Shown here one piece after another: positions 1 through 64,000 of a DNA stretch of 64,000 bases. This DNA comes from an uncultured bacterium (GTDB lineage Bacteria; Auribacterota; UBA3054; JAPLST01): contig CAYNJC010000017.1 of NCBI GenBank assembly GCA_964397565.1, positions 15,753 through 79,752 on the forward strand, written 5' to 3'. Position 1 is the first letter of the stretch; every line of letters starts with the position of its first letter. The notes beneath the pieces were generated by a model. That model made no database searches, was not told the DNA's origin, and was given only the letters and a program-made list of their open reading frames with translations. The translations under genes and the position numbers were made by a program.

Positions 1-70
1 TTAACGGTAAGGTCAATACGGCCAATTGCATGCCGGCCAACGTCACGGCTGTGGCGCACACAATCACCCT

Positions 71-2722
71 TCATTGACTGAATGTATGCCATTGCTGTGC
101 GCCATGGTGCCGGCGCATGTGGATGATGAGTGCCAGCATGAGCAGGCCGGTGAAACATGGTTCGGGGACGACGCGCGGCACCAACTCGTCGCTGACCGGC
201 GTCAAGCCCGCCGCTTGAAATTGCGCGTCCGTCTCGAGCACCACGGCGCCGGAGACGGGCGTGACCACATGCTGCGCCGTTGCCAAAACGACGGCGTTGC
301 TGGTCGCGCTGGCGCGGCGCTGGCCGCACAAGATGTGCACTTGATCGTTGGCCCACAACCGGGCCACGTGCGCGTCGGCGCACATGCTGGCGGTGTTGAA
401 GCCGGGATTCTCACACCAGCGCACGACGCGCACCGCGGATGCCGCGGGCTGCCATTGCGCCAGCAGTCGTTCGAGATCATGCGCCGGTTGGCCGAACCGC
501 GTGGCGCTCTGCAAGGCAACCAGACCGTTGAGTTGCGCGGCCAGTGCATTCGGGCCGGTGCCGCATTGCAGATCAACGATGACGGGCGACCACGGCTGGC
601 GCGCAAGCCGCTGGCGCAGGGCCTCGATGTCGCGCGATTGCAGCGGTTGCGTGGCATGCAACCAGACAATCACGCTGGGTGCGCGCGCGGCGGCAAGATC
701 CCAGGCGCGCGTCAGTGCGTGCGCGTTGTCGCAGCCGCCAGCATACGTCAGCGCATCCAGCGCGGCGGTTGCCTGCGCATGCGCGGCCGGTGTCCACCAT
801 GTTGGCGGTAGCAGCTCGCGCACGGTGTCGCCGGCGCCAAGCAACGCAACCTCGACACCCGCCGGCAGGGCGCGCAACGCGTGATATACCATATTGGTAT
901 ACGCCGCCATCCGCCGGGATTGATCAAGCACCAGCACAATCCGTTGCGGCGCGGCGGCATTGGTCGCGCTGATATGTTGCCGGACCACCCTGTTGGACGC
1001 CGCATCCAGCCAGGCCCACGCATCGGTGCGTTGCGCATCACGCGTCACACGTACGGCCTGAATCTGGTCGAGCGCGGCGGCGCCCAAGTTGCCACGCAAG
1101 ACCCAGCTATCGTCACGCGCGGCGCACACCATGCCGGTCACCGGCTGCAGCAACTGCACGGTGGCCGGTGCTTCAAGCCAGAGACCGTGCTCCAACCCGG
1201 TGCGGGTCGTAAAATTGCGTTCGCTGAAATACGGCAGGCGCACAAGCCCTTCTGACAATGTCGGCAGGGTCAAGGGCACGGTGATGCCGATCCGCACTTT
1301 CATGGTGCCATTATTAGGTGGCACGGGGAAGCACTGCACCAAGACTTGATCGCGCCCGCTGGTGGTGACCAGAATTGGATCGCGGCGTTGCTGGACGATG
1401 TCTTCATACGCCTTGCGCGCCTGGGCGCGCGGGGCAAAGGCCGCTTCGCGCGGCGTGTCGTTCACCCACAACGTGACGCGCGAGACGACCGCATCCGGCG
1501 GCAAGACGACTTGGGCGCGCGCCTCGTGCTGCACGGCCGCGTTGTTGCGAAAAACCATCGTCCATTCGAGGTAGGCCGTGGCGGCGTCTGGATCCACCCT
1601 GCCGTCCAATCGCGATTGATCGAGCGATAATCCGCGCAGGCGCGCGGCGACGGCCTCGCCGCCTTGGTCATAGTCAAAGTGCTCGACATTCGCCATGCGC
1701 GTGCGCGGGCCGCTGATGGCAGGCGGGGCGACCGCATTGTACGGCACGCCAGTGACGCGGTAATAGATATCTTGTGCCTGTGCTGCGGTGACGTCCGGGC
1801 CGCTGATGCGGAACAGCAAGGTCAATAAATCAATGGCGAAGCGGCGTTGCAGGTAACATGCGCGCAGGATGTCAGCGTGATTGCCGGCCACGCGCAGTAC
1901 CTGGATGCCGCGCGCCTGGGTTGCGTCGTTCTCGCTGACGGCCATTTGCATGCCGGCCAGTGTCACGGCCTTGGGCACGTCCAGCACCAGCAGTGCCAGC
2001 ACGCCGATCAGCAGGCCACACCACGCACCGCGCAGGCGCACGCCGACGGCGGCCGCGCGCTGGCGTAGTCTCTTGCGCAACGAGAAACCGGTGAGCAGTG
2101 CCAGCAGCGGCGCCAGCGGCAGCAAGCCAAGGCCGCACATCACAATGCCCACGATCGCGAACGGCGTAAAGGGCAAGAAGCCCAGCGTGTAATACAAACT
2201 AATGCCGAGCGCAATGCTGTTGGTCCACGCGAGTATGCGCCAGTTGCGGATCTGGTCGCGCCGCAAGGCCAGACAGGCAAGCAAGTTTGCGGGCGGAATG
2301 CAGGCCACCAGCACGACATGCCAGACGGTCGGCAAGGGATCGAACAATTCAGTGGTGCAGACGCCGGTCAGCAATTCAAAGAGCCAGGCGAACAACGGCA
2401 AGGCCACGCCACACGCGATGCAGGCGACCAATGCAAAACCGGAGAGCAGCGGCGTGGTCTGGGCGCACGTAGCCGGCGCGGGCGGCGCGAACTGATTTGG
2501 CGCATCGCACGTGGCCGCCGGGTCCTGCATGCCGGACAGCAGGCGCAGCACATCCTCGCGCGTAAGCATTGCAATGCCGGCGCGCGCGGCCTCTTCGGTG
2601 ATGTGGCTGCGCAAATCATCCAACACTTCCGCGGGATCGGCGCCAGCAGCGACAAACCGGGCACGGTTGCGTTCGCAATACTCGATCAATTCTGCTTCGG
2701 CGGGGGAAGTCCACAGTGTCAT
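71..2722 (-). CDS. PadR-partnered multipass membrane protein with VIT-like + von Willebrand A-like ectodomain and C-terminal PEP-CTERM-type anchor
   Basis: Track ORF 71..2761, but the 2761 start is TTG; an ATG at 2722 lies 1 nt after the PadR stop. Soluble helical N-terminus (MTLWTSPAEAELIEYCERNRARF...). About 5 hydrophobic spans. VIT-like block (YLEWTMVFRN...VSRVTLWVND...GTMKVRIGITVPL). vWA-like block (RIVLVLDQSRRM). C-terminus VVPEPCFTGLLMLALIIHMRRHH. Confidence 0.6.
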   Translation of the reverse strand: MTLWTSPAEAELIEYCERNRARFVAAGADPAEVLDDLRSHITEEAARAGIAMLTREDVLRLLSGMQDPAATCDAPNQFAPPAPATCAQTTPLLSGFALVACIACGVALPLFAWLFELLTGVCTTELFDPLPTVWHVVLVACIPPANLLACLALRRDQIRNWRILAWTNSIALGISLYYTLGFLPFTPFAIVGIVMCGLGLLPLAPLLALLTGFSLRKRLRQRAAAVGVRLRGAWCGLLIGVLALLVLDVPKAVTLAGMQMAVSENDATQARGIQVLRVAGNHADILRACYLQRRFAIDLLTLLFRISGPDVTAAQAQDIYYRVTGVPYNAVAPPAISGPRTRMANVEHFDYDQGGEAVAARLRGLSLDQSRLDGRVDPDAATAYLEWTMVFRNNAAVQHEARAQVVLPPDAVVSRVTLWVNDTPREAAFAPRAQARKAYEDIVQQRRDPILVTTSGRDQVLVQCFPVPPNNGTMKVRIGITVPLTLPTLSEGLVRLPYFSERNFTTRTGLEHGLWLEAPATVQLLQPVTGMVCAARDDSWVLRGNLGAAALDQIQAVRVTRDAQRTDAWAWLDAASNRVVRQHISATNAAAPQRIVLVLDQSRRMAAYTNMVYHALRALPAGVEVALLGAGDTVRELLPPTWWTPAAHAQATAALDALTYAGGCDNAHALTRAWDLAAARAPSVIVWLHATQPLQSRDIEALRQRLARQPWSPVIVDLQCGTGPNALAAQLNGLVALQSATRFGQPAHDLERLLAQWQPAASAVRVVRWCENPGFNTASMCADAHVARLWANDQVHILCGQRRASATSNAVVLATAQHVVTPVSGAVVLETDAQFQAAGLTPVSDELVPRVVPEPCFTGLLMLALIIHMRRHHGAQQWHTFSQ

Positions 2723-2723
2723 A

Positions 2724-3110
2724 TCAAGCTCCGGCAAGGGTTGAGCGATCGCTGTTTTCAAGCAGCACCGCCAGATAATTGTTCATCAAGCGTGCCGTGG
2801 CGCGGCCTTTAGCGGTCAGGGCATAATACTTGCGGGCCGGGCCTGCGGACGATTCCTCCAAGCGCGTGTTGACCAGTTTTTGCACGCGCAGGCGCGAGAG
2901 CAAGGGATAGATGGTGCCCTCGGTGATGCTCCAGCCGAGCATGCGGGTCAGGCTTTTGACCAGATCGTAGCCGTAGAATTCGCGCTGGGCCAGGGCGTTC
3001 AGAATGCACACTTCCAGCAGGCCTTTGCGCACCTGCACGGTCCAGTTGTCGAAGTACTCGTCCTGGTCGCGGACGAGGTGGGGGGTAGCAAGCGCAGTCA
3101 TGGCGGGCAT
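2724..3110 (-). CDS. PadR family transcriptional regulator
   Basis: LEVCILNALAQREFYGYDLVKSL...ITEGTIYPLLSRLRVQKLV...YYALTAKG matches the PadR winged-helix pattern. The start is taken at the internal MPAM; the track ORF extends to 3173. Confidence 0.8.
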   Translation of the reverse strand: MPAMTALATPHLVRDQDEYFDNWTVQVRKGLLEVCILNALAQREFYGYDLVKSLTRMLGWSITEGTIYPLLSRLRVQKLVNTRLEESSAGPARKYYALTAKGRATARLMNNYLAVLLENSDRSTLAGA

Positions 3111-3529
3111 TCCTGGGTGTGTGCGCGCGGCGTGCGCGGCGCGTGAGTAACGGTGCCAAGTACATTGTATCACAAAGTACCATGCGTGTCAAGCGGGGAG
3201 GGGCGGCGCGCCCAGATCCGGCGCCGCGCGCCGAAAATCGCGTTACCGTGGCCACGCGTGTCTGCCGCTGCCGCGCCACGCATCGGCCGCATCAGCTCCT
3301 CCACCGAATACCGATTACTGAACACTGATCGCTGATCTTGGTAGGTGCGCAGGTAGGAAGGATGTTGCTACGCCACACCACCGTCATCGCCTCCGCCGCG
3401 ACCGGGCGGGAATGCACGGTCGGCCTTGCAGAAATCACATTTACGAGTTGCCGAAATCAGGTGGCGCAGCGGTGGCGACCCCGTCAGAGAATGAATGCGG
3501 CCGGCGCTCTTGGATACGTAGTGCTGCGG

Positions 3530-4528
3530 TCACCCGCGCGGGGCGGCAACGAAGGCCGGGAAGATATCCGCGTCCAGCGTGCTGGCGCCGCGCGCGCCAT
3601 ACACTTGCCAGCCGCGATAGGCAATCATGCGTGCGTTGTCGGTGCAGAGCGCAAAAGATGGCAGCAGCACGCGCACGCCCTGCCGTGCGCCCTCGGCGAG
3701 AAAGTGTTCACGCAGGCGCGTGTTGGCGGTGACGCCGCCGCCCAGCACGACGGTCGCGCGCCGAAAATGGCGGGCGGCACGCAGCGTTTTCCGCACCAGC
3801 ACGTCAACGATGGCCTCCTGGTACGCAGCGGCGACGTCCGGCAGGTGGGCTTCCGGATGGTCGCGCCGGAAATAGACCAAGGCGGTCTTCAACCCGGAGA
3901 AACTGAAATCCCAACTCTGATCATGCAGCATCGCGCGCGGAAAGGCATACGCGCGGGGATTGCCGCCGCGGGCCAGCTCTTGGAGGGCCTGCCCGCCCGG
4001 ATATCCCAAGCCGAGGAGCTTTGCGCCTTTATCGAACGCCTCGCCGGCGGCGTCATCGCGCGTGCGGCCCAAAACCGTGTACTGCAACGCGTCGTGAATA
4101 TCCACCAGCAGCGTATGCCCGCCGGAGACGACCAGCGCCAAAAACGGCGTATGCACCTCTGCTTCCGCACCGGCAGCATACATGTGCGCCTCGATGTGAT
4201 TCACGGCGACGAACGGCACGGCCAGCCCGGCCGCCAGCGCCTTGCCGTAACTCAGCCCGACGATCAAGGCGCCCGCCAAGCCCGGACCGGCAGTCGCGGC
4301 GACATGGGTGATCGCAGCCAAGGCAATGCCCGCGTCGGCGCAGACGGCGTGGGTCAGCGGTGAAATGGTTTCGAGATGGCAGCGACTGGCCAGTTCCGGC
4401 ACCACGCCGCCATAGGGCGCATGCACGGCAAGTTGGCGCGCAACACGCTCGAAAAAGCGGCCGGATTCGGGATGATACAGCGCAGCGGCCGTCTCGTCAC
4501 ACGAGCTTTCAAGGCCGAGCACCCACAT
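3530..4528 (-). CDS. tsaD: tRNA N6-adenosine threonylcarbamoyltransferase (Kae1/Gcp family)
   Basis: MWVLGLESSCDETAAAL..., GLSYGKALA, VNHIEAHMY, VVSGGHTLL: canonical TsaD blocks over the full 332 aa. Confidence 0.9.
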   Translation of the reverse strand: MWVLGLESSCDETAAALYHPESGRFFERVARQLAVHAPYGGVVPELASRCHLETISPLTHAVCADAGIALAAITHVAATAGPGLAGALIVGLSYGKALAAGLAVPFVAVNHIEAHMYAAGAEAEVHTPFLALVVSGGHTLLVDIHDALQYTVLGRTRDDAAGEAFDKGAKLLGLGYPGGQALQELARGGNPRAYAFPRAMLHDQSWDFSFSGLKTALVYFRRDHPEAHLPDVAAAYQEAIVDVLVRKTLRAARHFRRATVVLGGGVTANTRLREHFLAEGARQGVRVLLPSFALCTDNARMIAYRGWQVYGARGASTLDADIFPAFVAAPRG

Positions 4529-4530
4529 GG

Positions 4531-5031
4531 CTAGGGCTTTTGCGCCGCAGGCGGGGCGGATGTGGTCGTGGGGCCGGGCGCGGCCTCGAGTGGGGTGGTG
4601 GCAGCGAGCGCGCGCTGCCGGGCGCGCTCTTGTTGCGGTTGCGCAAACTCGATCCGGTAAATCGGATAATTCTCGTCGAGCTTGAACTCATACCAGCGAA
4701 TGAATTGCATGTCGCTGTCGCTTTCGCCGATCGTCATATAGTAGTCAAACGGATAGGCGGCCTCCTGCTTGAAGAACTTGGTGATCTCCGCCAGCGGTCG
4801 GTCGCCTTTGTCCTTGAAGCGAATGGAACGCTCAACCCAGGTGCGCCCTTTCATGCTGCGCGGCGTGGTGCGGAAGTCAATCACATCCTTGGGCGTATAG
4901 CCGATTTTGTTGAACGACTCATCAATGGATGCTTGCGACACCGTGACGCGCTCGTCAAAGGAGGTGCAGGCGCACAGCCCCAGGCAGATGGTCAACGGCA
5001 GGAGCCGGCTAATCAGTGGATGCATGGTCAT
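4531..5031 (-). CDS. Putative lipoprotein, unknown function
   Basis: The internal start MTMHPLISRLLPLTICLGLCAC gives a signal peptide plus a lipobox-like Cys. Its ATG lies 1 nt after the upstream protease stop. Pro/Ala/Thr-rich tail. Confidence 0.5.
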   Translation of the reverse strand: MTMHPLISRLLPLTICLGLCACTSFDERVTVSQASIDESFNKIGYTPKDVIDFRTTPRSMKGRTWVERSIRFKDKGDRPLAEITKFFKQEAAYPFDYYMTIGESDSDMQFIRWYEFKLDENYPIYRIEFAQPQQERARQRALAATTPLEAAPGPTTTSAPPAAQKP

Positions 5032-5032
5032 C

Positions 5033-6412
5033 TCATGGTGGAGCGTTAGTGACAGCGGGCAGCGCAACCGGCGCGGCGGGCATTTCCATGAAACGCGCAA
5101 GGCCGCCGCTGCCCAGCACGCGCAAAGCGTTGAGAATATCAACGGCGCGTTCCAATTGGGTGTCGCGCGCGGCGCGCAATGCGTCATAGTGCGCGCGCTC
5201 TGCTTTCGTCAGCTGGGCCGGGTCTGCTTTCCGAAAGGCGTTTGACCGTTTCTCAATCAGCTTGATCTCGTCATCCAACGTGAGCTGCACGTCGATATGC
5301 GGGTAAATGCCGGTGCCGTGAATGCAGACGCCCGAGGGTGTATAGTATTTCGCCGTGGTCAGCCGCAACGAGCAGTTGTTGTTGCCGATCGGCAGGACGG
5401 TCTGCACCGAGCCCTTGCCGAACGTTTTGCTGCCGATCACCAGGCCGCGCTGGTTGTCCTTGATCGCGCCGGTCACAATTTCCGAGGCGCTGGCCGAGGC
5501 CCCGTTCACCAGCACGACCAGCGGCATGCGATACTGTGCGCCCGCGCCGCTCGCGCGAAATACTTGCTCGTGACGCAAGACCCGGCTGCGCACCGAGACA
5601 ATCACCGTGTTGCTCTCCAAAAACATGTCCGCCATCTTGATGGCTTCGACCAAGAGACCGCCACCGTTGTTGCGCATGTCCAACACCAGCGCCCACATGC
5701 CTTGCGTGACCAAGCCGTCAATCGCGGTCTGCAGTTCGCTGGCGGTGGTCTTGTCAAAGGCCGTCACGCGCACATAGCCGATGTGATTAGTCGGATCAAT
5801 GATCGCGGCGTCGCGCACGCGTTTGACTTTGATGACCGCGCGCGTCAGGGTGAAGTCTTTGAGCTCGCGCCGCTCCTGCAATCGGCGTTGGATGGTGAGA
5901 CGCATCTCCGTGCCGGGCTTGCCGCGCATGCGTTTGATGGCCTCGTTGATGCTCAGGTTGCGCGCGCTCTCGTCGCCGATCTTGACAATCTGATCGAACG
6001 GCATCAGCCCGGCCTCGGCCGCCGGCGTGCCTTCGATCGGTGCGATCACTGTCAAGTATTCGTCGCGGATGCCCAGTTCAATGCCGATCCCGCCGAATTC
6101 GCCCTCGGTCTCGATTTTCAGTTCCTCGGTTGCTTCCGGCTCCATGAATTCGCTGTGCGGATCCAGCGCGCGCATCAGGCCGTGCAGCGCATTGTACATC
6201 ACATTGGTCGGATTCACCTCATCCACATATTCGCTCTCGACGATCGTCAGGCACGACGCGAATAAATCGAGAAACGGGAACAATTCTTGCGGCGCGGGGG
6301 CGGGGGCGGTGTCAGACGCGCTTGCGGGCGCGGCCGCGCGCACCAGCGTGGCCAGCGCAAGACCAATCAGCCACGCGCGGGTGGCACAGCTGCGGATAGT
6401 CAAGTTCATCAT
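5033..6412 (-). CDS. ctpA: Carboxyl-terminal processing protease (peptidase S41)
   Basis: Signal peptide. PDZ-like block (GGIGIELG...GTPAAEAGL). S41 core (LVLDMRNNGGGLL, VVLVNGASASASEIVTGAIKD, GSKTFGKGSVQ). Confidence 0.85.
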   Translation of the reverse strand: MMNLTIRSCATRAWLIGLALATLVRAAAPASASDTAPAPAPQELFPFLDLFASCLTIVESEYVDEVNPTNVMYNALHGLMRALDPHSEFMEPEATEELKIETEGEFGGIGIELGIRDEYLTVIAPIEGTPAAEAGLMPFDQIVKIGDESARNLSINEAIKRMRGKPGTEMRLTIQRRLQERRELKDFTLTRAVIKVKRVRDAAIIDPTNHIGYVRVTAFDKTTASELQTAIDGLVTQGMWALVLDMRNNGGGLLVEAIKMADMFLESNTVIVSVRSRVLRHEQVFRASGAGAQYRMPLVVLVNGASASASEIVTGAIKDNQRGLVIGSKTFGKGSVQTVLPIGNNNCSLRLTTAKYYTPSGVCIHGTGIYPHIDVQLTLDDEIKLIEKRSNAFRKADPAQLTKAERAHYDALRAARDTQLERAVDILNALRVLGSGGLARFMEMPAAPVALPAVTNAPP

Positions 6413-6651
6413 CCAGTGCTCCTTTAAAGGAAAAGTATAGCAAGCTGGCCGGCGCGCGTCAAACGCCCCTTAATACTCTGCACTTTCGCTACAAGGTAAA
6501 GGCGTTGGTGAGAGAAGTCCGGCCGCTGCGGTTGCAGAGTCCGGCCGTCCCGCTTCGTCACCCTGCTGCCGCAGGCGACCCCGCGCCCTTGCAGCGTGGG
6601 TGAAGAAGATTGACCACCGCAAGAGCGGAATTGTGAATATCTGCCCAGTGT

Positions 6652-6680
6652 TTGGCTTTTCAACCCCGTTTTGCTACAAT
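6652..6680 (+). promoter_or_regulatory. Putative sigma70-type promoter of panB (TTGGCT-17-TGcTACAAT)
   Basis: TTGGCT at 6652-6657, 17-nt spacer, extended -10 TGcTACAAT ending at 6680, about 37 nt before the panB ATG. Confidence 0.4.
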
Positions 6681-6716
6681 ACCTTATGCTAATCATGGTC
6701 AAAACGACGTGAGGAA

Positions 6717-7538
6717 ATGATGCAACAAGTGTCATCATCCGTGGCGGCGGCGCGTGGGCTTGCCGCGTTGCGCGCCAAGAAACAGCAGCGTGAGCGGATT
6801 GTCGCGCTAACGGCCTACGATTGGCTGACGGCCTCGTGGCTGGCGCAATGCCCGGTGGATTTCCTGCTGGTGGGCGATTCGCTCGCGAATGTCGTTGCCG
6901 GCCATCAGACGACCTTGCCGGTAACGATGGACGAGATGGTCTATCACACCCGCATGGTTGTGCGTGGCGCCGGTGTGGTGCCGGTGATTGCCGACCTGCC
7001 GTTCCTCTCGTACGAAGTGACGCCCGAGGCGGCCGTGCTCAATGCCGGCCGGCTGGTGAAGGAGGCTGGCGCGAGCGGTGTCAAACTCGAGGGTGGCGCG
7101 GATATGGCGCCGACGATCGAACGGATTGTGCGCGCCCACATTCCCGTCCTCGGCCACATTGGCCTGACGCCGCAATCTGTGCTCGAACTGGGCGGCTTCA
7201 AAGTGCAGGGCACACACGACAGCGACGCCGAGCGCCTGCGCGCGCATGCCCGGGCGGTGCAGGAGGCGGGTGCTTTCGCCCTCGTGCTCGAATGCATTCC
7301 GGGCGTGCTGGCCGCGGCGATCACGGCTGATGTGGCGATTCCGACGATCGGGATTGGCGCCGGGCCCGACTGCGATGGGCAGATTCTGGTCACGCAGGAT
7401 CTGCTGGGCTGGTTTGACCAACCCAAGAAATTTGTGAAACAGTATGCGCACTGTCGTCAGACCGCAACGGCGGCCGTCACCGCCTTTGCGGCGGATGTGC
7501 GCGCCGGGCGGTTCCCCGACGCCGACCACACCTTTTAA
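6717..7538 (+). CDS. panB: 3-methyl-2-oxobutanoate hydroxymethyltransferase
   Basis: ALTAYDWLTA...LLVGDSLANVVAGHQTTLPVTMDEMVYHT...VKLEGG...PVLGHIGLTPQS: canonical PanB. Confidence 0.9.
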   Translation: MMQQVSSSVAAARGLAALRAKKQQRERIVALTAYDWLTASWLAQCPVDFLLVGDSLANVVAGHQTTLPVTMDEMVYHTRMVVRGAGVVPVIADLPFLSYEVTPEAAVLNAGRLVKEAGASGVKLEGGADMAPTIERIVRAHIPVLGHIGLTPQSVLELGGFKVQGTHDSDAERLRAHARAVQEAGAFALVLECIPGVLAAAITADVAIPTIGIGAGPDCDGQILVTQDLLGWFDQPKKFVKQYAHCRQTATAAVTAFAADVRAGRFPDADHTF

Positions 7539-7542
7539 TCCC

Positions 7543-9210
7543 GTGCAACCGCCTGTGTACCGACGTCTCTCGAATGTCCTGTGGCTGACCCGCTCACGCG
7601 CCGTGCTAGCTGCGTGCGTGCTGGTGCTCCTGTGCAGCGGTTGTGCCCGGCGGATTGATCTGGCGGCCGTCTTGCGTGAGGCCAATGCGGCGTATGCACA
7701 GGGCGATTACGCCCGCGCCGCCTGGCTCTTTCACACGCTCAAGCAGCGTCGCGTCTTGCAGGACAACGCCGCGCTGCGCGTCAGTCTCGGGGCGTGCTAT
7801 CTCAAACTGGGCTGGCTGCCCTATGCCGGCGGCGAGTTCAGCCGCGCCATCGAGTTTGAGCGCACCAACGCAACCGCATGGCTTGGCCTGGGCACGGTCT
7901 ATGCCCACACCAACGACCAGCGCAAGGCGATTGATTGTTACCTGCAGGCGCAACAGTTCGAGCCCAAAAATGCCGCCCTGTACCGCAAGCTCGGCAATGC
8001 CTTGTTTGCCATCAAGGAGTATGCCCAAGCCGCCGATCATTACCTCTATGCGTGCTCGCTGGGCGACGAGAACGACGCCTTGTTCGCCACCGTTGGCCAT
8101 TGCTATGAGCGCACCTATCAATGGCAGAAAGCGGTCAATGCCTATCTCAAAGCCTATGCCTTGAACCGGCGCAACACCTATGTGGTGTTGCGCCTCGCAG
8201 TCCTGTATCGCGACCAGTTCAACAACATGGTGCAGATGAAAGTCTACTATGATATTCTGCGCAAGATCAACCCGCAAGTCGCGCATGCCGAGGCGCGCGC
8301 CTTCGAGGACCGCCTGCGCACCGCGCTGGTCTCCAATCCGCTCTTTGCGACCGGCGGCGCAACGTCCGCGGCGCCCACCCGCGCGAGCGGGGCGACTAAT
8401 GCCGTCACGCTGCTCTCGCACGACCAACAGCAAAGTCAGGCGGCGGCAGATCATTACGAGAAACTGGCCCGCGTCTCGATCCTGAACGATGACGCCAAAG
8501 GCGCCCTCAAGTATTTTACGCACGCATTCTCGAATGACACGACCCGCGTTCACTACCTCAAGGAGATCGCCGGCTTGTATGAAAAGTCGTTTCAGGATTT
8601 GAGCACGGCGCTCACGTTTTACGAGCAGTACCTGGCGGCCTACAAAGACAAGAACGAGCCGGAATTCGATCAAATGGTCAGCTATGTGCGCGCGTTGCGC
8701 GACCGCTATGTGCAGCAAGATGCCGAGCGCCAGCGGCGCCAAGCCGAGGATGAGCAGCGCGTGCGCGAAGAGACGGAGCGCCGCCAGCAGGCCGAGGCCG
8801 AGCGCCTCACGCAATATGAAGTTGCCAAGACGTCGGCCGAGACGTACAATAGCCTGCTGGACGAAGGCACGCGCTGCATGCGCAACGAGTCGCTGGATCT
8901 CGAGCGCGCGCGCCAGGCCTATCAAAAGGCGATTGCGCTCGATGCCAAGGTGCCCAATGCTTACTACAATCTTGGCTTGGTCTATCTGCGCATGACGAAT
9001 TTTGTCCAGAGCATTCCCTATTTCGAGAAAGCCCTCGAGCAGGACAAAACATTTGCGGACGCGCATTTGGCGCTCGGTATGGCCTATGAACGCCAGCGCC
9101 AGATCCCGAGCGCCATCGAGCATTATCAGCTGTACTTGGAAGTCGCACCGAATGGCGCACACGCCGACGCGGTCCGCGACTGGGTAACGCGCCACGCCGG
9201 CGCGCAATAA
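7543..9210 (+). CDS. TPR-repeat lipoprotein
   Basis: An in-frame GTG at 7543 just after the panB stop gives ...AVLAACVLVLLCSGC (lipobox). Multiple TPR-like units (AWLGLGTVYAHTNDQRKAIDCYLQA..., NAYYNLGLVYLRMTNFVQSIPYFEKAL). The track ORF start at 7444 overlaps panB. Confidence 0.6.
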   Translation: MQPPVYRRLSNVLWLTRSRAVLAACVLVLLCSGCARRIDLAAVLREANAAYAQGDYARAAWLFHTLKQRRVLQDNAALRVSLGACYLKLGWLPYAGGEFSRAIEFERTNATAWLGLGTVYAHTNDQRKAIDCYLQAQQFEPKNAALYRKLGNALFAIKEYAQAADHYLYACSLGDENDALFATVGHCYERTYQWQKAVNAYLKAYALNRRNTYVVLRLAVLYRDQFNNMVQMKVYYDILRKINPQVAHAEARAFEDRLRTALVSNPLFATGGATSAAPTRASGATNAVTLLSHDQQQSQAAADHYEKLARVSILNDDAKGALKYFTHAFSNDTTRVHYLKEIAGLYEKSFQDLSTALTFYEQYLAAYKDKNEPEFDQMVSYVRALRDRYVQQDAERQRRQAEDEQRVREETERRQQAEAERLTQYEVAKTSAETYNSLLDEGTRCMRNESLDLERARQAYQKAIALDAKVPNAYYNLGLVYLRMTNFVQSIPYFEKALEQDKTFADAHLALGMAYERQRQIPSAIEHYQLYLEVAPNGAHADAVRDWVTRHAGAQ

Positions 9211-9231
9211 CGGTTACGAGGAGAACGTACT

Positions 9232-11127
9232 ATGCGCATCACTTTTTTACTCATGCTCGCCGTGCTGCTGGTGCTGGTCGGCTGCTCCAAGCCGGACAGC
9301 GAGGCCACGCTTGCCTACAAACAGGCCCAGACTCTGCGCGATCAGGAGAAATACCAAGATGCGATTCGCCTGTATCGGCGCGCCATCGAGCTCGATCCCG
9401 CCTTTGACAAATCGTACCTCGATCTGGCCCAGACCTACGAGGGCTTGGGCGACAATCAAAGCGCCGCCGAGATGTACCGCAAATTCATCGAGGTGACCCA
9501 GAACGCCCAGATGCGCGAGAAGGCCGGCAGTTTTCTCGAAGAAGTGCAAGCCGCGGTGGACGAGGCCGCCCGCGACCAGCAAGCCGGCAGCGCGGCGCAG
9601 TTGTCGCCGCAAATGAAACTGTTGGTTGACCAGGCGGTGGCCAAGGAGCGCGCCCGCCTGCAAAAGGAATTCAGCGCCAAGCAGACCAGCACGACTGGTG
9701 GCGCCAAGGATACTGACAATTTGCGCGCCGAGCTCATCAAGACCACCACCGCCAACGAGGAACTCGAGTCAAAGATTGCGGCCCTGCAGACGGAACGCGA
9801 TCGCCTCAGCAAGTCCCACGAGGAATTGCGCGGCCAGGCTGACGTCGCCGAACTGCTGCAATCGCCGCTCTTCAAAGGCAATGACAAGGAATTGATGCAA
9901 AACCTGCTGCGTACCAAGACCGAGCTCGATCAAATGCACGCGCAACTGGCCCAGCAAAGCCAGCAACACCAGAAAGAAGCCGAGCAAACGGTCAAGCTCA
10001 AACAGCAGTTGATCGAGCTGCAACGCGGCGGTTCATCGGCTTCCACTGAGCTGCAAAGCAAACTCAGCGACCTCGAAGCCCAGAATCGCACGCTGGCGCA
10101 ACAAGTCAGCCTGCTGCAAGGCGGTGCCGCGCCGGCCGCGGCGGTGGGTGCATCCGCCAATCCCGCCGCGCTCCAGAAGCTGCAGCAGCAAGTCACGCAG
10201 CTCACGCAAGAAAAGCAGCAAGCGATCACGGCCCAACAAAATGCCGAAACCTTGCTGGCCAGCCTGAAACGCCAGACCGATGACATTCTAGCCGCCATGC
10301 GCACGGATGCCAGTCGCGATCCCTTGAGCGACAACCGTCGCCTGCGCCTGCAGATCGCCAAAATGGTCTCGCAAAATAATGAGTTGACCAGCAAACAGGC
10401 GGTCACCGAACAACGCGCCCAGGCGCTCGAAGCGCAACTGCAGAAAATGCAGACCCTGCCGCAGAATGCGCAAGACTTGGCCGCGCCAGAATTCTCCGAC
10501 CTGTCGGATGAAATCGTCAAAATGCAGAAGACCATCGCGGCCCAACGCACCCTGCTGGCGCAGCGCGACGCACAAGTGACGTCGCTCTCGGAGCAGGCGC
10601 GCACGCGGGATGCCGTCGCCGCGCCCGACCAACACGTGCGCACCTTGGTTGACGACCTCAATACGCAACTAGCCCGCCAGCAAGAGCAGATCACCCTGTT
10701 GACCCGCGCCAACGCCGACTTGCGCGCCGGCGCGCAAACCAGCGCGGCGACCACCCGCCTGAACGACCTGCAAACCGCGCGCCCGACCACGCCGACTACC
10801 ACCCGCGCTGATGACCAATTCGCGCCGCCCATCAGCGCAACCGCCAGCCGGACCGCGAGCACTACCACGCCCGCGCCGGTCACGCCCACCGCGCCGGCGC
10901 GCCCGACCAGCGTCCGCAGCACAATTCCCGAGGCCACCCGCACCACCGGCCGCGCGCCACGCGCCTACCGTGTTCGCGCCGGTGACACCCTCGCCGGCAT
11001 TGCCGAACGCGTCTATGGCGACCGTGGCAAATGGACGGTTATTTATCGCTACAATCGCGCGCTGCTCCCGCGCGCCAACGCCTTGCGCGAAGGCCAAGTG
11101 CTCTACATTCCGCCGCTGCCGCAGTGA
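9232..11127 (+). CDS. Lipoprotein with N-terminal TPR, long Gln/Leu-rich coiled coil, Pro/Thr-rich linker and C-terminal LysM domain
   Basis: MRITFLLMLAVLLVLVGCS lipobox. TPR (AIRLYRRAIELDPAFDKSYLDLAQTY). C-terminal YRVRAGDTLAGIAERVYGDRGKWTVIYRYNR...GQVLYIPP = LysM. Confidence 0.65.
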   Translation: MRITFLLMLAVLLVLVGCSKPDSEATLAYKQAQTLRDQEKYQDAIRLYRRAIELDPAFDKSYLDLAQTYEGLGDNQSAAEMYRKFIEVTQNAQMREKAGSFLEEVQAAVDEAARDQQAGSAAQLSPQMKLLVDQAVAKERARLQKEFSAKQTSTTGGAKDTDNLRAELIKTTTANEELESKIAALQTERDRLSKSHEELRGQADVAELLQSPLFKGNDKELMQNLLRTKTELDQMHAQLAQQSQQHQKEAEQTVKLKQQLIELQRGGSSASTELQSKLSDLEAQNRTLAQQVSLLQGGAAPAAAVGASANPAALQKLQQQVTQLTQEKQQAITAQQNAETLLASLKRQTDDILAAMRTDASRDPLSDNRRLRLQIAKMVSQNNELTSKQAVTEQRAQALEAQLQKMQTLPQNAQDLAAPEFSDLSDEIVKMQKTIAAQRTLLAQRDAQVTSLSEQARTRDAVAAPDQHVRTLVDDLNTQLARQQEQITLLTRANADLRAGAQTSAATTRLNDLQTARPTTPTTTRADDQFAPPISATASRTASTTTPAPVTPTAPARPTSVRSTIPEATRTTGRAPRAYRVRAGDTLAGIAERVYGDRGKWTVIYRYNRALLPRANALREGQVLYIPPLPQ

Positions 11128-11143
11128 GCGGCGGCGGCCAACG

Positions 11144-11206
11144 TTTCAACTCTGAAATTTCAAATTTCAACTCTGAACTTTCAAATTTCAACTCTGAAAT
11201 TTCACC
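11144..11206. repeat. Tandem repeat 3 x 21 bp (tttcaactctgaaatttcaaa) in the spacer before gatC
   Basis: Units at 11144-11164, 11165-11185 and 11186-11206 differ at 1-2 positions. AT-rich against a GC-rich background. The 21-bp unit equals three heptamers. Confidence 0.9.
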
Positions 11207-11216
11207 TACGGCTGTC

Positions 11217-11501
11217 ATGATCTCCCACCGCGATGTTGCCTACCTCGCGCGACTCAGTCGCCTGGCCATGTCGGACGCCGACCTGGCCGTCTTTATGCCG
11301 CAGCTCCAGCAAATTCTCGCGTACATCGAACAGCTGCGCGCGCTGGACACGACCGGCATCGAGCCGACCGCGCATGTGCTGCCGCTGCGCAATGTCACGC
11401 GCGCGGATGACGTCGGCGAGTCCTTGCCGCAGGATGCCGCGTTGCAGTCCGCGCCGCATGCCGGCGACGGCTTCTTTCGTGTGCCCGCCGTGATTGAATA
11501 A
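11217..11501 (+). CDS. gatC: Asp/Glu-tRNA amidotransferase subunit C
   Basis: MISHRDVAYLARLSRLAMSDADL...YIEQL...DTTGIEPTAHV matches the GatC pattern. The stop overlaps the gatA ATG by 1 nt. The track ORF start at 11031 runs through the upstream gene and the repeat. Confidence 0.85.
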   Translation: MISHRDVAYLARLSRLAMSDADLAVFMPQLQQILAYIEQLRALDTTGIEPTAHVLPLRNVTRADDVGESLPQDAALQSAPHAGDGFFRVPAVIE

Positions 11502-12982
11502 TGGAGACCGTTGCAGATTTTCTGGTGGCGCTGCGGCGCGGCACCCTGTCCGCGCGCGAGGCGATCGAGCTTGCCCTGCTGCGCATTGCAGCATCCGACC
11601 CGGCCATTCGGGCATTTCTCTCGGTGCGCACCGACGAGGCGCGCGCACAGGCCGCGCGGGTTGACGAACAGCGGGCGCAGGGCGTGGCCGTCGGCCCGCT
11701 GGCCGGCCTGCCGTTCGGCGTCAAAGATGTCATCTGTGAGCGCGACCTCGAATGCACCTGCTGCTCGAAGATTCTGACCGGGTATCGCCCGCCCTACAAC
11801 GCCACGGTTATCGAACGCCTGCGCGCTGCCGGCGCCATTCCCGTCGGTCGGCTTAACATGGATGAATTTGCGATGGGCTCATCCACTGAGCACAGCGCGT
11901 TTCACCCCACGCGCAATCCTTGGGATACGACCCGCATTCCGGGTGGTTCGAGCGGCGGCTCGGCCGCGGCAGTCGCCGCGCGCATGACGCCCATGACGCT
12001 CGGCTCGGACACGGGCGGCTCGATTCGCCAACCCGCCGCGCTCTGTGGCGTGACCGGCTTGAAACCCACCTATGGCCGCGTCTCGCGCTACGGCCTGGTT
12101 GCCTATGCGTCGTCGCTGGATCAAATCGGTCCGCTGGCGCTCTCGGCCGAGGATGTGGCGTTGGTGCTGCCGCACCTCGCCGGCCATGATCCACAGGATT
12201 CCACATCCGCCGCAGTGCCCGTGCCCGATTATGTCGCCGGCCTCAGCGGTGACATCCGCGGGCTGCGCGTGGGTGTGCCGAAAGAATATTTCGTGGCCGG
12301 TCTCGACCAGGAAGTCCGGCACGCGGTGCAGGCTGCCATTGCCCGGCTTGGTGCCCTGGGCGCGCGGGTCGAGGAAGTATCGCTGCCGCACACCGAGTAT
12401 GCGATCGCCACCTATTATGTCGTCGCGACGGCCGAGGCCAGCTCGAATCTGGCGCGCTATGACGGCATTCACTACGGCGCCTGCGCCGCCGACACCCAGA
12501 ATCTGCTCGAGGTCTACACCAACACGCGCCGCCAGTTCTTTGGCGACGAAGTCATCCGCCGCATTATGCTGGGCACGTATGTGCTCAGCGCCGGCTACTA
12601 TGACGCCTACTATCTCAAAGCCCTCCAAGTGCGCACCTTGATCAAACGCGATTTTGACGCGGCCTTCGAAAAGGTGGATGTGCTGGTCACGCCGACCAGC
12701 CCGACGCCGGCGTTCACACTGGGCGAGCGCACGGCCGATCCGCTGCAGATGTATCTGGCCGACATTTTCACGGTCAGTGTCAATCTGGCCGGCATACCCG
12801 GCTTGAGCATTCCCTGCGGCTTTTCTGAAAAGGGCCTGCCGATCGGCCTGCAACTGCTGGCCAAGCCGTTTGACGAGGCCACGCTGCTGAAGGTTGGCCA
12901 TGCCTACCAATGCGCGACCGACTATCACACCCGCCGCCCGGCAATCTGCACCGACTTGTTTGACGAAGAGGCTAAAGAGTAG
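11501..12982 (+). CDS. gatA: Asp/Glu-tRNA amidotransferase subunit A (amidase signature)
   Basis: GLPFGVKD, GGSSGGSAAAVAA, GSDTGGSIRQPAA amidase-signature blocks over the full 493 aa. Confidence 0.92.
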   Translation: METVADFLVALRRGTLSAREAIELALLRIAASDPAIRAFLSVRTDEARAQAARVDEQRAQGVAVGPLAGLPFGVKDVICERDLECTCCSKILTGYRPPYNATVIERLRAAGAIPVGRLNMDEFAMGSSTEHSAFHPTRNPWDTTRIPGGSSGGSAAAVAARMTPMTLGSDTGGSIRQPAALCGVTGLKPTYGRVSRYGLVAYASSLDQIGPLALSAEDVALVLPHLAGHDPQDSTSAAVPVPDYVAGLSGDIRGLRVGVPKEYFVAGLDQEVRHAVQAAIARLGALGARVEEVSLPHTEYAIATYYVVATAEASSNLARYDGIHYGACAADTQNLLEVYTNTRRQFFGDEVIRRIMLGTYVLSAGYYDAYYLKALQVRTLIKRDFDAAFEKVDVLVTPTSPTPAFTLGERTADPLQMYLADIFTVSVNLAGIPGLSIPCGFSEKGLPIGLQLLAKPFDEATLLKVGHAYQCATDYHTRRPAICTDLFDEEAKE

Positions 12983-12999
12983 TAAGAGACTGCCATATT

Positions 13000-13404
13000 A
13001 TGCCAGGACACACACCCATAGATGATCTCTGCGAGCACATTATCGGCGCGTGCATCGAAGTGCACAAGCACCTCGGTCCCGGATTGCTAGAAACAGTGTA
13101 TCATGAAGCCCTGAAAGTGGAGTTTGACTTGCGCAAGCTGGGCTACATCCACGAGTATCCTATTGAAGGATCTTTCAAAGGTGTGCCGCTGGGCACCGTA
13201 TACCGCTGCGATTTCTTGATTGCCGAACAAGTGCTTCTGGAAGTCAAGTCAATCGAGCAATTGAAAGCGATTCATGTGGCGATCGCCATCAACTATGCAA
13301 CCCTTGCGAAAAAGCCAACATGTCTGCTGATTAATTTCATGGAATTGAAATTAGTGCAAGGCATCAAACGTGTTTTTCCGTCAAGATCATTTGACGCTCT
13401 ATAG
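13000..13404 (+). CDS. GxxExxY family protein (PD-(D/E)XK fold)
   Basis: IIGACIEVHKHLGPGLLETVYHEAL (GxxExxY), then YRCDFLIAEQVLLEVKS (D...ExK). Visibly AT-richer than gatA and gatB, between which it sits. Confidence 0.8.
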   Translation: MPGHTPIDDLCEHIIGACIEVHKHLGPGLLETVYHEALKVEFDLRKLGYIHEYPIEGSFKGVPLGTVYRCDFLIAEQVLLEVKSIEQLKAIHVAIAINYATLAKKPTCLLINFMELKLVQGIKRVFPSRSFDAL

Positions 13405-13440
13405 CCCTCTTGCCTCTCTTTAACCTCTTCGTTAATAACT

Positions 13441-14904
13441 ATGGCGCAGTATGAAGCAGTGATTGGCCTCGAGGTGCACGTGCAGCTGAACACGGCGACC
13501 AAGCTGTTCTGCCGCTGCCGCAACCACTTTGGCGACCCGCCCAACACCAACGTCTGCCCGGTCTGCCTCGGCCTGCCGGGCGCGCTGCCAGTCGTCAATC
13601 AACAGGCGGTCGCGCATGCCGTCCAGACGGGTCTGCTGCTGAACTGCACCATCGCCGCGTTCTCGAAATTCGACCGCAAACATTATTTCTATCCCGATCT
13701 GCCCAAGGCCTATCAGATTTCACAATATGATCTGCCGGTCTGCCGCGCCGGCTGGCTGGAAATCCTGCTGGCCGGGCAATCGCTGCGGATCGGCATCACC
13801 CGCGTGCACATGGAAGAGGACGCCGGCAAACTCATTCATGACGAAGGCGCCGGCACCAGCTTGGTGGACTTGAACCGCACCGGCACACCGCTGCTTGAAA
13901 TCGTCAGTGAACCGGAGCTGCATTCGCCCGACGCCGCGTATGCCTATCTGGCCACGCTCAAACAACTGATCTCTTATCTGGGCGTCAGCGACTGCAACAT
14001 GGAAGAGGGTAGCTTGCGCTGTGACGCCAATGTCAGTGTGCGCCCGGTCGGCGTCACCACCCTTGGCACCAAAGTTGAAATCAAGAACCTGAACTCGTTC
14101 AAGGGCGTGCACAAAGCGCTGACCTATGAGATCGAGCGCCAAACCAAGGCCATCGCCGCCGGCCAGCCCATCGTGCAGGAAACACGCCTGTTCGATGCCG
14201 CGCAGGACAAGACGTTCTCCATGCGCAGCAAGGAAGAAGCCCACGATTATCGCTATTTTCCCGATCCCGACCTGGCGCCGATGACCTTCAGCGCGGCGCA
14301 AATTGAGGCCGCGCGCGCATCCTTGCCGGAACTGCCGCATGTCCGCAAGGAACGCTTCATCACCCAGTTCGCGCTGTCCGACTATGATGCCACGCTCCTC
14401 ACCAGCGCGCGCGCCATGGCCGAGTATTTCGAGGCCACCGTGCAGGCCGGCGCATCCGGCAAAGCCGCCGCCAACTGGATCGCCAACAATCTGCTGACCG
14501 CGCTCAATGCCGCGCACCTCACCCTGGGGCAGTGCCGCATTACGCCGGCCCAGCTCGCGGACATGATCGCCCTGGTCGGCAGCAACGCGATCAGCAGCAC
14601 CAATGCCAAGAATGACGTCTTTCCGGCCATGTTCGCCAGCGGCGCGGCACCGCAGACAATCGTCGACGAGAAGGGCTTGCGGCAAGTGTCGGACAGCACC
14701 CAGATTGATGCGTGGGTGCGCGCCGCGCTTGCAGAAAACCCGGAGGTCGTGGCCGCCCTCAAGACCGGCAAAGCTAAGGCGGCCGGCAAACTAGTCGCGG
14801 CGGTCATGCGCCTCAGCCAGGGCAAAGCCAATCCGGCCCTGGTCAACCAGCGCATTGCCGCACTCACGCGTGCCTATCCGCCGCCGGCACAGGAACCGAC
14901 ATGA
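13441..14904 (+). CDS. gatB: Asp/Glu-tRNA amidotransferase subunit B
   Basis: YEAVIGLEVHVQLNT.TKLFC...CPVCLGLPGALPV...RVHMEEDAGK...NLNSF: canonical GatB. Confidence 0.92.
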   Translation: MAQYEAVIGLEVHVQLNTATKLFCRCRNHFGDPPNTNVCPVCLGLPGALPVVNQQAVAHAVQTGLLLNCTIAAFSKFDRKHYFYPDLPKAYQISQYDLPVCRAGWLEILLAGQSLRIGITRVHMEEDAGKLIHDEGAGTSLVDLNRTGTPLLEIVSEPELHSPDAAYAYLATLKQLISYLGVSDCNMEEGSLRCDANVSVRPVGVTTLGTKVEIKNLNSFKGVHKALTYEIERQTKAIAAGQPIVQETRLFDAAQDKTFSMRSKEEAHDYRYFPDPDLAPMTFSAAQIEAARASLPELPHVRKERFITQFALSDYDATLLTSARAMAEYFEATVQAGASGKAAANWIANNLLTALNAAHLTLGQCRITPAQLADMIALVGSNAISSTNAKNDVFPAMFASGAAPQTIVDEKGLRQVSDSTQIDAWVRAALAENPEVVAALKTGKAKAAGKLVAAVMRLSQGKANPALVNQRIAALTRAYPPPAQEPT

Positions 14905-15176
14905 ACAATGACATGAGTGTGTACGAGGCCATCATGCTGCTGTGCTTTGGCGCGGCCTGGCCGGTCTCGCTGTACAAGTCCTGGAAATCGCGCACCAATG
15001 CCGGCAAGAGCCTCTGGTTCCTGTTGATTGTGCTGACCGGCTATGTGGCCGGCTGCCTGCACAAGCTGACCTATGATTGCGATCCGATCGTGGCGCTGTA
15101 TGCGCTGAACGGCCTGCTGGTGGGCGCGGATGTGCTGCTGTACTGGCGCAATGCGCGCCTGGTGCGGGCGCACTGA
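14901..15176 (+). CDS. Small 3-TM membrane protein, PQ-loop/SemiSWEET-like (tentative)
   Basis: 91 aa with three hydrophobic spans. AAWPVSLYKSWKSRTNAGKSLWFLLIVL resembles the PQ-loop motif context, with WP in place of PQ. Its ATG overlaps the gatB stop (ATGA). Confidence 0.45.
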   Translation: MNNDMSVYEAIMLLCFGAAWPVSLYKSWKSRTNAGKSLWFLLIVLTGYVAGCLHKLTYDCDPIVALYALNGLLVGADVLLYWRNARLVRAH

Positions 15177-15487
15177 GAGCGCTGCAGCTATAGCAACAAC
15201 ACCAACGACTTGTCATCAACCCAAGATGGTTTCACGAAACCCATCCCGCACATCGGTTGTCTAATTGTCCATCTGCGCCGGCACATCGCGGCCAATCGGG
15301 CGATTCCAAAAACGGCGGGCGGAAATCGACCGGAGTCTGCTGGAACAAGACCAGGCAACGTGCACCATGATGCGGTACAGAGCGCGACTTGACAGATAAA
15401 AGATAAAATGGTACCCTAATATAGTTTACTTATCCCCGCGGACGTGACACCTCGGCGCACCCCGCTTCATGATGACCCGCTTGACCA

Positions 15488-17791
15488 ATGGACAAGAAAT
15501 ACTTCCTCGGTATTGATATCGGCTCGACCACGCTGAAAGCCGTCCTGCTGACGCGCAAAGGCAAAGTCCATCATACCTTGTACCGCCGCACGCGCCCGCT
15601 GCCCGACGCGCTGCTCAGCTGCACCGGCCAGTGCCATCGCTGTGGCGCCTGCAACTTCGGTGCGCTCTCCAAGACCATCGACGAGTTTCTGGCCGGGGCC
15701 GGCACCGGGCGCAAGGATGTGGCTGCCACGATCGTGACCGGCAGCCAGATCGTGGATGAGCTGAAACGCTTCCTCGAATACGATGCCTACGTGAGCGAAG
15801 TCTCGGCCCATGTCGCCGGCGCGCGACATTACTATCCCGACTGCAAGGCGATCCTGGATGTGGGCGGGCAGGACAGCAAGGCGATGCTGTTCAACGAACG
15901 GATGCAGATGTGGATGTCGAAGATGAGTGGCATTTGCGCCGCCGGCACGGGCGCGTTTCTCGACAGTGTCGCCGTCAAGCTGGACGTGCCGGTCGAAGAA
16001 ATGGCCGAGCGCGTCAACTATGATTCCGAGCTCCAAGTGTCGTCGATCTGCGCGGTCTTGAGTGCCACGTCGGTCAACAAGTTCAAGAACCGGTATCCGC
16101 TCGGCGATGTGATCGCGGCGGCCTGCCGCGCACAGGCGCGCACGGTCATGTCGGGCGTCGGCGAGATTTTCCTGGACTACAAGGGTGACATTGTTTTTCA
16201 AGGCGGGGTGGCCTCAAATCGTGCCGTGGCCTATTACCTCAACCAGATTACGGGCAACAAGATTGTCATTCCGGAATTTCACCAGGTGATGGGCGCGCTG
16301 GGCGCCGCCTGCCTGGCGCGCGATCTGAGTGACATGGCCGGCGCGAAGCACGCCGCGCTGCGCGTCTTCGACATCAAACGGCGCTTCCGCATCTCCCTGC
16401 CCGAATTTCACGACGTCATTGATGCCGTCGGCGACGCCGGCCTGAAACGCGAAGTCTTCAAGCTGCGCGACAAGTTGATTGTGCGCAAGACACCGGATGG
16501 CAAGGAAAAAATCGGCATCCCCGAATTTCAACAAGTGCGCGATGCCTTCACCGATCCCAAACTCGCGCACGAATTCGGCAAACTGATTGACCGCTTGACC
16601 GCGCGCTCGTCGATCAACAAGGCCGTCGCCCTGCGCACCAGATTCACGCGCAGCGACTTCCTCTCGCGCAACGGCAAGCCGATGGTCTGGCGCAATTTGT
16701 TTTACCCAGCCGAGCTGCTCAACGCGCTGGACGTGCGCATGTTGACGCTCGAGACCTACGCCGCCCTGCGCGGGCGCAGCCAGAAGAAACTGCGCCATTT
16801 CTTCGACCGCGCGGCCTGCAAGGGCTTCTCGGCCGAAACCTGCTCGTTCCTGCGCGTGCTCGAAGGCGATGAGCTCCTGCCCAAGGCCGATTTCGCGGTG
16901 ACCACCACGGAGCCGTGCCAGCAGGGCGAACGCATTTTCGCCGACCTGATCCGCTCGAACAACATCAGCGACCGCTACTACACGCTGCACACCCCCTTTC
17001 ATCATGACGAGCATGCCGTCGAGCAAATCGCGGCCGGCCTTGAAGAATCAACGCGGCGCATGGAACGCGCGCTCAATTTGAAATTGGACATGGGCCGCCT
17101 GCGCTACGCGTGCGAAGTGTCCAATCAAGCCCGTGCCTTCGCGATGAAATGCCATGAACTGCGTGCCGTCAGCCCGCCCTTGATTCGTGGCAGCGAATCG
17201 GTCATGTTCGCCAATATGTTCTCCCAATTATGGGGCAAGCCCGAAATGGTCGAGTTGCAACGGACCTTGCTCGAAGAGCTTGAAGAACGGCGCAGCGAGC
17301 TGCATGATGTTGCCATTGGCGACACACACCGCCTGGCCTGGCTGCATTTGCCGCCGTTCTACAGCTCACGCCTGATGGATTTCATCGAGCTGACCTGCAA
17401 CGCCCCGATTGTGACCGAGGAAGTGAACTATGTCGGCTGGGACGAGTTGAAGCCGGACGATCCGTACCGCAGTCTGGCGCGCAAGCTCCTGACGGTCGGC
17501 TTCCTCGATCCGCAACTGCGGGTGCAGCACATCTGCAACTACGCCATCAAGGCCAAACTCGACGGTTGTGTCCTGTACAGCCACATGTTCGGGCGCTGCT
17601 CGATGGCCGACACCAGCTTCATCAAACATTTGCGCGAAGAACTGCAGCAAGTGAGTGTGGCGCTGTTGGTGCTGGACGGCGACTGTCTCGATGAGACGAC
17701 CGATCCGTGCAGTACGCAGACCAAGGTCAGCTCATTTGTCGAGGCGCTCAACACCAAGAAATGCGGCAATCTGTTCGGCTACCACAAGTGA
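15488..17791 (+). CDS. BadF/BadG/BcrA/BcrD-type ATPase fused to a 2-hydroxyacyl-CoA dehydratase-like domain
   Basis: N-terminus FLGIDIGSTTLKAVLL...LDVGGQDSK (acetate/sugar-kinase-fold activase). The C-terminal ~370 aa resemble the dehydratase D-component. Inserted Cys cluster CTGQCHRCGACNFG. Confidence 0.7.
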   Translation: MDKKYFLGIDIGSTTLKAVLLTRKGKVHHTLYRRTRPLPDALLSCTGQCHRCGACNFGALSKTIDEFLAGAGTGRKDVAATIVTGSQIVDELKRFLEYDAYVSEVSAHVAGARHYYPDCKAILDVGGQDSKAMLFNERMQMWMSKMSGICAAGTGAFLDSVAVKLDVPVEEMAERVNYDSELQVSSICAVLSATSVNKFKNRYPLGDVIAAACRAQARTVMSGVGEIFLDYKGDIVFQGGVASNRAVAYYLNQITGNKIVIPEFHQVMGALGAACLARDLSDMAGAKHAALRVFDIKRRFRISLPEFHDVIDAVGDAGLKREVFKLRDKLIVRKTPDGKEKIGIPEFQQVRDAFTDPKLAHEFGKLIDRLTARSSINKAVALRTRFTRSDFLSRNGKPMVWRNLFYPAELLNALDVRMLTLETYAALRGRSQKKLRHFFDRAACKGFSAETCSFLRVLEGDELLPKADFAVTTTEPCQQGERIFADLIRSNNISDRYYTLHTPFHHDEHAVEQIAAGLEESTRRMERALNLKLDMGRLRYACEVSNQARAFAMKCHELRAVSPPLIRGSESVMFANMFSQLWGKPEMVELQRTLLEELEERRSELHDVAIGDTHRLAWLHLPPFYSSRLMDFIELTCNAPIVTEEVNYVGWDELKPDDPYRSLARKLLTVGFLDPQLRVQHICNYAIKAKLDGCVLYSHMFGRCSMADTSFIKHLREELQQVSVALLVLDGDCLDETTDPCSTQTKVSSFVEALNTKKCGNLFGYHK

Positions 17792-17981
17792 CCTGGATGC
17801 TGCCGCACCTCAGATACTATGGCCACGAATGGCTGCAAGTAACATTGAACATCGAACAGTAGGCGCAGCACCACCGTCGTGCGGCCCTTGGCCGCTTTAT
17901 AATTATCGCGCCGCGCGAGAATTTAGAAGACACGAACAAATCGCAGCACTGCATCCTTATTTGTTTTGCTGCCAAAATAAT

Positions 17982-18136
17982 TACTAATGAATGCGCTTAC
18001 TAGGTGTCATGCCAATTGTGGCCGCGGGCGCCTGCTTGGAGTCCCGCCAACGGCGCGGATGACCGCGGCTGCAGAAGCCGCCCTCACCGCGGGCGGCTAC
18101 AAGGACGCTGCAAAGTAGAAAGCGCATTCATTAGTA
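17982..18136. mobile_element. MITE-like element, copy A (155 bp, 16-bp perfect terminal inverted repeats)
   Basis: Starts tactaatgaatgcgct and ends agcgcattcattagta. Internal GC-rich hairpins (gccgccc..gggcggc). Same as 32155-32281 except for a 28-bp internal insertion. Confidence 0.7.
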
Positions 18137-18299
18137 ACGAAGAAATCGCAGAATCAGGCATTGTCTATTGTGCAGTCGCAGCATGCCGCACTTTGACAAC
18201 CAACAACCTGATTGCTGCTGCTGTTTTGTGTCTTGGCTGGCGTCTGCTAGTCCCGCCCTGTGGCGTGGATGTCTTGGGGGTTAATGCTGTTCTCGCTGC

Positions 18300-18329
18300 A
18301 TTGACTTTCCCCCTGCCTGTGTGCTATAC
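18300..18329 (+). promoter_or_regulatory. Putative promoter TTGACT-18-TGcTATACT
   Basis: TTGACT at 18300-18305, TATACT at 18324-18329 preceded by TG. Lies about 68 nt upstream of the 18397 ORF. Confidence 0.45.
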
Positions 18330-18396
18330 TCTCCCGTTCCGTAGCAGGTGCCTACCGACATTGGCATAATCGAACCTTCTCACACCGATCACAACC

Positions 18397-18711
18397 ATGC
18401 GGCCCGACAGCCCGGCACTTCACGCGCCCTCGTGCGACACGTTCCGCGCCGAACTCGACCGGCTGGTCGAACTGTTCAACCGCAATCTCAGCCTCCACAA
18501 GAGTCCCTCGTACAGCGAAGCACGCCTGCGCATGGACTTCCTCGACCCGTTCTTCCGCGCCCTTGGCTGGGACGTCGAAAACAAAGCCGGGCTGATCCCG
18601 CAGCACCGCGAAGTCGAAATCGAAAGCCGCACCCAGGTCGGCAGCCGCCAGAAACGCGCCGATTACCTCTTCCGCACTAAGAGCAATGAACTAACAGGAG
18701 AAACCCAATGA
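18397..18711 (+). pseudogene. N-terminal remnant of a type IIG restriction-modification / PglX-like enzyme
   Basis: ELDRLVELFNRNLSLHKSPSYSEARLRMDFLDPFFRALGWDVENK...RADYLFR is the typical N-terminal module of Eco57I/PglX-type enzymes. The frame then runs into unrelated AT-rich sequence and stops after 104 aa. Confidence 0.6.
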
Positions 18712-19448
18712 CAAGTACCGGCAAGGTTATCCAAGAGGCAATCAGACTTGTGACGGAAACGCCACCTGGTGTCCGGTACAGTGTCCTTCATAAGATGATA
18801 CTCGCAAAATACCCCGACATCCCGTCGAACACAATTCACGGTTCGCTACACAAATTCCGCACTCATTTGCCTGCTGACATCTACTTGCCTTCAAAGGGGC
18901 TCTACAAACACACGAGATTCAAGGACCCGAGGGAGCTTCTTCCGGAAACATCCCCGAGCATCAAACCGGCAACGAAGATGGACGAAGAGCATTTCTACGG
19001 GCAATTCGCACAATGGATTGTCAATGAGTTGGAGGAATGCACAAAGGCAATTCCACTCGGCGGCAACAAGTTCAAGGACAAATGGGGAACACCTGACGTG
19101 ATTGGAATACGTGAACCTCGGAAGAGTGACATCATCAAGCCGCCTACGGAGATCATCGCTGCGGAAATCAAGACTGACTCGCAGGCACTGATTGTCGCCT
19201 TCGGCCAAGCTTGTGCGTACAAACTGTTTTCTCACCGTTCATATATTGTAGTGCCGGATGAGTCATCCGACGAGGACATCGCACGGTTAGACGCCTTGGC
19301 CCGCATATTCGGTATCGGACTGATTCTCTTCGACAAGCAAGAGAAGGAACCAGAATTCGAGATCCGCGTGAGGGCATCAAGACATGAACCAGATATGTTC
19401 TATATCAACAAGTACCTAAAGCTAATCGAGGACGATCTGTTTACATGA
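18708..19448 (+). CDS. Winged-helix-like N-terminal domain + PD-(D/E)XK nuclease-fold protein (Mrr-like architecture), function unknown
   Basis: Own RBS (aggag 8 nt upstream). N-terminal ~70 aa HTH-like (VIQEAIRLV...VRYSVLHKMILAKYPDIPSNTIHGSLHKF). Core WGTPDVIGI...EIIAAEIKTD...QACAYK = D...ExK...Q motif order. Visibly lower GC than the flanks. Confidence 0.5.
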   Translation: MTSTGKVIQEAIRLVTETPPGVRYSVLHKMILAKYPDIPSNTIHGSLHKFRTHLPADIYLPSKGLYKHTRFKDPRELLPETSPSIKPATKMDEEHFYGQFAQWIVNELEECTKAIPLGGNKFKDKWGTPDVIGIREPRKSDIIKPPTEIIAAEIKTDSQALIVAFGQACAYKLFSHRSYIVVPDESSDEDIARLDALARIFGIGLILFDKQEKEPEFEIRVRASRHEPDMFYINKYLKLIEDDLFT

Positions 19449-19464
19449 ACAATGGAACACTGCC

Positions 19465-19545
19465 ACCGACCAGCAAATCGACGCCCTGGTCTACGCACTC
19501 TACGGGCTGGCGCCGGAAGAGATTGAATTGGTGGAGAAAAACTAA
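19465..19545 (+). pseudogene. C-terminal remnant of the same type IIG R-M / PglX-like enzyme
   Basis: Translates to TDQQIDALVYALYGLAPEEIELVEKN-stop, the characteristic C-terminal tail (..VY.LYGLT.EEI..VE) of these methyltransferase-endonucleases. No start codon or upstream domain in frame. Confidence 0.55.
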
Positions 19546-19599
19546 CTCTGGCACTTTCTAACCGTAACGAGCTGTACCAGCGATACAACACGAGGTGGC

Positions 19600-20106
19600 A
19601 TGGACATATTCATTCTTATACCGAAATACTTCTGGTTGATTGCTATCCTTGTGACGAGCATCAATTGCATGATGTTTCGAATAAGAGCAAAAAAGCACAT
19701 TGCCGCGAAGCCAGAGCTCAAAGATGGATATGCAACTTTGTTGCGCGGCTACCTGTTTTGGATGAATCTGCCTTGGGTTGTCATGGGCATTGGCTGCACT
19801 GTTGGGCGCGTTCCTTCCGTGTGGTACTATTTCAGGCCACGCGACGGGAATCCTTATGTACTAGCATGGTTTGCATCCATTGTATTGCTTTGGGTGCTCG
19901 GTACGTTCTGGCTCTTTTTCCGCGGTGGTGCAGAAACGTTGGTTCGGTATCCTGGTGTACTGCAAGCCGGCGGTGGGCTTAAGAGTAGGAACATAGCGAG
20001 CCCTGTCCTCTTCAAGGTCATTTGGTTGTTGGCTCTTACCGGTGGCGTAATCGCCATGGTGACAATGTGGATCTTGGACATTCCCATCCAACATTTCGCA
20101 CAATGA
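19600..20106 (+). CDS. Integral membrane protein (about 4 TM), unknown function
   Basis: RBS gaggtgg upstream. Hydrophobic spans FWLIAILVTSINCMMF, LFWMNLPWVVMGIGCTV, VLAWFASIVLLWVLGTFWLFF, VIWLLALTGGVIAMVTMWIL. AT-richer than the backbone. Confidence 0.5.
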   Translation: MDIFILIPKYFWLIAILVTSINCMMFRIRAKKHIAAKPELKDGYATLLRGYLFWMNLPWVVMGIGCTVGRVPSVWYYFRPRDGNPYVLAWFASIVLLWVLGTFWLFFRGGAETLVRYPGVLQAGGGLKSRNIASPVLFKVIWLLALTGGVIAMVTMWILDIPIQHFAQ

Positions 20107-20258
20107 CGGCCACCGAGCGGGTATGCATTGTCCGTTGACATTTCGGGGGATGATACTCCAAGGCACAATCATTGGTCAACAAGGTGGTCACCAGATCGCA
20201 CGGGCAGGCGCGCAGGGTGGAAGATTAGCGGCAACAGGTCTCGCAAGAAGTCAACCTA

Positions 20259-20666
20259 ATGCATAACAGAATGCGTACAGAAACACTATTCTTGATTGCA
20301 GTGACAATCCTGTTCTTGCAGTCATGCAGTGACGTGGACTACTATCAGGCATTGTTGCAGAGACATGGCTGCATACCAACGGGCGGTACGGTCAGAGTTG
20401 TCTATGATGCTGACATGCACTTGGCGGGCGGTAGAATCCTTTTGGGCATTTCCGGGATGACGCGTTCGCATTGGGAATGGCTTGTCACCAATAGCGAATC
20501 AGCGGCAGGGCCATCACCAAGCCTGATTGGCATGCTTAGAAAGGCCAGCGTGCCTGCACCACAGACTAATGTGGTTGTCCTTTATAGAGATCTGGAGAAC
20601 GGCGGCGGCGCTGAATTGTACCATGCATCGCCCACCGTGACATACATTGAGGTAATTTCGTTCTGA
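20259..20666 (+). CDS. Putative lipoprotein, unknown function
   Basis: TLFLIAVTILFLQSCSD signal plus lipobox. No recognisable domain. Confidence 0.4.
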   Translation: MHNRMRTETLFLIAVTILFLQSCSDVDYYQALLQRHGCIPTGGTVRVVYDADMHLAGGRILLGISGMTRSHWEWLVTNSESAAGPSPSLIGMLRKASVPAPQTNVVVLYRDLENGGGAELYHASPTVTYIEVISF

Positions 20667-20667
20667 A

Positions 20668-20726
20668 GTACCTATGGGGTCAGGCGTTAAAAGGTAACAC
20701 TTCACGTTGACTTCCAGCGGGCATTC
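20668..20726 (+). repeat. Solo copy of the REP-like hairpin repeat associated with the RayT-like transposase
   Basis: agtacctatggggtcaggcgttaaaaggtaacacttcacgttgacttccagcgggcattc is near-identical to 21211-21281. Confidence 0.8.
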
Positions 20727-20753
20727 AGGTCCAGAGTGGGGTCATGCATTGAT

Positions 20754-20916
20754 AGTTGACAAATGCAGCATGGATATTTGGCATATGCAATCAGCAGTGC
20801 CTGATGATTGATCCGTGGCATCCGTGCAATCCGTGGTGGAACGCTGCTGGCAGAAACTTGACCACGGTGGCTTTGTGAAAGACCGGGCTGGCGCTGCATG
20901 CCCCGTGCGGAGCGCG
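20754..20916 (+). repeat. Interspersed repeat, copy 1 (direct partner at 29405-29568)
   Basis: agttgacaaatgca...gattgatcc.tggcatccgtgcaatccgtggtggaacgctgctggcagaa...ctgcatgccccg.gcggagcg aligns by eye at roughly 80 percent identity with the partner. Confidence 0.75.
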
Positions 20917-21261
20917 GCGTGCGCGGAAGAGAATATGAGCAGCGATTATCCGCAGATCACGCAGATGTCGCAGATCGAACACGGACTTTGATTGCCGTCG
21001 TTTGTTTGATTAGAGCGCAGATCGCCAGCTGAACTGGCTCCCACTCTGCCAGGACTTGGATCGCCGTCATTTGTTTCTTTGTTTTCCAAACACTATCTGC
21101 GCAATCGGCGTCATCTGCGCATAGATCTGTTCCGCCGGAGCGACCTCCGGCGCCTGCAGCACGCTTGGCGCTTCTTCGTGCCTTGGCTGGCGTCTGCTAG
21201 TCCCGCCATGAGTACCTATGGGCTACCTATGGGGTCAGGCGTTAAAAGGTAACACTTCACG

Positions 21262-21290
21262 TTGACTTCCAGCGGGCATTCTGGTATAAT
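21262..21290 (+). promoter_or_regulatory. Near-consensus promoter TTGACT-17-TATAAT embedded in the left repeat
   Basis: TTGACT at 21262-21267, TATAAT at 21285-21290. The ATG at 21297 is only 6 nt after the -10, which implies a leaderless or near-leaderless mRNA. Confidence 0.5.
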
Positions 21291-21296
21291 GGACGC

Positions 21297-22292
21297 ATGG
21301 CAAGGCCCTTGCGCATAGAAGGAGCAGGCCTCTGGTACCATGTGCTGTGTCGTGGCAACGGTGGCCAGTGCGTGTTTACCGGCGCGAAAGACTACCAAGG
21401 ATTCCTCGCGCGGCTTGGCACTGTCGCCCTCGCCTTCCACGTTGAAATCCATGCGTACGCGTTGATGACCAACCACCTGCATCTATTCGTGCGAACCCGT
21501 GCGGCAAACCTGAGCAGGTTCATGCAGCGGTTGTTGTCCGGCTACACGCAATGGTTCAACGTCAGGCACGAGACATACGGCCACCTGTTCCAAGGTCGCT
21601 ACAAGGCGCTTCTGGTTGACAAGAATGCCTATGGGGCATCCGTGAGCCGCTACATTCATTTGAATCCAGTGCGGATCGCGGACACAGGCAAACTGACGGT
21701 GGCGCAACGGCAAGCAGCATTACGGGACTACCGCTGGAGCAGTTACCGGGCAATAATCGGATTGGCCAAAGCGGAAGAGTGGCTGGCAACAGACGCTACA
21801 TTGTCGCGCTGGGGCTCTGGATGGCAGCAGCAGCAGAACGGATATGCGAAGTTTGTGGAAGAGGGGCTGATCAAGGATGTAAAGGATCCCGCCGAGGAGG
21901 CAAAGGCGCAGAGCATCTTGGGACACGACCGGTTCGTGGATCGGCTACGGCGGATACTGCGGCAACGCGGAAAGATAGATCGTGAGAGCGAACGAGCCCG
22001 TCGCCAACTGACAGCGGAAAGCGTTGAGACGGTGGTGAAGCGCGTGGCGCAGGCATACCGTGTGAGCCCAGAGGAAGTGAAGAAGACACGGATGGGCCAG
22101 CGTGGCAACGAGGCGCGGCAAGTGGCCATGTGGCTGGCACGCGAGCGGTGCGCTGCGCTGGCGACCGTGCGGGACATCGGCAAGGCGCTGGGCGGGGTGA
22201 GCGGATCAGCGGTGGTGGTGGCGCACCGGCGTTTGAGCCAGATGATGAAGCGCAACAAAAGACTGCAACGAATAGCGAATCGGCTAGTATGA
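21297..22292 (+). CDS. REP-associated tyrosine transposase-like (IS200/RayT Y1 family) with C-terminal DnaA-domain-IV-like HTH
   Basis: WYHVLCRGN..., HUH motif in YALMTNHLHLFVRT, catalytic-Tyr context GHLFQGRYKALLV, YIHLNPVR. C-terminus VAQAYRVSPEEVKK...GNEARQVAMWLARE...IGKALGG.SGSAV resembles the DnaA C-terminal HTH. Confidence 0.75.
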   Translation: MARPLRIEGAGLWYHVLCRGNGGQCVFTGAKDYQGFLARLGTVALAFHVEIHAYALMTNHLHLFVRTRAANLSRFMQRLLSGYTQWFNVRHETYGHLFQGRYKALLVDKNAYGASVSRYIHLNPVRIADTGKLTVAQRQAALRDYRWSSYRAIIGLAKAEEWLATDATLSRWGSGWQQQQNGYAKFVEEGLIKDVKDPAEEAKAQSILGHDRFVDRLRRILRQRGKIDRESERARRQLTAESVETVVKRVAQAYRVSPEEVKKTRMGQRGNEARQVAMWLARERCAALATVRDIGKALGGVSGSAVVVAHRRLSQMMKRNKRLQRIANRLV

Positions 22293-22642
22293 AGTGTCAC
22301 CTTTTAACGCCTGACCCCATTCTGTCTTTGGCGACGTCAGAAGGGCGGCCGCCACGTTTGTTGGCCTCTACAACCGCTCGAAAAACCGGGTTCAAGAGCC
22401 CATTGCAATTCAGGGATGAATATGCCATAATGGCAGCAGCGTAGTTACAATAAAATCGTGTCCGGGAAACCGGTGGCGCTACAACAAGCCGGCCACGCTT
22501 CCGCTGGCCTCGAGGGAGGGCATGTTGGCCTTCCCGTTCTTTTTCAGGAACGGTTAGCCTACGCGTTTTACCGACGCGGACAACATGCGATTCAGGAGCG
22601 GGGACAAGGGCGAAAAGGCACTGGCGGGAACAACTAATTAAC

Positions 22643-24133
22643 ATGGACATTCTCGAGGCAAAAAACATAGTGAAATCATTTCCGGGAGTGAAAGCGCTTT
22701 CCGGAGTTGACTTTTCTGTGCGCCCTGGAGAAGTTCACGCGCTCATGGGGGAGAATGGCGCCGGAAAAAGCACCCTCGTAAAAATCATCACCGGAGTTTA
22801 CAGGCAGGACGATGGCGAAATATTTTTTAACGGGAGGAGCATTAATCCAGGTTCGACAAGAGAAGCGGAAGCCTGCGGCATCAGCACGGTGTATCAGGAG
22901 GTGAATCTTCTTCCGGAAATGTCGGTCGCTGAAAATATCTGCCTCGGACGCCAGCCAAAACTATTTGGTCTGATACACTGGAGCGCCGTCAGAAAACGCG
23001 CCGTGGCGGCGCTAAAAAGACTCGAACTCGACCTTGATGTTTCAAGGAATCTCGCCTACTACTCAATTGCCGTTCAGCAACTGATCGCGATAGCACGCGC
23101 CCTGGACATTGACTGCAAGTTGCTGATCCTGGATGAGCCTACCTCCAGCCTTGATGCAAAAGAGGTGGACGAACTTTTCACCGTGCTTGGAAAACTCCGG
23201 GCCCAGGGAATGGCGATCATCTTCATAACTCACTTCCTTGATCAGGTGTATCAGATAAGCGACAGGATCACCATTCTCAGGGATGGGAGCAAAGTCGGGA
23301 CTTTTGAGACATCCACACTTGCACGTCTTGAAATGGTTGGAAAAATGATTGGAAAAGATCCCGAGCAGGTCAGGGACATGGATAAGAAACGCAAACTTCG
23401 CACAAGCGCAGGCAGGGACTTTCTCAGGGCGGAACACACCGGACGCACAGGAATGCTGTTCCCCATGGATTTGAACATACGCGCAGGCGAAATAATCGGG
23501 CTTGCAGGCCTGCTCGGTTCAGGACGTTCCGAAACCGCGAGAATGCTGTTTGGAGTTGATCCGCCTGATTCCGGCAAACTTATCATAGATGGCAAAGAAA
23601 CGGTCAACAGCTCTCCTGGTAAAGCTGTTAGCCATGGCATTGCGTTGACCGCCGAAGACAGAACAGCCACCGGGATAATTCCCGACCTGACCATCAGGGA
23701 AAACATTGTTCTCGCCCTTCAGGCCAGAGCCGGCATCTTAAAGACCTATACAATTAAAGAACAGCATGCTCTTGCTGACACGTTCATAAAAGCGCTCGGG
23801 ATAAAAACCCCTGACGCGGATCAGCTTACAAAACATCTCAGCGGAGGCAACCAGCAGAAAGTCCTGCTCGCCCGCTGGCTCGCGATGAACCCTAAACTCT
23901 TTATGCTTGATGAGCCGACAAGAGGCATTGATGTTGGCGCTAAGGCTGAAATAGAAAAGGTCATGGCTGAACTCTGTGACAAGGGGATGGCCATGCTTTT
24001 CATCAGTTCTGAAATGGAGGAAGTCACGCGGACATGCGACAGAGTGGTCGTTCTCCGTGACAGAAGGAAGATCGGCGAGATTGCCGGAGAGCAGATAAGC
24101 ATTCAGTCCATCATGAACATGATCGCGGAATAG
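22643..24133 (+). CDS. ytfR: Sugar (furanose) ABC transporter ATP-binding protein, two ABC cassettes
   Basis: GENGAGKSTL Walker A, LSGGNQQKVLLARWL signature, duplicated-cassette CUT2 architecture. Co-located with ytfT/yjfF/ytfQ homologues. Confidence 0.8.
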   Translation: MDILEAKNIVKSFPGVKALSGVDFSVRPGEVHALMGENGAGKSTLVKIITGVYRQDDGEIFFNGRSINPGSTREAEACGISTVYQEVNLLPEMSVAENICLGRQPKLFGLIHWSAVRKRAVAALKRLELDLDVSRNLAYYSIAVQQLIAIARALDIDCKLLILDEPTSSLDAKEVDELFTVLGKLRAQGMAIIFITHFLDQVYQISDRITILRDGSKVGTFETSTLARLEMVGKMIGKDPEQVRDMDKKRKLRTSAGRDFLRAEHTGRTGMLFPMDLNIRAGEIIGLAGLLGSGRSETARMLFGVDPPDSGKLIIDGKETVNSSPGKAVSHGIALTAEDRTATGIIPDLTIRENIVLALQARAGILKTYTIKEQHALADTFIKALGIKTPDADQLTKHLSGGNQQKVLLARWLAMNPKLFMLDEPTRGIDVGAKAEIEKVMAELCDKGMAMLFISSEMEEVTRTCDRVVVLRDRRKIGEIAGEQISIQSIMNMIAE

Positions 24134-24160
24134 CAGCAACATGTGTTGTTGCCTTTAGAG

Positions 24161-25267
24161 ATGATTGGAAACATGGAAAAACAAAACACTATATTCAAGG
24201 ACAACCTGTTCACGCGGCTTTTCTGGCCTCTGATGGCGCTTGGACTTCTGCTTGTCTTCAATCTTATATGCACACAAGGATTCTTCCATATAGAAGTGCG
24301 CGACGGACATTTTTATGGAACGCTCCTTGACATACTAAACCATGGCAGCAAAGTCATGGTTCTTGCCATTGGCATGACGCTGGTTATTGCGACAAAAGGC
24401 GTTGACCTTTCGGTCGGCGCCGTGATGGCGGTTGCGGGCGCCGTGGCGGCTCTGCTTGTAGGCCAGGTCGAGCATGGATGGATATTCTGCGATGGATTCA
24501 CCCTTGGCGGTCTTGTTCCCCTGCTGAACGCCCATCAGCTCTCCTGGTTTCTCCCGGTCATTGCGGCCTTGCTGGTTTCACTGGTCGCAGGCTTCTGGAA
24601 TGCGCTGCTCGTGGCGGGATTCAGAATTCAGCCGATCGTCGCCACCCTTGTCCTGATGGTTGCCGGCAGGGGCATTGCACAGCTAATCACTGACGGACAG
24701 ATAATTACATTCACAAACACGGGCCTTGTTTATCTCGGCAACGGATATTTTCTCCGCGTTCCGGTTTCGGTCTGGATTGCGATGGGCGTTTTCACAGTGG
24801 TCGCGATTCTTGTCAGAAAAACCGCGCTGGGGCTCTTTATAGAATCCGTCGGCAACAATGAAACCGCAAGTTTCTATGCAGGCATCCACTCGAAAACGAT
24901 CAAGGGATTAACCTATGTCATCTGTGGATTGTGCGCCGGTGTTGCAGGTCTTATCGCGTCTTCCAATATCAAATGCGCGGACTCTAATAATGCCGGACTC
25001 TATCTTGAACTTGATGCGATTCTGGCAGTGGTTATCGGTGGAACTTCTCTGAACGGCGGAAGATTCTTTCTCGCCGGTTCAATTGCAGGAGCGATTCTCA
25101 TCCAGACCCTCACGACAACAATGTATGCCAGGGATGTGAGCCCGCACGTGGCGGCAGTCCCTAAAGCTCTTGTCATCATCATGGTCTGTCTCATGCAGTC
25201 GGAAACATTCCGGAACAGAGCGGCGGGAATTTTCAAGAGATCACGAAAGCGGGCATGGTCATTGTGA
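24161..25267 (+). CDS. ytfT: Furanose ABC transporter permease
   Basis: LDILNHGSKVMVLAIGMTLVIATKGVDLSVGAVMAVAGA closely parallels E. coli YtfT as recalled. The start is ambiguous: GTG 24143, ATG 24161 or ATG 24173. Confidence 0.75.
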   Translation: MIGNMEKQNTIFKDNLFTRLFWPLMALGLLLVFNLICTQGFFHIEVRDGHFYGTLLDILNHGSKVMVLAIGMTLVIATKGVDLSVGAVMAVAGAVAALLVGQVEHGWIFCDGFTLGGLVPLLNAHQLSWFLPVIAALLVSLVAGFWNALLVAGFRIQPIVATLVLMVAGRGIAQLITDGQIITFTNTGLVYLGNGYFLRVPVSVWIAMGVFTVVAILVRKTALGLFIESVGNNETASFYAGIHSKTIKGLTYVICGLCAGVAGLIASSNIKCADSNNAGLYLELDAILAVVIGGTSLNGGRFFLAGSIAGAILIQTLTTTMYARDVSPHVAAVPKALVIIMVCLMQSETFRNRAAGIFKRSRKRAWSL

Positions 25268-26247
25268 AATTGCTGAAACTACAGACACGCTATATTCCGC
25301 TGCTTGCTACCGCATCTGTTTTTGCGATCTTGTACAGTATCGGACTTGCAAGTTTTTCACACTTCGGATCTCTCCGTGTCTTTGTCAATCTGCTCGGTGA
25401 CAATGCCTTCCTCGGCATCGCCGCGATTGGCGCCACATTTGTGATTCTTTCAGGCGGGATAGACCTTTCCGTCGGTTCGGTCATCGCATGTACCAGCATA
25501 CTCATGGCCACTCTTCTGGAAAAGGGGTGGGTGCCTGCGACCGTGATTTCAATGGCCCTGCTCTTCGGCATATGCTTTGGCGCCGCGATGGGATGCCTGA
25601 TTCATTGTTTTGCGCTCCCCGCATTTCTCGTGACTCTTGCCGGCATGTTTTTTGCGCGGGGGCTCGGCTTCATTATTCATCCTCAGGCTTTGGGAATCAA
25701 CCATCCGTTTTTCCTGAACACGATAGGAGACAACCTTGCCATCCGACTTCCACACGGTGTTGAGTTTCCATTTACCGCAAGCTGTTTTGTGGTGGCCCTC
25801 CTTGTGGCAATGGCCATTGCCCACATGACCGTTTTCGGAAGGAATGTCTATGCCGTAGGGGGCAATGAACAGGCCGCCAAACTTATGGGCGTCAGGATCG
25901 GGTCTGCAAAACTCATGATCTACACGCTGGCGGGATTTTTCTCCGCGCTTGCCGGCGTTGTTTTCACATTTTACATGCAGTCAGGAAACCCGGCCTCCTG
26001 TGTCGGGCTTGAACTCGACGCCATAGCGGCAGTGGTAATAGGCGGAACTCTTCTTTCCGGCGGCGTAGGATATCTGGCGGGCACATTCCTCGGCATACTT
26101 GTCCTCGGGCTTATCCAGACCTTGATAACATTTCATGGGGATCTCAACACCTGGTGGACAAAGATTGTCATCGGCATGCTTGTCTTAGTATTCATATTGT
26201 TGCAGAATCTCGTGACAACCATGACGAAAAAGGGAATCGCGCAATGA
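25255..26247 (+). CDS. yjfF: Furanose ABC transporter permease
   Basis: NLLGDNAFLGIAAIGATFVILSGGIDLSVGSVIA...LELDAIAAVVIGGTLLSGGVGY...WWTKIVIGMLVLVFILLQ closely parallels E. coli YjfF as recalled. Confidence 0.78.
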   Translation: MVIVKLLKLQTRYIPLLATASVFAILYSIGLASFSHFGSLRVFVNLLGDNAFLGIAAIGATFVILSGGIDLSVGSVIACTSILMATLLEKGWVPATVISMALLFGICFGAAMGCLIHCFALPAFLVTLAGMFFARGLGFIIHPQALGINHPFFLNTIGDNLAIRLPHGVEFPFTASCFVVALLVAMAIAHMTVFGRNVYAVGGNEQAAKLMGVRIGSAKLMIYTLAGFFSALAGVVFTFYMQSGNPASCVGLELDAIAAVVIGGTLLSGGVGYLAGTFLGILVLGLIQTLITFHGDLNTWWTKIVIGMLVLVFILLQNLVTTMTKKGIAQ

Positions 26248-26278
26248 AAACAAACAATCACAGCAAGGAGATCAAGGA

Positions 26279-27247
26279 ATGAAAAAGAAACTCGTGATGC
26301 TGGGGCTCTTAGCCGGCGTTGCAGCATTGTCAATGCTTCTTACAGCATGTGGTCAGGATGAAACAACAAAGAAGAAATTGGTGGTGGGCTTCAGCCAAAT
26401 AGGAGCTGAAAGCGCCTGGCGCACGGCTAATACGACTTCAATTAAGGATGAGGCAGAAAAAAGGGGGATGGCGCTTAAATTCTCGGATGCCCAGCAGAAA
26501 CAGGAAAACCAGATAAAGGCTATCAGAAGTTTTATCGCCCAGGGCGTTGACGTGATTGCTTTTTCTCCAGTTGTTGAGACGGGATGGGAACCGGTCCTCA
26601 AAGAAGCCAAGCGGGCGAAGATTCCGGTGATTCTCTCGGACAGGTCTGTTGAAGTCTCCGATCCAAGTCTGTATGTGACCTTCATCGGTTCCGATTTCGT
26701 AGAGGAAGGACGCAGAGCCGGCCAATGGCTGGCTGAAACAACCGGTGGTAAAGCACAGATTGCGGAACTTGTCGGAACTCCGGGCGCGGCTCCCGCCATT
26801 GACCGCAAAAAAGGATTCGAAGAAGTAATTGCAGAATATCCTGAGATGCAGATCATCAAATCCCAGAGCGGTGATTTTACAAGGGCTAAAGGCAAGGAAG
26901 TCATGGAGGCATTTCTGAAATCTCCGGAAGGCAATACTATAACGGCGCTATATGCCCACAATGACGATATGGCTCTGGGTGCCATTCAGGCAATAGAAGA
27001 GGCCGGGAAGAAACCTGGAAAGGATATTGTAATTGTCTCTATTGACGGTGTCAGGGGAGCTTTTGAAGCGATGGTTGCTGGCAAACTGAACTGCACGGTT
27101 GAATGCAATCCGCTCATAGGCCCTCAGCTTTTCGACGTGATTGAGAACATTACAGATGGCAAGGAAGTTGCCAAACGAGTTGTTTCGGAAGAAGGCGTAT
27201 ACGACCAGACCCAAGCGGCAAAAGCGCTGCCCAAAAGAAAGTACTGA
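26279..27247 (+). CDS. ytfQ: Galactofuranose/arabinofuranose-type periplasmic binding lipoprotein
   Basis: LLTACG lipobox. VVGFSQIGAESAWRTANTTSIKDEAEKRG..LKFSDAQQKQENQIKAIRSFIAQGVD...GWEPVLKEAKRAKIPVILSDR parallels E. coli YtfQ as recalled. Confidence 0.8.
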   Translation: MKKKLVMLGLLAGVAALSMLLTACGQDETTKKKLVVGFSQIGAESAWRTANTTSIKDEAEKRGMALKFSDAQQKQENQIKAIRSFIAQGVDVIAFSPVVETGWEPVLKEAKRAKIPVILSDRSVEVSDPSLYVTFIGSDFVEEGRRAGQWLAETTGGKAQIAELVGTPGAAPAIDRKKGFEEVIAEYPEMQIIKSQSGDFTRAKGKEVMEAFLKSPEGNTITALYAHNDDMALGAIQAIEEAGKKPGKDIVIVSIDGVRGAFEAMVAGKLNCTVECNPLIGPQLFDVIENITDGKEVAKRVVSEEGVYDQTQAAKALPKRKY

Positions 27248-27329
27248 CGATATGAAATTCAATGAACAGTGTTTCAATAGGTCAACTTCTACACACTAAC
27301 TTATTACAACAATGACTCTGGAGATCACC

Positions 27330-29351
27330 ATGAAACTCGCAACATCCATTCTTCTGACACTGGGATGCTTGTCCGCAGGCGCCGCTGAAGCGCACGCACC
27401 CGCAACGGGCACCACGACGCTGCAAGCGGTGGCCTTCCGGCCGTATCCAATCAAGGCGATCAAACCCGGCGGCTGGCTGGCCAAGCAGCTCAAGATCCAA
27501 GCCGATGGCATGAGCGGCCACTTGGACGAATTCTGGCCGGATCTGAAGGACAGCCGCTGGATCGGCGGAACAGGAACGCAGAACGACTGGGAGCGCATGC
27601 CGTACTGGCTGGACGGGGTCATCCCGCTGGCGTGGCAGCTTGACGATGCCCCGCTGAAAGCCCGGATCACCGGGTACATAGATCAGATCATCAAGCGTCA
27701 GGGGAAAGACGGCTGGATTGGCCCGAGGCCCGAGGAGCATAATAACTATAACGACCGGTGGGTGCAGCTTCTCCTGCTGAAGCTGCTGACGGTCTATTAC
27801 GACGCGAGTGGCGACGCGCGCGTTCCGGCCGTAGTGGAGAAGTCCCTGCGCTGCTTCGCGCGTTCCTTCAAGGAAGGGAAAGATTTGAGCGGATGGGGGC
27901 AGGATCGCGGCTTCGAGGGGCTTATTGCGGTGTACTGGCTGTATGAGAGAACCAAGGAGCCCTGGTTGCTGGACCTGGCCGAACAATTGCGTCAGCATAC
28001 CCTGGATTGGCAGAAGACATTCTCACACTGGGCCCATACCGGGCGCACGCCCACGGGCAAATGGAACAGGGAGGGCCATGTCGTCAACAACGCCATGGCC
28101 ATCAAGGCCGGCGCTCTGTATTGGCGACTGAGCGGCAAGGAGGCGGACCGGCAATTCGTGTATGAAATGATGGGCAAGCTCGATCAGTGTCACGGCATGC
28201 CCACCGGTGTGTTCAGCGGCGACGAATGCCTGGCTGGCTTGAGTGCGATCCAGGGCACGGAACTGTGTTCAGTGGTGGAATATATGTACACTCTGGAGTG
28301 CTTGATCTCCATCCTTGGCGATCCCTTGCTGGCCGACCGTCTGGAACGGATTGCTTACAATGCGCTACCAGCTACCATCTCGAAGAACATGTGGTCGCAC
28401 CAGTATGACCAGCAGGTGAACCAGATCGAATGCAGTGTCCGGACCAACCGTTCGTGGACCACCAACGCAGGGGATTCCAACATCTTCGGGTTAGAACCCA
28501 GTTTCGGATGCTGCACGGCGAACTTCAGCCAGGGCTGGCCGAAGTTCGCCGCTCATCTGTGGATGCAGACCGCAGACGGCGGCATCGCCGCCGTGGCCTA
28601 TGCGCCGTCCCGGCTAGTGACGCAGATCGGCACGGTGCCGGTGTCGGTGGAACTGGAGACCGGCTATCCCTTCCGCGACGAACTGCGCTTCACGGTGAGC
28701 GTCGCGCAGGCGGTGGATTTCCCCCTGCTGCTACGGATTCCGCAATGGGCGAAGCAGGCCACTTTGGAGATGGACGGCAAGAGCCAGCGCATCGAAGCGC
28801 CGGGCTCCTTCTACCGGATTCAGCGCCGCTGGCAAGGAAAGGTCGTGCTGACCCTGAAGCTGCCGATGAACCCCGAAGCCCTGCCGAGGCCGAACGGAGC
28901 CCTCTCCATCGCGCGCGGCCCGCTTGTGTATGGGCTCAAGATAGGAGAAGACTGGAAGCTGCTGAAGACGAAGGAGCCGAACCGCGAACTGCCGCATGCG
29001 GACTGGGAGGTTTATCCGACCACGTCGTGGAACTATGCACTGGCAACCTCGGGCAAAACTCTGGCTGGCGACATTTGCTTTAAGGAGCGGCCGCTTGGGG
29101 AGAAGGTTTTCTCTCCGGAGGGCGCCCCGGTGGTTGCCACCATCAAGGCCCGGCGTGTGTCGGAATGGCGTGAGGAAAACGGTTCCGCCCAGCCGACACC
29201 GGCCAGCCCCGTTGCCACGGCCGAGCCTAACGAACAGGTGACGCTCATTCCTTATGGATGCACCAGCTTGCGCATCGCGGAGTTCCCGCTGGCCGGGAGT
29301 CAAGCTGCCGGGAAAAGCGCGGGGGCGAAAACCCGAGGAGAAAAACCATGA
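27330..29351 (+). CDS. Secreted glycoside hydrolase family 127-like (DUF1680, beta-L-arabinofuranosidase-type)
   Basis: Signal peptide MKLATSILLTLGCLSAGAAEA. GTELCSVVEY (E-x-C) and FGCCTANFSQGWPKF (C-C) match the Zn/catalytic Cys arrangement known for GH127 HypBA1. Confidence 0.65.
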   Translation: MKLATSILLTLGCLSAGAAEAHAPATGTTTLQAVAFRPYPIKAIKPGGWLAKQLKIQADGMSGHLDEFWPDLKDSRWIGGTGTQNDWERMPYWLDGVIPLAWQLDDAPLKARITGYIDQIIKRQGKDGWIGPRPEEHNNYNDRWVQLLLLKLLTVYYDASGDARVPAVVEKSLRCFARSFKEGKDLSGWGQDRGFEGLIAVYWLYERTKEPWLLDLAEQLRQHTLDWQKTFSHWAHTGRTPTGKWNREGHVVNNAMAIKAGALYWRLSGKEADRQFVYEMMGKLDQCHGMPTGVFSGDECLAGLSAIQGTELCSVVEYMYTLECLISILGDPLLADRLERIAYNALPATISKNMWSHQYDQQVNQIECSVRTNRSWTTNAGDSNIFGLEPSFGCCTANFSQGWPKFAAHLWMQTADGGIAAVAYAPSRLVTQIGTVPVSVELETGYPFRDELRFTVSVAQAVDFPLLLRIPQWAKQATLEMDGKSQRIEAPGSFYRIQRRWQGKVVLTLKLPMNPEALPRPNGALSIARGPLVYGLKIGEDWKLLKTKEPNRELPHADWEVYPTTSWNYALATSGKTLAGDICFKERPLGEKVFSPEGAPVVATIKARRVSEWREENGSAQPTPASPVATAEPNEQVTLIPYGCTSLRIAEFPLAGSQAAGKSAGAKTRGEKP

Positions 29352-29404
29352 ACGCGCCAAAAACGCCTGCCTTGAATCTCGCCATCCTGATCGGCGGCGT
29401 CGAC

Positions 29405-29568
29405 AGTTGACAAATGCAACTTGGGTATCTGGCATCCACAATCAGCATTGCATGGTGATTGATCCCTGGCATCCGTGCAATCCGTGGTGGAACGCTGCTG
29501 GCAGAATTTTGACCATGGTTATTATGTGAGTGACTGGGCTGGGTGCTGCATGCCCCGCGCGGAGCGTC
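29405..29568 (+). repeat. Interspersed repeat, copy 2 (direct partner of 20754-20916)
   Basis: See 20754-20916. It starts about 50 nt after the GH127 stop. Confidence 0.75.
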
Positions 29569-29571
29569 GAA

Positions 29572-30055
29572 GGGGAACGCGGCACGCCCGTGCCGCTGAG
29601 CGGCGGCGGGATTTCCAGATCCCGCCATGTTCTCGTGCAGCACGACAATGTGGGTTGCAGAGATGCGGAAGTTGTCGGCGGTTTCCTGCACGGCGCCTTC
29701 CAGCAGAAAGTGCGATCGGGCGATCGCACCTACCTTCAGCCGATCGGGCGATCGGCGCTCCCTTCGCGGCGTGGCAGCGGTGCAGCAGATGCGCGACGCG
29801 GTGTTTGCGCATCGACGTGGCTGCTGTGACAGTCCGGCAGTGGTGCCGAGGGGAACGCGGCACACCCGTGCCGCTGAGCGGTGGCGGGATTTCCATATCC
29901 CGCCAAGTTCTCATGCGACACGACAATTCAAGGTTGCAGAAGTGCAGAAGTTGCTGGCGGTTCCGTGTATGTGCCTTCCGCCGGAGACTGCGATCGGGCG
30001 ATCGCAGCTACCTTCAGCCGATCGGGCGATCGGCGTTCCCTTCGCGGCGTGGCAG
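29572..30055 (+). repeat. Two tandem copies (period 278 bp) of a 206-bp multi-palindrome module
   Basis: Modules at 29572-29777 and 29850-30055. Each contains gcggcacgcccgtgccgc, ggcgggatttcc(a/t)(g/a)atcccgcc, gcgatcgggcgatcgc and gccgatcgggcgatcggc palindromes. Confidence 0.85.
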
Positions 30056-30440
30056 TCGCGCATGAACGCGGATGGGCGCATTAACATTTACAGAGCACAA
30101 ACCTGTTGATTGCTCGGCGTGTTCAGCGCCTCGGCGGTGAATCTGTTCTGACTCCAGCGCAGATCGCCAGCTGAACTGGCTCCCACTCTGCCGAGATGCA
30201 GCGGGTCCAGGCATGGAGTTTGCCGTTTTACATATCCATTCCTCCATTCTTCCATCCCTGTAGATGAGTAGATGAAGCACGGCACCCGGCCCCACGGACA
30301 CTACGGTGCTGAACTCCAAATTCATTCGCCGCGAACGAATTTACGCAGCAGCAACCCTCCATTCCTCCATTCCTCCAGCCTTTCACTCGCCGCCGACGCT
30401 TGCCTCACCACGGAAATTTTGTTACACTACCCGCACGACT

Positions 30441-31205
30441 ATGAAGCTCTGCCTGTTGGCCTGTAATGTTTTTCTGCGCGAAGCGTGCCACTGCCTGGTG
30501 CGTTCACCGCATGTGATTGATCCCCTCTTTCTCGAACTGGGCGAACACGCCCGGCCAGATGGTTTACGCGCCATGCTCCAGGCGAAGATTGACGAATGCA
30601 GCGCGGCGCCGCGTGGCTATGACGCCATTTGCCTGCTGTACGGCCTGTGCGGCAATGCGACCAACGGCTTGGTTGCGCGTTCGATTCCACTGGTCCTGCC
30701 GCGCGCGCATGATTGCTGTACCGTGCTGCTGGGCTCGAAGCACCGTTTTCGCGAACTGTTCGGCGATAATCCCAGCACGCCGTTCAGTTCGGTTGGCTAT
30801 GCCGAGCGCGGCGATTATTATTTGCGCCTCGACGAGGGCATGCCGACGGTGCATTGCGGCGATGGGTATGCCGAGCTGGTTGCGCGCTATGGCGAGGAGA
30901 ACGCGCGCTATGTCTGGGAGACGATGCATCCCACCGGCGCGGCGGCCAGCCACAAAGCCGTCTTCATCGAATTTGACGAGACCGCCCATCTCGGTCTGGC
31001 GCAGCGCGTCCGCCAGCAGGCCGAACAGGAGCAGAAGGAGTTTACTTTGTTGCGCGGCGACTTGCGCTTGATCCGGGCCTTGCTCGACGGCGCATGGTCT
31101 GACGAGGATTTTCTGGTCGTGCCGCCCGGTCAGTCTGTCGCGGCCGTGTACGACTGGGACACGATTGTGCGCGCCGAACCCTTGCCTGGAGTTGCACCAT
31201 GCTGA
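30441..31205 (+). CDS. DUF1638 domain-containing protein
   Basis: MKLCLLACNVFLREACH... and YDAICLLYGLCGNATNGL match the DUF1638 pattern as recalled. The start is taken at the internal ATG at 30441; upstream track sequence lies in repeats. Confidence 0.55.
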   Translation: MKLCLLACNVFLREACHCLVRSPHVIDPLFLELGEHARPDGLRAMLQAKIDECSAAPRGYDAICLLYGLCGNATNGLVARSIPLVLPRAHDCCTVLLGSKHRFRELFGDNPSTPFSSVGYAERGDYYLRLDEGMPTVHCGDGYAELVARYGEENARYVWETMHPTGAAASHKAVFIEFDETAHLGLAQRVRQQAEQEQKEFTLLRGDLRLIRALLDGAWSDEDFLVVPPGQSVAAVYDWDTIVRAEPLPGVAPC

Positions 31206-31891
31206 TGGACTGGTTGCATTCAGAAACGTCGGATTACGTCTTGCGCATCTGCGCGGCCGCGCTGTGCGGCGGGATTATCGGCTTTGAACGCGACCGGCAC
31301 GGCAAAGCCGCCGGCGTGCGCACGCACCTGCTGGTCTCGGTTGGCTCGGCGCTCTTCACCGTCATGTCGTTTGTCATTGCCGCCGCCGCTGGCCAAGCCA
31401 GTGATCCCGGCCGGATCGCCGCGCAGGTGGTCACCGGCATGGGCTTTCTCGGCGCCGGCACGATTATGAAGGAAGGCATGAATGTGCGCGGCCTGACCAC
31501 GGCCGCCTGTTTGTGGACCGTGTCTGCCATCGGCATGACCTGCGGCGCGGCGCGTTATGGCCTGGCGGGCGCCGCGACCCTGCTGACGATCGGCTTCTTG
31601 ATTGGCTTGAATTATTTCGAACAGTTGTATCACAAGGACATTGATCGCATGCTGAAAATCACGTGCGCCCACTCGGTTGACGTGGCCACCGTGATTGCCT
31701 GCGTCAAACAGCATAATTTGGTGATTGATTCGCTCGATTTGAGCCGCAATTACGACGACGACACCACGGTCATCCGCCTGCTGCTGCACATGCACAGCAG
31801 CACGTTTACCGACGCCCAGTCGAGCGCGCTGGTCAACAGCATCGAGGAATGCGGGGTAAAACTGAAGTCGGTCAAGTGGGAGCGGCCGTGA
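31199..31891 (+). CDS. MgtC/SapB family membrane protein
   Basis: LRICAAALCGGIIGFERDRHGKAAGVRTHLLVSVGSALFTV...GMGFLGAGTIM: canonical MgtC N-terminal domain plus a soluble C-terminal domain. Confidence 0.8.
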   Translation: MLMDWLHSETSDYVLRICAAALCGGIIGFERDRHGKAAGVRTHLLVSVGSALFTVMSFVIAAAAGQASDPGRIAAQVVTGMGFLGAGTIMKEGMNVRGLTTAACLWTVSAIGMTCGAARYGLAGAATLLTIGFLIGLNYFEQLYHKDIDRMLKITCAHSVDVATVIACVKQHNLVIDSLDLSRNYDDDTTVIRLLLHMHSSTFTDAQSSALVNSIEECGVKLKSVKWERP

Positions 31892-32140
31892 GTGGTGAGT
31901 GATCGGTGATCGGTGCGGCGGTGGCAGGTGGCGAGTATCTGAACCCAGAACTATGGACACCTTCATCCTTCTACAATCCTTAATCATCATTCGTCAATCA
32001 CTGCGATTGAAAATTGACGATCAACGATTGAAGAAGTACGAAGTAAAGACTTGAACCCTGAAGGTGGTCGGTGCGGCGGTGCGGCGGTGTTCGGTATTCA
32101 GTCGCTGCCTGAGCCCTGAACCCTGAACCCTGAACCCTGC
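31888..32140. repeat. Block of degenerate heptanucleotide-periodic tandem repeats
   Basis: gtgagtg gtgagtg atcggtg atcggtg...; cgattga aaattga cgatcaa cgattga...; ccctgaa x3.7 at 32114-32139. Confidence 0.8.
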
Positions 32141-32154
32141 AGCACCCAAGATGT

Positions 32155-32281
32155 TACTAATGAATGCGCTTACTAGGTGTCATGCCAATTGTGGCCGCGG
32201 GCGCTGACCGCGGCTGCAGAAGCCGCCCTCACCGCGGGCGGCTACAAGGACGCTGCAACGTAGAAAGCGCATTCATTAGTA
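32155..32281. mobile_element. MITE-like element, copy B (127 bp, 16-bp perfect TIRs)
   Basis: tactaatgaatgcgct ... agcgcattcattagta. TA dinucleotides form the outermost bases on both sides. An uninterrupted version of the flanking sequence occurs at about 32440-32505. Confidence 0.7.
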
Positions 32282-32678
32282 TATGGTCACGAAGACACGA
32301 AGAAATCGCAACTGCGAGCATTGATTATTGTGCAGCCGCAGCCTGCTGCGCTTTAGCCACTACCACCGTTATTGTTGTTGCTGTTTCTTCTTCGTGTCTT
32401 CGTGCCTTTGTGGCAAATTTATCTGCTTCCGCCCTGAATCCTGAACCCTGCAGCACCTAAGATATTATGGCCACGAAGTCACGAAGACGCGAAGAAAGCG
32501 CAGGCATAGGGTAGGCGCCGGAACTCACTCCGGCGGGCAGGCGCAGCGACAGCACTTTCACCGCCGAGGCGCGGAGCACGCTGAGCAATCAGCAGGCTTG
32601 TGCTCTGCAAGTGGAAATCCGCTGCATCGGCGTCCATCCGCGTTCATCTGTGGCGAAACTATCTGCCAATAGTGTTTG

Positions 32679-32713
32679 CTACCGAATACTGAACACCGAA
32701 TATTGAATACTCA
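32679..32713. repeat. Heptamer tandem repeat (taccgaa tactgaa caccgaa tattgaa tactcat)
   Basis: Five 7-bp units directly downstream of the SpoIID-like gene's 3' end. Confidence 0.8.
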
Positions 32714-32736
32714 TGCCTGTCACAGGCATGCGCGCG

Positions 32737-33933
32737 TCAGCGCGTGATTTCCGCACCCGGGTAGAAATACAGCACAATCTGCTTGTAGGTGTAGCCGCGG
32801 TCGGCCATGCCCTTGCTGCTCCACTGGCACAAGCCGACGCCGTGGCCCCAGCCGCGCCCGGCAAATTCGAGTCGGTCGCCGCGGATGGCCACATTGAAGA
32901 GGGTTGACTTCAGTTTGTCATAACCGAGGATGCGGCGGCAGTCTTCGCCGCTGAGCTCGCACGCGCCGCGCGCCGAGCTGAACTGCAGGCGCGCCACGCG
33001 CCCGCTTGGGTAGCGCTGCAGGACGCGGACAGCGGTGATCGGCCCGCCCGGCGCCTTGCCATCCTGGCGCAGTTTTTCGCCACAGTTGAGCAGCGCCACG
33101 GAATAGCGCCAGAAATGATGCGGCGAATCGTTTTCAAAGTTGGAGCTGACCCCGCGCGGGCTGTTCTTCACATCCGGGAAAATCAAGCGGGCCTCCTCGG
33201 TGCGGCCGCCGCAACTGGTGTGGAAGAATGTGCACAGGACATCGCCATTATACGAGAGAATCTCACCGCGTGTGTCCTGCACGGCCTTGCTGGTGCGCGG
33301 GTCTTCGGCACTGGCGCCGCCATAGAGTTGATGCATCGGCGCGATCAGATCATAATCATTCTTGCTGCCGTGGCGCATGTGATAGACGGCGAAACTGCGG
33401 CTGGCCACCGCTTGCGCGCACAGGGCCGCGTCCGGCCACGACGCGAACGTCTCGCGCGGAACCACGCCCATCAGATACTCTTCCAGATCAAGGTTGTTGA
33501 CCACCGTCAGCGTGCCGGCCTTGCCGACCAGTTCAAGCGCGCCGCGATACAAGGTATTGTTGACCCACAGGCTTTGCGGCATATCCGGCACGATGGCCAG
33601 GCGGGACGTGCCCAGTGCGCGGCCGTTCATGACAATGCCGCCGCCCGCACTTGTGCAGGTGGCGGCCAGGGTCGCAAAGCGTTCCACGGTGCGGCGCCGC
33701 ACGCGGTCATACAGCACGCCCGGCCCGGCAACTTTGAGCGTGACACTCGGCGCATTCAGCGCCAGCGCGACGCGCACCGTCTGGCGCGGCGCGGGTGCAC
33801 GAATGGCCTCGCCAATCGGCCCGGGCAGCGCCTCACGCATGCTGCTGCAGCCAGCCAGCAGCAGGGCAACCGTAGCAAGCACGAGCGCCGCCGGGCCGGT
33901 GGCGCCAGACCCAGCTCCGGCAACGCGCAGCAT
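32737..33933 (-). CDS. SpoIID/LytB domain lipoprotein
   Basis: Internal start MLRVAGAG...LVLATVALLLAGCSS (lipobox). SpoIID blocks YLMGVVPRE, CTFFHTSCGGRTE, GHGVGLCQWSSKGMADRGYTYKQIVLYFYPGAEI. Confidence 0.8.
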   Translation of the reverse strand: MLRVAGAGSGATGPAALVLATVALLLAGCSSMREALPGPIGEAIRAPAPRQTVRVALALNAPSVTLKVAGPGVLYDRVRRRTVERFATLAATCTSAGGGIVMNGRALGTSRLAIVPDMPQSLWVNNTLYRGALELVGKAGTLTVVNNLDLEEYLMGVVPRETFASWPDAALCAQAVASRSFAVYHMRHGSKNDYDLIAPMHQLYGGASAEDPRTSKAVQDTRGEILSYNGDVLCTFFHTSCGGRTEEARLIFPDVKNSPRGVSSNFENDSPHHFWRYSVALLNCGEKLRQDGKAPGGPITAVRVLQRYPSGRVARLQFSSARGACELSGEDCRRILGYDKLKSTLFNVAIRGDRLEFAGRGWGHGVGLCQWSSKGMADRGYTYKQIVLYFYPGAEITR

Positions 33934-34046
33934 CTGCAGATAACGCGGCGGGACGCCGCGTCTACTGTGCAGCGTCGTCAGCACAGGGTTCGCGGGAGCG
34001 CCTGCGTCTGGCGGGCACGGCCAATACTTACATCGCGGGTACAGTG

Positions 34047-35060
34047 TCATCGCACCAGGCGAATACGCTTGATCGGCAGATACACGACCCAGGCCTTGCC
34101 CTTGACCAATTCAAGCGGCGCAAAGCCCCAGTAGCGACTGTCCAGCGAATGCGCGCTGTTGTCGCCCATCATGAAGAAGCAATTCGTCGGCACGCGCACT
34201 TCGCTTTCAATCGGATCGCCAATGCTGGCGCTGCGCTGCATGCCCGCCTCAACCTCGCGATAGCGCGTGCCATTGACATAGACCGCATCCTTGATCGCCG
34301 TGCAGCCAGTCTCTTCCATCAGCTTGAGCAATTGCATGCGCGCATAGGGCGAGACCAGCTCCACCAGCAGTTCGCCATTATTGCGCAACGTGCCGATGAG
34401 TTGCGGCAGCGTGGGCGCGCCCCGCGGGCTATTCAATATTTTGCAGACAGCGGATGCCATCGTCGGATTAGTTGCCAGGATATTTGCCAGCTTATTTTCC
34501 ATAATTTTGGACACTTGGCGGCGCACTTCCGCATAATGCGTGGACAGCAGGCCGACATTCGAATAACGCACATAGCTGGCCGTGGCCGGCGAGTTGGTGA
34601 CGATCCAGCCATTCACAAACAGGTGCCCGTCACGGATGGTCACGCGGTCGCCGGATGCGCCGGCACAGCGCTTGATGTAGTCGATCGCCGGATCAACCGG
34701 GTTTTCGAACACCACCACATCGCCGACGCGCGGCGCGTGCATGCCGCCAAAGCACAAGCGCTGATAGGGCATCTGAATGCGCCAGTTCAGCAGCGGCACT
34801 TTGATCGTGCCGCTCAACCCATAGGGAAAGCGCAGCACCAGCAGATGATCGCCAAAGCCGCGGCCCAGGTCATTCGCCCCATACAACGTTGGTTCCATCG
34901 AACCGGTCGGAATCTTAAACAGCTCGATCGTGTTGGATTTGATGAACAACGCCAGCGGAATAATGATCAGCAATTGGAGGATAGTCGAGAGCGCGTGGCG
35001 CCAGCCGCTCGGCGGCGGCGCGGCGGGCGTGGCGGGCATACGGGGAACGGCAGCTTTCAT
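34047..35060 (-). CDS. lepB: Signal peptidase I (S26)
   Basis: PTGSMEPTL (Ser box), DYIKRC (Lys box), FMMGDNSAHSLDSRYWGFAP. ATG at 35060; the track start at 35066 is TTG. Confidence 0.88.
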   Translation of the reverse strand: MKAAVPRMPATPAAPPPSGWRHALSTILQLLIIIPLALFIKSNTIELFKIPTGSMEPTLYGANDLGRGFGDHLLVLRFPYGLSGTIKVPLLNWRIQMPYQRLCFGGMHAPRVGDVVVFENPVDPAIDYIKRCAGASGDRVTIRDGHLFVNGWIVTNSPATASYVRYSNVGLLSTHYAEVRRQVSKIMENKLANILATNPTMASAVCKILNSPRGAPTLPQLIGTLRNNGELLVELVSPYARMQLLKLMEETGCTAIKDAVYVNGTRYREVEAGMQRSASIGDPIESEVRVPTNCFFMMGDNSAHSLDSRYWGFAPLELVKGKAWVVYLPIKRIRLVR

Positions 35061-35198
35061 GCACAAGTCCTATCGGTGAAAACAAAAAGGATATTATACA
35101 ATTTTTGTCCGATTTTGGCTTGCCAACATTGCCCGCTGTAACGCCAACACGGCAGCGCAGTAGAATTATACGCCGGGCACGGCTGCGCGCCGCACGCA

Positions 35199-35534
35199 CT
35201 TCCGCGCGATGTGCTGCACGCCGCACGCCGTGCGTCGGCTACGGGCAGAGATACCAGTTCCGCGCCCATCCCGCAATGTAGCCGCGGAACGGCGTTCCGC
35301 GTGATGTGCTGCACGCCGCACGCCGTGCGGCGATGGGAGCGCCGATCGCCGGATCGGCTGAAGGTAAGTGCGATCTCCCGATCGCATCCCTTGTCGCACG
35401 GGCGGGATATGGAAATCCCGCCGCCACTCAGCGGCACGGGCGTGCCGCGCTCCCCTCGGCAGCCGGCCGGCGGAGCGGCGTTCCGCGTGATGTGCTGCAC
35501 GCCGCACGCCGTGCGTCGGCTACGGGCAGAGATA
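35199..35534 (-). repeat. Inverted-orientation copies of the 278-bp-period repeat family seen at 29572-30055
   Basis: ggcgggatatggaaatcccgccgccactcagcggcacgggcgtgccgcgctcccc (35400-35455) is the reverse complement of the module start. The motif gcgttccgcgtgatgtgctgcacgccgcacgccgtgcg occurs at 35199, 35292 and 35477, and copies 1 and 3 are again 278 bp apart. Confidence 0.8.
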
Positions 35535-35607
35535 CGCGAGCGGCGCGAAGGAAAAGCCGATCATCGCTTTTTGAAGCATGCAACACTTGATGTTTTTCTT
35601 GTTCTGC

Positions 35608-35645
35608 ATTCATCATTCATCATTCATCACTCATCATTCATCATT
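35608..35645. repeat. Heptamer tandem repeat (attcatc x5.4)
   Basis: attcatc attcatc attcatc actcatc attcatc att, just downstream of the OYE-like gene. Confidence 0.85.
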
Positions 35646-35666
35646 TCTGCAGAACCCTGAATCTCT

Positions 35667-36779
35667 TCAGCCGCAGGGTCGCGGGAGGCGCTGCGCCTTG
35701 CGGGCGGTCACGCAATAGAGTCCTTCGCCGGCGTGCGCCGACCGGAAACACAGATTGCACGAGATACACGCCGCCGGCGCACGATCACCCGCCTGCCAGC
35801 GGTTGGCCAAGTCCGGCTCGCGAATCAGCGGCCGGCTCAACGCCACAAAATCCGTCACACCGGTCGCCACCAATTCCTCGGCGATGGCAACGTCGCGAAT
35901 GCCGCCGACCAGCAGGAGCGGCACGCGCACGTGCTGCCGGCATAGCACGGCGGCTTCGCGATAATACACGGACTGGAGTTTGCCGCGGCGGACGGGTGAG
36001 TTGTTCCCCGAGTAGCGCGTTCCGCCGCTGAGCTCGATGGCGGAAATGCCCGCCTGCTCGAGCAGCCGGGCGAGCATGCACATGTCCGCGCGGGTCAATC
36101 CCTCCTCCACAAAATCTTCTGAATTAATCTTGACCAACACGAGATAGTCATGGCCAACCGCGGCGCGCACGGCCGTGACGGTCTCGACGACGATCCGGGC
36201 CCGCTGGTCAAGCGTCCCGCCGTAGTCATCGCTGCGCTTGTTGAAATAGCCGGACAGGAACTGGCTCAGCAGATAGCCGTGCGCGGCATGAATCTGCACC
36301 CCGTCGAACCCGGCGCGTTGGGCGCGCCCGGCGGCGGCGGCAAACGCGCGGACCACAGCCAGGATTTCGTCAACGGTCATGCCGCGCGCGTCATCACCAT
36401 TGCCGTTTTTCATTGGGGAGGGACCGCGCGGTGGCAGGCCGGTCAGTTGCGGCAACGCCTCGCTGCCGGCGTGCGCCAGTTGCAGAACGACTCGGCCGCC
36501 GGCCGCATGCACAGCGTTGGCCATGGCGGTCAACCCGGGCAGCATGGCGTCCGTATGCACGCCTAGTTTGCCGGGACTGGCCTGGCCTTCGGGACTGACG
36601 AACGCATGGCCGGAAATGATCAAGCCCACGCCACCGCGCGCCAGGGCCGTCATCATGTCCATCAGCGCCGGCGTGACTGTGCCATCCGGCGCGGCCATAC
36701 CTTCCCAAGTAGCCGAGCGCACCAGGCGATTAGGCAGCGGCAGCGAACCGATGGTTGTCTTTTCAAAAAGAGCGGGCAT
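35667..36779 (-). CDS. NADH:flavin oxidoreductase (Old Yellow Enzyme family) with C-terminal Cys cluster
   Basis: LFEKTTIGSLPLPNRLVRSATWEGMA, HAAHGYLLSQFLS, GGIRD. C-terminal CISCNLCFRSAHAGEGLYC resembles the Fe-S motif of dienoyl-CoA-reductase-type OYEs. ATG at 36779 with a purine-rich RBS. Confidence 0.8.
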   Translation of the reverse strand: MPALFEKTTIGSLPLPNRLVRSATWEGMAAPDGTVTPALMDMMTALARGGVGLIISGHAFVSPEGQASPGKLGVHTDAMLPGLTAMANAVHAAGGRVVLQLAHAGSEALPQLTGLPPRGPSPMKNGNGDDARGMTVDEILAVVRAFAAAAGRAQRAGFDGVQIHAAHGYLLSQFLSGYFNKRSDDYGGTLDQRARIVVETVTAVRAAVGHDYLVLVKINSEDFVEEGLTRADMCMLARLLEQAGISAIELSGGTRYSGNNSPVRRGKLQSVYYREAAVLCRQHVRVPLLLVGGIRDVAIAEELVATGVTDFVALSRPLIREPDLANRWQAGDRAPAACISCNLCFRSAHAGEGLYCVTARKAQRLPRPCG

Positions 36780-36824
36780 AATTCTTTTTCCTACGGTCTT
36801 AACTTGAAACTTGGCGCCAGGCAC

Positions 36825-38450
36825 CTACAAGCGCAGATCTTTGAGCCATTCCTTGATGATGTCAACGGACGGGACTTTGCCGACCGATTTCACGGCCGAC
36901 TGCACCGTGATCACCGCCGGCGTCGCGTCCACCTCATAGCGCGCGATTTCCTCCGGCGCTTGCACCCATTCGACCGGCACATTAATGCCCAATTCTTTGA
37001 TTGCCTGCGCAATATTGCCCTTGATCTCGTCGCAGACGGCGCCGTCGCCGCCCAGCACGAGCACTTTGCAGGTGTACTGCTTGAAGTAGCGGCGCACTTT
37101 GCGGTTGAGCCGCTCCTGGATCGCGCGCACCAATTCATCGCGGCTGGGAATCCGGCTGACAAAGACAATTTCGCCGTCAATGCAAATCGTCGGCACGTTG
37201 CGCACCATCATGGCGGCCATGAATTCGACCGACTCGGGTATTTTGATTTTGTGCTCACGCCAGATGATCAGATCCTCGAACAGCGGCGCCACATTTTTGA
37301 CGGCCTCGACCATGTACTGGCACGGCGCGCAGGCCTCCGAATCGAGCGTGATGACGTCCACGACCACCTTATCCAGTGTGCCGTAGTCGCTCATATCGAG
37401 GTCGCTGTGGGCTTCGATGTGCGACTGCAACAGGGTGCGCGCGATGTCCTGCTGATACGTATCGCGCACGAGCTGGCCGATCACCTCGAGATTCGCCGGC
37501 GGGGTTGCATACGGAATGTCGCAGCCGGGTGCCAGCACATACCCCTGTCCACCACCGGCACTCATGCATTCGATCGCATTGCGCAGGCAGTCCTCTTTCT
37601 TGCCGAACAACAGTACGACCGTCAGTTGCAGATTGCCGCCACAGGAAATGCCGTGGCGGGCGCACGCATCGCGCACAAAGCTGAGCTGGATGTTTTCATC
37701 AATCGAGATGTTGTCCGGTTTGGTGCGGCACATCTCCTCAATGTTGGCCTGGGCGTGGCCGCAGACAAAGAACGACGAGAGCTTGCCGTGGGCGCGAATG
37801 GCGTTGAAGATCGGTGTGACAAACGGCGTGACGAACTCGTGGAAATGTTCCGGGCCGATCTGGCTGGTCATCGGGTCCACCATCGCGATGACATCGCAGC
37901 CGGCATCCATATAATAGCCCGCCACAGCCAACGCAACCTCGCGGCAGAAGCCCAGCACCTCGCGCATTTTTTGCGGATCATCATACATCAGCATGAAGAC
38001 ATGTGGCCCGAGCAGGTGCAGCGCGAGCGTGAACGGGCCGGTGATCAGGCCATACAAGGCGGTCGCCGGCTGTTGCGCGGCCAGCCGGCGCGCGGCTTCC
38101 AGCACGATCGGCAGCCGGCCTTCGTCGGCGCGCGGCACATGCAGGTCGGCCAGTGCACGGCTGAGCAATGGATGGGACGCGACGGCGGGCGGGTTTTCGT
38201 CGGCCCAGACCAGATCGCAGCCGAGAATTTCGGCTTCGATCTGCAAATCGAACGTGACCGGAATGCCGTCCGCGTGATAGCGCTGGATGGCCGCAACGGC
38301 GCCGCGCACGATCAGATCCGCAGACAGAAAATAGTCGCGCGCGCTGACGTTCAGCAACGCCGCGCCATGACAACCAACAAACGGCACCCACGGCACGCGC
38401 GCCGTCGGCTGATTGCGCAGGGCCGCCAAGACGAGCTCCTTGCCATTCAT
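36825..38450 (-). CDS. Uroporphyrinogen decarboxylase (URO-D)/MtaA-like family protein fused to two thioredoxin-fold modules
   Basis: The N-terminal ~340 aa (LVLAALRNQPTARVPWVPFVG...) are URO-D/methylcobamide methyltransferase-like. Next comes VITLDSEACAPCQYMVEAV (CxxC thioredoxin-like). A second small Trx-like module follows (KVLVLGGDGAVCDE...VDATPAVI) lacking the CxxC. Confidence 0.6.
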   Translation of the reverse strand: MNGKELVLAALRNQPTARVPWVPFVGCHGAALLNVSARDYFLSADLIVRGAVAAIQRYHADGIPVTFDLQIEAEILGCDLVWADENPPAVASHPLLSRALADLHVPRADEGRLPIVLEAARRLAAQQPATALYGLITGPFTLALHLLGPHVFMLMYDDPQKMREVLGFCREVALAVAGYYMDAGCDVIAMVDPMTSQIGPEHFHEFVTPFVTPIFNAIRAHGKLSSFFVCGHAQANIEEMCRTKPDNISIDENIQLSFVRDACARHGISCGGNLQLTVVLLFGKKEDCLRNAIECMSAGGGQGYVLAPGCDIPYATPPANLEVIGQLVRDTYQQDIARTLLQSHIEAHSDLDMSDYGTLDKVVVDVITLDSEACAPCQYMVEAVKNVAPLFEDLIIWREHKIKIPESVEFMAAMMVRNVPTICIDGEIVFVSRIPSRDELVRAIQERLNRKVRRYFKQYTCKVLVLGGDGAVCDEIKGNIAQAIKELGINVPVEWVQAPEEIARYEVDATPAVITVQSAVKSVGKVPSVDIIKEWLKDLRL

Positions 38451-38928
38451 GCAAAACTCCTGGTAAGATTACTCTATCTATTGAACACAATTTCGCCATA
38501 ATTCGCAACCGCACACAAACAAGGGCGGTGTGGGTGGGTGTCGCTGACGCTGCGATAGCAGTCGCGCCAACGGCGCGGATGGATGGCGGAACCAGCCGGC
38601 TCGTCCCGCAGACCGCGCAGATGCTCGGTGCTGCCGCCGGGCTGCTGCTGCAAGTTCGTCATGCATCATTTCTTGCTGCTTGGAGTGCCGCTAAAAGCGG
38701 TATTCGCTATTCGTCATTCATCCCCCCCGCCCCGACAGGGCGGGAATGCAGGGAATGCGCCGTTACCCAGGGCGTTGCCCTGGGCTGGTATGCCCTGCCC
38801 CCTTGGGGCACCACTGCACTCCGCAATCACCCAGCCACATCGCACCCAAAATACCACTCACTATCGATATCTATCGGCCTTGCAGCACCTGCATTTCACG
38901 AATCGCCGGATCTGGGGGTGCATTTTCA

Positions 38929-38958
38929 TTGACGTCCACAGGTGCTTTTTGCTATACT
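38929..38958 (+). promoter_or_regulatory. Putative promoter TTGACG-18-TGcTATACT upstream of the C25 peptidase gene
   Basis: TTGACG at 38929-38934, TATACT at 38953-38958 preceded by TG. The ~100-nt leader contains a hairpin (39001-39012 pairs with 39026-39036). Confidence 0.45.
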
Positions 38959-39059
38959 TATATAATTGTTTGCATGGTTTTTCATGTGCTCTTTCACGAT
39001 GCAGTCGCATCGCCAGTTTGCCGCGCGATGGACTGCGATAGTACAACAACCGGACTACT

Positions 39060-41777
39060 ATGAAGTTGATTGCATGGGCGCTGGTCGGCCTGGGATTGAG
39101 CGTGAGTGCGCCGGCGGCCACACTGACACACACCTTCTCATTCGCGCGTGCGGCCCTCAGTCTGACCCCGCAGGCCGACGGCACCGCCGTGATTCTGGCC
39201 GCAGAAGCACGGCCGTGCGACACGCCTGGCGCGCCATGGTTGCCAGCGGCGTATCGCACGCTGTTGCTGCCGGCCGGCGCGCGCGTGACCGCCGTGCATT
39301 GCGTCAGTGATGAAGCGCTGCTACAGACCGGCATCACGGTCGCACCCGCCCAGCCGCCGCAGCGCCGCAATGCGCCCAAGGCCGCCGTGACACCGGCACG
39401 CGCCGAGGCCTATGCGCGCGATACGCTGATGCCGCAACAGCAGGCGCAGTATCTTGAGACACAAACCATGCGCGGCTATACGCTGGTGGCGTTGCGCCTG
39501 AATCCGGTGCGCTACAACGCGGCGCAACGCGTGTTACATTTCGCGTCCGAGCTACGGGTGACGATCGAGTATGAGGTGACCACGCCAGCCGCGATGTCGG
39601 CGCGCAATCTGGAGGTCTTCGGCGCCATGGCGCGCGGCATGGCGGCCAATCCGCAGTTGGCCGAGGCACGTCCCCAGACGATGCGCCTAGCTCCGCGCAA
39701 TGCCGTGGATTATCTGATCATTACCTCACAGGCGCTTTCGAATGCCTTTGCCGCCCTGGCTGCGCAGCGCGCCGGGCGCGGCCTGTCTACCGCAATCATG
39801 ACTGTCGAGGCCATCACCGCCGCCTATCCTGGTATGGATACCCAGCAGAAAATCCGCAACTGCATCACCAATTTTGTCTATGGCAAGGGCACCCTCTTTG
39901 TCGTGCTCGGCGGCGATGACACCGTCGTGCCGGATCGCGACTGTTATGTCACCGGTCCTGAACTTGAATCTCAAATGCCGACCGATTTATACTATTCCGG
40001 TTTGGACGGCACCTGGAACGCCGACGGTGATAGCAACTACGGCGAGACCAACGACGGCGTGGACATGGCTCCGGATGTGCTTGTCGGGCGGATACCCGTG
40101 CGCACCGCGCAGCAGGCCACGGATTACATTAACAAAGTGATTGCATTTGAGAACAATCGCCCGACCGCACTGCTCGACAAAATGTTGCTGATCGGCACGG
40201 AGACGTGGGATACCTACACCGGCACCGGTCGGCCGACCGATCTGCTGAACGACGGCCACGCTGAATTTCGCGCGGCCAACCACCCCAGTGTCAGCGATGC
40301 GGAGATCTGGGCGCGGCGCCTGTATCGCGACGGTATCACCCAGTACTGGCGCGCGGCCACGCTGTCGTGCTTTTTCGACACGCTGACCTCGTGGGACACG
40401 ACCACCGCCGGGGATTACGCGCAGACGGCCGCGAATGTGCAATCAAAAATGAATCTGGGCTGGGGCCAGGTCTTTTTCTCCGACCACGGCTATGAATCCG
40501 GCTGGGGCCTCGAAAGCGGCGATTACACGACCACGGAAGCCAGCACGCTCAACAATCGTGTCGTGCTGGTCTACACCGATGCCTGCCTGACCGGCCACTT
40601 TGATGGCAGCCCCGAGCCATGTTTCAGCGAGGGTTTCTTGCGCAACGCCAACAACGGCACGCTGAGCTATATTGGCTGCAGCCGCTATGGTTGGGGCGAG
40701 CCCGGCAGTTGGGATGGCGGGGCATCCACGGTCTATGCCTACAAATTCTATCAGCGCCTGTTGCAGCCGCGCAGCGTTACCATCGGCCAAGCGTTTGCAC
40801 AGCACAAAGCCGACATGGCGCCGCAATGCACCGTTGAAGGCGCCGAGCGCTGGATTCAATTCGGCCTCAATTTGCAGGGTGATCCGGCGATCCAGTGGGG
40901 CCTTGTTGAAAGCAACAAGCCGCCGGTCTTGGCGCATATCGGCAACAAGGCTGTGTTGGCCGGCTCACTGCTCCAATTTCCCGTCAGCGCCCAAGACACT
41001 GTTGATGGCGACACCATCACGCTACAGGCCGCACCCCTGCCGGCCTGGGCTGCCTTTGCCGTGGTCAGTAACAAAGGCACCGTCAGCAGTGAGTTCAGCG
41101 GTGTGCCACCACAGCCCGGCATGTATGATCTGGTCTTCATCGCCCAGGATAAGGACGGCGCAACCAGCGAGACCGTGCGGGTTGTGGCCGGTGCAACGGG
41201 GTTGGCGTCTGCGCTCTTGATTTCTCAATATGGCGAAGGCAGCAGCGGCAACAAATTCATCGAGCTCTACAACGGCACCAGCAATGCCATTGACCTCAGC
41301 GGCTATGTTGTGAAGCAGCAGATGAACGGTGCCGGTGCGTTCGCCAATGATTTGACCTTGAGCGGGGTTTTGACCGCCAGCCACACCTATGTGATTGTCT
41401 GCAATCAGGCCAGCGACAGCTTGCGCGCCAAGGGCGACTTGGTCACCGGCAGCTTGTGTCTGCAATTCACCGGCAACGACGCCATCGGCGTGTTCACCAC
41501 CGGCGCCACGTTGCTTGACGTGGTCGGCGAGCAGAACAGCAGCGCCAACTGGGGGCGCGACCTGACACTGTGCCGCCGGCCGGAAGTGCACCAGCCCGCG
41601 CCGGTATATGCCGCCGTAGAATGGGACGTTTTGCCCAGCGATGATTGGGATGATGTCGGCCAGCACATGCTTGTTCCGGAGCCAGGTCTGCTTGTGGGCG
41701 GCCTGCTGGGCGGCTGGCTGTGGTTGCGCCGGCGCGGGCCTTCTGCCGGTGGCCAGCGGTGTTTTGTGCAGCACTGA
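39060..41777 (+). CDS. Peptidase C25 (gingipain) family protein with lamin-tail-like domain and PEP-CTERM anchor
   Basis: Signal peptide. DYLIITSQAL...TLFVVLGGDDTVVP...DLYYSGLDGTWNADGD. Catalytic contexts FFSDHGYESGWG (His) and LVYTDACLTGHF (Cys). LISQYGEGSSGNKFIELYNGTSNAIDLSGYVV (LTD-like). C-terminus VPEPGLLVGGLLGGWLWLRRRG. Confidence 0.75.
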   Translation: MKLIAWALVGLGLSVSAPAATLTHTFSFARAALSLTPQADGTAVILAAEARPCDTPGAPWLPAAYRTLLLPAGARVTAVHCVSDEALLQTGITVAPAQPPQRRNAPKAAVTPARAEAYARDTLMPQQQAQYLETQTMRGYTLVALRLNPVRYNAAQRVLHFASELRVTIEYEVTTPAAMSARNLEVFGAMARGMAANPQLAEARPQTMRLAPRNAVDYLIITSQALSNAFAALAAQRAGRGLSTAIMTVEAITAAYPGMDTQQKIRNCITNFVYGKGTLFVVLGGDDTVVPDRDCYVTGPELESQMPTDLYYSGLDGTWNADGDSNYGETNDGVDMAPDVLVGRIPVRTAQQATDYINKVIAFENNRPTALLDKMLLIGTETWDTYTGTGRPTDLLNDGHAEFRAANHPSVSDAEIWARRLYRDGITQYWRAATLSCFFDTLTSWDTTTAGDYAQTAANVQSKMNLGWGQVFFSDHGYESGWGLESGDYTTTEASTLNNRVVLVYTDACLTGHFDGSPEPCFSEGFLRNANNGTLSYIGCSRYGWGEPGSWDGGASTVYAYKFYQRLLQPRSVTIGQAFAQHKADMAPQCTVEGAERWIQFGLNLQGDPAIQWGLVESNKPPVLAHIGNKAVLAGSLLQFPVSAQDTVDGDTITLQAAPLPAWAAFAVVSNKGTVSSEFSGVPPQPGMYDLVFIAQDKDGATSETVRVVAGATGLASALLISQYGEGSSGNKFIELYNGTSNAIDLSGYVVKQQMNGAGAFANDLTLSGVLTASHTYVIVCNQASDSLRAKGDLVTGSLCLQFTGNDAIGVFTTGATLLDVVGEQNSSANWGRDLTLCRRPEVHQPAPVYAAVEWDVLPSDDWDDVGQHMLVPEPGLLVGGLLGGWLWLRRRGPSAGGQRCFVQH

Positions 41778-41814
41778 TGCAGCAACAACCAACTCCGTGA
41801 TTCTGCCCTTATCC

Positions 41815-41843
41815 TTGCTTTTTTTATGTGATTTTCGTACAGT
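41815..41843 (+). promoter_or_regulatory. Putative promoter TTGCTT-17-TACAGT of giant paralogue 1
   Basis: Same -35 hexamer and spacing as the promoter-like site at 46204-46232 upstream of paralogue 2. Confidence 0.35.
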
Positions 41844-41941
41844 AGACCGATGTACCGTTCGTGTTTGGCACGTGTTCGGCGGTCATAGTTCGGTAACTTC
41901 TGGGTTGATGGATCGTTAACCATTTGATGTGGAGCCGCAAC

Positions 41942-44900
41942 ATGAAGTGCGGTCTTTTTATTTTCGTTGTGCTTAGCACTTTCTGCGTCAGTTGTGCAGC
42001 TAGTGCGGTCGTCATTTGCGGCGAAGGCTTCAACCAGGCCACGCTTCCCGCGGGCTGGTCGCTTTCAAATGCGACGCAGTATTCATCGGCGGTCACGGCC
42101 AATGCAAAAACGTCTCCGCCGAGCATTGACCGCTTTCCTTATCTGCAAGATTTCAATGATACAAGCGCATGGCCACCGACAAGCGCACAGCCACCAAGCG
42201 GGTGGAGCATCATTGACAACCTGAACATGAATAGACCGTGGACTCTGAACACAAGGTGGGAAGCCCCGAATTATGCCGGTGGCAACGGTGCCTGCGCTCT
42301 TGCTTCCTCGGTGTCGATTGCCAACGCCATGGACACCGAATTGCGCGTCACGTTTGATTTTTCGGGTTTGACCAAACCGTTACTAAAATTCATCACCGCC
42401 TACGCTGATCACAGCATTAACGACAGCGCCCGCACCCAAGTCAGCACCAATGGCGGCACAACGTGGGTACCATTGGCCAACTGGACCACCGATATCAGCC
42501 CGGATGGTCCAGGCAGCAACATTGTCTTCGATTTGCAGGCGTGTGCCGGCCAGCCCAATGTCATCCTGCGCTTCTGGTATGTAAGCGACTATGATTATTT
42601 TTGGGAAGTGGACAATGTCTATGTTTTCGACAATGTGCCGAATGTATTTTTCCAGCCCGACAAACAGAGCGGCATTGGTTGTATTGGCGTGACAGTTCCC
42701 TATCGTCTGTCCGTCGAAAATTCAACGGGCAGCGACCGTGGTTTCAACTTTCAGTATGACAGTAGCTGGCCGGTCAACGGCCCGAGCTCGTCCGGCGTGC
42801 TGGGCAACGGCGTTATCACCAACATCACTGTCGGCGTGACGGTGCCACTCACCGCGTATCAAGGGCAAGCCTGCACCACCACCGTGCGCGCCATTTCAAC
42901 GGATGGCAACTATACTAATATCGCCCAACTGATTACTGCGTGCACGTGGGTGAACAATATTCTCTACGAGCCCTTCAACAACGGACTGAACGGCTGGACG
43001 AATTATTATGGCGGACCACAGGTGGGGGGCTGGTATCTTTTATACTCCGGCGGCATCGCGCACGGCAAGTTCGATGGCGTAACCAACTGGCTGGTCTCAC
43101 CTGCCATTAATCTTACCGCGCTTGGTCTGGATACCCTTGACGTACAGTTCTGGTTTGGCTGCTATGTTAACATGATCAATGTCGAAAGTGTCTATCTCTC
43201 GACCGGCAGCCGGAATCCGGCCGACGGTGACTTTGTCAAGCTGGCGGACATCGAATCCAAGCCGGGCTACGCGTATTTGAACTATGCCAATCTTTTGGCA
43301 TATGCCGGCAGCAATCCGGTCTATTTTGGCATTGCATATCTCAGCTCGAATGATTGGCAAGCGATTCGCGACTTCCGGATTACTGGCGCGAAAATCGGCA
43401 TTAATAATGCCATGCTGTTGGGCCCGCCAACGCTGCCAACCATGACTAGTTACGGCAGCACGCCAGCTGTCACGGGCGGCATATATTACGCCGACGAAAC
43501 GGGGACCAATGGCCCGGCCCCATTCACGATCGCCCAGCTTGGTTTTGGCCCGACCGGCACCATGGATTTGGCCCTGTGGACTTGGTTTGACGCAGCCTAT
43601 AGCGGTCACGACGACATGTATGACTTGTTTACCTGTGCACCGCAATTGACCATCGCCGGTCCGCTTAACTATTGCTATCGCTTCCGGCGCGGCAGCGCCG
43701 CATGGGTGTATGCCGACTTGGACGGCAGCACCAACGGTTTCGCCTTTGACAAGGTCGGTGTGATCACGGTCAATATGTTGCCGCCACGGGGCGCACTGCT
43801 GCGCAATCAGACCATTAGTGCCGATTGGGCCTTTGCGCCTAGCTCCTTTGCGAATCCGAGCAATGTGCCGCCGATCTATTGGGAAACTGCCGATGATATC
43901 AGTTTGCCCTACGATGCCCACATCAAGTCTGTGTGCATGGCCGGTGTCTACTGGAATGCGGGCCGGCAGGGACTGGAAGATGGTTTTTGGCTGCGCATTT
44001 ACAACAACGCCGTGACCAATCCGGGCACGCTGCTCTATCAACAATATGTGCCCGGCTATGCCTGTGAGCAACTGATCGGTGTGGACGCCTATGGTTACCA
44101 TGACTACAAATATCAGGTGGATCTCAATGCACCATTCCTAGCCAAAATTGGCAACACTTATTGGGTCTCGCTGCAACAGGAAACGCGCAACGGCACCTTC
44201 TGGTCGCTGCTCGACTCGCCCGATGCGATACGCGGTCTCGATGCTTGCTATCGTGGCACAAACGCTTGGTTGCGGGTGACGAAGCGTGATGGTAGTGGCG
44301 TGGATCTCGGCATGGAAGTCTACGGTGACGCAACCAATGCGGGTTTTGTCGTCGGCACGGTACGCACTACGGATACGCTGCTACCGATCGCCAATGCACA
44401 GGTGATGATTACCAATGATAGTTATATGTACAGCGTAGCAACTATTACCGACGGTACGTATGTTATCCAAGCGCCGGCTGACACGTATGACGTCACCGTC
44501 ACCAAGGGGAATTATCTGCCAGCAACGGCTGCGGGTGTGGTCGTCACCGCCGACCAGACCAACACACAGGACTTCTTACTTAAGGGTTCGCAGTTGTTCG
44601 TCAGCCCGACCAATATTACGCGCATGAGGATGGCCGGGCAGATGATAATGACCAATCAACTGGTGCTGACCAACAGCGGCCCGCTTACGGTGAATGTTAG
44701 TTTGGCGCTGGCGCAGTGGGGCTACACAAATGCCGTACTGACCACCTCTTTTGCTTGTGCACCGCGTTGCCCGATCCGGATCGGCGCGCCGTCACCGCAC
44801 ACGACGGCGGTGCCGGCGGTGCCAAGCAAGACCTGCTATGGTATCAACAATTACCAGACATCCAGCACGGTCAAACAGTTGTGGCAATTCACCACCACAA

Positions 44901-46078
44901 CGCCCAGCACACCCGTGGTAACAACAATAAATCCAAGTGGTTGGATCTGGGGCGGCGATTTCATTGGTGACGACTATTCGACGTTTTATGCCCTGACGGA
45001 CGACAATACGCTGATCACAATCAACGTAGTGAACGGTGCCACTGCCGTCGTCGGCGCGGCGACGCCGTCGGCTGGTGCACAATGGTCGGGGATGGCCGCC
45101 GCCGGTGACGGCACGGTCTATGCCAGCGCGAACACGTATCCCGGTGCCGAACTGTATGCCATCAATCCCGCAACCGGCACTGCCACTTTGATTGGCACCA
45201 TCACCAGCGCAAACAACATTGGCGGTTTGGCCATCAGCCCCGATGGTGTTCTGTATGGTGTAGATGTGGCAGCTAATACCCTTGTGCAGATCAACAAAAC
45301 CAGCGGAGCTGGCACGGTCATCGGCGCGCTCGGGATGGATGCGGTGTACGACTCGGCCATGGATTATGATGACGACGACAACATTCTCTATTTGGCCACA
45401 TGCGATGCCAACACTGCCAATCAAGATTGCGTCCTCGTCACGGTCAACCCGACGACGGGTGCCACCAATGGCTATCTCGGCCTGCTGGGCAATGGCTTGA
45501 CGGACATCACCGCGTTGGGTATTGTTTCTCGTGCGCCGCGCTGGGCGCGGATGACGACCAATGCGCTCTCGATTGCGGCGGGCGGGGTCGGGACCGTTGA
45601 CGTCATCTTCGATGTCTCGATCGTCTCGAATTCGGGAACGTACACGGCTGAAGTGGATATCAGTGGCACGCATGTCAATCCACTGGCGCCGGTGCCGCTC
45701 AAGCTGATCTTGGGCACCGACCCGGTCATCAGCGCGCCTACATCGCTCGACTTTGGCGATGTGCAGCTTGGCCAAACCAACAGCGCCAAGCTGATTGTCG
45801 GCAATATTGGTGCTGGCATGTTGACTGGTGAAATCTTTGGCGTGACTGCGCCGTTTGGCATCATCGGTACTGCCAACTACCACATCCCGGCTGGCGTTAC
45901 GGCAACGCAGACGTTGTTTTTCACGCCGCCAATGGAACTGGCCTATACCAATACGGCCGTGTTGACCGGCGGTGGCGGGGCAACCGTCACCCTGGTTGGC
46001 GGCGGCATCCCCGAACCCGTGTTCGCGCTTTGTCTGTTCGGTTTGGCGCTGTTGACGCGGCGCAGGTACTCCGCCTGA
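41942..46078 (+). CDS. Large secreted PEP-CTERM surface protein, paralogue 1 (jelly-roll 'choice-of-anchor J'-like modules, CarboxypepD_reg-like domain, beta-propeller-like region, Ig-like 'choice-of-anchor D'-like domain)
   Basis: Signal peptide MKCGLFIFVVLSTFCVSCAASA. EGFNQATLPAGWSLSN. GTVRTTDTLLPIANAQVMITN...DGTYVIQAPADTYDVTVTKGNYL. LDFGDVQLGQTNSAKLIVGNIG. C-terminus GIPEPVFALCLFGLALLTRRR. Confidence 0.7.
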   Translation: MKCGLFIFVVLSTFCVSCAASAVVICGEGFNQATLPAGWSLSNATQYSSAVTANAKTSPPSIDRFPYLQDFNDTSAWPPTSAQPPSGWSIIDNLNMNRPWTLNTRWEAPNYAGGNGACALASSVSIANAMDTELRVTFDFSGLTKPLLKFITAYADHSINDSARTQVSTNGGTTWVPLANWTTDISPDGPGSNIVFDLQACAGQPNVILRFWYVSDYDYFWEVDNVYVFDNVPNVFFQPDKQSGIGCIGVTVPYRLSVENSTGSDRGFNFQYDSSWPVNGPSSSGVLGNGVITNITVGVTVPLTAYQGQACTTTVRAISTDGNYTNIAQLITACTWVNNILYEPFNNGLNGWTNYYGGPQVGGWYLLYSGGIAHGKFDGVTNWLVSPAINLTALGLDTLDVQFWFGCYVNMINVESVYLSTGSRNPADGDFVKLADIESKPGYAYLNYANLLAYAGSNPVYFGIAYLSSNDWQAIRDFRITGAKIGINNAMLLGPPTLPTMTSYGSTPAVTGGIYYADETGTNGPAPFTIAQLGFGPTGTMDLALWTWFDAAYSGHDDMYDLFTCAPQLTIAGPLNYCYRFRRGSAAWVYADLDGSTNGFAFDKVGVITVNMLPPRGALLRNQTISADWAFAPSSFANPSNVPPIYWETADDISLPYDAHIKSVCMAGVYWNAGRQGLEDGFWLRIYNNAVTNPGTLLYQQYVPGYACEQLIGVDAYGYHDYKYQVDLNAPFLAKIGNTYWVSLQQETRNGTFWSLLDSPDAIRGLDACYRGTNAWLRVTKRDGSGVDLGMEVYGDATNAGFVVGTVRTTDTLLPIANAQVMITNDSYMYSVATITDGTYVIQAPADTYDVTVTKGNYLPATAAGVVVTADQTNTQDFLLKGSQLFVSPTNITRMRMAGQMIMTNQLVLTNSGPLTVNVSLALAQWGYTNAVLTTSFACAPRCPIRIGAPSPHTTAVPAVPSKTCYGINNYQTSSTVKQLWQFTTTTPSTPVVTTINPSGWIWGGDFIGDDYSTFYALTDDNTLITINVVNGATAVVGAATPSAGAQWSGMAAAGDGTVYASANTYPGAELYAINPATGTATLIGTITSANNIGGLAISPDGVLYGVDVAANTLVQINKTSGAGTVIGALGMDAVYDSAMDYDDDDNILYLATCDANTANQDCVLVTVNPTTGATNGYLGLLGNGLTDITALGIVSRAPRWARMTTNALSIAAGGVGTVDVIFDVSIVSNSGTYTAEVDISGTHVNPLAPVPLKLILGTDPVISAPTSLDFGDVQLGQTNSAKLIVGNIGAGMLTGEIFGVTAPFGIIGTANYHIPAGVTATQTLFFTPPMELAYTNTAVLTGGGGATVTLVGGGIPEPVFALCLFGLALLTRRRYSA

Positions 46079-46203
46079 TCTGTCTTCTCGGCGCGGCGAT
46101 GTTGGTGAGGGACCTCACGCTCACCGGCGTCGCCGCAAGCCAACTTGCGGATGCACGCGCACGTCTGCTGGGCGCGCGGTGCTGGATTTGGGATTGTTCT
46201 TCT

Positions 46204-46232
46204 TTGCTTTTTTCCCCGACATTTGCTATACT
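46204..46232 (+). promoter_or_regulatory. Putative promoter TTGCTT-17-TATACT of giant paralogue 2
   Basis: TTGCTT at 46204-46209, TATACT at 46227-46232 with TG upstream. Followed by a ~98-nt leader whose last 63 nt are conserved with paralogue 1. Confidence 0.4.
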
Positions 46233-46329
46233 ACCGCATTCATGATGTCCCGCTGGCAAGTATGCAGCGGTCATAGTCCGGTAACTTTTCGGTTGATGGA
46301 TCGATAACCATTTGATTGGAGTCACCACG

Positions 46330-49300
46330 ATGAAACGCAGCTTTTTCACTCTCATTGTTCTTGGTCTTCTCTGTGTCAGTCGTGCAGCCAGCGCAGCCGT
46401 CATCCTCAGTGAAGGCTTCAACCAGGCCACGCTTCCCGCGGGCTGGTCGCTTTCAAATGCGACGCCGGTCACCTTCGTGACCAGCAGCACGTATCCAACA
46501 GCCGTGCCTTACGAAGGCACGCACTTTGTGAGGTTTAACTCGTTCAGTGTGTCGTCCGGCGTCCGCTCGCAGCTTGCCTCACCCAGCATGTCAACGGTTG
46601 GCAAGTCTGACATCAACGTCGTCTTTGCCTGGTATCGCGACACCGGTTATGCCAGCAACTGGGACCGCGTCTATGTACAGTACTCGATCGACGGCACGAC
46701 CTGGGCCGATGTCGCCATGTATCCGCGCACCAACACCGTCAACGGTTGGACCCTGCAAACCTGCCCGCTGCCGGCCGACGCGACCAATCAGCCGAATCTG
46801 CGCATTGCGTTTCTGTTTTGGTCGGCGTATGGCAACAACTGTTATCTTGACGCGGTCCAGGTTAAAGGCACGGCGCCCGGCGAAGTGGACCCGCCCGTCA
46901 ATTTCTCCGCCAGCGCAGCCAGCAAGACGCAGATCAACCTGGCATGGCAAGCCAATGCCGCCGGTGACGATGTCATAGTCGCCTCGAACGGCGTGGCCAC
47001 GTTTGGTGTGCCGGCCAACGGCACGAGCTATGCCGTCGGCACCGCGCTGCCGGGCGGTGGTGTCATCATATACAAAGGCAACGGCCTGGTGTACCCCTGC
47101 GACAACTTGACGATGGACACGCGCTATTATTATTCTGCCTGGTCGGTCAATGCGGTGACGACGTATTCGCCGGCCGTCACGGCCAACGCGCAAACGTTCG
47201 CGCCGGCCATTGACAGCTTTCCCTATCTGCAGGACTTTAACGGCGCCTGGCCACCCAGCGGATGGAGCGTCATTGACAACCTGAGCGCCGGTGGCACATG
47301 GGATTTGAACACGACCTGGAGTCGCCCGAACTATGCTGGCGGCAACGGCACCTGCGCGGATGCCGACTCGGATGCGTTTGGCGATGCCATGGACACCGAA
47401 TTGCGCGCCACCTTTGATTTTTCGGGCTTGACCAAGCCCGTCTTGAAATTCATCACGTCCTACAACGATTATAGCAGCTACGACAGCGCCCGCACCCAAG
47501 TCAGCACGAATGGCGGCACAACCTGGGTCACCCTGGCCAATTGGACGGTCGACATAGATCCGAATGGTCCGGGCAGCAACATCGTCTTCAACCTCGAGGG
47601 CTTCGCCGGCCAGCCCAATGTCATGTTGCGTTTCTGGTATGTGAGCGATTGGGATTGGTGGTGGGAAGTGGACAATGTGTATGTCTACGACAAGCTGCCG
47701 AACGTATACTTGGAGCCGACCAAGCAGAGCGGCGTGGGCTATCTTGGCGCCGCAGTCCCCTATCGCCTCTCGGCCGAGAACGCGACCGGCGGCGGCCGCG
47801 ATTTCAATTTCCAGTATGACAGCATCTGGCCGGTCAACGGCCCGAGCTCATCCGGCATCCTCGGTGATGGCGTGACCACCAACATCGTGGTCAGCGTGAC
47901 CGTGCCACTCACCGCGTATCAAGGCCAGGCCTGCACCACCACTGTACGTGCCGTCTCAAGCGATGGCACCTTCACCAACACGGCCCAGTTGATCACGTCG
48001 TGCACGTGGGAGAAAGACTTTTTCTACGAGGCCTTCACCACGTGGCCAAACGGCTGGACCAATTACTATGGCGGACCGCAGGTGGGCGGCTGGTATCGTG
48101 ATGCATACTACGGCGCCGCCGCGCACGGCAAGTTCGCGGGCGCAACCAACTGGCTGGTCTCACCCGCCATTGATTTGACCGGGCCTGGTCTGGATTCCCT
48201 CGAGTTGGCGTTTTTGTTTGGTTGCACCGCCGACCTGGTCAATGTCGAAGGCATCTACCTCTCGACCGGCAGTCGGAATCCGGCCGATGGCGCCTTTGTC
48301 AAGCTGGCGGACATCGAATCCGAAGCGCTCTACTGGTTCTGGAATTACGCCAATCTTCTGGCCTATGTCGGCAGCAACCCGGTCTATTTGGGCATTGCGT
48401 ATCTCGGCCCGAATGATTGGCAATTGGTCGACGAATTTCAGATTGCTGGCGCAAAAGTCGGCATTGACAATGCCATGCTGGCCGGCCCGCCGACGCTGCC
48501 GACCATCACCAGCTACGACAGCACGCTGGCCGTCACCGGCGGCATGTCCTATGCCGGCGAGACGGGCGCGAGCGGTCCTGCGCCATTCACCACGGCCGAA
48601 CTCGGCTTCGGCCCGACCGGCACGGTGCCCAACAGCGCGACGTGGACCTGGTTCCCCGCCGCGTATCTTGGCGCCGGCGGTGACTATGATCTGTACACCG
48701 CCGCACCGCAAGTGACCATCGCCGGCCCGCTCAATTATTGCTATCGCTTCCGGCGCGGCACAGCGGCTTGGGTCTATGGCGACTTGGATGGCAGCACCAA
48801 CGGCTTCAACCTTGACAAGGCCGGGGTGATCACGGTCAACATGTTGCCACCGCAAGGTGCGCTGCTGCGCAATCAGACCATTGGTCTCGATTGGGTAATT
48901 GGTCCCAGCTCATTTGTGGATCCGAGCAATGCGCCGCCCATCTACTGGGAAACCGCCGATGACCTTAACTTGCCCTACGATGCCCACATCAAGTCTGTGC
49001 GCATGGGTGGCATCTACTGGAATGCAGGCCGGCAAGGTCTGGAAGACGGCTTCTGGCTGCGCATTTACAACAACACCGTGACCAATCCGGGCAGCATGCT
49101 CTATCAGCAATATGTGCCCGGCTACGCCTGCGAGCAATTCCTCGGCGTGGACGGTAGTGGCCTCAATGACTACAAATATCAGGTGAATCTCAGTGCGCCA
49201 TTCCTCGCCGTCGCCGGCAACACCTACTGGATTTCGCTCCAGCAGGAAACGCGCAACGGCACCTACTGGTCGCTGCTCGACTCGTCCGATGCGGTCCGCG

Positions 49301-51183
49301 GCCTCGATGCCTGCCAGACAGATGCAAGCATGGTGTGGTCGCCGGTGGGCGGCGGCGGCGTTGATCTCGGCATGGAAGTCTACGGTGATGTGACCAATGC
49401 GGGCTTTGTCGCCGGTATGGTCCGCAACGCGGACACCCTGCTGCCGATCACCGACGCGCAGGTCATGATCACCAATGCCAGCTACATTAACAGCCGGCTG
49501 ACGATGGCCAACGGCACGTATGTCACGCCGGCCCCGGCTGGCACATACGACATCACCGTAACCAAGGCAGGCTATCTGCCGGCAACGGCTGCGGGTGTTA
49601 TCGTCGCCGTCGGCCAGACCAACACGCAGGACTTCCTACTCGAGGGTTCGCAGTTGTTTGTCAGCCCCACCAATGTTACCCGCATGATGGCGGCCGGGCA
49701 AATGGTGACGAATCAATTAGTGCTGACCAACAGCGGGCCACTGGCGGTGGACACAAGTCTGGCGCTGGCGAATTGGGGCTACACGAATGTCGTGCTGGCT
49801 CTTAAGGCCGCGAGCGCACTTGCTCCGGCCGCGCGTTTCCCGATCCGGATCGGCGCACCGTCACCGCGGATCAAGACCGGCAACTACGCCACCCGCGCCA
49901 CAACCGCAGCGGCGGCACCCACGGCGGTGCTCGGCAAGACCTGCTATGGCGTGAATATCTTCCAAACGTCCGGCGCGGTTACCCAGTTGTGGCAGTTCAC
50001 CACCACAACGCCCAGCACGCCCACGGTGACGCCGATCGGCCCGAGCAGCATGATCTGGGGCGGCGATTTCATTGGCGGCGACTATTCGCAGTTCTACGCT
50101 CTAACCACAGGCAACAGCTTGATTGCCATCAATGTTGTCAACGGGGCCGTCACCACGGTCGGCACGGCCACCCCGTCCGCCGGCGCGCAATGGTCCGGGA
50201 TGGCTGCTGCCAATGGCGGCACGGTCTATGCCAGCGCCAATACGGCCACCGGTGCCGAACTGTATACCATCAATCCTGCCACCGGCGCAGCCACGTTGAT
50301 TGGCACCATCACCGGTGCAAGCAACATCGGCGGCTTGGCGATCAGCCCCGGCGGCGCGTTGTATGGCGTGGATCTGACGGCAGATGTGCTGGTCAGCATC
50401 AACAAAACCAGCGGTGCCGGTACGGTCATCGGCGCGCTGGGCATGGATACGATCTACGATTCGGCCATGGATTACGATGACGAGCATGACATCCTCTATC
50501 TGGCCACCTGCGATGCCGACACGGCCAATGAAGATTGCGTACTGGTCACGGTCAACCCGGCGACGGGCGCCACGAATGGCTATCTCGGCCTGTTGGGCAA
50601 TGGCTTGACGCAGGTCACCGCGTTGGGCATTGTCGGTGCAAGTGCACCGCGCTGGGCGCGGCTGGGCACCAATGCGCTCTCGATTGCGGCCGGCGCGGTT
50701 GCCAACCTTGACGTCATTTTTGATGCCACCGTGGTCTCGAATCCGGGCACCTACACGGCCGAACTGGAGCTCAGCGGCACGCATGTCAATCCGCTGGCGC
50801 CGGTGCCGCTCAAGATGATCTTGGGCGTCGGTCCGATCATTAGCGCGCCGGCCTTGCTCGACTTCGGCGACGTCATTGTCGGCGAGACCGGCGGCGTGGA
50901 TCTGGTCGTCGGCAACATCGGCGTCGGCGTCCTGACGGGTGAGACCACGGGTGTGACTGCGCCGTTCGGCGTCTTGGGCGCGGCCGGCTACGGTATTCCG
51001 GCCGGCGCCAGCGTGACCCAGAATCTGGTCTTCACGCCGCCGCTGGAACTGGCCTACACCAACACGGCCGTGTTGACCGGCGGTGGCGGCGCAACCGTCA
51101 TCCTAGTCGGCGTCGGCATACCCGAGCCCGCGTTTGCATTTGGTCTGCTCGGTGTGGCGCTGCTGACGCGGCGGCGCACATGA
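46330..51183 (+). CDS. Large secreted PEP-CTERM surface protein, paralogue 2 (extra N-terminal jelly-roll + FN3-like module)
   Basis: Collinear with 41942-46078 and near-identical in many blocks. Extra ~240 aa after SLSNAT, including FN3-like PPVNFSASAASKTQINLAWQANAAGDDVIV. C-terminus GIPEPAFAFGLLGVALLTRRR. Confidence 0.7.
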   Translation: MKRSFFTLIVLGLLCVSRAASAAVILSEGFNQATLPAGWSLSNATPVTFVTSSTYPTAVPYEGTHFVRFNSFSVSSGVRSQLASPSMSTVGKSDINVVFAWYRDTGYASNWDRVYVQYSIDGTTWADVAMYPRTNTVNGWTLQTCPLPADATNQPNLRIAFLFWSAYGNNCYLDAVQVKGTAPGEVDPPVNFSASAASKTQINLAWQANAAGDDVIVASNGVATFGVPANGTSYAVGTALPGGGVIIYKGNGLVYPCDNLTMDTRYYYSAWSVNAVTTYSPAVTANAQTFAPAIDSFPYLQDFNGAWPPSGWSVIDNLSAGGTWDLNTTWSRPNYAGGNGTCADADSDAFGDAMDTELRATFDFSGLTKPVLKFITSYNDYSSYDSARTQVSTNGGTTWVTLANWTVDIDPNGPGSNIVFNLEGFAGQPNVMLRFWYVSDWDWWWEVDNVYVYDKLPNVYLEPTKQSGVGYLGAAVPYRLSAENATGGGRDFNFQYDSIWPVNGPSSSGILGDGVTTNIVVSVTVPLTAYQGQACTTTVRAVSSDGTFTNTAQLITSCTWEKDFFYEAFTTWPNGWTNYYGGPQVGGWYRDAYYGAAAHGKFAGATNWLVSPAIDLTGPGLDSLELAFLFGCTADLVNVEGIYLSTGSRNPADGAFVKLADIESEALYWFWNYANLLAYVGSNPVYLGIAYLGPNDWQLVDEFQIAGAKVGIDNAMLAGPPTLPTITSYDSTLAVTGGMSYAGETGASGPAPFTTAELGFGPTGTVPNSATWTWFPAAYLGAGGDYDLYTAAPQVTIAGPLNYCYRFRRGTAAWVYGDLDGSTNGFNLDKAGVITVNMLPPQGALLRNQTIGLDWVIGPSSFVDPSNAPPIYWETADDLNLPYDAHIKSVRMGGIYWNAGRQGLEDGFWLRIYNNTVTNPGSMLYQQYVPGYACEQFLGVDGSGLNDYKYQVNLSAPFLAVAGNTYWISLQQETRNGTYWSLLDSSDAVRGLDACQTDASMVWSPVGGGGVDLGMEVYGDVTNAGFVAGMVRNADTLLPITDAQVMITNASYINSRLTMANGTYVTPAPAGTYDITVTKAGYLPATAAGVIVAVGQTNTQDFLLEGSQLFVSPTNVTRMMAAGQMVTNQLVLTNSGPLAVDTSLALANWGYTNVVLALKAASALAPAARFPIRIGAPSPRIKTGNYATRATTAAAAPTAVLGKTCYGVNIFQTSGAVTQLWQFTTTTPSTPTVTPIGPSSMIWGGDFIGGDYSQFYALTTGNSLIAINVVNGAVTTVGTATPSAGAQWSGMAAANGGTVYASANTATGAELYTINPATGAATLIGTITGASNIGGLAISPGGALYGVDLTADVLVSINKTSGAGTVIGALGMDTIYDSAMDYDDEHDILYLATCDADTANEDCVLVTVNPATGATNGYLGLLGNGLTQVTALGIVGASAPRWARLGTNALSIAAGAVANLDVIFDATVVSNPGTYTAELELSGTHVNPLAPVPLKMILGVGPIISAPALLDFGDVIVGETGGVDLVVGNIGVGVLTGETTGVTAPFGVLGAAGYGIPAGASVTQNLVFTPPLELAYTNTAVLTGGGGATVILVGVGIPEPAFAFGLLGVALLTRRRT

Positions 51184-51198
51184 TCCAGGCCGTCTGAC

Positions 51199-52503
51199 AT
51201 GTCCGACTGGTTCGACATGTCCGACCTGCTGGTTGTCTTCTGCGCGGCGGCGCTCGTGGGAACTGCATCTCCCACCGGCGTCGCCGCGCCTGTTTTCACC
51301 AGCGGCTGGCAACGCTTAAATGCCTTGTTCGGCGCGGCCCTTTTTCAAGACACCAATCTCTGGAATGATGCCGATGCTGCCGTGGCCACGCGCCTTGGTC
51401 TGCCGCTCGAGTCACGCACGTCGCAGCAAGCCAGCTTTCGCGCCTATCCCGACGCACATGCCCGCCTGCTGGGCGCGCGCCCCTACTCCTGTGCCCTCTA
51501 TAGCGAAAGCGGCCAGGTGGCGTATCTCTCGATCATGTTTGCCAACAAAGGCGATGTCGAGGGCTTGTCGGTGGGCGGAGACCGCGATGCCTCGCGCGCC
51601 GATGCGCACCTGCGCAAGAAAGCATTGCAGACCTATCAGGACAAAATCCGCGCCGATGCCAAAACCATTGAAGCCACCTTGACCACAAGCTTGGGCACGC
51701 CGACGCAAGTGACGTTCGGTGAGGGCTCGCGCGACACGACCGAACGCGCGTGGCGCTGGAACGCCGGTGCTCACAGCATTCTCTTGTCTTCGCCAAAGGA
51801 CGAATATGTCGCCGTGCGCATTGTCCCGCGCGCCTTGGCCGATGCCGAAGGCCGCGCCCAACGTATTGATGACGCCACGCTGCGCGCCAGCTTGGCCACC
51901 CGCGTGCAGCAGCGCAAGAACGGCGATGTGATTGTCGGCGATATCCCCATGGTGGACCAGGGGCCGAAGGGCTTCTGCGTGCCGGCCACATGGGAGCGCT
52001 ACCTGCGCTACCTCGGCATTCCGGCCGACATGTACGTGCTCGCCATGGCCGGCGGCACCAGCGCCGGCGGCGGCACCTATCTCGCCGCCATGGAAGACAA
52101 TGTCAAGAAACTCGTGCTGCGCCATGGCCGGCGCATCGTGACCATACGCAAGGTGCCGAAAACGCGCTTCATTCAAGAATATATTGACAAAGGCATTCCG
52201 CTGATGTGGACGCTGGTCGTGCCGCGCGACTTTTACATGAGTTTGTCCGCACGCGCCCAAGAACGTCGCAGTGTCACCGATTGGAATGCCTGGAAAAAAC
52301 GGCTGCAGGCCCAGCGCGTCAGCGCCGATTCACTGCGCAAGCAGGCCGACGGCGGGCATATCTGCCTGATCATCGGCTACAACAAAATCACCGGTGAAAT
52401 TGCCACGTCCGACTCGTGGGGCAAGGGCTTCGAGGAACGCTGGATGACCGAGGCCGAAGCCGAAGCCATCGGCGCCCAGTATCTGACCGCCATCACGTGG
52501 TAA
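51199..52503 (+). CDS. Secreted protein with C-terminal papain-fold, peptidase C39-like domain
   Basis: N-terminal hydrophobic signal-like segment. VDQGPKGFCVPATWERYLRYLGI (Q-x5-C context), GGHICLIIGYN (His), SDSWG (Asp), giving Cys-His-Asp order as in C39-like peptidases. Confidence 0.5.
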   Translation: MSDWFDMSDLLVVFCAAALVGTASPTGVAAPVFTSGWQRLNALFGAALFQDTNLWNDADAAVATRLGLPLESRTSQQASFRAYPDAHARLLGARPYSCALYSESGQVAYLSIMFANKGDVEGLSVGGDRDASRADAHLRKKALQTYQDKIRADAKTIEATLTTSLGTPTQVTFGEGSRDTTERAWRWNAGAHSILLSSPKDEYVAVRIVPRALADAEGRAQRIDDATLRASLATRVQQRKNGDVIVGDIPMVDQGPKGFCVPATWERYLRYLGIPADMYVLAMAGGTSAGGGTYLAAMEDNVKKLVLRHGRRIVTIRKVPKTRFIQEYIDKGIPLMWTLVVPRDFYMSLSARAQERRSVTDWNAWKKRLQAQRVSADSLRKQADGGHICLIIGYNKITGEIATSDSWGKGFEERWMTEAEAEAIGAQYLTAITW

Positions 52504-52505
52504 TA

Positions 52506-52541
52506 TTGACAATTCGCCGTGTATATGCTCTAATGATATAC
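52506..52541 (+). promoter_or_regulatory. Putative promoter (TTGACA-17-TCTAAT) overlapped by inverted repeat GTATAT-N9-ATATAC
   Basis: TTGACA at 52506-52511. Inverted repeat at 52521-52526 / 52536-52541 encloses ctaatgata, which is reminiscent of Fur/PerR-type AT-rich boxes. Lies about 40 nt upstream of the rubrerythrin ATG. Confidence 0.3.
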
Positions 52542-52581
52542 GCTGTACGTTAGGTTAACAACTCACACAAAGGATGCCCCG

Positions 52582-53292
52582 ATGAAAACACTCCAAGCTC
52601 CACTGCTGATTGTGCTCGTGCTGCTGCTGTGCTGCATGACCACTGCACGTGCGGCTGCGCCGGCAGTCAAGAGCACTGCTGCACCGACGGCCCTCGCCCC
52701 AGCGCCGGAAGTCAAGCTCGAAGGTACAGCGCCCGCGGTTACCGAGGCGCCGGCCGCGTCAACCTTGGCCAACCTGCAGGCGGCCTACAACGGCGAGTCC
52801 AATGCCAAGGTCAGATACGAGGCCTTTGCCAAGAAGGCCGACGAAGAAGGTTACGCTGGCGTTGCCAGGCTCTTTCGTGCGGCCGCGCGCGCCGAGCAAG
52901 TGCACCTGGAAAACCATGCCAAGGTCATCCAAGCAATGAAGGGCACACCCACGGCCGTGATCGTGGCACCGGATGTCAAGAGCACCAAGGAAAACCTCGA
53001 GGCCGCGGTGGTTGGCGAGAATTATGAGCGCCTGACCATGTATCCGCAATTCATCGAGCTCGCCAAAAAGGAGAGGAACAGCAAGGCGGTGCAAACCTTC
53101 ACCCGTGCCATGAAAGTGGAAGCCGTGCATGCCACGCTGTACAAGGCCGCGCTCGACAACCTCGAACAATGGAAGAAAGCCGACAAGACGTTTCTGGTCT
53201 GCCCGGTTTGCGGCTATACGACGGATGATGGCACGTTCAAGAAATGCCCCATCTGCGCCACGCCACGCACAAAATTCATGGAAGTCAAATAG
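52582..53292 (+). CDS. Rubrerythrin with N-terminal signal-peptide-like segment and Ala/Pro-rich linker
   Basis: RBS aagga 7 nt upstream. MKTLQAPLLIVLVLLLCCMTTARA-AAP. Diiron half-sites E..EQVH and E..EAVH. C-terminal CPVCGY...CPIC rubredoxin-type knuckle. Confidence 0.75.
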   Translation: MKTLQAPLLIVLVLLLCCMTTARAAAPAVKSTAAPTALAPAPEVKLEGTAPAVTEAPAASTLANLQAAYNGESNAKVRYEAFAKKADEEGYAGVARLFRAAARAEQVHLENHAKVIQAMKGTPTAVIVAPDVKSTKENLEAAVVGENYERLTMYPQFIELAKKERNSKAVQTFTRAMKVEAVHATLYKAALDNLEQWKKADKTFLVCPVCGYTTDDGTFKKCPICATPRTKFMEVK

Positions 53293-54666
53293 GTGGCGCG
53301 CCATAGTGCTAAGCGCATGACGCTCGCACGACGCCGCTGGGCTGCGCGGGGTTTGTGGCTCTTCCTGGCCGCAAACCTCGCGCTCATTTTGTGCTGTTGG
53401 GCGTGGAACTCGGTCCACAGCACGGAAGGCAATCTTTTCGACCCGCTCAATGCGTCCCTGCTGTTGGCCTTCGGGCGCGCAGCCGGATTGCTGGCGGCCT
53501 CCTTGCTGCTCCTCCAGTTCATGCTCATCGGGCGGATTGCGTGGCTTGAGCGGGTCGTTGGCCATGACCGGCTCGCGCATGCCCACCACATCGTCGGCGC
53601 ACTATTTTTGCTTTGCCTCGTGGCGCACCCGATCCTGCTCGTCGCCCATTTTCAGGACGAGGGTTGGTGGGCAAAACTCGTCGACTTTTGGCAGAATTGG
53701 GATGACGTCGCCGCCGCCATGCTGGCTGCGCTTATCTTTCTCATCGTCTCGGTTTCTTCATGGCAGATCGCGCGGCGGCGCCTGCATTATGAATGGTGGC
53801 TGCTGATCCACGTCAGTGTCTACGTCGCGCTCGCACTTGCGTTTGCCCACCAGATCATGGTGGGCGGTGACTTTGTCGAGCATCCGGCCTTCGCCGCATA
53901 TTGGGTCGGCCTCTATGTCTTTGTCGCGGCGAATTACGCGTGGTATCGCGCGCTCCGTCCGCTGGTGCTTTACCGGCGCCACCGCTTTCAGGTTGTGCGC
54001 GTCGAACGCGAAAGCGATGGCATCACCTCGGTGTACATCGGCGGACGCCATCTGCAGCGCTGGCGCGCGCACGCCGGCCAATTCGTCTTTGTGCGCTTTC
54101 TCACGCCCGGCCTGCGCTGGTTTGCACACCCCTTCTCCCTCTCCGCCGCGCCGGATGGGCAGACCATTCGCCTCACCATCAAAGCGGTGGGCGATTATAC
54201 GCGCCGCATTCCCCAGCTCGCGCCCGGCACGCCAGTTGTCCTCGAGGGTCCGTTCGGCATCTTCATCGCCGACACCTGTCGCACGCGCGCTGCGGCATTG
54301 ATTGCCGGCGGCATCGGCATCACGCCCATTCGCGCACTCGCCCAAGAGCTCTGTGCGCGCGGCATTCCCTGCACGGTCCTCTACAGTGTGAGAACAACCA
54401 GCGACGCGGCCTTGGCCAACGAACTGCGGGCCGTACTCAGCGCACACCCCCAGGCCGTATTCCATCAAATTGTCACCAACGATCCCACCTGGCCGGGTGA
54501 GCGTGGCCGTCTTGATCAGCGCATGCTCACGCGCCTCATACCAGACATCGCCGACCGCGATGTGTTCATCTGCGGGCCGCAGCCAATGATGACCGCCATC
54601 CGCCGCGCCGCCGTCGCACGCGGCGTACCGCGGTGTGCCATCCATTACGAGCGATTCGCGCTGTAA
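53293..54666 (+). CDS. Ferric-reductase-domain (NOX/FRE family) membrane flavocytochrome with FAD/NAD(P)H-binding domain
   Basis: Six hydrophobic spans with His pairs HHIVGALFLLCLVAH (H-x13-H) and HVSVYVALALAFAH (H-x12-H). HPFSLS FAD motif, IAGGIGITP NAD(P)H motif, FICGPQPM. GTG start directly after the rubrerythrin TAG; an alternative ATG lies at 53317. Confidence 0.75.
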   Translation: MARHSAKRMTLARRRWAARGLWLFLAANLALILCCWAWNSVHSTEGNLFDPLNASLLLAFGRAAGLLAASLLLLQFMLIGRIAWLERVVGHDRLAHAHHIVGALFLLCLVAHPILLVAHFQDEGWWAKLVDFWQNWDDVAAAMLAALIFLIVSVSSWQIARRRLHYEWWLLIHVSVYVALALAFAHQIMVGGDFVEHPAFAAYWVGLYVFVAANYAWYRALRPLVLYRRHRFQVVRVERESDGITSVYIGGRHLQRWRAHAGQFVFVRFLTPGLRWFAHPFSLSAAPDGQTIRLTIKAVGDYTRRIPQLAPGTPVVLEGPFGIFIADTCRTRAAALIAGGIGITPIRALAQELCARGIPCTVLYSVRTTSDAALANELRAVLSAHPQAVFHQIVTNDPTWPGERGRLDQRMLTRLIPDIADRDVFICGPQPMMTAIRRAAVARGVPRCAIHYERFAL

Positions 54667-54683
54667 CAACTATCGGTGACACT

Positions 54684-57386
54684 ATGCCTTCATTGCGTTC
54701 TGCCAGATCAACCATCACGCTCCTGCTCGTATCCCTGCTGACGGCCGGGTACTGCCTGGCTGCAGACTATTATGTCGCCAGCAACGGCAGCGACAGCAAT
54801 GACGGTCTGACACCCACCGGCGCATGGCGCTCGATCAATTACGCCATCGCCGCCAGCGGCACCGGCACGCCCGGCGCACCACTGGTGATTAATGTCGGCC
54901 CCGGCGTCTTTGTTGAGTATTACAGTTTCAACGCCGCCGTGCACATCCCGCCCGGCAAGGGCCATGTGCAGCTGCGTGGCGCCGGTATCGATGCCACGGT
55001 GATTATGAGCGATGCAACGAAACTGTGGCGCATGGGCTACTCGGCCGTCATTCGCAGTTACAGCAACACCGTGACCATCAGCGATTGCACCGTGCGGCAC
55101 GGCTTGCCGCAGGGCTATCACTGGGGCTCCGTGTTGATGATTCGCTATGCCGCCGCCGCGCTGGTCAGCAACGTTTGGCTTGATGCGCGCGAGACAACCC
55201 GCGCGCTGCTGTTTCTCGACCTCCTCGCCAACGCGCGGGTGACTACCATCAACACGCTGATTACCGATGGCCTCGGCTGTAATATTTGCCACAACGGCGC
55301 CAGTACCTCGGCGGGGCTCGTCACCAACTGCACGATCATCGGCGGCTACGGTGGTGTCCAGGCCGATGCCGGCGTGTGCCAGGTCAGCCGCAGCATCATT
55401 GCCCAGGTCAAGGGCAGCGCATTCTATGGCACCGGCACCGTGCAAGGCCGGCAGTGCTGGCTGCGCGCCAATCATCGCACGGCGGAAGGCAGCGGGAGCG
55501 CATCCCTGTGTATCACCGGCGCGGTCATGCCTTTTGTCGGGCCCATCAGCGGGCAAGTAACGTCGCTGTCGTACCAGCTGCTGCCGGACACTGACGCCAG
55601 CGGCTATGGCTTTGCGCCCACGCCCCTGCCTGCCGCGTTTTTCCCGGCGCAACCGGTCAACACGGCACCCAGCAATGATGCCACCGTCAGCGCCACGCCC
55701 ACGTTGTCCGGCAGTCCATTCATGTCGCCGCTTGCTGCCGCGCATAGCGGCACCGAATGGCTGCTGCAGATCAGCAATCGCGGCGACTGGATCACCTTTG
55801 CGAGCGTCACCACGGCCGCACCGCTGACCACTCTGACGTATGCGCCGCCGCTGCGCGCACTCTATCCCGGCCAGCGCTTTTACTGGCGCATGCGCTACAG
55901 TGATGACCGCGGCGTCTGGAGCCCGTATTCCGCACCGACTGCCTTCATCGTCGCCGACACCAATCTGCCAACCTGGACCGTGCCGGTCAACGGCATGATC
56001 ATCACGACCAACGTCACGCTCAAGCCGGGCTTCTATGCCCTGCCCGGCGGCCTGGTGCTGGCCGCGCATAACATCGCCCTTAATGGCAACGGCGCGATGC
56101 TCTGCGGTTCTGTCACCACCGGGTTCGGCATTCGCGCCACAGGCTATTCGGGCCTGACGGTGTCCAACATTACGTTGATGAACTACTGGTATGGCATGGT
56201 GCTGCGCAACGGCGACAACTGGCTGCTGCGCGAAGTACATGCCAGCAACAATCGCGTGTACGCCGGCTCGATGCTGTTTCTCAACGTGTGGGTCTGGAAA
56301 ACGTTGACCGATGAGAATCTGTGTGGCGGCATCTATCTCGAGACCACCCGCGACACGCGCGTCGAACGCTGCAGCGCCACCAATCAACAGAACGGCATCA
56401 GCGTGGTCGGCGGCACCCGCTGCCTGCTGCTCAGCAATGACTGCAGCGCCAACGTCGGCTGGGGCATTCATCTGGCGTCCACCGACTACTCGCGCGTGGT
56501 CTACAACCGCGCTGTTCGTGGCAATCGTGGCAACAACGGCGGGACCGGCGCGGATGCCACCTGCTTCCTCAGCATCCACCAATCCACGCATAATGAGGTC
56601 AGCTCAAATTCGTTCACCGATGGCGGCGACGGCGTCTTCGAATGCTGCCTCGTGCAAGGCAGCACCAAAAAATCCGGCTGGAATTATTACGCCGCCAATG
56701 ATTGCCGCCGCGCCACCCACAACCCGATCGAGTCCACCTTCGCCTTCAGCAATGTCTATGTTGACAACATCTGCGACGACGGCAGCCACGGCTTCTGGCT
56801 CGGCTACACCCACTGCTCCGTCATCTCGAATAACGCGATCCGCGGCAATTACGGCTGGGATCATCCCTCCGGCATTGTCATCGAACATGGGCGCAACAAC
56901 CTCATCTGCAACAATGACATCGTCAGCAACTACGCCGCCGGCATTCGCCTGTGGACGGATTACGACAGTGGTCTCAGTTATCTGTACCCCGATTTGCGCG
57001 ACTCGAAACAGTATACCATTTGCGGCAATCGTTTCCTCGACAACGGCTATGCCCTCTATTGGGAAGACACCACCAACACGCTGGTCTACAATAACCTCAT
57101 GCTGACCCAGCGGACGGCCTATGTCTACAGCTATCGCTCGACCGGCTCATGGAACATCGCCAAGACCGCCGGCCCGAACGTTCATGGCGGCCCCTTTCTG
57201 GGCGGCAATTACTGGCAGGCCTACACCGGCCAGGATCTCACTGGCGACGGCCTCGGCGACACGCTTCTGCCGTTTACCGATTTCGGCGCGCTCCTGCCCG
57301 GCGATTTTCTGCCACTGACCGACGTGGTGCCGGAACCGGGCCTGCTGGCGGCACTGCTGCTGCTGTGGTGCGCGCGCCGGCGCTGA
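54684..57386 (+). CDS. Secreted right-handed parallel beta-helix repeat protein with PEP-CTERM anchor
   Basis: Signal peptide MPSLRSARSTITLLLVSLLTAGYCLA. Repeated N-x-I/V-x-G-N beta-helix rungs (ISNNAIRGNYGW.., ICNNDIVSNYAAGIRLW). C-terminus VVPEPGLLAALLLLWCARRR. Confidence 0.7.
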   Translation: MPSLRSARSTITLLLVSLLTAGYCLAADYYVASNGSDSNDGLTPTGAWRSINYAIAASGTGTPGAPLVINVGPGVFVEYYSFNAAVHIPPGKGHVQLRGAGIDATVIMSDATKLWRMGYSAVIRSYSNTVTISDCTVRHGLPQGYHWGSVLMIRYAAAALVSNVWLDARETTRALLFLDLLANARVTTINTLITDGLGCNICHNGASTSAGLVTNCTIIGGYGGVQADAGVCQVSRSIIAQVKGSAFYGTGTVQGRQCWLRANHRTAEGSGSASLCITGAVMPFVGPISGQVTSLSYQLLPDTDASGYGFAPTPLPAAFFPAQPVNTAPSNDATVSATPTLSGSPFMSPLAAAHSGTEWLLQISNRGDWITFASVTTAAPLTTLTYAPPLRALYPGQRFYWRMRYSDDRGVWSPYSAPTAFIVADTNLPTWTVPVNGMIITTNVTLKPGFYALPGGLVLAAHNIALNGNGAMLCGSVTTGFGIRATGYSGLTVSNITLMNYWYGMVLRNGDNWLLREVHASNNRVYAGSMLFLNVWVWKTLTDENLCGGIYLETTRDTRVERCSATNQQNGISVVGGTRCLLLSNDCSANVGWGIHLASTDYSRVVYNRAVRGNRGNNGGTGADATCFLSIHQSTHNEVSSNSFTDGGDGVFECCLVQGSTKKSGWNYYAANDCRRATHNPIESTFAFSNVYVDNICDDGSHGFWLGYTHCSVISNNAIRGNYGWDHPSGIVIEHGRNNLICNNDIVSNYAAGIRLWTDYDSGLSYLYPDLRDSKQYTICGNRFLDNGYALYWEDTTNTLVYNNLMLTQRTAYVYSYRSTGSWNIAKTAGPNVHGGPFLGGNYWQAYTGQDLTGDGLGDTLLPFTDFGALLPGDFLPLTDVVPEPGLLAALLLLWCARRR

Positions 57387-57395
57387 ACGCCGCGC

Positions 57396-57857
57396 TTACA
57401 GCGGCACAATCATGGAGAACGCCAGCACGAAAATCGCGACCGTCTCGGTAATGCCCAGAATGATGAAATTCTGCGCAAAGCCCTTGCGTGTCTCGGCAAA
57501 GGCATCGCAGGCGCACGCCGCGCCTTTGCCCTGAAACAAGGCCGAGACGCCAATCGCGATCCCGCCGCACACGCCCAGCCCGAGCTTGATCAGAAAATTG
57601 TCCGGCGTGGTCGGCACCGCCAGCAGCTTCATCTTCAGCAAAATGAACGCGTAAATCGTCTGGGTCAGTGGCGCGCCGACAAAGCCCACCAGCAGAAACG
57701 GCGCCGCTTTGCTCTGTAGATAGCACTTCTTCCACGCGCCAATGGCCGCCATCCCCGCCAGGCCCGAGCCCCAGGCCGAACCGATCGCCGCCAAACCCAG
57801 CACGGCCACACCGCCAAAATCACCCAAGTGAATCATCAGATTTGTTTCCATTTCCAT
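57396..57857 (-). CDS. atpK: V-type ATPase proteolipid subunit K
   Basis: Four-helix proteolipid. GSAWGSGLAGMAA, PLTQTIYAF, ALFQGKGAA, GITETVAIF (carboxylate helix). RBS gagggag upstream. Confidence 0.85.
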   Translation of the reverse strand: MEMETNLMIHLGDFGGVAVLGLAAIGSAWGSGLAGMAAIGAWKKCYLQSKAAPFLLVGFVGAPLTQTIYAFILLKMKLLAVPTTPDNFLIKLGLGVCGGIAIGVSALFQGKGAACACDAFAETRKGFAQNFIILGITETVAIFVLAFSMIVPL

Positions 57858-57872
57858 ATCTCCCTCATTGCT

Positions 57873-57909
57873 GAACTATGAACTATGCACTATGCACTAT
57901 GCACTATGA
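57873..57909. repeat. Heptamer tandem repeat (gaactat x2, gcactat x3) between atpI and atpK
   Basis: gaactat gaactat gcactat gcactat gcactat ga occupies most of the 58-nt intra-operon spacer. Confidence 0.9.
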
Positions 57910-57915
57910 CCTTGA

Positions 57916-59691
57916 TCATGGTACCTCGGGGGCCTGCTTGGCAAGCGGCTGATACCGGTTGCCGCTCCACTCCTGGCCGAGATGTCCGGAAAACTCAAGC
58001 GTGTTCAGACGCAGACCATGCACCAGCACGGCCAGCAAGCCCAGCACCATGTTCAGCGCGTGGCCAACCACCAGAATCAACGCGGCAATAAAGCCGGTCA
58101 AGATCGTGTTCATGCCGACTTGCTCGGCGATGCCGTTAAACGCTAGTGAGGTCGCCACGCCGGCAAAGCCGACCGCAAACAAACGGATGTACGAGGCAAT
58201 GTCGCCGAAACAGTTGATCACGCTGAACGGAAATTGAATCACGCCGGCAATCAGGTCTTCACCACGTTTGTCATAAATATACAATCCAAACGTCAGCGCC
58301 AGTAGAACCAGTCCGCCGTACAGCACGAGCGCCGGCAGGGGTTTGTCCAAAATCAGCTTGTTGGCAATAAAGTACATGAAAATAATGATGCCCGCCCAGC
58401 CAAGCTGCTCAAAGCCCTTGGGTGAGTTCATCATCCGTGCGAAATTCCACAAATGCGCCAGCGTGAGCTGCACGGCCGCAATGATGAAGCACAGCGACAC
58501 GACGCTGTAAAAGTCCGCCGAATCGAGCACGACCAGTTTGCGCAAGAAGGCGCCCTGCGCCAGTTCTATGCCGAAATAACTGCCAGTCAGCACACCCCAC
58601 ACCAGCATGGCGAGGTTGAGCACATACATGAGATACAGTGGCTGCTGCGGAATGCGGCGGCCGTATTTGATCTGGATGCCCACGGTGATTGACAGAAACA
58701 CCACGGCATAGCCGGCATCGCCAATCAGCATGGCGTAGAAGAGCGAAAAGAACAGATAGAAGACGCCGCTGATGTCGCGTTCGCGATACCCTGGGAAAGT
58801 GTCAATGAAGTTGAAGACCGTCGCGACCGGCCGCAGCCAGCGCGGGTTGCGAATCAGGGTCGGCACCACGTCCTCGGACGTGGGCTCTTCAATCAGCAGG
58901 CCCCAGCCATGCGTGCGCGCGGCCGCCTCGACCGGCGCGACGGTGTCATGCGGGACGAAACCACACAGATAGGCCAGCGTTTCGACGCAACCGGTCGCAT
59001 CGCGGGCCAGGGCCAGCTGCAGTTCGTCATCCAGGGCATGGCGCGCCTGCTGCAACGCGGGCAGTGCGGCAGCCTGCCGCGCGATCATGGCACGCTCCTC
59101 GGCCTGTTGCTGCTCGAGCGCGGCCAGGGCAGCGCGCAATTCGGCCGGCGCCTTGTCCGGCAGCGGCACACTCGCAAGCGGCAACTCAATCGGTGCTTGA
59201 CTGACCAGCACGAACGCAACCGCATCCTTGGTGCGCCGCACTTCGTGCATAACACAGCCGGCCGGCATGGCCGGCACTTCATCCACGCCGCACTTGTACA
59301 ATGCAACATGCACGCCTTGCGCGCGCAGCGTCTGCAACTGTTGCGGCTCGAAATCACCCCAGACCGCAAGGTCGGCGAGCTGGGCACGCAGGCGCGCGGC
59401 ATCCTCGCCGCGCTGCGCAAGCTGCTCGCGCGCCGTCAGCAGCGCGCGGATGACCGCGTCCGGCGCCTGCGTCGCGTTCGCTGCCGTGGCTGGCGCCGGC
59501 GGCTGTTCCCGCAGTATTTCAATGGCGGTGTCATTGTCGCGGATACGCGTGACGACCTCCAGCGCGCTGGCGTGTTGCGGTTTGACGGCCGCCTGCACGT
59601 GCAGAACGCCCAGCGCGCGCAACTCCAGCAGCGTGGCCTCCTGCGTCTGCGCCAGGCACACCACCGTTACTTTTTTCATCGGGACAATCAT
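57916..59691 (-). CDS. atpI: V-type ATPase subunit I (membrane a-subunit)
   Basis: MIVPMKKVTVVCL... N-terminal cytoplasmic coiled region plus C-terminal polytopic domain (IASYIRLFAVGFAG...GHALNMVLGLLAVLVHGLRLNTLEF). Confidence 0.88.
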   Translation of the reverse strand: MIVPMKKVTVVCLAQTQEATLLELRALGVLHVQAAVKPQHASALEVVTRIRDNDTAIEILREQPPAPATAANATQAPDAVIRALLTAREQLAQRGEDAARLRAQLADLAVWGDFEPQQLQTLRAQGVHVALYKCGVDEVPAMPAGCVMHEVRRTKDAVAFVLVSQAPIELPLASVPLPDKAPAELRAALAALEQQQAEERAMIARQAAALPALQQARHALDDELQLALARDATGCVETLAYLCGFVPHDTVAPVEAAARTHGWGLLIEEPTSEDVVPTLIRNPRWLRPVATVFNFIDTFPGYRERDISGVFYLFFSLFYAMLIGDAGYAVVFLSITVGIQIKYGRRIPQQPLYLMYVLNLAMLVWGVLTGSYFGIELAQGAFLRKLVVLDSADFYSVVSLCFIIAAVQLTLAHLWNFARMMNSPKGFEQLGWAGIIIFMYFIANKLILDKPLPALVLYGGLVLLALTFGLYIYDKRGEDLIAGVIQFPFSVINCFGDIASYIRLFAVGFAGVATSLAFNGIAEQVGMNTILTGFIAALILVVGHALNMVLGLLAVLVHGLRLNTLEFSGHLGQEWSGNRYQPLAKQAPEVP

Positions 59692-59718
59692 CTGCTTCTA
59701 TTGGTCAAGTGTCAACGG

Positions 59719-59735
59719 TCATTGGTCATTTGTCA
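59719..59735. repeat. Left arm of the 17-bp inverted repeat flanking the four-helix-bundle gene
   Basis: tcattggtcatttgtca. Its reverse-complement partner tgaccaatgaccaatga sits at 60149-60165 (1 mismatch). Both arms are themselves heptamer (tcattgg) repeats. Confidence 0.85.
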
Positions 59736-60127
59736 TTGGCGCCGCGCAAACGACGCTTCTTGGCGGTGGCAATGGACGCATGGATGATCTTGCAGAGCTG
59801 CTGTGTTTCATCACGCACATCCGCCAGTAATCGCGCCGGCATCATTTCTGCTGCAATAAGTATATCAAGCCACACCGCTGTTTCGTTCAATTCTTTTTCA
59901 ACTATGCCGAGTTTATGCACAAAATCGCTGGTGCTTTCCGCCGCGCGCGCCTCGGCATAATTGGGCGCAGGTGACGTGCCTGCGCGGATGATCTGTTGGG
60001 CAATGTGGCGGCCCGCAACCGTCTTCGGCAACGCATCCGCCAAACGCAAGACACGCACGGCATGCCAAATCAGCCGTTGCTGCAATTCATCCGCAAAACT
60101 CGTTTCTATCTGTTCTGGTGCCGTCAT
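59726..60127 (-). CDS. Four-helix-bundle protein (23S rRNA intervening-sequence protein / Avd-like family)
   Basis: LPKTVAGRHIAQQIIRAGTSPAPNYAEARAAESTSDFVHKLGIVEKELNETAVWLDIL is the family signature. Located between atpD and atpI. Confidence 0.8.
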   Translation of the reverse strand: MTAPEQIETSFADELQQRLIWHAVRVLRLADALPKTVAGRHIAQQIIRAGTSPAPNYAEARAAESTSDFVHKLGIVEKELNETAVWLDILIAAEMMPARLLADVRDETQQLCKIIHASIATAKKRRLRGANDK

Positions 60128-60148
60128 TCTCTATCTGCCATTGATATA

Positions 60149-60179
60149 TGACCAATGACCAATGAACATTGATAAATGG
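60149..60179. repeat. Right arm of the inverted repeat / degenerate heptamer run (tgaccaa tgaccaa tgaacat tgataaa tgg)
   Basis: See 59719-59735. Confidence 0.85.
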
Positions 60180-60186
60180 TTTGCCC

Positions 60187-60798
60187 TCACGCCGCCCCTT
60201 CCATTTGCGTCTCGCTCAGTTTGGCCTTGGCAATTTTGCCGCGCGCAACGGCATTGGCCATTTGATCACCCAGGTAAATCTGAATCATACGGATACTGGT
60301 GAGCGCGGCCGGGATTTTCACTTTTTCGAACAAATTAATGCGCTGGATCGTCGTGCGCAACTCGCGCTGCAACAAGTCGCGCTGGCGCTCAATGATCGCG
60401 CGTTCAATCCGGATGCGGGCCAGCTCCTGCACCACCTCGAGCGCACGATCCACCCACAGCGGCGTGCTGAACAGGTCATACTCGTTGACCTTGAAATGCG
60501 CGGCGATGAAGACCGGAATGATCACGCCGGCAATATTGGCCGCGCGCGTCTCGACCCGCTCCAACACCAGTTTCTCCGCAAACGCGACCGGCTCGGAGAA
60601 CAGTTGCACCCAGCCGGCCAGTGCGACCCGCACGCGTGCCTCGGCCTGCTGTTTGTCCGCCAGCACACGTTCGACACGTCGGACCTCCTCGACCAACTGC
60701 TGCTTTTTCAGTTCGAGGGTCGGCAGGAAACGGCGGTACCGCTTGAGCGCGTCACGCTGCGTCTTCAGCTCATTCTTGGTCAGTTTCAGCTTGGCCAT
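60187..60798 (-). CDS. atpD: V-type ATPase subunit D
   Basis: MAKLKLTKNELKTQRDALKRYRRFLPTLELKKQQL... is the typical V/A-type D subunit N-terminus; about 200 aa of coiled coil. Confidence 0.88.
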   Translation of the reverse strand: MAKLKLTKNELKTQRDALKRYRRFLPTLELKKQQLVEEVRRVERVLADKQQAEARVRVALAGWVQLFSEPVAFAEKLVLERVETRAANIAGVIIPVFIAAHFKVNEYDLFSTPLWVDRALEVVQELARIRIERAIIERQRDLLQRELRTTIQRINLFEKVKIPAALTSIRMIQIYLGDQMANAVARGKIAKAKLSETQMEGAA

Positions 60799-60852
60799 GA
60801 TTTCTGCTGGAGATGCGTGCTGAATGGTGATGTACAGGTGCGGTCCATCGCA

Positions 60853-62148
60853 TTATCTCTTCGGCCAATATTGCTCAATCAAACTGGCTTTAATGCTGAC
60901 TTCAGTTTTGTCGAAACACTGCGCCAGAATTTCCCAGCACAAGTCTAGTGCGCGTTCGAGCGGGATGTTGACCGACAAGGACATCAACTCCTGCTCGAAC
61001 AAGCCGCCGTATTTCAGCAGTTTCTTGTCCCACGCGCTCATCTGGAAGCCCATCGCCATTTTTTCCTGCGTGTCGCGGCATTGGGCGTACAACTGGATCA
61101 TCGTGTTCATGATCGTGCGATGATCGTCGCGCGTTGTGCCGTTGACTTGCTGTTTCAGGCGGCTGAGCGAGCCGAAGGGCTCGATCCGCCCGTTGCGCAG
61201 GTAGAACTGGCCTTCGGTGATGTAGCCGGTGTTATCCGGAATCGGGTGGGTTACGTCATCGCCCGGCATGGTCGTCACCGCCAAAATGGTGATCGAGCCG
61301 GCGCCCTCGAAGTCAACCGCTTTTTCGTAGCGCGCCGCCAGTTGGCTGTACAAGTCACCCGGGTAGCCGCGATTGGACGGCACCTGCTCCATGGTGATCG
61401 CGATTTCCTTCATGGCGTCGGCGAAGTTGGTCATGTCGGTCAGCAAGGCCAGCACGCGCTTGCCCTGCAAAGCGAACTGCTCGGCCACCGCCAGGCACAT
61501 GTCGGGCACCAGCAGACACTCGACGGTCGGGTCGGCCGCGGTATGCACGAACATGACCGCGCGCGCCAGGGCGCCGCGCGCGTCGAACGTGTCGCGGAAA
61601 TACAGGTAGTCATCGTGTTTCAAGCCCATCCCGCCGAAGACAATGATGTCGACCTCGGCCTGCATGGCGATGCGCGCGAGCAGCTCGTTGTAGGGCTCGC
61701 CGGCCACCGAGAAAATCGGCAGCTTTTGCGACTCGACCAGCGAGTTGAACACGTCAATCATCGGAATGCCGGTGCGCACCATGTTGCGCGGAATGATGCG
61801 CTTGGCCGGGTTGACCGACGGGCCGCCGATCTCGACCCAGTTGCCGTCCAGGGCCGGGCCGCGGTCGCGCGGTATGCCGCTGCCGTTGAAGATGCGGCCC
61901 AGCAGATCGCTGCTGTACGAGACCCGCATGGCATGGCCGAGGAAGCGCACTTCGTCATTGGTGGCAATGCCGCGCGCGCCGGCAAACACTTGCAGCGAGA
62001 CATGGTCGTGTTGCAGGCGGATCACCTGCGCCAGCGACACGCCGCGCGACGTGCGCACTTCGGCCAGCTCGCCGAACGCAACCCCGCTCGCCGCCACCGT
62101 GATGACGTTGCCGGAAATCTGCAAGACTCGTGTATGTACTTTCTGCAT
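60853..62148 (-). CDS. atpB: V-type ATPase subunit B
   Basis: ISGNVITV...RFLG...[35 protein letters not shown]...[21 protein letters not shown]: non-catalytic B subunit. Confidence 0.9.
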
Positions 62149-62177
62149 TGCCGCACTACTCCATGATTGCCGGCGCG

Positions 62178-63908
62178 TCAGGCCGCGACGGCGCGGGTGA
62201 TTTTTTCAGTGATCTGCGCCTCGAGCGTCTTGAACTCGGCGGATTCAAATTCGGTCGGGTTCCACGTCTTGTACAACTGCGTCAGCTCGAGAAAGAAGCG
62301 CCGCGCGCTGTCCTTGTCCGCAAAGGTAAAGGTCGCGTGCAACACCTCGGCCACTTTGGCGAATACATAGCGTTGGCGCTCGAGCGGCGTGGCCGCGTCC
62401 ACTTTGTCAAACGCGTCCTGCTGCAAATAGGCCGCATCCAGAAATTCCGCTTTGAGATAGATGACAAAGTCGTCCAAGGCTGTGCCTTCTTCACCAATGA
62501 CTTTCATCATCTGATTGACTTCGCTGCCGCGCCGCAAAATATCTTTGGCATAGGCCGCTTCGGGCTCGTTCACAAAATTGGCGTACTTGCTCCAGCTTTC
62601 AAGCGGATGAATCGCCGGATAGCGCCGCGCGTCCGACCGTTCACGCGACAAGCCGTGAAACGCGCCGACCACCTTCAACGTCGCCTGCGTCACCGGCTCT
62701 TCAAAATTGCCGCCGGCCGGGCTGACCGTGCCACCGACCGTCACCGAGCCGAGCGTGTCATCATGCAGGCGCACCACGCCGGCGCGCTCGTAAAAGCTGG
62801 CAATGATGGATTCGAGATAGGCCGGAAATGCTTCTTCGCCGGGAATCTCCTCGAGCCGGCCGGACATCTCGCGCAACGCCTGCGCCCAGCGCGAGGTCGA
62901 GTCGGCCAGCAATAGCACCTGCAAACCCATTAGCCGATAATATTCCGCCAGCGTGATCGCGGTGTAGACCGAGGCCTCGCGCGCGGCCACCGGCATCGAG
63001 CTGGTGTTGCAGATGATAATCGTGCGCTCCATCAGGGAACGGCCGGTGCGCGGGTCCTCGAGCTGCGGAAATTCACGCAATGTTTCGACCACTTCGCCAG
63101 CGCGCTCGCCGCAGGCCGCGACGATGACCACGTCCACATCGGCATAGCGGCTGATCAATTGCTGCAAGACCGTCTTGCCCGCGCCAAACGGGCCGGGAAT
63201 GCAGTAGGTGCCGCCTTTCGCCACCGGAAAGAACGTATCAATGATCCGGCATTTGGTGGTCAGCGGCTCGCTCGGGCGCAGGCGCTCCTTGTAGGCGCGC
63301 AAGGCGATTTTCACCGGCCACGTTTGGGTCATGCTGACCGCGTGGGTGCGGCCATCGGGCGCGACCAGGGTGGCGATCTGATCCGCCATGGCGTACGAGC
63401 CGGCGGCCACAATCTCCTTGACCTTCCAGACGCCCTGCAGCGCAAACGGCGTCATGATGCGGTGCTCGAAGATGCCTTCCGGCACATGGCCGAGAAACGC
63501 GCCCGCGCGCACTTCGTCGCCGACCTTCGCGGTCGGCGTAAACGCCCAGGTCTGGGTGTCGGACAAGCTCGGCAGATATGCCCCGCGTTTGAGAAAAAAG
63601 CCGCACTGCTCGGCCAGTTCCGGCAGCGGATTCTGCAACCCGTCAAACACTTTGCCGAGCAGGCCCGGCCCCAGTTGCACCGCCAGCAGGTTGCCGGTGA
63701 ACTCAACATTGTCGCCGACTTTCAGGCCGCGCGTGTCCTCGAACACCTGCAGATCAGCGTAGTCGCCGCGCACGCGGATGACTTCGCTTTTCAACCGGTC
63801 GTCATTGACCAGCACAAAGGCGACTTCATTCTGAATCACACTTGACCCAAATTCAACGGTAATCATGTTGCCGTTGACTGCCACGATCCGTCCGGTTTTC
63901 TGACTCAT
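62178..63908 (-). CDS. atpA: V-type ATPase catalytic subunit A
   Basis: [15 protein letters not shown]..., Walker [38 protein letters not shown]. Confidence 0.92.
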
Positions 63909-64000
63909 GTTGTGGAAACTCCTGTAAGCAACGAATCCAAGAATGCCGCGCCGGCCACCGCATTGAGCGCCTGCCAGCGTTCGAGCAGGCGCAGCTTCAG
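63905..64000 (-). CDS. 3' end of an upstream gene, translationally coupled to atpA (possibly another V-ATPase subunit); truncated by the window edge
   Basis: Open frame from the window edge reading ...[31 protein letters not shown]-stop. Its TGA overlaps the atpA ATG (ATGA). Confidence 0.3.
   Translation of the reverse strand: MKLRLLERWQALNAVAGAAFLDSLLTGVSTT

Follow-up and report, generated by a model that had tools for sequence, protein, structure and literature searches.

Type IIG remnants and the intervening gene

The stretch analyzed here (the window) comprises 64,000 nucleotides from an uncultured bacterium. At 18397-19545 it carries the two ends of a Type IIG restriction-modification (RM) gene, both on the + strand, with a 246-codon open reading frame (ORF) between them. 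The 5' remnant (18397..18678, +) corresponds to codons 1-94, as delimited by PADLOC and by nucleotide identity to an intact gene on another locus (L133). It encodes the first half of an N-terminal nuclease domain of the PD-(D/E)XK/HSDR_N type, ending with the "D" motif (RADYLFRT), and it matches positions 8-89 of 1011 in the PADLOC REase_MTase_IIG model PDLC03604 (E=2.3e-18), which bears out its preliminary description as a Type IIG N-terminal module. Homology breaks off at 18677/18678, past the RADYLFRT motif, while the ORF itself continues to a TGA at 18709-18711 (18397-18711, 104 aa), such that its final 10 codons are derived from the inserted DNA. The 3' remnant (19459..19545, +) comprises the final 28 codons and the stop, TATDQQIDALVYALYGLAPEEIELVEKN*, and lacks a start codon. 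It was correctly recognized from the outset as the characteristic tail of such an enzyme, except that its homology begins at 19459 (TATDQQ...) rather than at 19465, and extends to the stop at 19545. This tail matches the extreme C-terminus of three PADLOC Type IIG models (E ~3e-4) as well as the C-termini of four proteins in our set (P0211, P0219, P0225, and P0369).

The last of these proteins, P0369 (1063 aa), is the intact ortholog encoded on L133 and falls into the same 90% identity cluster as the N-terminal fragment. Window positions 18384-18677 are 83% identical at the nucleotide level to L133 4271-4564, the 5' end of the intact gene, and 19459-19535 are 82% identical to L133 7344-7420, the 3' end of the same gene. 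The two ends of the window locus are therefore homologous to the two ends of one gene, indicating descent from a Type IIG gene. The initial assignment had been "Type IIG R-M/PglX-like"; the first half of this label is accurate, as P0369 is an MmeI-like Type IIG enzyme that matches PDLC03604 across positions 8-1002 of 1011 (E=3e-183), whereas its match to PglX (E=1.6e-36) does not make it a BREX protein. An exhaustive HMMER search and a locus survey found full-length relatives of the N-terminal remnant of 980-1063 aa to be the norm, in agreement with the expectation of roughly 1000 aa or more for this class of enzyme. In these relatives, the sequence following the D motif goes on to ...RFVCEAKKP, which holds the ExK half of the nuclease motif, and this half is lacking in the window. 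Altogether, ~926 codons are absent from the window copy, including the ExK half, the methyltransferase, and the target-recognition domain. The 2779 nt of L133 (4565-7343) that code for the gamma-class N6-adenine methyltransferase (NPPY) and the target-recognition domain are missing from the window. What remains of the Type IIG gene is a pseudogene and not an enzyme. Further degenerate members of this Type IIG subfamily (L120, L108, and P0131) show plain internal deletions and lack the 246-aa gene.

A sigma-70-type promoter-like site was identified upstream by consensus scan (TTGACT, 18 nt, TG-TATACT; 18301..18330, +), slightly displaced from its first reported position at 18300-18329. Its TTGACT-18-TATACT is in register with the TTGACA-18-TATAAT that precedes the intact L133 ortholog and, judged from this alignment, the promoter-like site is inherited from the Type IIG gene. 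An AGGAG ribosome-binding site for the 246-aa ORF can be read at 18696..18700 (+), and the ATG of this ORF overlaps the stop codon of the N-remnant ORF (ATGA). With this arrangement, the 246-aa gene would be transcribed from the old Type IIG promoter, and its translation would be coupled to the 104-codon leader ORF through the ATGA overlap, aided by its own AGGAG.

Breakpoints and origin of the insert

Mapping of the breakpoints against L133 delimits a foreign segment of 780 nt (18679..19458, +), which stands in place of 2779 nt of the Type IIG interior (L133 4565-7343). The segment contains little besides the AGGAG site and the 246-codon ORF (18708..19448, +). Its GC content is 48.9%, as compared to 64.4% for the N-terminal remnant and 59.7% for the window. 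The coordinates of the ORF, its ribosome-binding site, the ATGA overlap, and the reduced GC are all as originally described, and the mapped breakpoints together with the foreign GC confirm that a defense gene was replaced by a different nuclease-fold gene. Low GC also extends downstream of the insert as far as ~20.8 kb. Twelve contigs from JGI, ENA, and Logan assemblies encode an identical 104-aa product, whose sequence crosses the left junction; since these are independent assemblies, the junction is not an assembly artifact.

The junctions themselves have no transposon ends, target-site duplication, or conserved flanks, and the repeats found there do not exceed 3-4 nt. A (C)ACT of 3-4 nt does occur at both junctions, which is too short for interpretation. 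We considered a microhomology-mediated deletion via a 7-nt ACCGACC near both breakpoints of the intact gene, but the breakpoints do not lie on the repeat, because 6 nt (ACTGCC) preceding the right-hand copy are retained in the window. Likewise, the 41-nt direct repeats at 18220 and 21170 were rejected as element ends because this repeat is also found elsewhere on L133 and is thus dispersed and lineage-specific. An intact syntenic allele downstream of the 767-aa gene was not found among the other contigs bearing that gene, all of which either match the window exactly or break off less than ~220 nt from the gene. Scanning the window for Rfam families and tRNAs yielded no match.

The junctions and overall arrangement of the window are shared by a diverged contig (L093), indicating that the event is old and that the two copies represent one ancestral event, not a recurrence. 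Between the two contigs, the 246-aa ORF is 94% identical at the amino acid level, with a dN/dS of 0.11 at a dS of 0.24, and is under purifying selection. The C-terminal tail has accumulated 5 amino acid changes in 28 residues, compared to 15 in 246 for the ORF (Fisher p=0.04), and the N-terminal remnant of L093 has suffered an additional frameshifting deletion of ~40 nt.

The 246-aa protein

A winged helix occupies residues 1-70 of the protein and a PD-(D/E)XK nuclease domain residues 93-246, with a disordered linker (77-89) in between. Its AlphaFold2 model has a pLDDT of 79.7 and a pTM of only 0.56, the latter being expected for two domains joined flexibly. A single-sequence run was discarded (pLDDT 42). 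The modeled core follows the order alpha-beta-beta-beta-alpha-beta (H93-106, E113-116, E131-135, E148-154, H161-171, and E177-183), with D130 at the beginning of strand 2 and E153-x-K155 within strand 3. Residues E110, D130, E153, K155, and Q167 are invariant among 93 family sequences. In the predicted structure, both the core and the motif positions are those of the PD-(D/E)XK superfamily, and the HTH-like domain and D...ExK...Q nuclease fold initially read from the sequence are both upheld.

Foldseek against BFVD returned 13 matches at E<=1e-3, led by MmcB-like PD-(D/E)XK proteins (E=2e-6 to 1e-4). At 145-192 residues, these viral matches are too short to include the winged helix and linker. 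Against the PDB there was no fold match at E<=1e-3; PaqCI (E=1.9e-3), AF2093, and BamHI led the hits, along with the winged helices of Fur, Rok, and Rpc34. Searches of Pfam, NCBIfam, PADLOC, PHROGs, and the PDB sequences (by profile) gave nothing above threshold for this protein, and Pfam gave no match for the window protein at E<=1. The recurring weak HMM matches in the family are to sce7726_fam (20/93 members) and WH_Rok (7/93). From the model, the winged helix is predicted to be Rok/Mrr_N-like and DNA-binding, and the nuclease domain to be MmcB/sce7726-like with an intact E...D...ExK...Q.

Distribution and genomic neighborhoods

The family to which this protein belongs is large. A total of 3982 homologs were found (~4000 clusters at 90% identity), and a proteobacterial sister group adds >2000 clusters. 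Homologs of >=52% identity occur in 302 stretches among 185,579 species-representative genomes, spanning many bacterial phyla and several archaeal orders, and the median pairwise identity in the family is 58% across domains of life. Restriction endonucleases do not usually show conservation this high between domains. None of 50,697 GenBank phage records contains a family member, and plasmids carry hardly any.

Most members are solo genes located amid housekeeping genes and outside of defense islands, with many of these neighborhoods being stable across samples. Conserved neighbors, conserved flanks, terminal repeats, and attC-like sites were not found in ~85 family loci. Across 81 loci, the information content of the flanks is ~0 apart from the ribosome-binding site and stop codon, the sole common flank feature being a purine-rich site that precedes the ATG by 7-12 nt. 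None of the ~90 other family loci has Type IIG remnants around the gene.

A minority of loci do have RM neighbors. A DNA methyltransferase is present within 6 kb at ~10/89 loci, including 5 adjacent Type II methyltransferases and 4 Type I hsdM genes, and by a rough estimate such methyltransferase/RM neighbors are enriched about tenfold. A PF01555/Type II methyltransferase is directly adjacent at 5 of ~75 loci from four phyla; in four of these five cases the methyltransferase gene precedes the family gene on the same strand, 33-130 nt away, and the resulting methyltransferase-nuclease pairs are compact two-gene modules amid housekeeping genes. Elsewhere, the family gene adjoins a Type I RM system plus AbiE (L001), lies between a DrmMI/Type IIG-like methyltransferase and LmuB (L132), or is last in an operon with a BcgI-like RM enzyme, a specificity subunit, and a HEPN-like protein (L145). 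The 64-kb window itself has no methyltransferase by tblastn.

Interpretation of the locus

Quite likely, the locus is the wreck of a single-polypeptide MmeI-like Type IIG RM gene of ~1060 codons that now carries a foreign 246-codon nuclease gene. In an ancestor of this lineage, the loss of 2779 nt would have removed the second half of the nuclease, a helical domain, the N6-adenine methyltransferase, and the target-recognition domain, and the foreign segment was probably joined via illegitimate recombination or double-strand-break repair during horizontal acquisition. The route may have been a one-step replacement or a deletion followed by an insertion. The 246-aa product would most likely function as a solitary restriction-type DNA endonuclease in defense. 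Among the readings originally proposed (defense-gene turnover, a selfish element, or an anti-defense insertion), turnover fits best.

The interpretation of the remnants depends upon the 104-aa ORF not being a protein in its own right. Its reading frame is intact in the window, and a word-indexed homolog search returned exclusively short proteins of 70-182 aa, as might be expected if ~100-aa stand-alone proteins were the native form and the C-terminal tail a chance match. That search appears to be biased toward short targets, however, and its matches end variously with junk tails or at contig ends, whereas the HMMER search and locus survey recovered the 980-1063 aa relatives and an intact 1063-aa protein shares the 90% cluster of the fragment. 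The fragment also lacks the ExK half of its motif and is frameshifted in L093, while the tail is 82% identical to the 3' end of the very same intact gene, so the C-terminal match is both significant and from the same gene as the N-terminal fragment. The full-length relatives and the matches of both ends to one gene refute a native small protein, which we regard as exceedingly improbable.

As for the 246-aa gene, the position of the window and L093 copies exactly within a Type IIG gene, the location of the gene after a Type II methyltransferase at 4 loci, precisely where a restriction gene would be expected, and an essentially ORF-sized mobile unit might all suggest a selfish or anti-defense element that, much like a homing element, specifically targets and disrupts genes for Type IIG or other restriction enzymes. 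Yet the window and L093 copies trace to a single event, 0 of the ~90 other family loci are located inside Type IIG remnants, and the decayed Type IIG copies elsewhere are internal deletions lacking this gene. The loci share no conserved target sequence, terminal repeat, target-site duplication, or recurrent insertion of the kind that would mark a homing endonuclease or transposable element, and the family is missing from the phage records and nearly so from plasmids. Because none of those other loci involves Type IIG remnants, an insertion targeting such genes is unsupported, and we consider it highly improbable. A related and very unlikely proposal is that the winged-helix + PD-(D/E)XK family constitutes an ORF-sized, self-sufficient cassette preferring the nuclease slot of RM loci, acting as a plug-in or replacement effector that would rewire RM promoters and methylases. 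The landing sites of such a cassette would be the Type IIG gene in the window, positions following orphaned Type II methyltransferases in four phyla, and the ends of BcgI-like/DrmMI-like operons in Proteobacteria.

A classical Type II endonuclease, whose cognate methyltransferase is encoded at another genomic location and whose solo copies are shielded by an orphan or distant methylase, would better account for the five operon-like methyltransferase pairs in four phyla, which suit such an enzyme more than a methylase-independent one, and the PDB fold matches do include the Type II enzymes PaqCI and BamHI. Against this, a methyltransferase within 6 kb is lacking at >90% of loci, including the window, where none was found in 64 kb; the methyltransferase-linked members are scattered among solo members in identity space; the adjacent methyltransferases belong to different permutation classes and are mutually only 26-70% identical; and the partners at other loci are Type I, BcgI-like, or DrmMI-like enzymes. 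A Type II enzyme is rather unlikely. Phage proteins with an MmcB-like DNA repair annotation give the best fold matches, the only recurrent HMM match is to the related sce7726 family, and many loci are found in stable housekeeping neighborhoods, all of which would agree with an accessory DNA-repair or recombination nuclease like MmcB that has no defense role and whose place in an RM wreck is incidental. Such a role is unlikely given the patchy spread of the family over 302 stretches in 185,579 genomes, its evident horizontal transfer across domains of life, the enrichment of RM neighbors, and the extra N-terminal winged helix typical of restriction-type enzymes. Overall, the locus is a clear but fairly ordinary case of defense-gene turnover, probably involving a solitary restriction-type nuclease.

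Viewed as defense-gene turnover, the locus is a nucleotide-resolution snapshot of the process: an RM gene has been gutted and a compact foreign nuclease gene now sits on what would be the old promoter and leader, the new gene being maintained by purifying selection while the Type IIG remnants go on decaying. The locus also flags a very large unannotated nuclease family in bacteria and archaea that has no Pfam, NCBIfam, or PADLOC model and is enriched near methyltransferases. Family members occur in cultured Achromobacter, Bordetella, and Sphingomonas, and its function is directly testable there.

Comparison with known systems

Relative to MmeI-like Type IIG enzymes (PDLC03604; Pfam N6_Mtase + MmeI_Mtase + Eco57I), the window retains only the first 94 and last 28 codons. 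A functional enzyme of this type requires a complete D...ExK nuclease domain, which the window remnant does not have. BREX PglX is a poorer comparison, as PglX models score far lower on the intact ortholog than the Type IIG model does, and none of the neighboring genes predicted on the source contig has a BREX-type Pfam domain.

The MmcB-like/sce7726 proteins (NCBIfam NF033832) provide the best structural match and the only recurrent sub-threshold HMM match to the 246-aa family. The window protein scores 13.2 bits against NF033832 (E=0.062), compared to a cut-off of 70 bits, and the best of 93 members reaches E=6.4e-4; the 246-aa family is not a member of the sce7726/MmcB-like family. A literature search for sce7726 returned incidental mentions only. 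PaqCI, a modular Type II enzyme and the top PDB fold match, also combines a winged helix with a PD-(D/E)XK domain, as does the modular Type II enzyme SdaI. The PaqCI match is weak (TM-score 0.33, 17% sequence identity), and most family members have no adjacent methyltransferase. The adjacent cognate methyltransferase of a Type II system is missing from the window and present at only 5 of ~75 family loci.

Type IV enzymes such as Mrr need no cognate methylase. Mrr-type enzymes (Mrr_N + Mrr_cat) differ from the 246-aa protein in that the latter has no sequence match to Mrr_N or Mrr_cat and a fold nearer to MmcB/sce7726-like proteins; of the 33 Pfam families matched across 93 members, the 25 with the most frequent matches include neither Mrr domain. 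Nevertheless, both have an N-terminal winged helix followed by a C-terminal PD-(D/E)XK domain, and the architecture of the 246-aa protein is analogous to that of Type IV Mrr, with any modification dependence being hypothetical. The Mrr-type enzymes and the 246-aa family are also alike in being single genes, usually without a cognate methylase and often near RM loci.

The inserted ORF lies between the two ends of a Type IIG RM gene

A preliminary description made from the sequence had proposed that a Type IIG/PglX-like gene is reduced here to its two termini around a foreign interior, and its reading of both termini, the 246-aa ORF, the AGGAG and the ATG/TGA overlap agrees with what we found. 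The N remnant is an ORF of 104 aa (18397-18711), residues 18-97 of which match positions 8-89 of the 1011 in the PADLOC Type IIG model PDLC03604 (E=2.3e-18), and its Pfam match to HSDR_N is slightly under threshold. The 246-aa ORF (18708-19448) follows AGGAG at 18696-18700 and starts with its own ATG, overlapping the upstream ORF's TGA. The C-tail frame (TATDQQIDALVYALYGLAPEEIELVEKN*) does not open before 19432 and lacks a start codon; it matches the final 25 positions of three PADLOC Type IIG models (E ~3e-4). A promoter-like site, TTGACT-18-(TG)TATACT, is predicted from sequence at 18301-18330. We also considered a 41-nt repeat (core CTTGGCTGGCGTCTGCTAGTCCCGCC) at 18220-18260 and 21170-21210, which brackets a 2.95-kb segment containing the whole locus, as an element boundary, but ruled this out because the same repeat occurs on the unrelated contig L133 (1905-1955) and is therefore a dispersed, lineage-specific repeat.

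When the N fragment was used in a word-indexed search, all matches were short (70-182 aa), and upon alignment they had differing end points or unrelated tails or were cut by contig ends; in P0131, one of the relatives, the N-terminal region runs straight into the final 13 residues of the C-terminal tail. An exhaustive HMMER search recovered 2410 relatives, many of 980-1061 aa, in which homology to the query always stops at residues 94-98, and the C-termini of the best full-length matches (...TATDQQIDALVYELYGLT.EEI..VE..) agree with the tail in the window. Among 32 metagenomic loci with close relatives, most carry the full ~3 kb gene and a few carry internal deletions. The decisive evidence for the single-gene origin of both remnants is that the 90% identity cluster to which the N fragment belongs also contains an intact 1063-aa protein, P0369, and this, together with the full-length relatives, argues against a native stand-alone form of ~100 aa. 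P0369 (L133, 4239-7430) contains Pfam N6_Mtase, MmeI_Mtase and Eco57I domains and covers positions 8-1002 of the 1011 in PDLC03604 (E=3e-183). By blastn, window 18384-18677 corresponds to L133 4271-4564 (83% identity) and window 19459-19535 to L133 7344-7420 (82% identity); therefore, 2779 nt (~926 codons) of the gene are missing from the window, among them those for the ExK half of its nuclease motif, for its methyltransferase and for its target-recognition domain, which bears out the proposed loss of the core. The place of this interior is occupied by 780 nt (18679-19458). The upstream regions align as well, and the promoter hexamers are in register (TTGACA-18-TATAAT in L133), so the promoter was inherited from the Type IIG gene, as had been suggested. 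Other copies of this subfamily include L120, a plain internal deletion fusing residues 5-110 to 901-1030 (1155-1860), L108 (218-1962), also decayed by plain internal deletion, and P0146, which is fused to an HsdS-like C-terminus. With P0131, these indicate that pseudogenisation is frequent in this Type IIG subfamily.

The insert is foreign, old and retained

The lower GC noted in the preliminary description is pronounced: the insert has 48.9% GC (GC3 58%) vs 64.4% (GC3 83%) for the N remnant and 59.7% for the whole window, and is thus compositionally foreign. The junctions offer a possible microhomology of only 3-4 nt, which is consistent with joining of the insert by illegitimate recombination. 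Low GC persists across two small ORFs after the C tail (19600-20666), encoding 168 aa (membrane-protein-like) and 135 aa, neither of which has a family match. The former is a singleton cluster.

The gutted-gene arrangement is real: the exact 104-aa product, which spans the left junction, is present on 12 contigs (JGI, ENA and Logan assemblies), in every case with the 246-aa gene downstream. A separate short and diverged contig, L093, shares the left junction (...TTCCGCACTAAG...) and C tail of the window and encodes a 246-aa protein 94% identical to that of the window. These shared junctions place the replacement before the split of the two lineages. Beyond the tail the L093 sequence differs, which along with the singleton status of the 168-aa protein indicates that the remnant sits in a variable region. 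Between the window and L093, the 246-aa ORF has dS=0.24 and dN/dS=0.11, and 5 of the 28 C-tail residues differ vs 15 of 246 for the ORF (Fisher p=0.04). In L093 an additional ~40 nt are gone from the N remnant, which shifts its frame. Since the split, the inserted gene has been kept by selection and the remnants have decayed.

Several other features were noted in the window. An ORF at 21297-22292 fuses an IS200-like Y1 transposase domain to a DnaA C-terminal helix-turn-helix domain and is flanked by inverted 31-nt repeats (21229-21259 and 22290-22320), with a third copy at 20674-20704; the unit at 20674-22320 looks like a REP/RayT-type element. The interval from the 767-aa gene to the Type IIG promoter contains a 22-nt inverted repeat (95% complementary) around a 113-nt GC-rich spacer (17981-18137), a structure that resembles a miniature inverted-repeat element (MITE). 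A 134-aa PDDEXK_3 (PF13366) gene is located between gatA and gatB of the gatCAB operon (~13000-13404, equal to 1444-1848 of L008).

The 246-aa protein belongs to a large family of predicted nucleases

The nuclease fold and N-terminal HTH-like domain expected from the sequence were recovered in an AlphaFold2 model built from a 93-sequence alignment (mean pLDDT 79.7). Residues 1-70 are predicted to form a winged helix of three helices and a hairpin, 77-89 are disordered, and 93-246 follow the order alpha-beta-beta-beta-alpha-beta-alpha-beta-beta-alpha. E110, D130 (where strand 2 begins), the E153-x-K155 pair of strand 3 and Q167 are invariant and together give the PD-(D/E)XK signature. Foldseek gave 13 matches at E<=1e-3 against BFVD, the top ones annotated as MmcB-like; against the PDB, the best were the Type IIS enzyme PaqCI (E=1.9e-3), AF2093 and BamHI, followed by the winged helices of Fur, Rok and Rpc34 for the N-terminal domain. 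HMM matches to sce7726_fam (20 of 93 members), DUF7669 (10 of 93) and WH_Rok (7 of 93) recur but are all sub-threshold, and membership in any of the three was rejected.

A 90%-clustered database contains 3982 homologs of the protein (E<=1e-3), of which the 120 listed (57-94% identity) are all unnamed or "hypothetical" and without a Pfam domain. Homologs are encoded on 302 stretches of a species-representative genome set, from bacteria (Nitrospirota, Acidobacteriota, Planctomycetota, Verrucomicrobiota, Bacteroidota, Chloroflexota, Desulfobacterota and Firmicutes) and archaea (Methanophagales, Methanoperedenaceae, Methanosarcinales, Micrarchaeota and Nanoarchaeota). A sister subfamily (~262 aa, 37% identity) adds >2000 clusters from Proteobacteria, including the cultured Sphingomonas, Achromobacter insolitus and Bordetella ansorpii. 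None of 50,697 GenBank phage records contains the family, which was found in one of 72,556 plasmid records and on three IMG/VR contigs. About ten members of 320-342 aa, besides P0082 (L002, 6001-7008), have a tandemly duplicated N-terminal winged-helix domain, with residues 1-90 of the window protein matching twice (34% and 57% identity).

Closely related copies stand alone, in housekeeping neighbourhoods that stay constant over many samples. Clustering of 400 neighbouring ORFs revealed no conserved partner gene, no terminal repeats or target duplications were found at family loci, and loci anchored at their start or stop codons have ~0 flank information except for a purine-rich ribosome-binding site; the unit transferred is essentially the ORF alone. 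The sole recurrent neighbours are DNA methyltransferases. A Type II PF01555 enzyme is adjacent at five loci (Desulfobacterota, two Planctomycetota, Elusimicrobiota and Nanoarchaeota), upstream and on the same strand in four, and a Type I hsdM lies within three genes at four others. Members with such a link are interspersed with solo ones, and identity between their methyltransferases, which differ in motif order, is only 26-70%. From the neighbour counts, about one locus in eight to ten is in an RM/defence context, by rough estimate ~tenfold above chance.

In the sister subfamily, a copy on Novosphingobium pSA1 (L132, 1724-8894) follows a DrmMI/Type IIG-like methyltransferase and faces Lamassu LmuB, and the Achromobacter copy is a solo gene. 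The copy of Sphingomonas sp. MMS24-J13 (L145, 3691-8786) is the last gene of a four-gene operon, after genes for a 677-aa HSDR_N_2 + N6_Mtase + Eco57I protein (a BcgI-like nuclease-methyltransferase), an HsdS-like protein of 468 aa and a protein of 274 aa that carries a HEPN-like motif (RNALFH). At five family loci (L026, L042, L046, L052 and L053), a near-palindrome (TTAGGCGAAATCGCTAAAAT.AGGTGATAAT-ATG) precedes the gene by ~35 nt; it is common to loci of bacteria and Methanophagales, is missing from the window, and may serve the winged helix as an autoregulatory operator.

Interpretation

The evidence is solid that a Type IIG RM gene was gutted, that a horizontally acquired winged-helix + PD-(D/E)XK gene fills the gap, and that this gene sits 3' of a retained promoter and 104-codon leader ORF with an ATGA overlap. 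The preliminary description also raised a selfish insertion, but a selfish element that targets Type IIG genes is not supported because the association with the remnants is a single ancestral event: in ~90 other family loci, the gene is nowhere flanked by Type IIG remnants. As for the protein, the usual occurrence of its gene alone and without a methylase, the winged helix before an intact nuclease site, the horizontal spread across domains of life and the enrichment near RM loci together point to a probable role as a solitary restriction-type endonuclease. A classical Type II endonuclease, as the five methyltransferase-adjacent loci would suggest, and a repair nuclease, as the MmcB-like fold would suggest, are both live rivals to this solitary enzyme.

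The predicted architecture of the protein, a DNA-binding winged helix followed by a nuclease domain, is analogous to that of the Mrr-like Type IV enzymes. Decay and replacement of defence genes are already well known, and this locus is an unusually clean case; the finding is no surprise to a specialist. The predicted nucleases make up a large and unannotated new branch within a known superfamily, and the finding provides a testable candidate defence nuclease with cultured hosts.

Follow-up and report, generated by a model that had tools for sequence, protein, structure and literature searches.

Four neighbouring genes on the + strand of the window, the whole 64-kb stretch of DNA that was analysed, encode exported proteins, and we consider it probable that they are independently promoted rather than parts of a dedicated machine. 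The open reading frame (ORF) calls recovered all four (g1 to g4), consecutive and on the same strand as had been claimed for them. g1 (39060..41777, +) encodes the 905-residue precursor of a C25 (gingipain-family) cysteine peptidase, assigned from profiles and alignment. g2 (41942..46078, +) and g3 (46330..51183, +) encode giant PEP-CTERM-type surface proteins, g2 being the shorter tandem paralogue; their ORFs open at 41924 and 46312, with probable ATG start codons at 41942 and 46330. The 1379 and 1618 residues reported for the giants include the stop codon, and counting from the inner ATG codons yields 1378 and 1617 residues. g4 (51199..52503, +; 434 residues, probable start 51217) encodes an exported two-domain protein with a predicted papain-fold C-terminal half and no PEP-CTERM tail. 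The four genes are new members of already known kinds and seem to belong, as ordinary and individually expressed members, to the cell's large exosortase-sorted surface-protein set. The preliminary description proposed a coordinated adhesion and proteolysis apparatus. Its domain calls and papain-type residue order stood. The apparatus itself fared poorly on the two counts named there as refuting it, lack of co-transcription and lack of co-conservation, although a gene trio does recur within one clade. What the locus mainly documents is the surface make-up of an uncultured lake bacterium from a small candidate phylum: more than 100 proteins of PEP-CTERM type, among them all four gingipain-like proteases, and a single exosortase.

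RNA depth, taken from assembled contigs of four lake metatranscriptome runs rather than raw reads, with zero depth not equating to absence, was 6–12 for g3, about 0 for g2, 1–4 for g1 and 0–1.5 for g4. Contig coverage differs about 10-fold between genes of the locus. The RNA contigs of g1 end at 41818–41844, short of g2, and in none of the four runs does a contig join g2 to g1 or to g3. The sole junction crossed is that from g3 to g4, so a single transcript of g1–g4 is not seen in the four metatranscriptomes. Some coupling of g3 and g4 is likely because of this read-through and the short spacer between them (15–33 nt in four of five clade genomes, 226 nt in L065). The best match to a sigma-70-like promoter (38929..38958, +; TTGACG-18-TATACT with a TG extension) lies about 100 nt 5′ of g1, and RNA contigs begin 3′ of it, at 39135 and 39197. 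Position 38929, the left boundary of the locus as first described, is the -35 box of this promoter-like site and not a codon. An extended -10 box (TGcTATACT, 46227..46232, +) belongs to the probable g3 promoter, with RNA contig starts following at 46251 and 46279. The leader of g2 (41879..41941, +), which holds the mini-ORF ATGGATCGTTAA at 41908, is near-identical to that of g3, with its copy of the -10 box degraded (TACAGT).

Could g1, g2 and g3 owe their juxtaposition to an assembly artefact arising from the 5′ repeats that g2 and g3 share? Logan contigs do break inside the repeated signal-peptide region (42023–42077 and 46436–46440). However, contigs from independent DNA runs cross every junction, including g1 to g2 (38772–42052 and 41426–42039) and g2 to g3 (42048–46440 and 45804–46465), DNA depth is flat across the region, and two relatives (L065 and L143) show the same order with a single giant. 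We regard an artefact as extremely improbable.

We compared the gene order with that in relatives. The order C25, giant, C39-like on one strand is found in this genome (G000), L065 and L143 (identities of 71–75% for g4, 63% for the giant and 82% for C25), three of the five sampled genomes of a narrow clade. It is broken in G001/L002 and L142 and absent outside the clade. In G001, a sister species of the same genus, the C25 orthologue is 86% identical and lies 41 kb from the giant and g4, on the opposite strand and among other neighbours. L002 has hypothetical genes upstream of its single giant, L142 carries g4 alone, and giants at 47–52% identity (L066–L068) have neither peptidase nearby. Across 61 and then 77 loci of g4 homologues, a giant lies alongside in close relatives only, and more than 100 such loci contain neither a giant nor a C25 gene. 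Co-conservation of C25, C39-like and giant genes is limited to one narrow clade, beyond which each family is found without the others. In L065, the OYE and V-ATPase genes on the flanks keep their synteny too, and since unrelated flanking genes are equally syntenic, the conserved order of the trio carries little information. We read it as gene order inherited within the clade and not as evidence of an obligate functional unit. Some points run counter to reading the genes as separate: three of the five clade genomes keep the trio, and genes can work together without adjacency.

A functional module, in which one or both of the two peptidases (C25 and papain-fold) mature, shed or remodel the giant PEP-CTERM protein at the cell surface, would account for the shared order and strand in the three genomes, the short g3–g4 spacer in four of the five, the RNA contigs across that junction and the export of every product. 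High substrate and low enzyme transcript levels also fit, since less transcript is required for an enzyme than for the protein it cuts, which makes the unequal RNA levels compatible with a protease–substrate relation. We nevertheless judge the module unlikely. The C25 gene has lost its adjacency in the sister species with all genes retained, g4 stands alone in L142, no peptidase gene adjoins the giants outside the clade, and the g4 family occurs mostly in genomes and loci without giants. In addition, the three remaining C25 paralogues of this genome are not adjacent to giants, the unrelated flanking genes are just as syntenic, and no single transcript was found. If the module were real, the poorly understood exosortase pathway would gain its first accessory proteases. 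A dedicated pair, in which both peptidases trim, activate or release the giant exosortase-sorted protein in this clade, is decidedly doubtful; the analogue proposed for it is the action of PorU-type C25 enzymes on type IX cargo, and it would be the first protease–cargo module described for the PEP-CTERM pathway. We favour four separately expressed surface-protein genes.

The g1 protein starts with a signal peptide (signal peptides of the locus proteins were judged by eye only), followed by a prodomain (residues 49–193) and a catalytic domain (residues 218–612). Behind these lie a He_PIG Ig-like domain (residues 621–705), a lamin-tail domain (residues 717–823) and a PEP-CTERM-type tail from residue 872. 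Pfam returned Peptidase_C25 (PF01364, 7.3e-62, 210 bits against a cut-off of 23, profile positions 1–373 of 374), Propeptide_C25 (PF08126, 5.7e-8, 32.6 bits against a cut-off of 22), LTD (5.7e-11) and, weakly, He_PIG. The prodomain matched the structure of the Kgp prodomain (5mun) at 1.1e-8 by phmmer, and His476 (SDHGY, nt 40485) and Cys509 (TDACLTG, nt 40584) line up with the Kgp motifs AHGSE and NCCITA. These data bear out the earlier assignment of a C25 peptidase with intact His and Cys contexts and a lamin-tail domain. The genome encodes four C25 paralogues, every one with a PEP-CTERM-type tail.

The gingipains Kgp and RgpB from Porphyromonas gingivalis (MEROPS C25) share with g1 the N-terminal prodomain, the caspase-like catalytic domain with aligned His/Cys dyad, the Ig-like domains behind it, and, as predicted for g1, surface anchoring via a cleavable C-terminal sorting signal. 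[quoted passage not shown] We propose that g1 may be a surface-anchored gingipain-type protease that is made as a zymogen. PorU, the C25-family sortase of the T9SS, has the same catalytic fold, and g1 resembles it in adjoining proteins that need C-terminal processing. Identity with PorU was rejected on the NCBIfam PorU models (55.1 against 420 bits and 47.6 against 450 bits), and no T9SS context was seen here for g1. Since g1 itself bears a sorting tail it looks like cargo, unlike PorU.

The tail pattern, PEP followed by a hydrophobic stretch and RRR, is visible on g1, g2, g3 and the proteins encoded at 71–2761 (−) and 54684–57386, in line with the five PEP-CTERM proteins first counted in the 64-kb window, although none of them reaches the TIGR02595 cut-off. 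The g1 tail and the 54684–57386 protein score 12.6 and 14.1 bits, under the cut-off of 16 bits, while the tails of g2, g3 and the 71–2761 protein gave weak matches only to other C-terminal sorting models. Because the scores fall below the TIGR02595 cut-off, the tails appear to be a lineage-specific [VI]PEP[AG] variant. A regular-expression search of the genome found the tail motif on 112 ORFs, compared to 0.4 in shuffled tails, and 47 of the 112 have another such ORF within 6 kb. The exosortase that was not visible in the window is encoded on another contig, as the single exosortase-EpsI gene of the genome (C4:5875–8019, 714 residues). Its exosortase domain (PF09721, C4:6070–6798, 2.8e-34, 119 bits) is fused to an EpsI domain. 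The protein matches the exo_archaeo signature (53.9 against 23 bits) and EpsI (43.7 against 42.8 bits) and no typed subfamily, and no EPS gene cluster surrounds the gene. PEP-CTERM/exosortase protein sorting, reportedly described by Haft et al. in 2006, shares with this genome the PEP motif, transmembrane helix and basic cluster, here on more than 100 proteins, and an exosortase with an EpsI domain; the differences are the tail variant, the exosortase outside any typed subfamily and its location away from an EPS gene cluster. We infer that g1, g2 and g3 would be cargo of this one exosortase-EpsI, like the more than 100 other [VI]PEP-hydrophobic-RRR proteins.

The giants g2 and g3 are 72% identical over 1359 residues, and g2 lacks roughly residues 45–275 of g3, the first jelly-roll and FN3-like block. 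Both match CarboxypepD_reg (about 1e-11) and DUF4394 in Pfam. The AF2 model of g2 is all-β, with Foldseek matches to MAM/reelin jelly rolls, Ig/ASH domains and six-bladed NHL/PknD propellers. g3 is comprised of MAM/reelin-like jelly rolls, Ig-like domains, CarboxypepD_reg (residues 1033–1110) and a DUF4394/NHL-like propeller, and ends in a choice-of-anchor-D-like Ig domain and the tail (IPEP...RRR). The jelly-roll, CarboxypepD_reg-like, propeller-like and Ig-like domains first read in both giants were correctly called. The family is rare, with 14 full-length homologues among 5.8 billion proteins, one homologue being named choice-of-anchor J by NCBI; g2 is specific to this genome. Giant surface proteins of the choice-of-anchor J/D and MAM-domain kind resemble g2 and g3 in their Ig-like modules, in C-terminal anchors that can be interchanged, and in an N-terminal jelly roll of MAM-like type that begins "GFNQATLPAGWS", whereas the specific architecture of the g2/g3 family adds CarboxypepD_reg and the NHL-like propeller. 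g3 is probably an abundant, fast-evolving, non-enzymatic surface protein of a binding or adhesin type. g2 would be its genome-specific tandem copy, with two N-terminal domains lost, a weakened promoter and near-silence in situ. The giants evolve much faster than their neighbours and duplicate in tandem, with one copy close to silent, a pattern expected under diversifying pressure on a surface protein.

The C-terminal half of g4 is predicted to be a papain-fold cysteine peptidase of clan CA. Its Pfam match to Peptidase_C39_2 (PF13529) is below threshold (21.3 against 24 bits, 4.4e-4), and most homologues carry a precomputed match to this family. Residues Q254 (nt 51958), C260 (nt 51976), H387 (nt 52357) and D405 (nt 52411) are invariant in 37 homologues. 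The AF2 model is papain-like (pLDDT 89), with C260 opening helix 260–271, H387 in strand 386–395 and D405 just past strand 400–404. In the model, Gln, Cys, His and Asp take the canonical papain order and secondary-structure positions, supporting the Q..C/H/D arrangement first read from this half of the 434-residue protein. Foldseek gave a probability of 1.0 to PeiR, staphopain and Alr0975; the best PDB match is the pseudomurein endoisopeptidase PeiR (2.9e-7), and viral matches with E <1e-3 include actinophage endolysins, Gordonia phage OneUp and mycobacteriophage Lysin A. The catalytic half is closest in fold to PeiR (C71) and to the cysteine-peptidase domains of actinophage lysin A, which likewise place the Cys at a helix N-terminus and the His and Asp on following strands. 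They differ in sequence (15–17% identity, TM-scores of about 0.5–0.58), and g4 has an additional conserved N-terminal domain of ~210 residues. PF13529 has been named as a catalytic domain in phage lysins (PMC8223927).

It is very unlikely that g4 is a C39-type leader peptidase removing double-glycine leaders from secreted peptides, in the manner of bacteriocin-processing C39 domains. The weak Peptidase_C39_2 match and the NCBI name "C39 family peptidase" on some homologues point that way, but the score is under the Pfam cut-off, and neither a fused or adjacent ABC exporter nor a double-glycine substrate occurs in any locus inspected. In ABC exporters, the C39 domain works from the cytoplasmic side, whereas g4 appears to be exported. 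None of the matches listed is a C39 structure, and the nearest folds are PeiR, staphopain, phytochelatin synthase and endolysins.

With more than 1,470 homologues, most of them from Verrucomicrobiota, the family of g4 forms a large, well-conserved and uncharacterised set of exported papain-fold peptidases. Because its members usually occur where giants and C25 genes are lacking, the role of the family must be general. A homologue lies directly upstream of mreC-mreD-PBP2 in three distant relatives (L004, L144 and one JGI contig), which is 3 of ~140 contexts; the link is missing from most loci in Verrucomicrobiota. This adjacency, together with the PeiR/endolysin fold match, makes a cell-wall role no less likely than maturation of the giants. 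Our preferred guess, held tentatively, is that g4 may cleave cell-wall peptides alongside the MreC/MreD/PBP2 elongation machinery, a function made testable by the fold relatives and the occasional operon. No neighbour family is common to more than 10 of 48 g4-homologue loci; in L145, the homologue adjoins a different large CarboxypepD_reg protein.

The locus consists of four long ORFs on the + strand, set among unrelated genes. An OYE flavoprotein gene and a URO-D/thioredoxin gene lie to the left on the minus strand, and to the right follow genes for rubrerythrin, a ferric-reductase-type flavocytochrome and a NosD/beta-helix PEP-CTERM protein, then a V-type ATPase operon. The ORFs, their domains and the catalytic residues of the fourth product confirm the four-gene surface-protein locus of the preliminary description. 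The first gene, g1 (39060-41777, + strand, 905 aa), encodes a C25 (gingipain-family) peptidase. Profile searches identified Propeptide_C25, a full-length Peptidase_C25 domain (7.3e-62), a weak He_PIG match and a lamin-tail domain (5.7e-11). In phmmer alignments against the PDB, the SDH476GY and TDAC509LTG motifs match Lys-gingipain at its catalytic His and Cys, and the Kgp prodomain aligns with the N-terminus of g1. A PorU-type sortase was rejected, as g1 scores far under the cut-offs of the NCBIfam PorU models; these matches reflect common C25 ancestry only.

Genes g2 (ORF 41924-46078, + strand) and g3 (ORF 46312-51183, + strand) encode giant PEP-CTERM-type paralogues that share 72% identity over 1359 residues, with approximately residues 45-275 of g3 absent in g2. 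Both contain CarboxypepD_reg and DUF4394 matches, along with weak matches to MAM, reelin-subrepeat and choice-of-anchor-D; the NCBIfam search assigned no family to g3 and gave sub-threshold matches only for g2. Residues 30-1229 of g2 were modelled with AF2 from a 14-sequence alignment (mean pLDDT of 68, domain cores 70-90), and the model is entirely beta. Foldseek matched this model to MAM/Ig/FN3 ectodomains, reelin repeats, HYDIN-type Ig arrays and six-bladed NHL/PknD propellers, with no enzyme fold among the matches. Thus, the multidomain architecture of jelly-roll, Ig-like and propeller-like modules that had been read from the sequence is borne out by profile matches, model and fold comparison. 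The family is rare, since a set of 5.8 billion proteins held 14 full-length homologues, of which one bears the name choice-of-anchor J, and is confined to this taxonomic order among the 41 relatives surveyed. A literature search on choice-of-anchor proteins found nothing relevant. Comparison of positions 41942-51183 with loci L064, L065 and L002 gave 63–71% identity for the giant between genomes, versus 82–86% for C25, 74–88% for g4 and 87–88% for the NosD protein; judged by these identities, the giant is much faster-evolving than its neighbours. Tandem giant copies are also found elsewhere in the order (G006:C113 and G008:C35).

The fourth gene, g4 (51199-52503, + strand), gave only a sub-threshold match to Peptidase_C39_2 and no family in the NCBIfam search. 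Across an alignment of 37 homologues (44–87% identity), Q254, C260, H387 and D405 are invariant. The AF2 model (pLDDT 89) places C260 at a helix N-terminus, and H387 and D405 on two successive strands or immediately behind them, an arrangement of the C-terminal half that is predicted to be papain topology. The catalytic residue order ascribed to this C39-like protein is therefore upheld. Searching the family profile against PDB sequences returned nothing useful, and fold comparison alone was informative. Foldseek against the PDB ranked PeiR, a pseudomurein endoisopeptidase, first (2.9e-7), followed by prostaphopain B, the primitive phytochelatin synthase Alr0975, xylellain and AvrRpt2. Matches to viral models at E <1e-3 include a Gordonia phage endolysin and mycobacteriophage Lysin A, and the catalogued catalytic domains of phage lysins include PF13529 (PMC8223927). 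In three distant relatives (46–56% identity), g4 is the first gene of an array directly 5' of mreC-mreD-PBP2, with gaps of 1-3 nt (L004 10001-14573, L144 4695-9086 and a JGI 3300042731 contig). In our genome, mreC-mreD-PBP2 lies on contig C29, without g4. These fold matches and this gene order point to a possible cell-wall peptidase tied to the elongation machinery. We hold this role only tentatively, because most loci lack the mreC link and at L145 g4 adjoins the gene for another large CarboxypepD_reg protein.

Homologues of g4, proteins of about 420 aa, number more than 1,470 and come chiefly from Verrucomicrobiota, where the family is widespread. The phylum of our organism is small in the genome collection used (42 genomes at ≥90% completeness), and g4 occurs in only 4 of these. 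For GatB (13441-14904), unclassified "bacterium" MAGs are closest, then Candidatus Aureabacteria (56–59% identity), the nearest named relatives. Given the few phylum genomes with g4 and its wide spread in Verrucomicrobiota, the gene may have moved laterally between this lineage and Verrucomicrobiota.

A PEP motif, hydrophobic stretch and RRR are visible at the ends of the g1-g3 products and of the proteins encoded at 71-2761 and 54684-57386, which by motif gives the five candidate PEP-CTERM-type proteins counted in the window. Two of these tails matched TIGR02595, with scores below the cut-off of 16 (12.6 bits for g1, 14.1 bits for the 54684-57386 protein). The other three (g2, g3 and 71-2761) gave no TIGR02595 match and resemble other C-terminal sorting models weakly; all NCBIfam matches to the tails were sub-threshold. 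Genome-wide, a regular expression found 112 ORFs with this tail architecture (consensus [VI]PEP[AG]), against 0.4 expected from shuffled tails. A C25 paralogue on contig C12 (minus-strand ORF, 1562 aa, over 8237-9211) escaped the expression because its end, VVPEGCLALLAGALALLARVRRQRA, has PEG in place of PEP, which makes 112 a minimum count. With five tails, the 64-kb window ranks high for the genome (mean of 1.1 per 64-kb window, at least five in 3.4% of windows); two of the five belong to the tandem duplicate. Another tail-bearing gene lies within 6 kb in 47/112 cases. PEP-CTERM-type tails are present on each of the genome's four C25 peptidases, a combination on which our literature search found nothing relevant. 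The reported lack of a visible exosortase holds for the window; the genome has one such gene, fused to an EpsI domain, on contig C4 (5875-8019), and there is thus no exosortase puzzle. The exosortase stayed below cut-off for all typed subfamilies, and inspection of its neighbourhood found no EPS cluster. A pyruvate:ferredoxin oxidoreductase gene adjoins it, with no polysaccharide locus there.

RNA evidence came from near-identical assembled contigs in four lake metatranscriptomes; because contigs are assembled, missing cover is weak evidence. Cover of g3 is end to end at a word depth of 6-12, with starts from 46251 to 46330, and g2 has essentially none in the four metatranscriptomes. Cover of g1 is low (depth 1-4), its contigs stopping at 41818-41844, short of the g2 start. 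RNA contigs span the g3-g4 junction and extend to 51353, the remainder of g4 standing at 0-1.5, and RNA of the rubrerythrin gene downstream is high. In the DNA runs, contigs bridge g1 to g2 and g2 to g3, and depth is flat over g1-g4 against the uneven RNA depth, which rules out, respectively, an assembly artefact and an RNA signal that stems from contaminating DNA. The RNA pattern excludes g1-g4 as a single operon. Co-transcription of the four genes consequently fails, cover being uneven, no RNA contig joining g1 to g2 and only the g3-g4 junction being crossed. The excluded operon counts against a dedicated functional module of C25, giant and g4, although an enzyme-substrate relation would be compatible with unequal RNA levels. 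The leaders of g2 and g3 are nearly identical and about 60 nt long (41879-41941 and 46267-46329). The extended -10 box of g3, TGcTATACT at 46227, corresponds to TACAGT in g2, and such a degraded box would fit the silence of g2. Both leaders hold a three-codon mini-ORF just 5' of the start codon, ATGGATCGTTAA at 41908 and ATGGATCGATAA at 46296.

We compared g4 neighbourhoods at 61 loci from genomes and assemblies, then at 77 further loci; the g4 relatives from the metagenome scan were all either very close or distant, and intermediate ones came from exact-protein look-ups. Among these loci, a giant adjoins g4 in close relatives only, and a C25 gene does so only at L065 and L143. L065, from an NCBI MAG, has the order OYE (minus strand), C25 (82%), giant (63%), g4 (74%) and V-ATPase, and L143 has a C25 C-terminal fragment, giant and g4; a C25-giant juxtaposition unique to our genome was thereby rejected. 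G001, a genome of the same genus, has its C25 orthologue (86% identity) at a distance of 41 kb from giant and g4, on the opposite strand and with different neighbours. Hydrogenase-maturation genes precede the single giant of L002, and L142 has g4 alone, without the trio. The g4 tree, ((G000,(L002,G001)),(L065,L143)) with G000 as our genome and L142 outside, together with the trio in L065 and L143, indicates that the trio is ancestral to the clade and that adjacency was lost once. Out-of-clade giants (47–52% identity) have neither C25 nor g4 nearby. Neighbour clustering found no conserved g4 partner, the most frequent family occurring in at most 10 of 48 loci, where the commonest neighbours resemble unrelated housekeeping genes. 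Conservation reaches equally far for the unrelated flanking genes, so the synteny of the trio says little on function. The proposed co-occurrence of C25, giant and C39-like genes does recur at L065 and L143, but only within one narrow clade. This restriction, together with the excluded operon, weakens the coordinated apparatus of the preliminary description, and we consider a dedicated module unlikely. It is rather more probable that g1-g4 form a lineage-specific neighbourhood, in which separately expressed exosortase cargo genes would stand beside a general-purpose exported peptidase. The four genes are additions to already known kinds of protein.

The left boundary first assigned to the locus, 38929, falls on the -35 box in the region's best promoter-like match. 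Immediately upstream of this g1 promoter is a palindrome-rich dispersed repeat of about 90-165 bp (38675-38840), at which all DNA-run contigs break. It gave 17 nhmmer hits at about 14 distinct genome sites, in both orientations. Four of the 14 sites (g1, C2:109734, C3:153525 and C69:5921) have a PEP-CTERM-type gene no more than 300 bp downstream, above the chance expectation of a few per cent.
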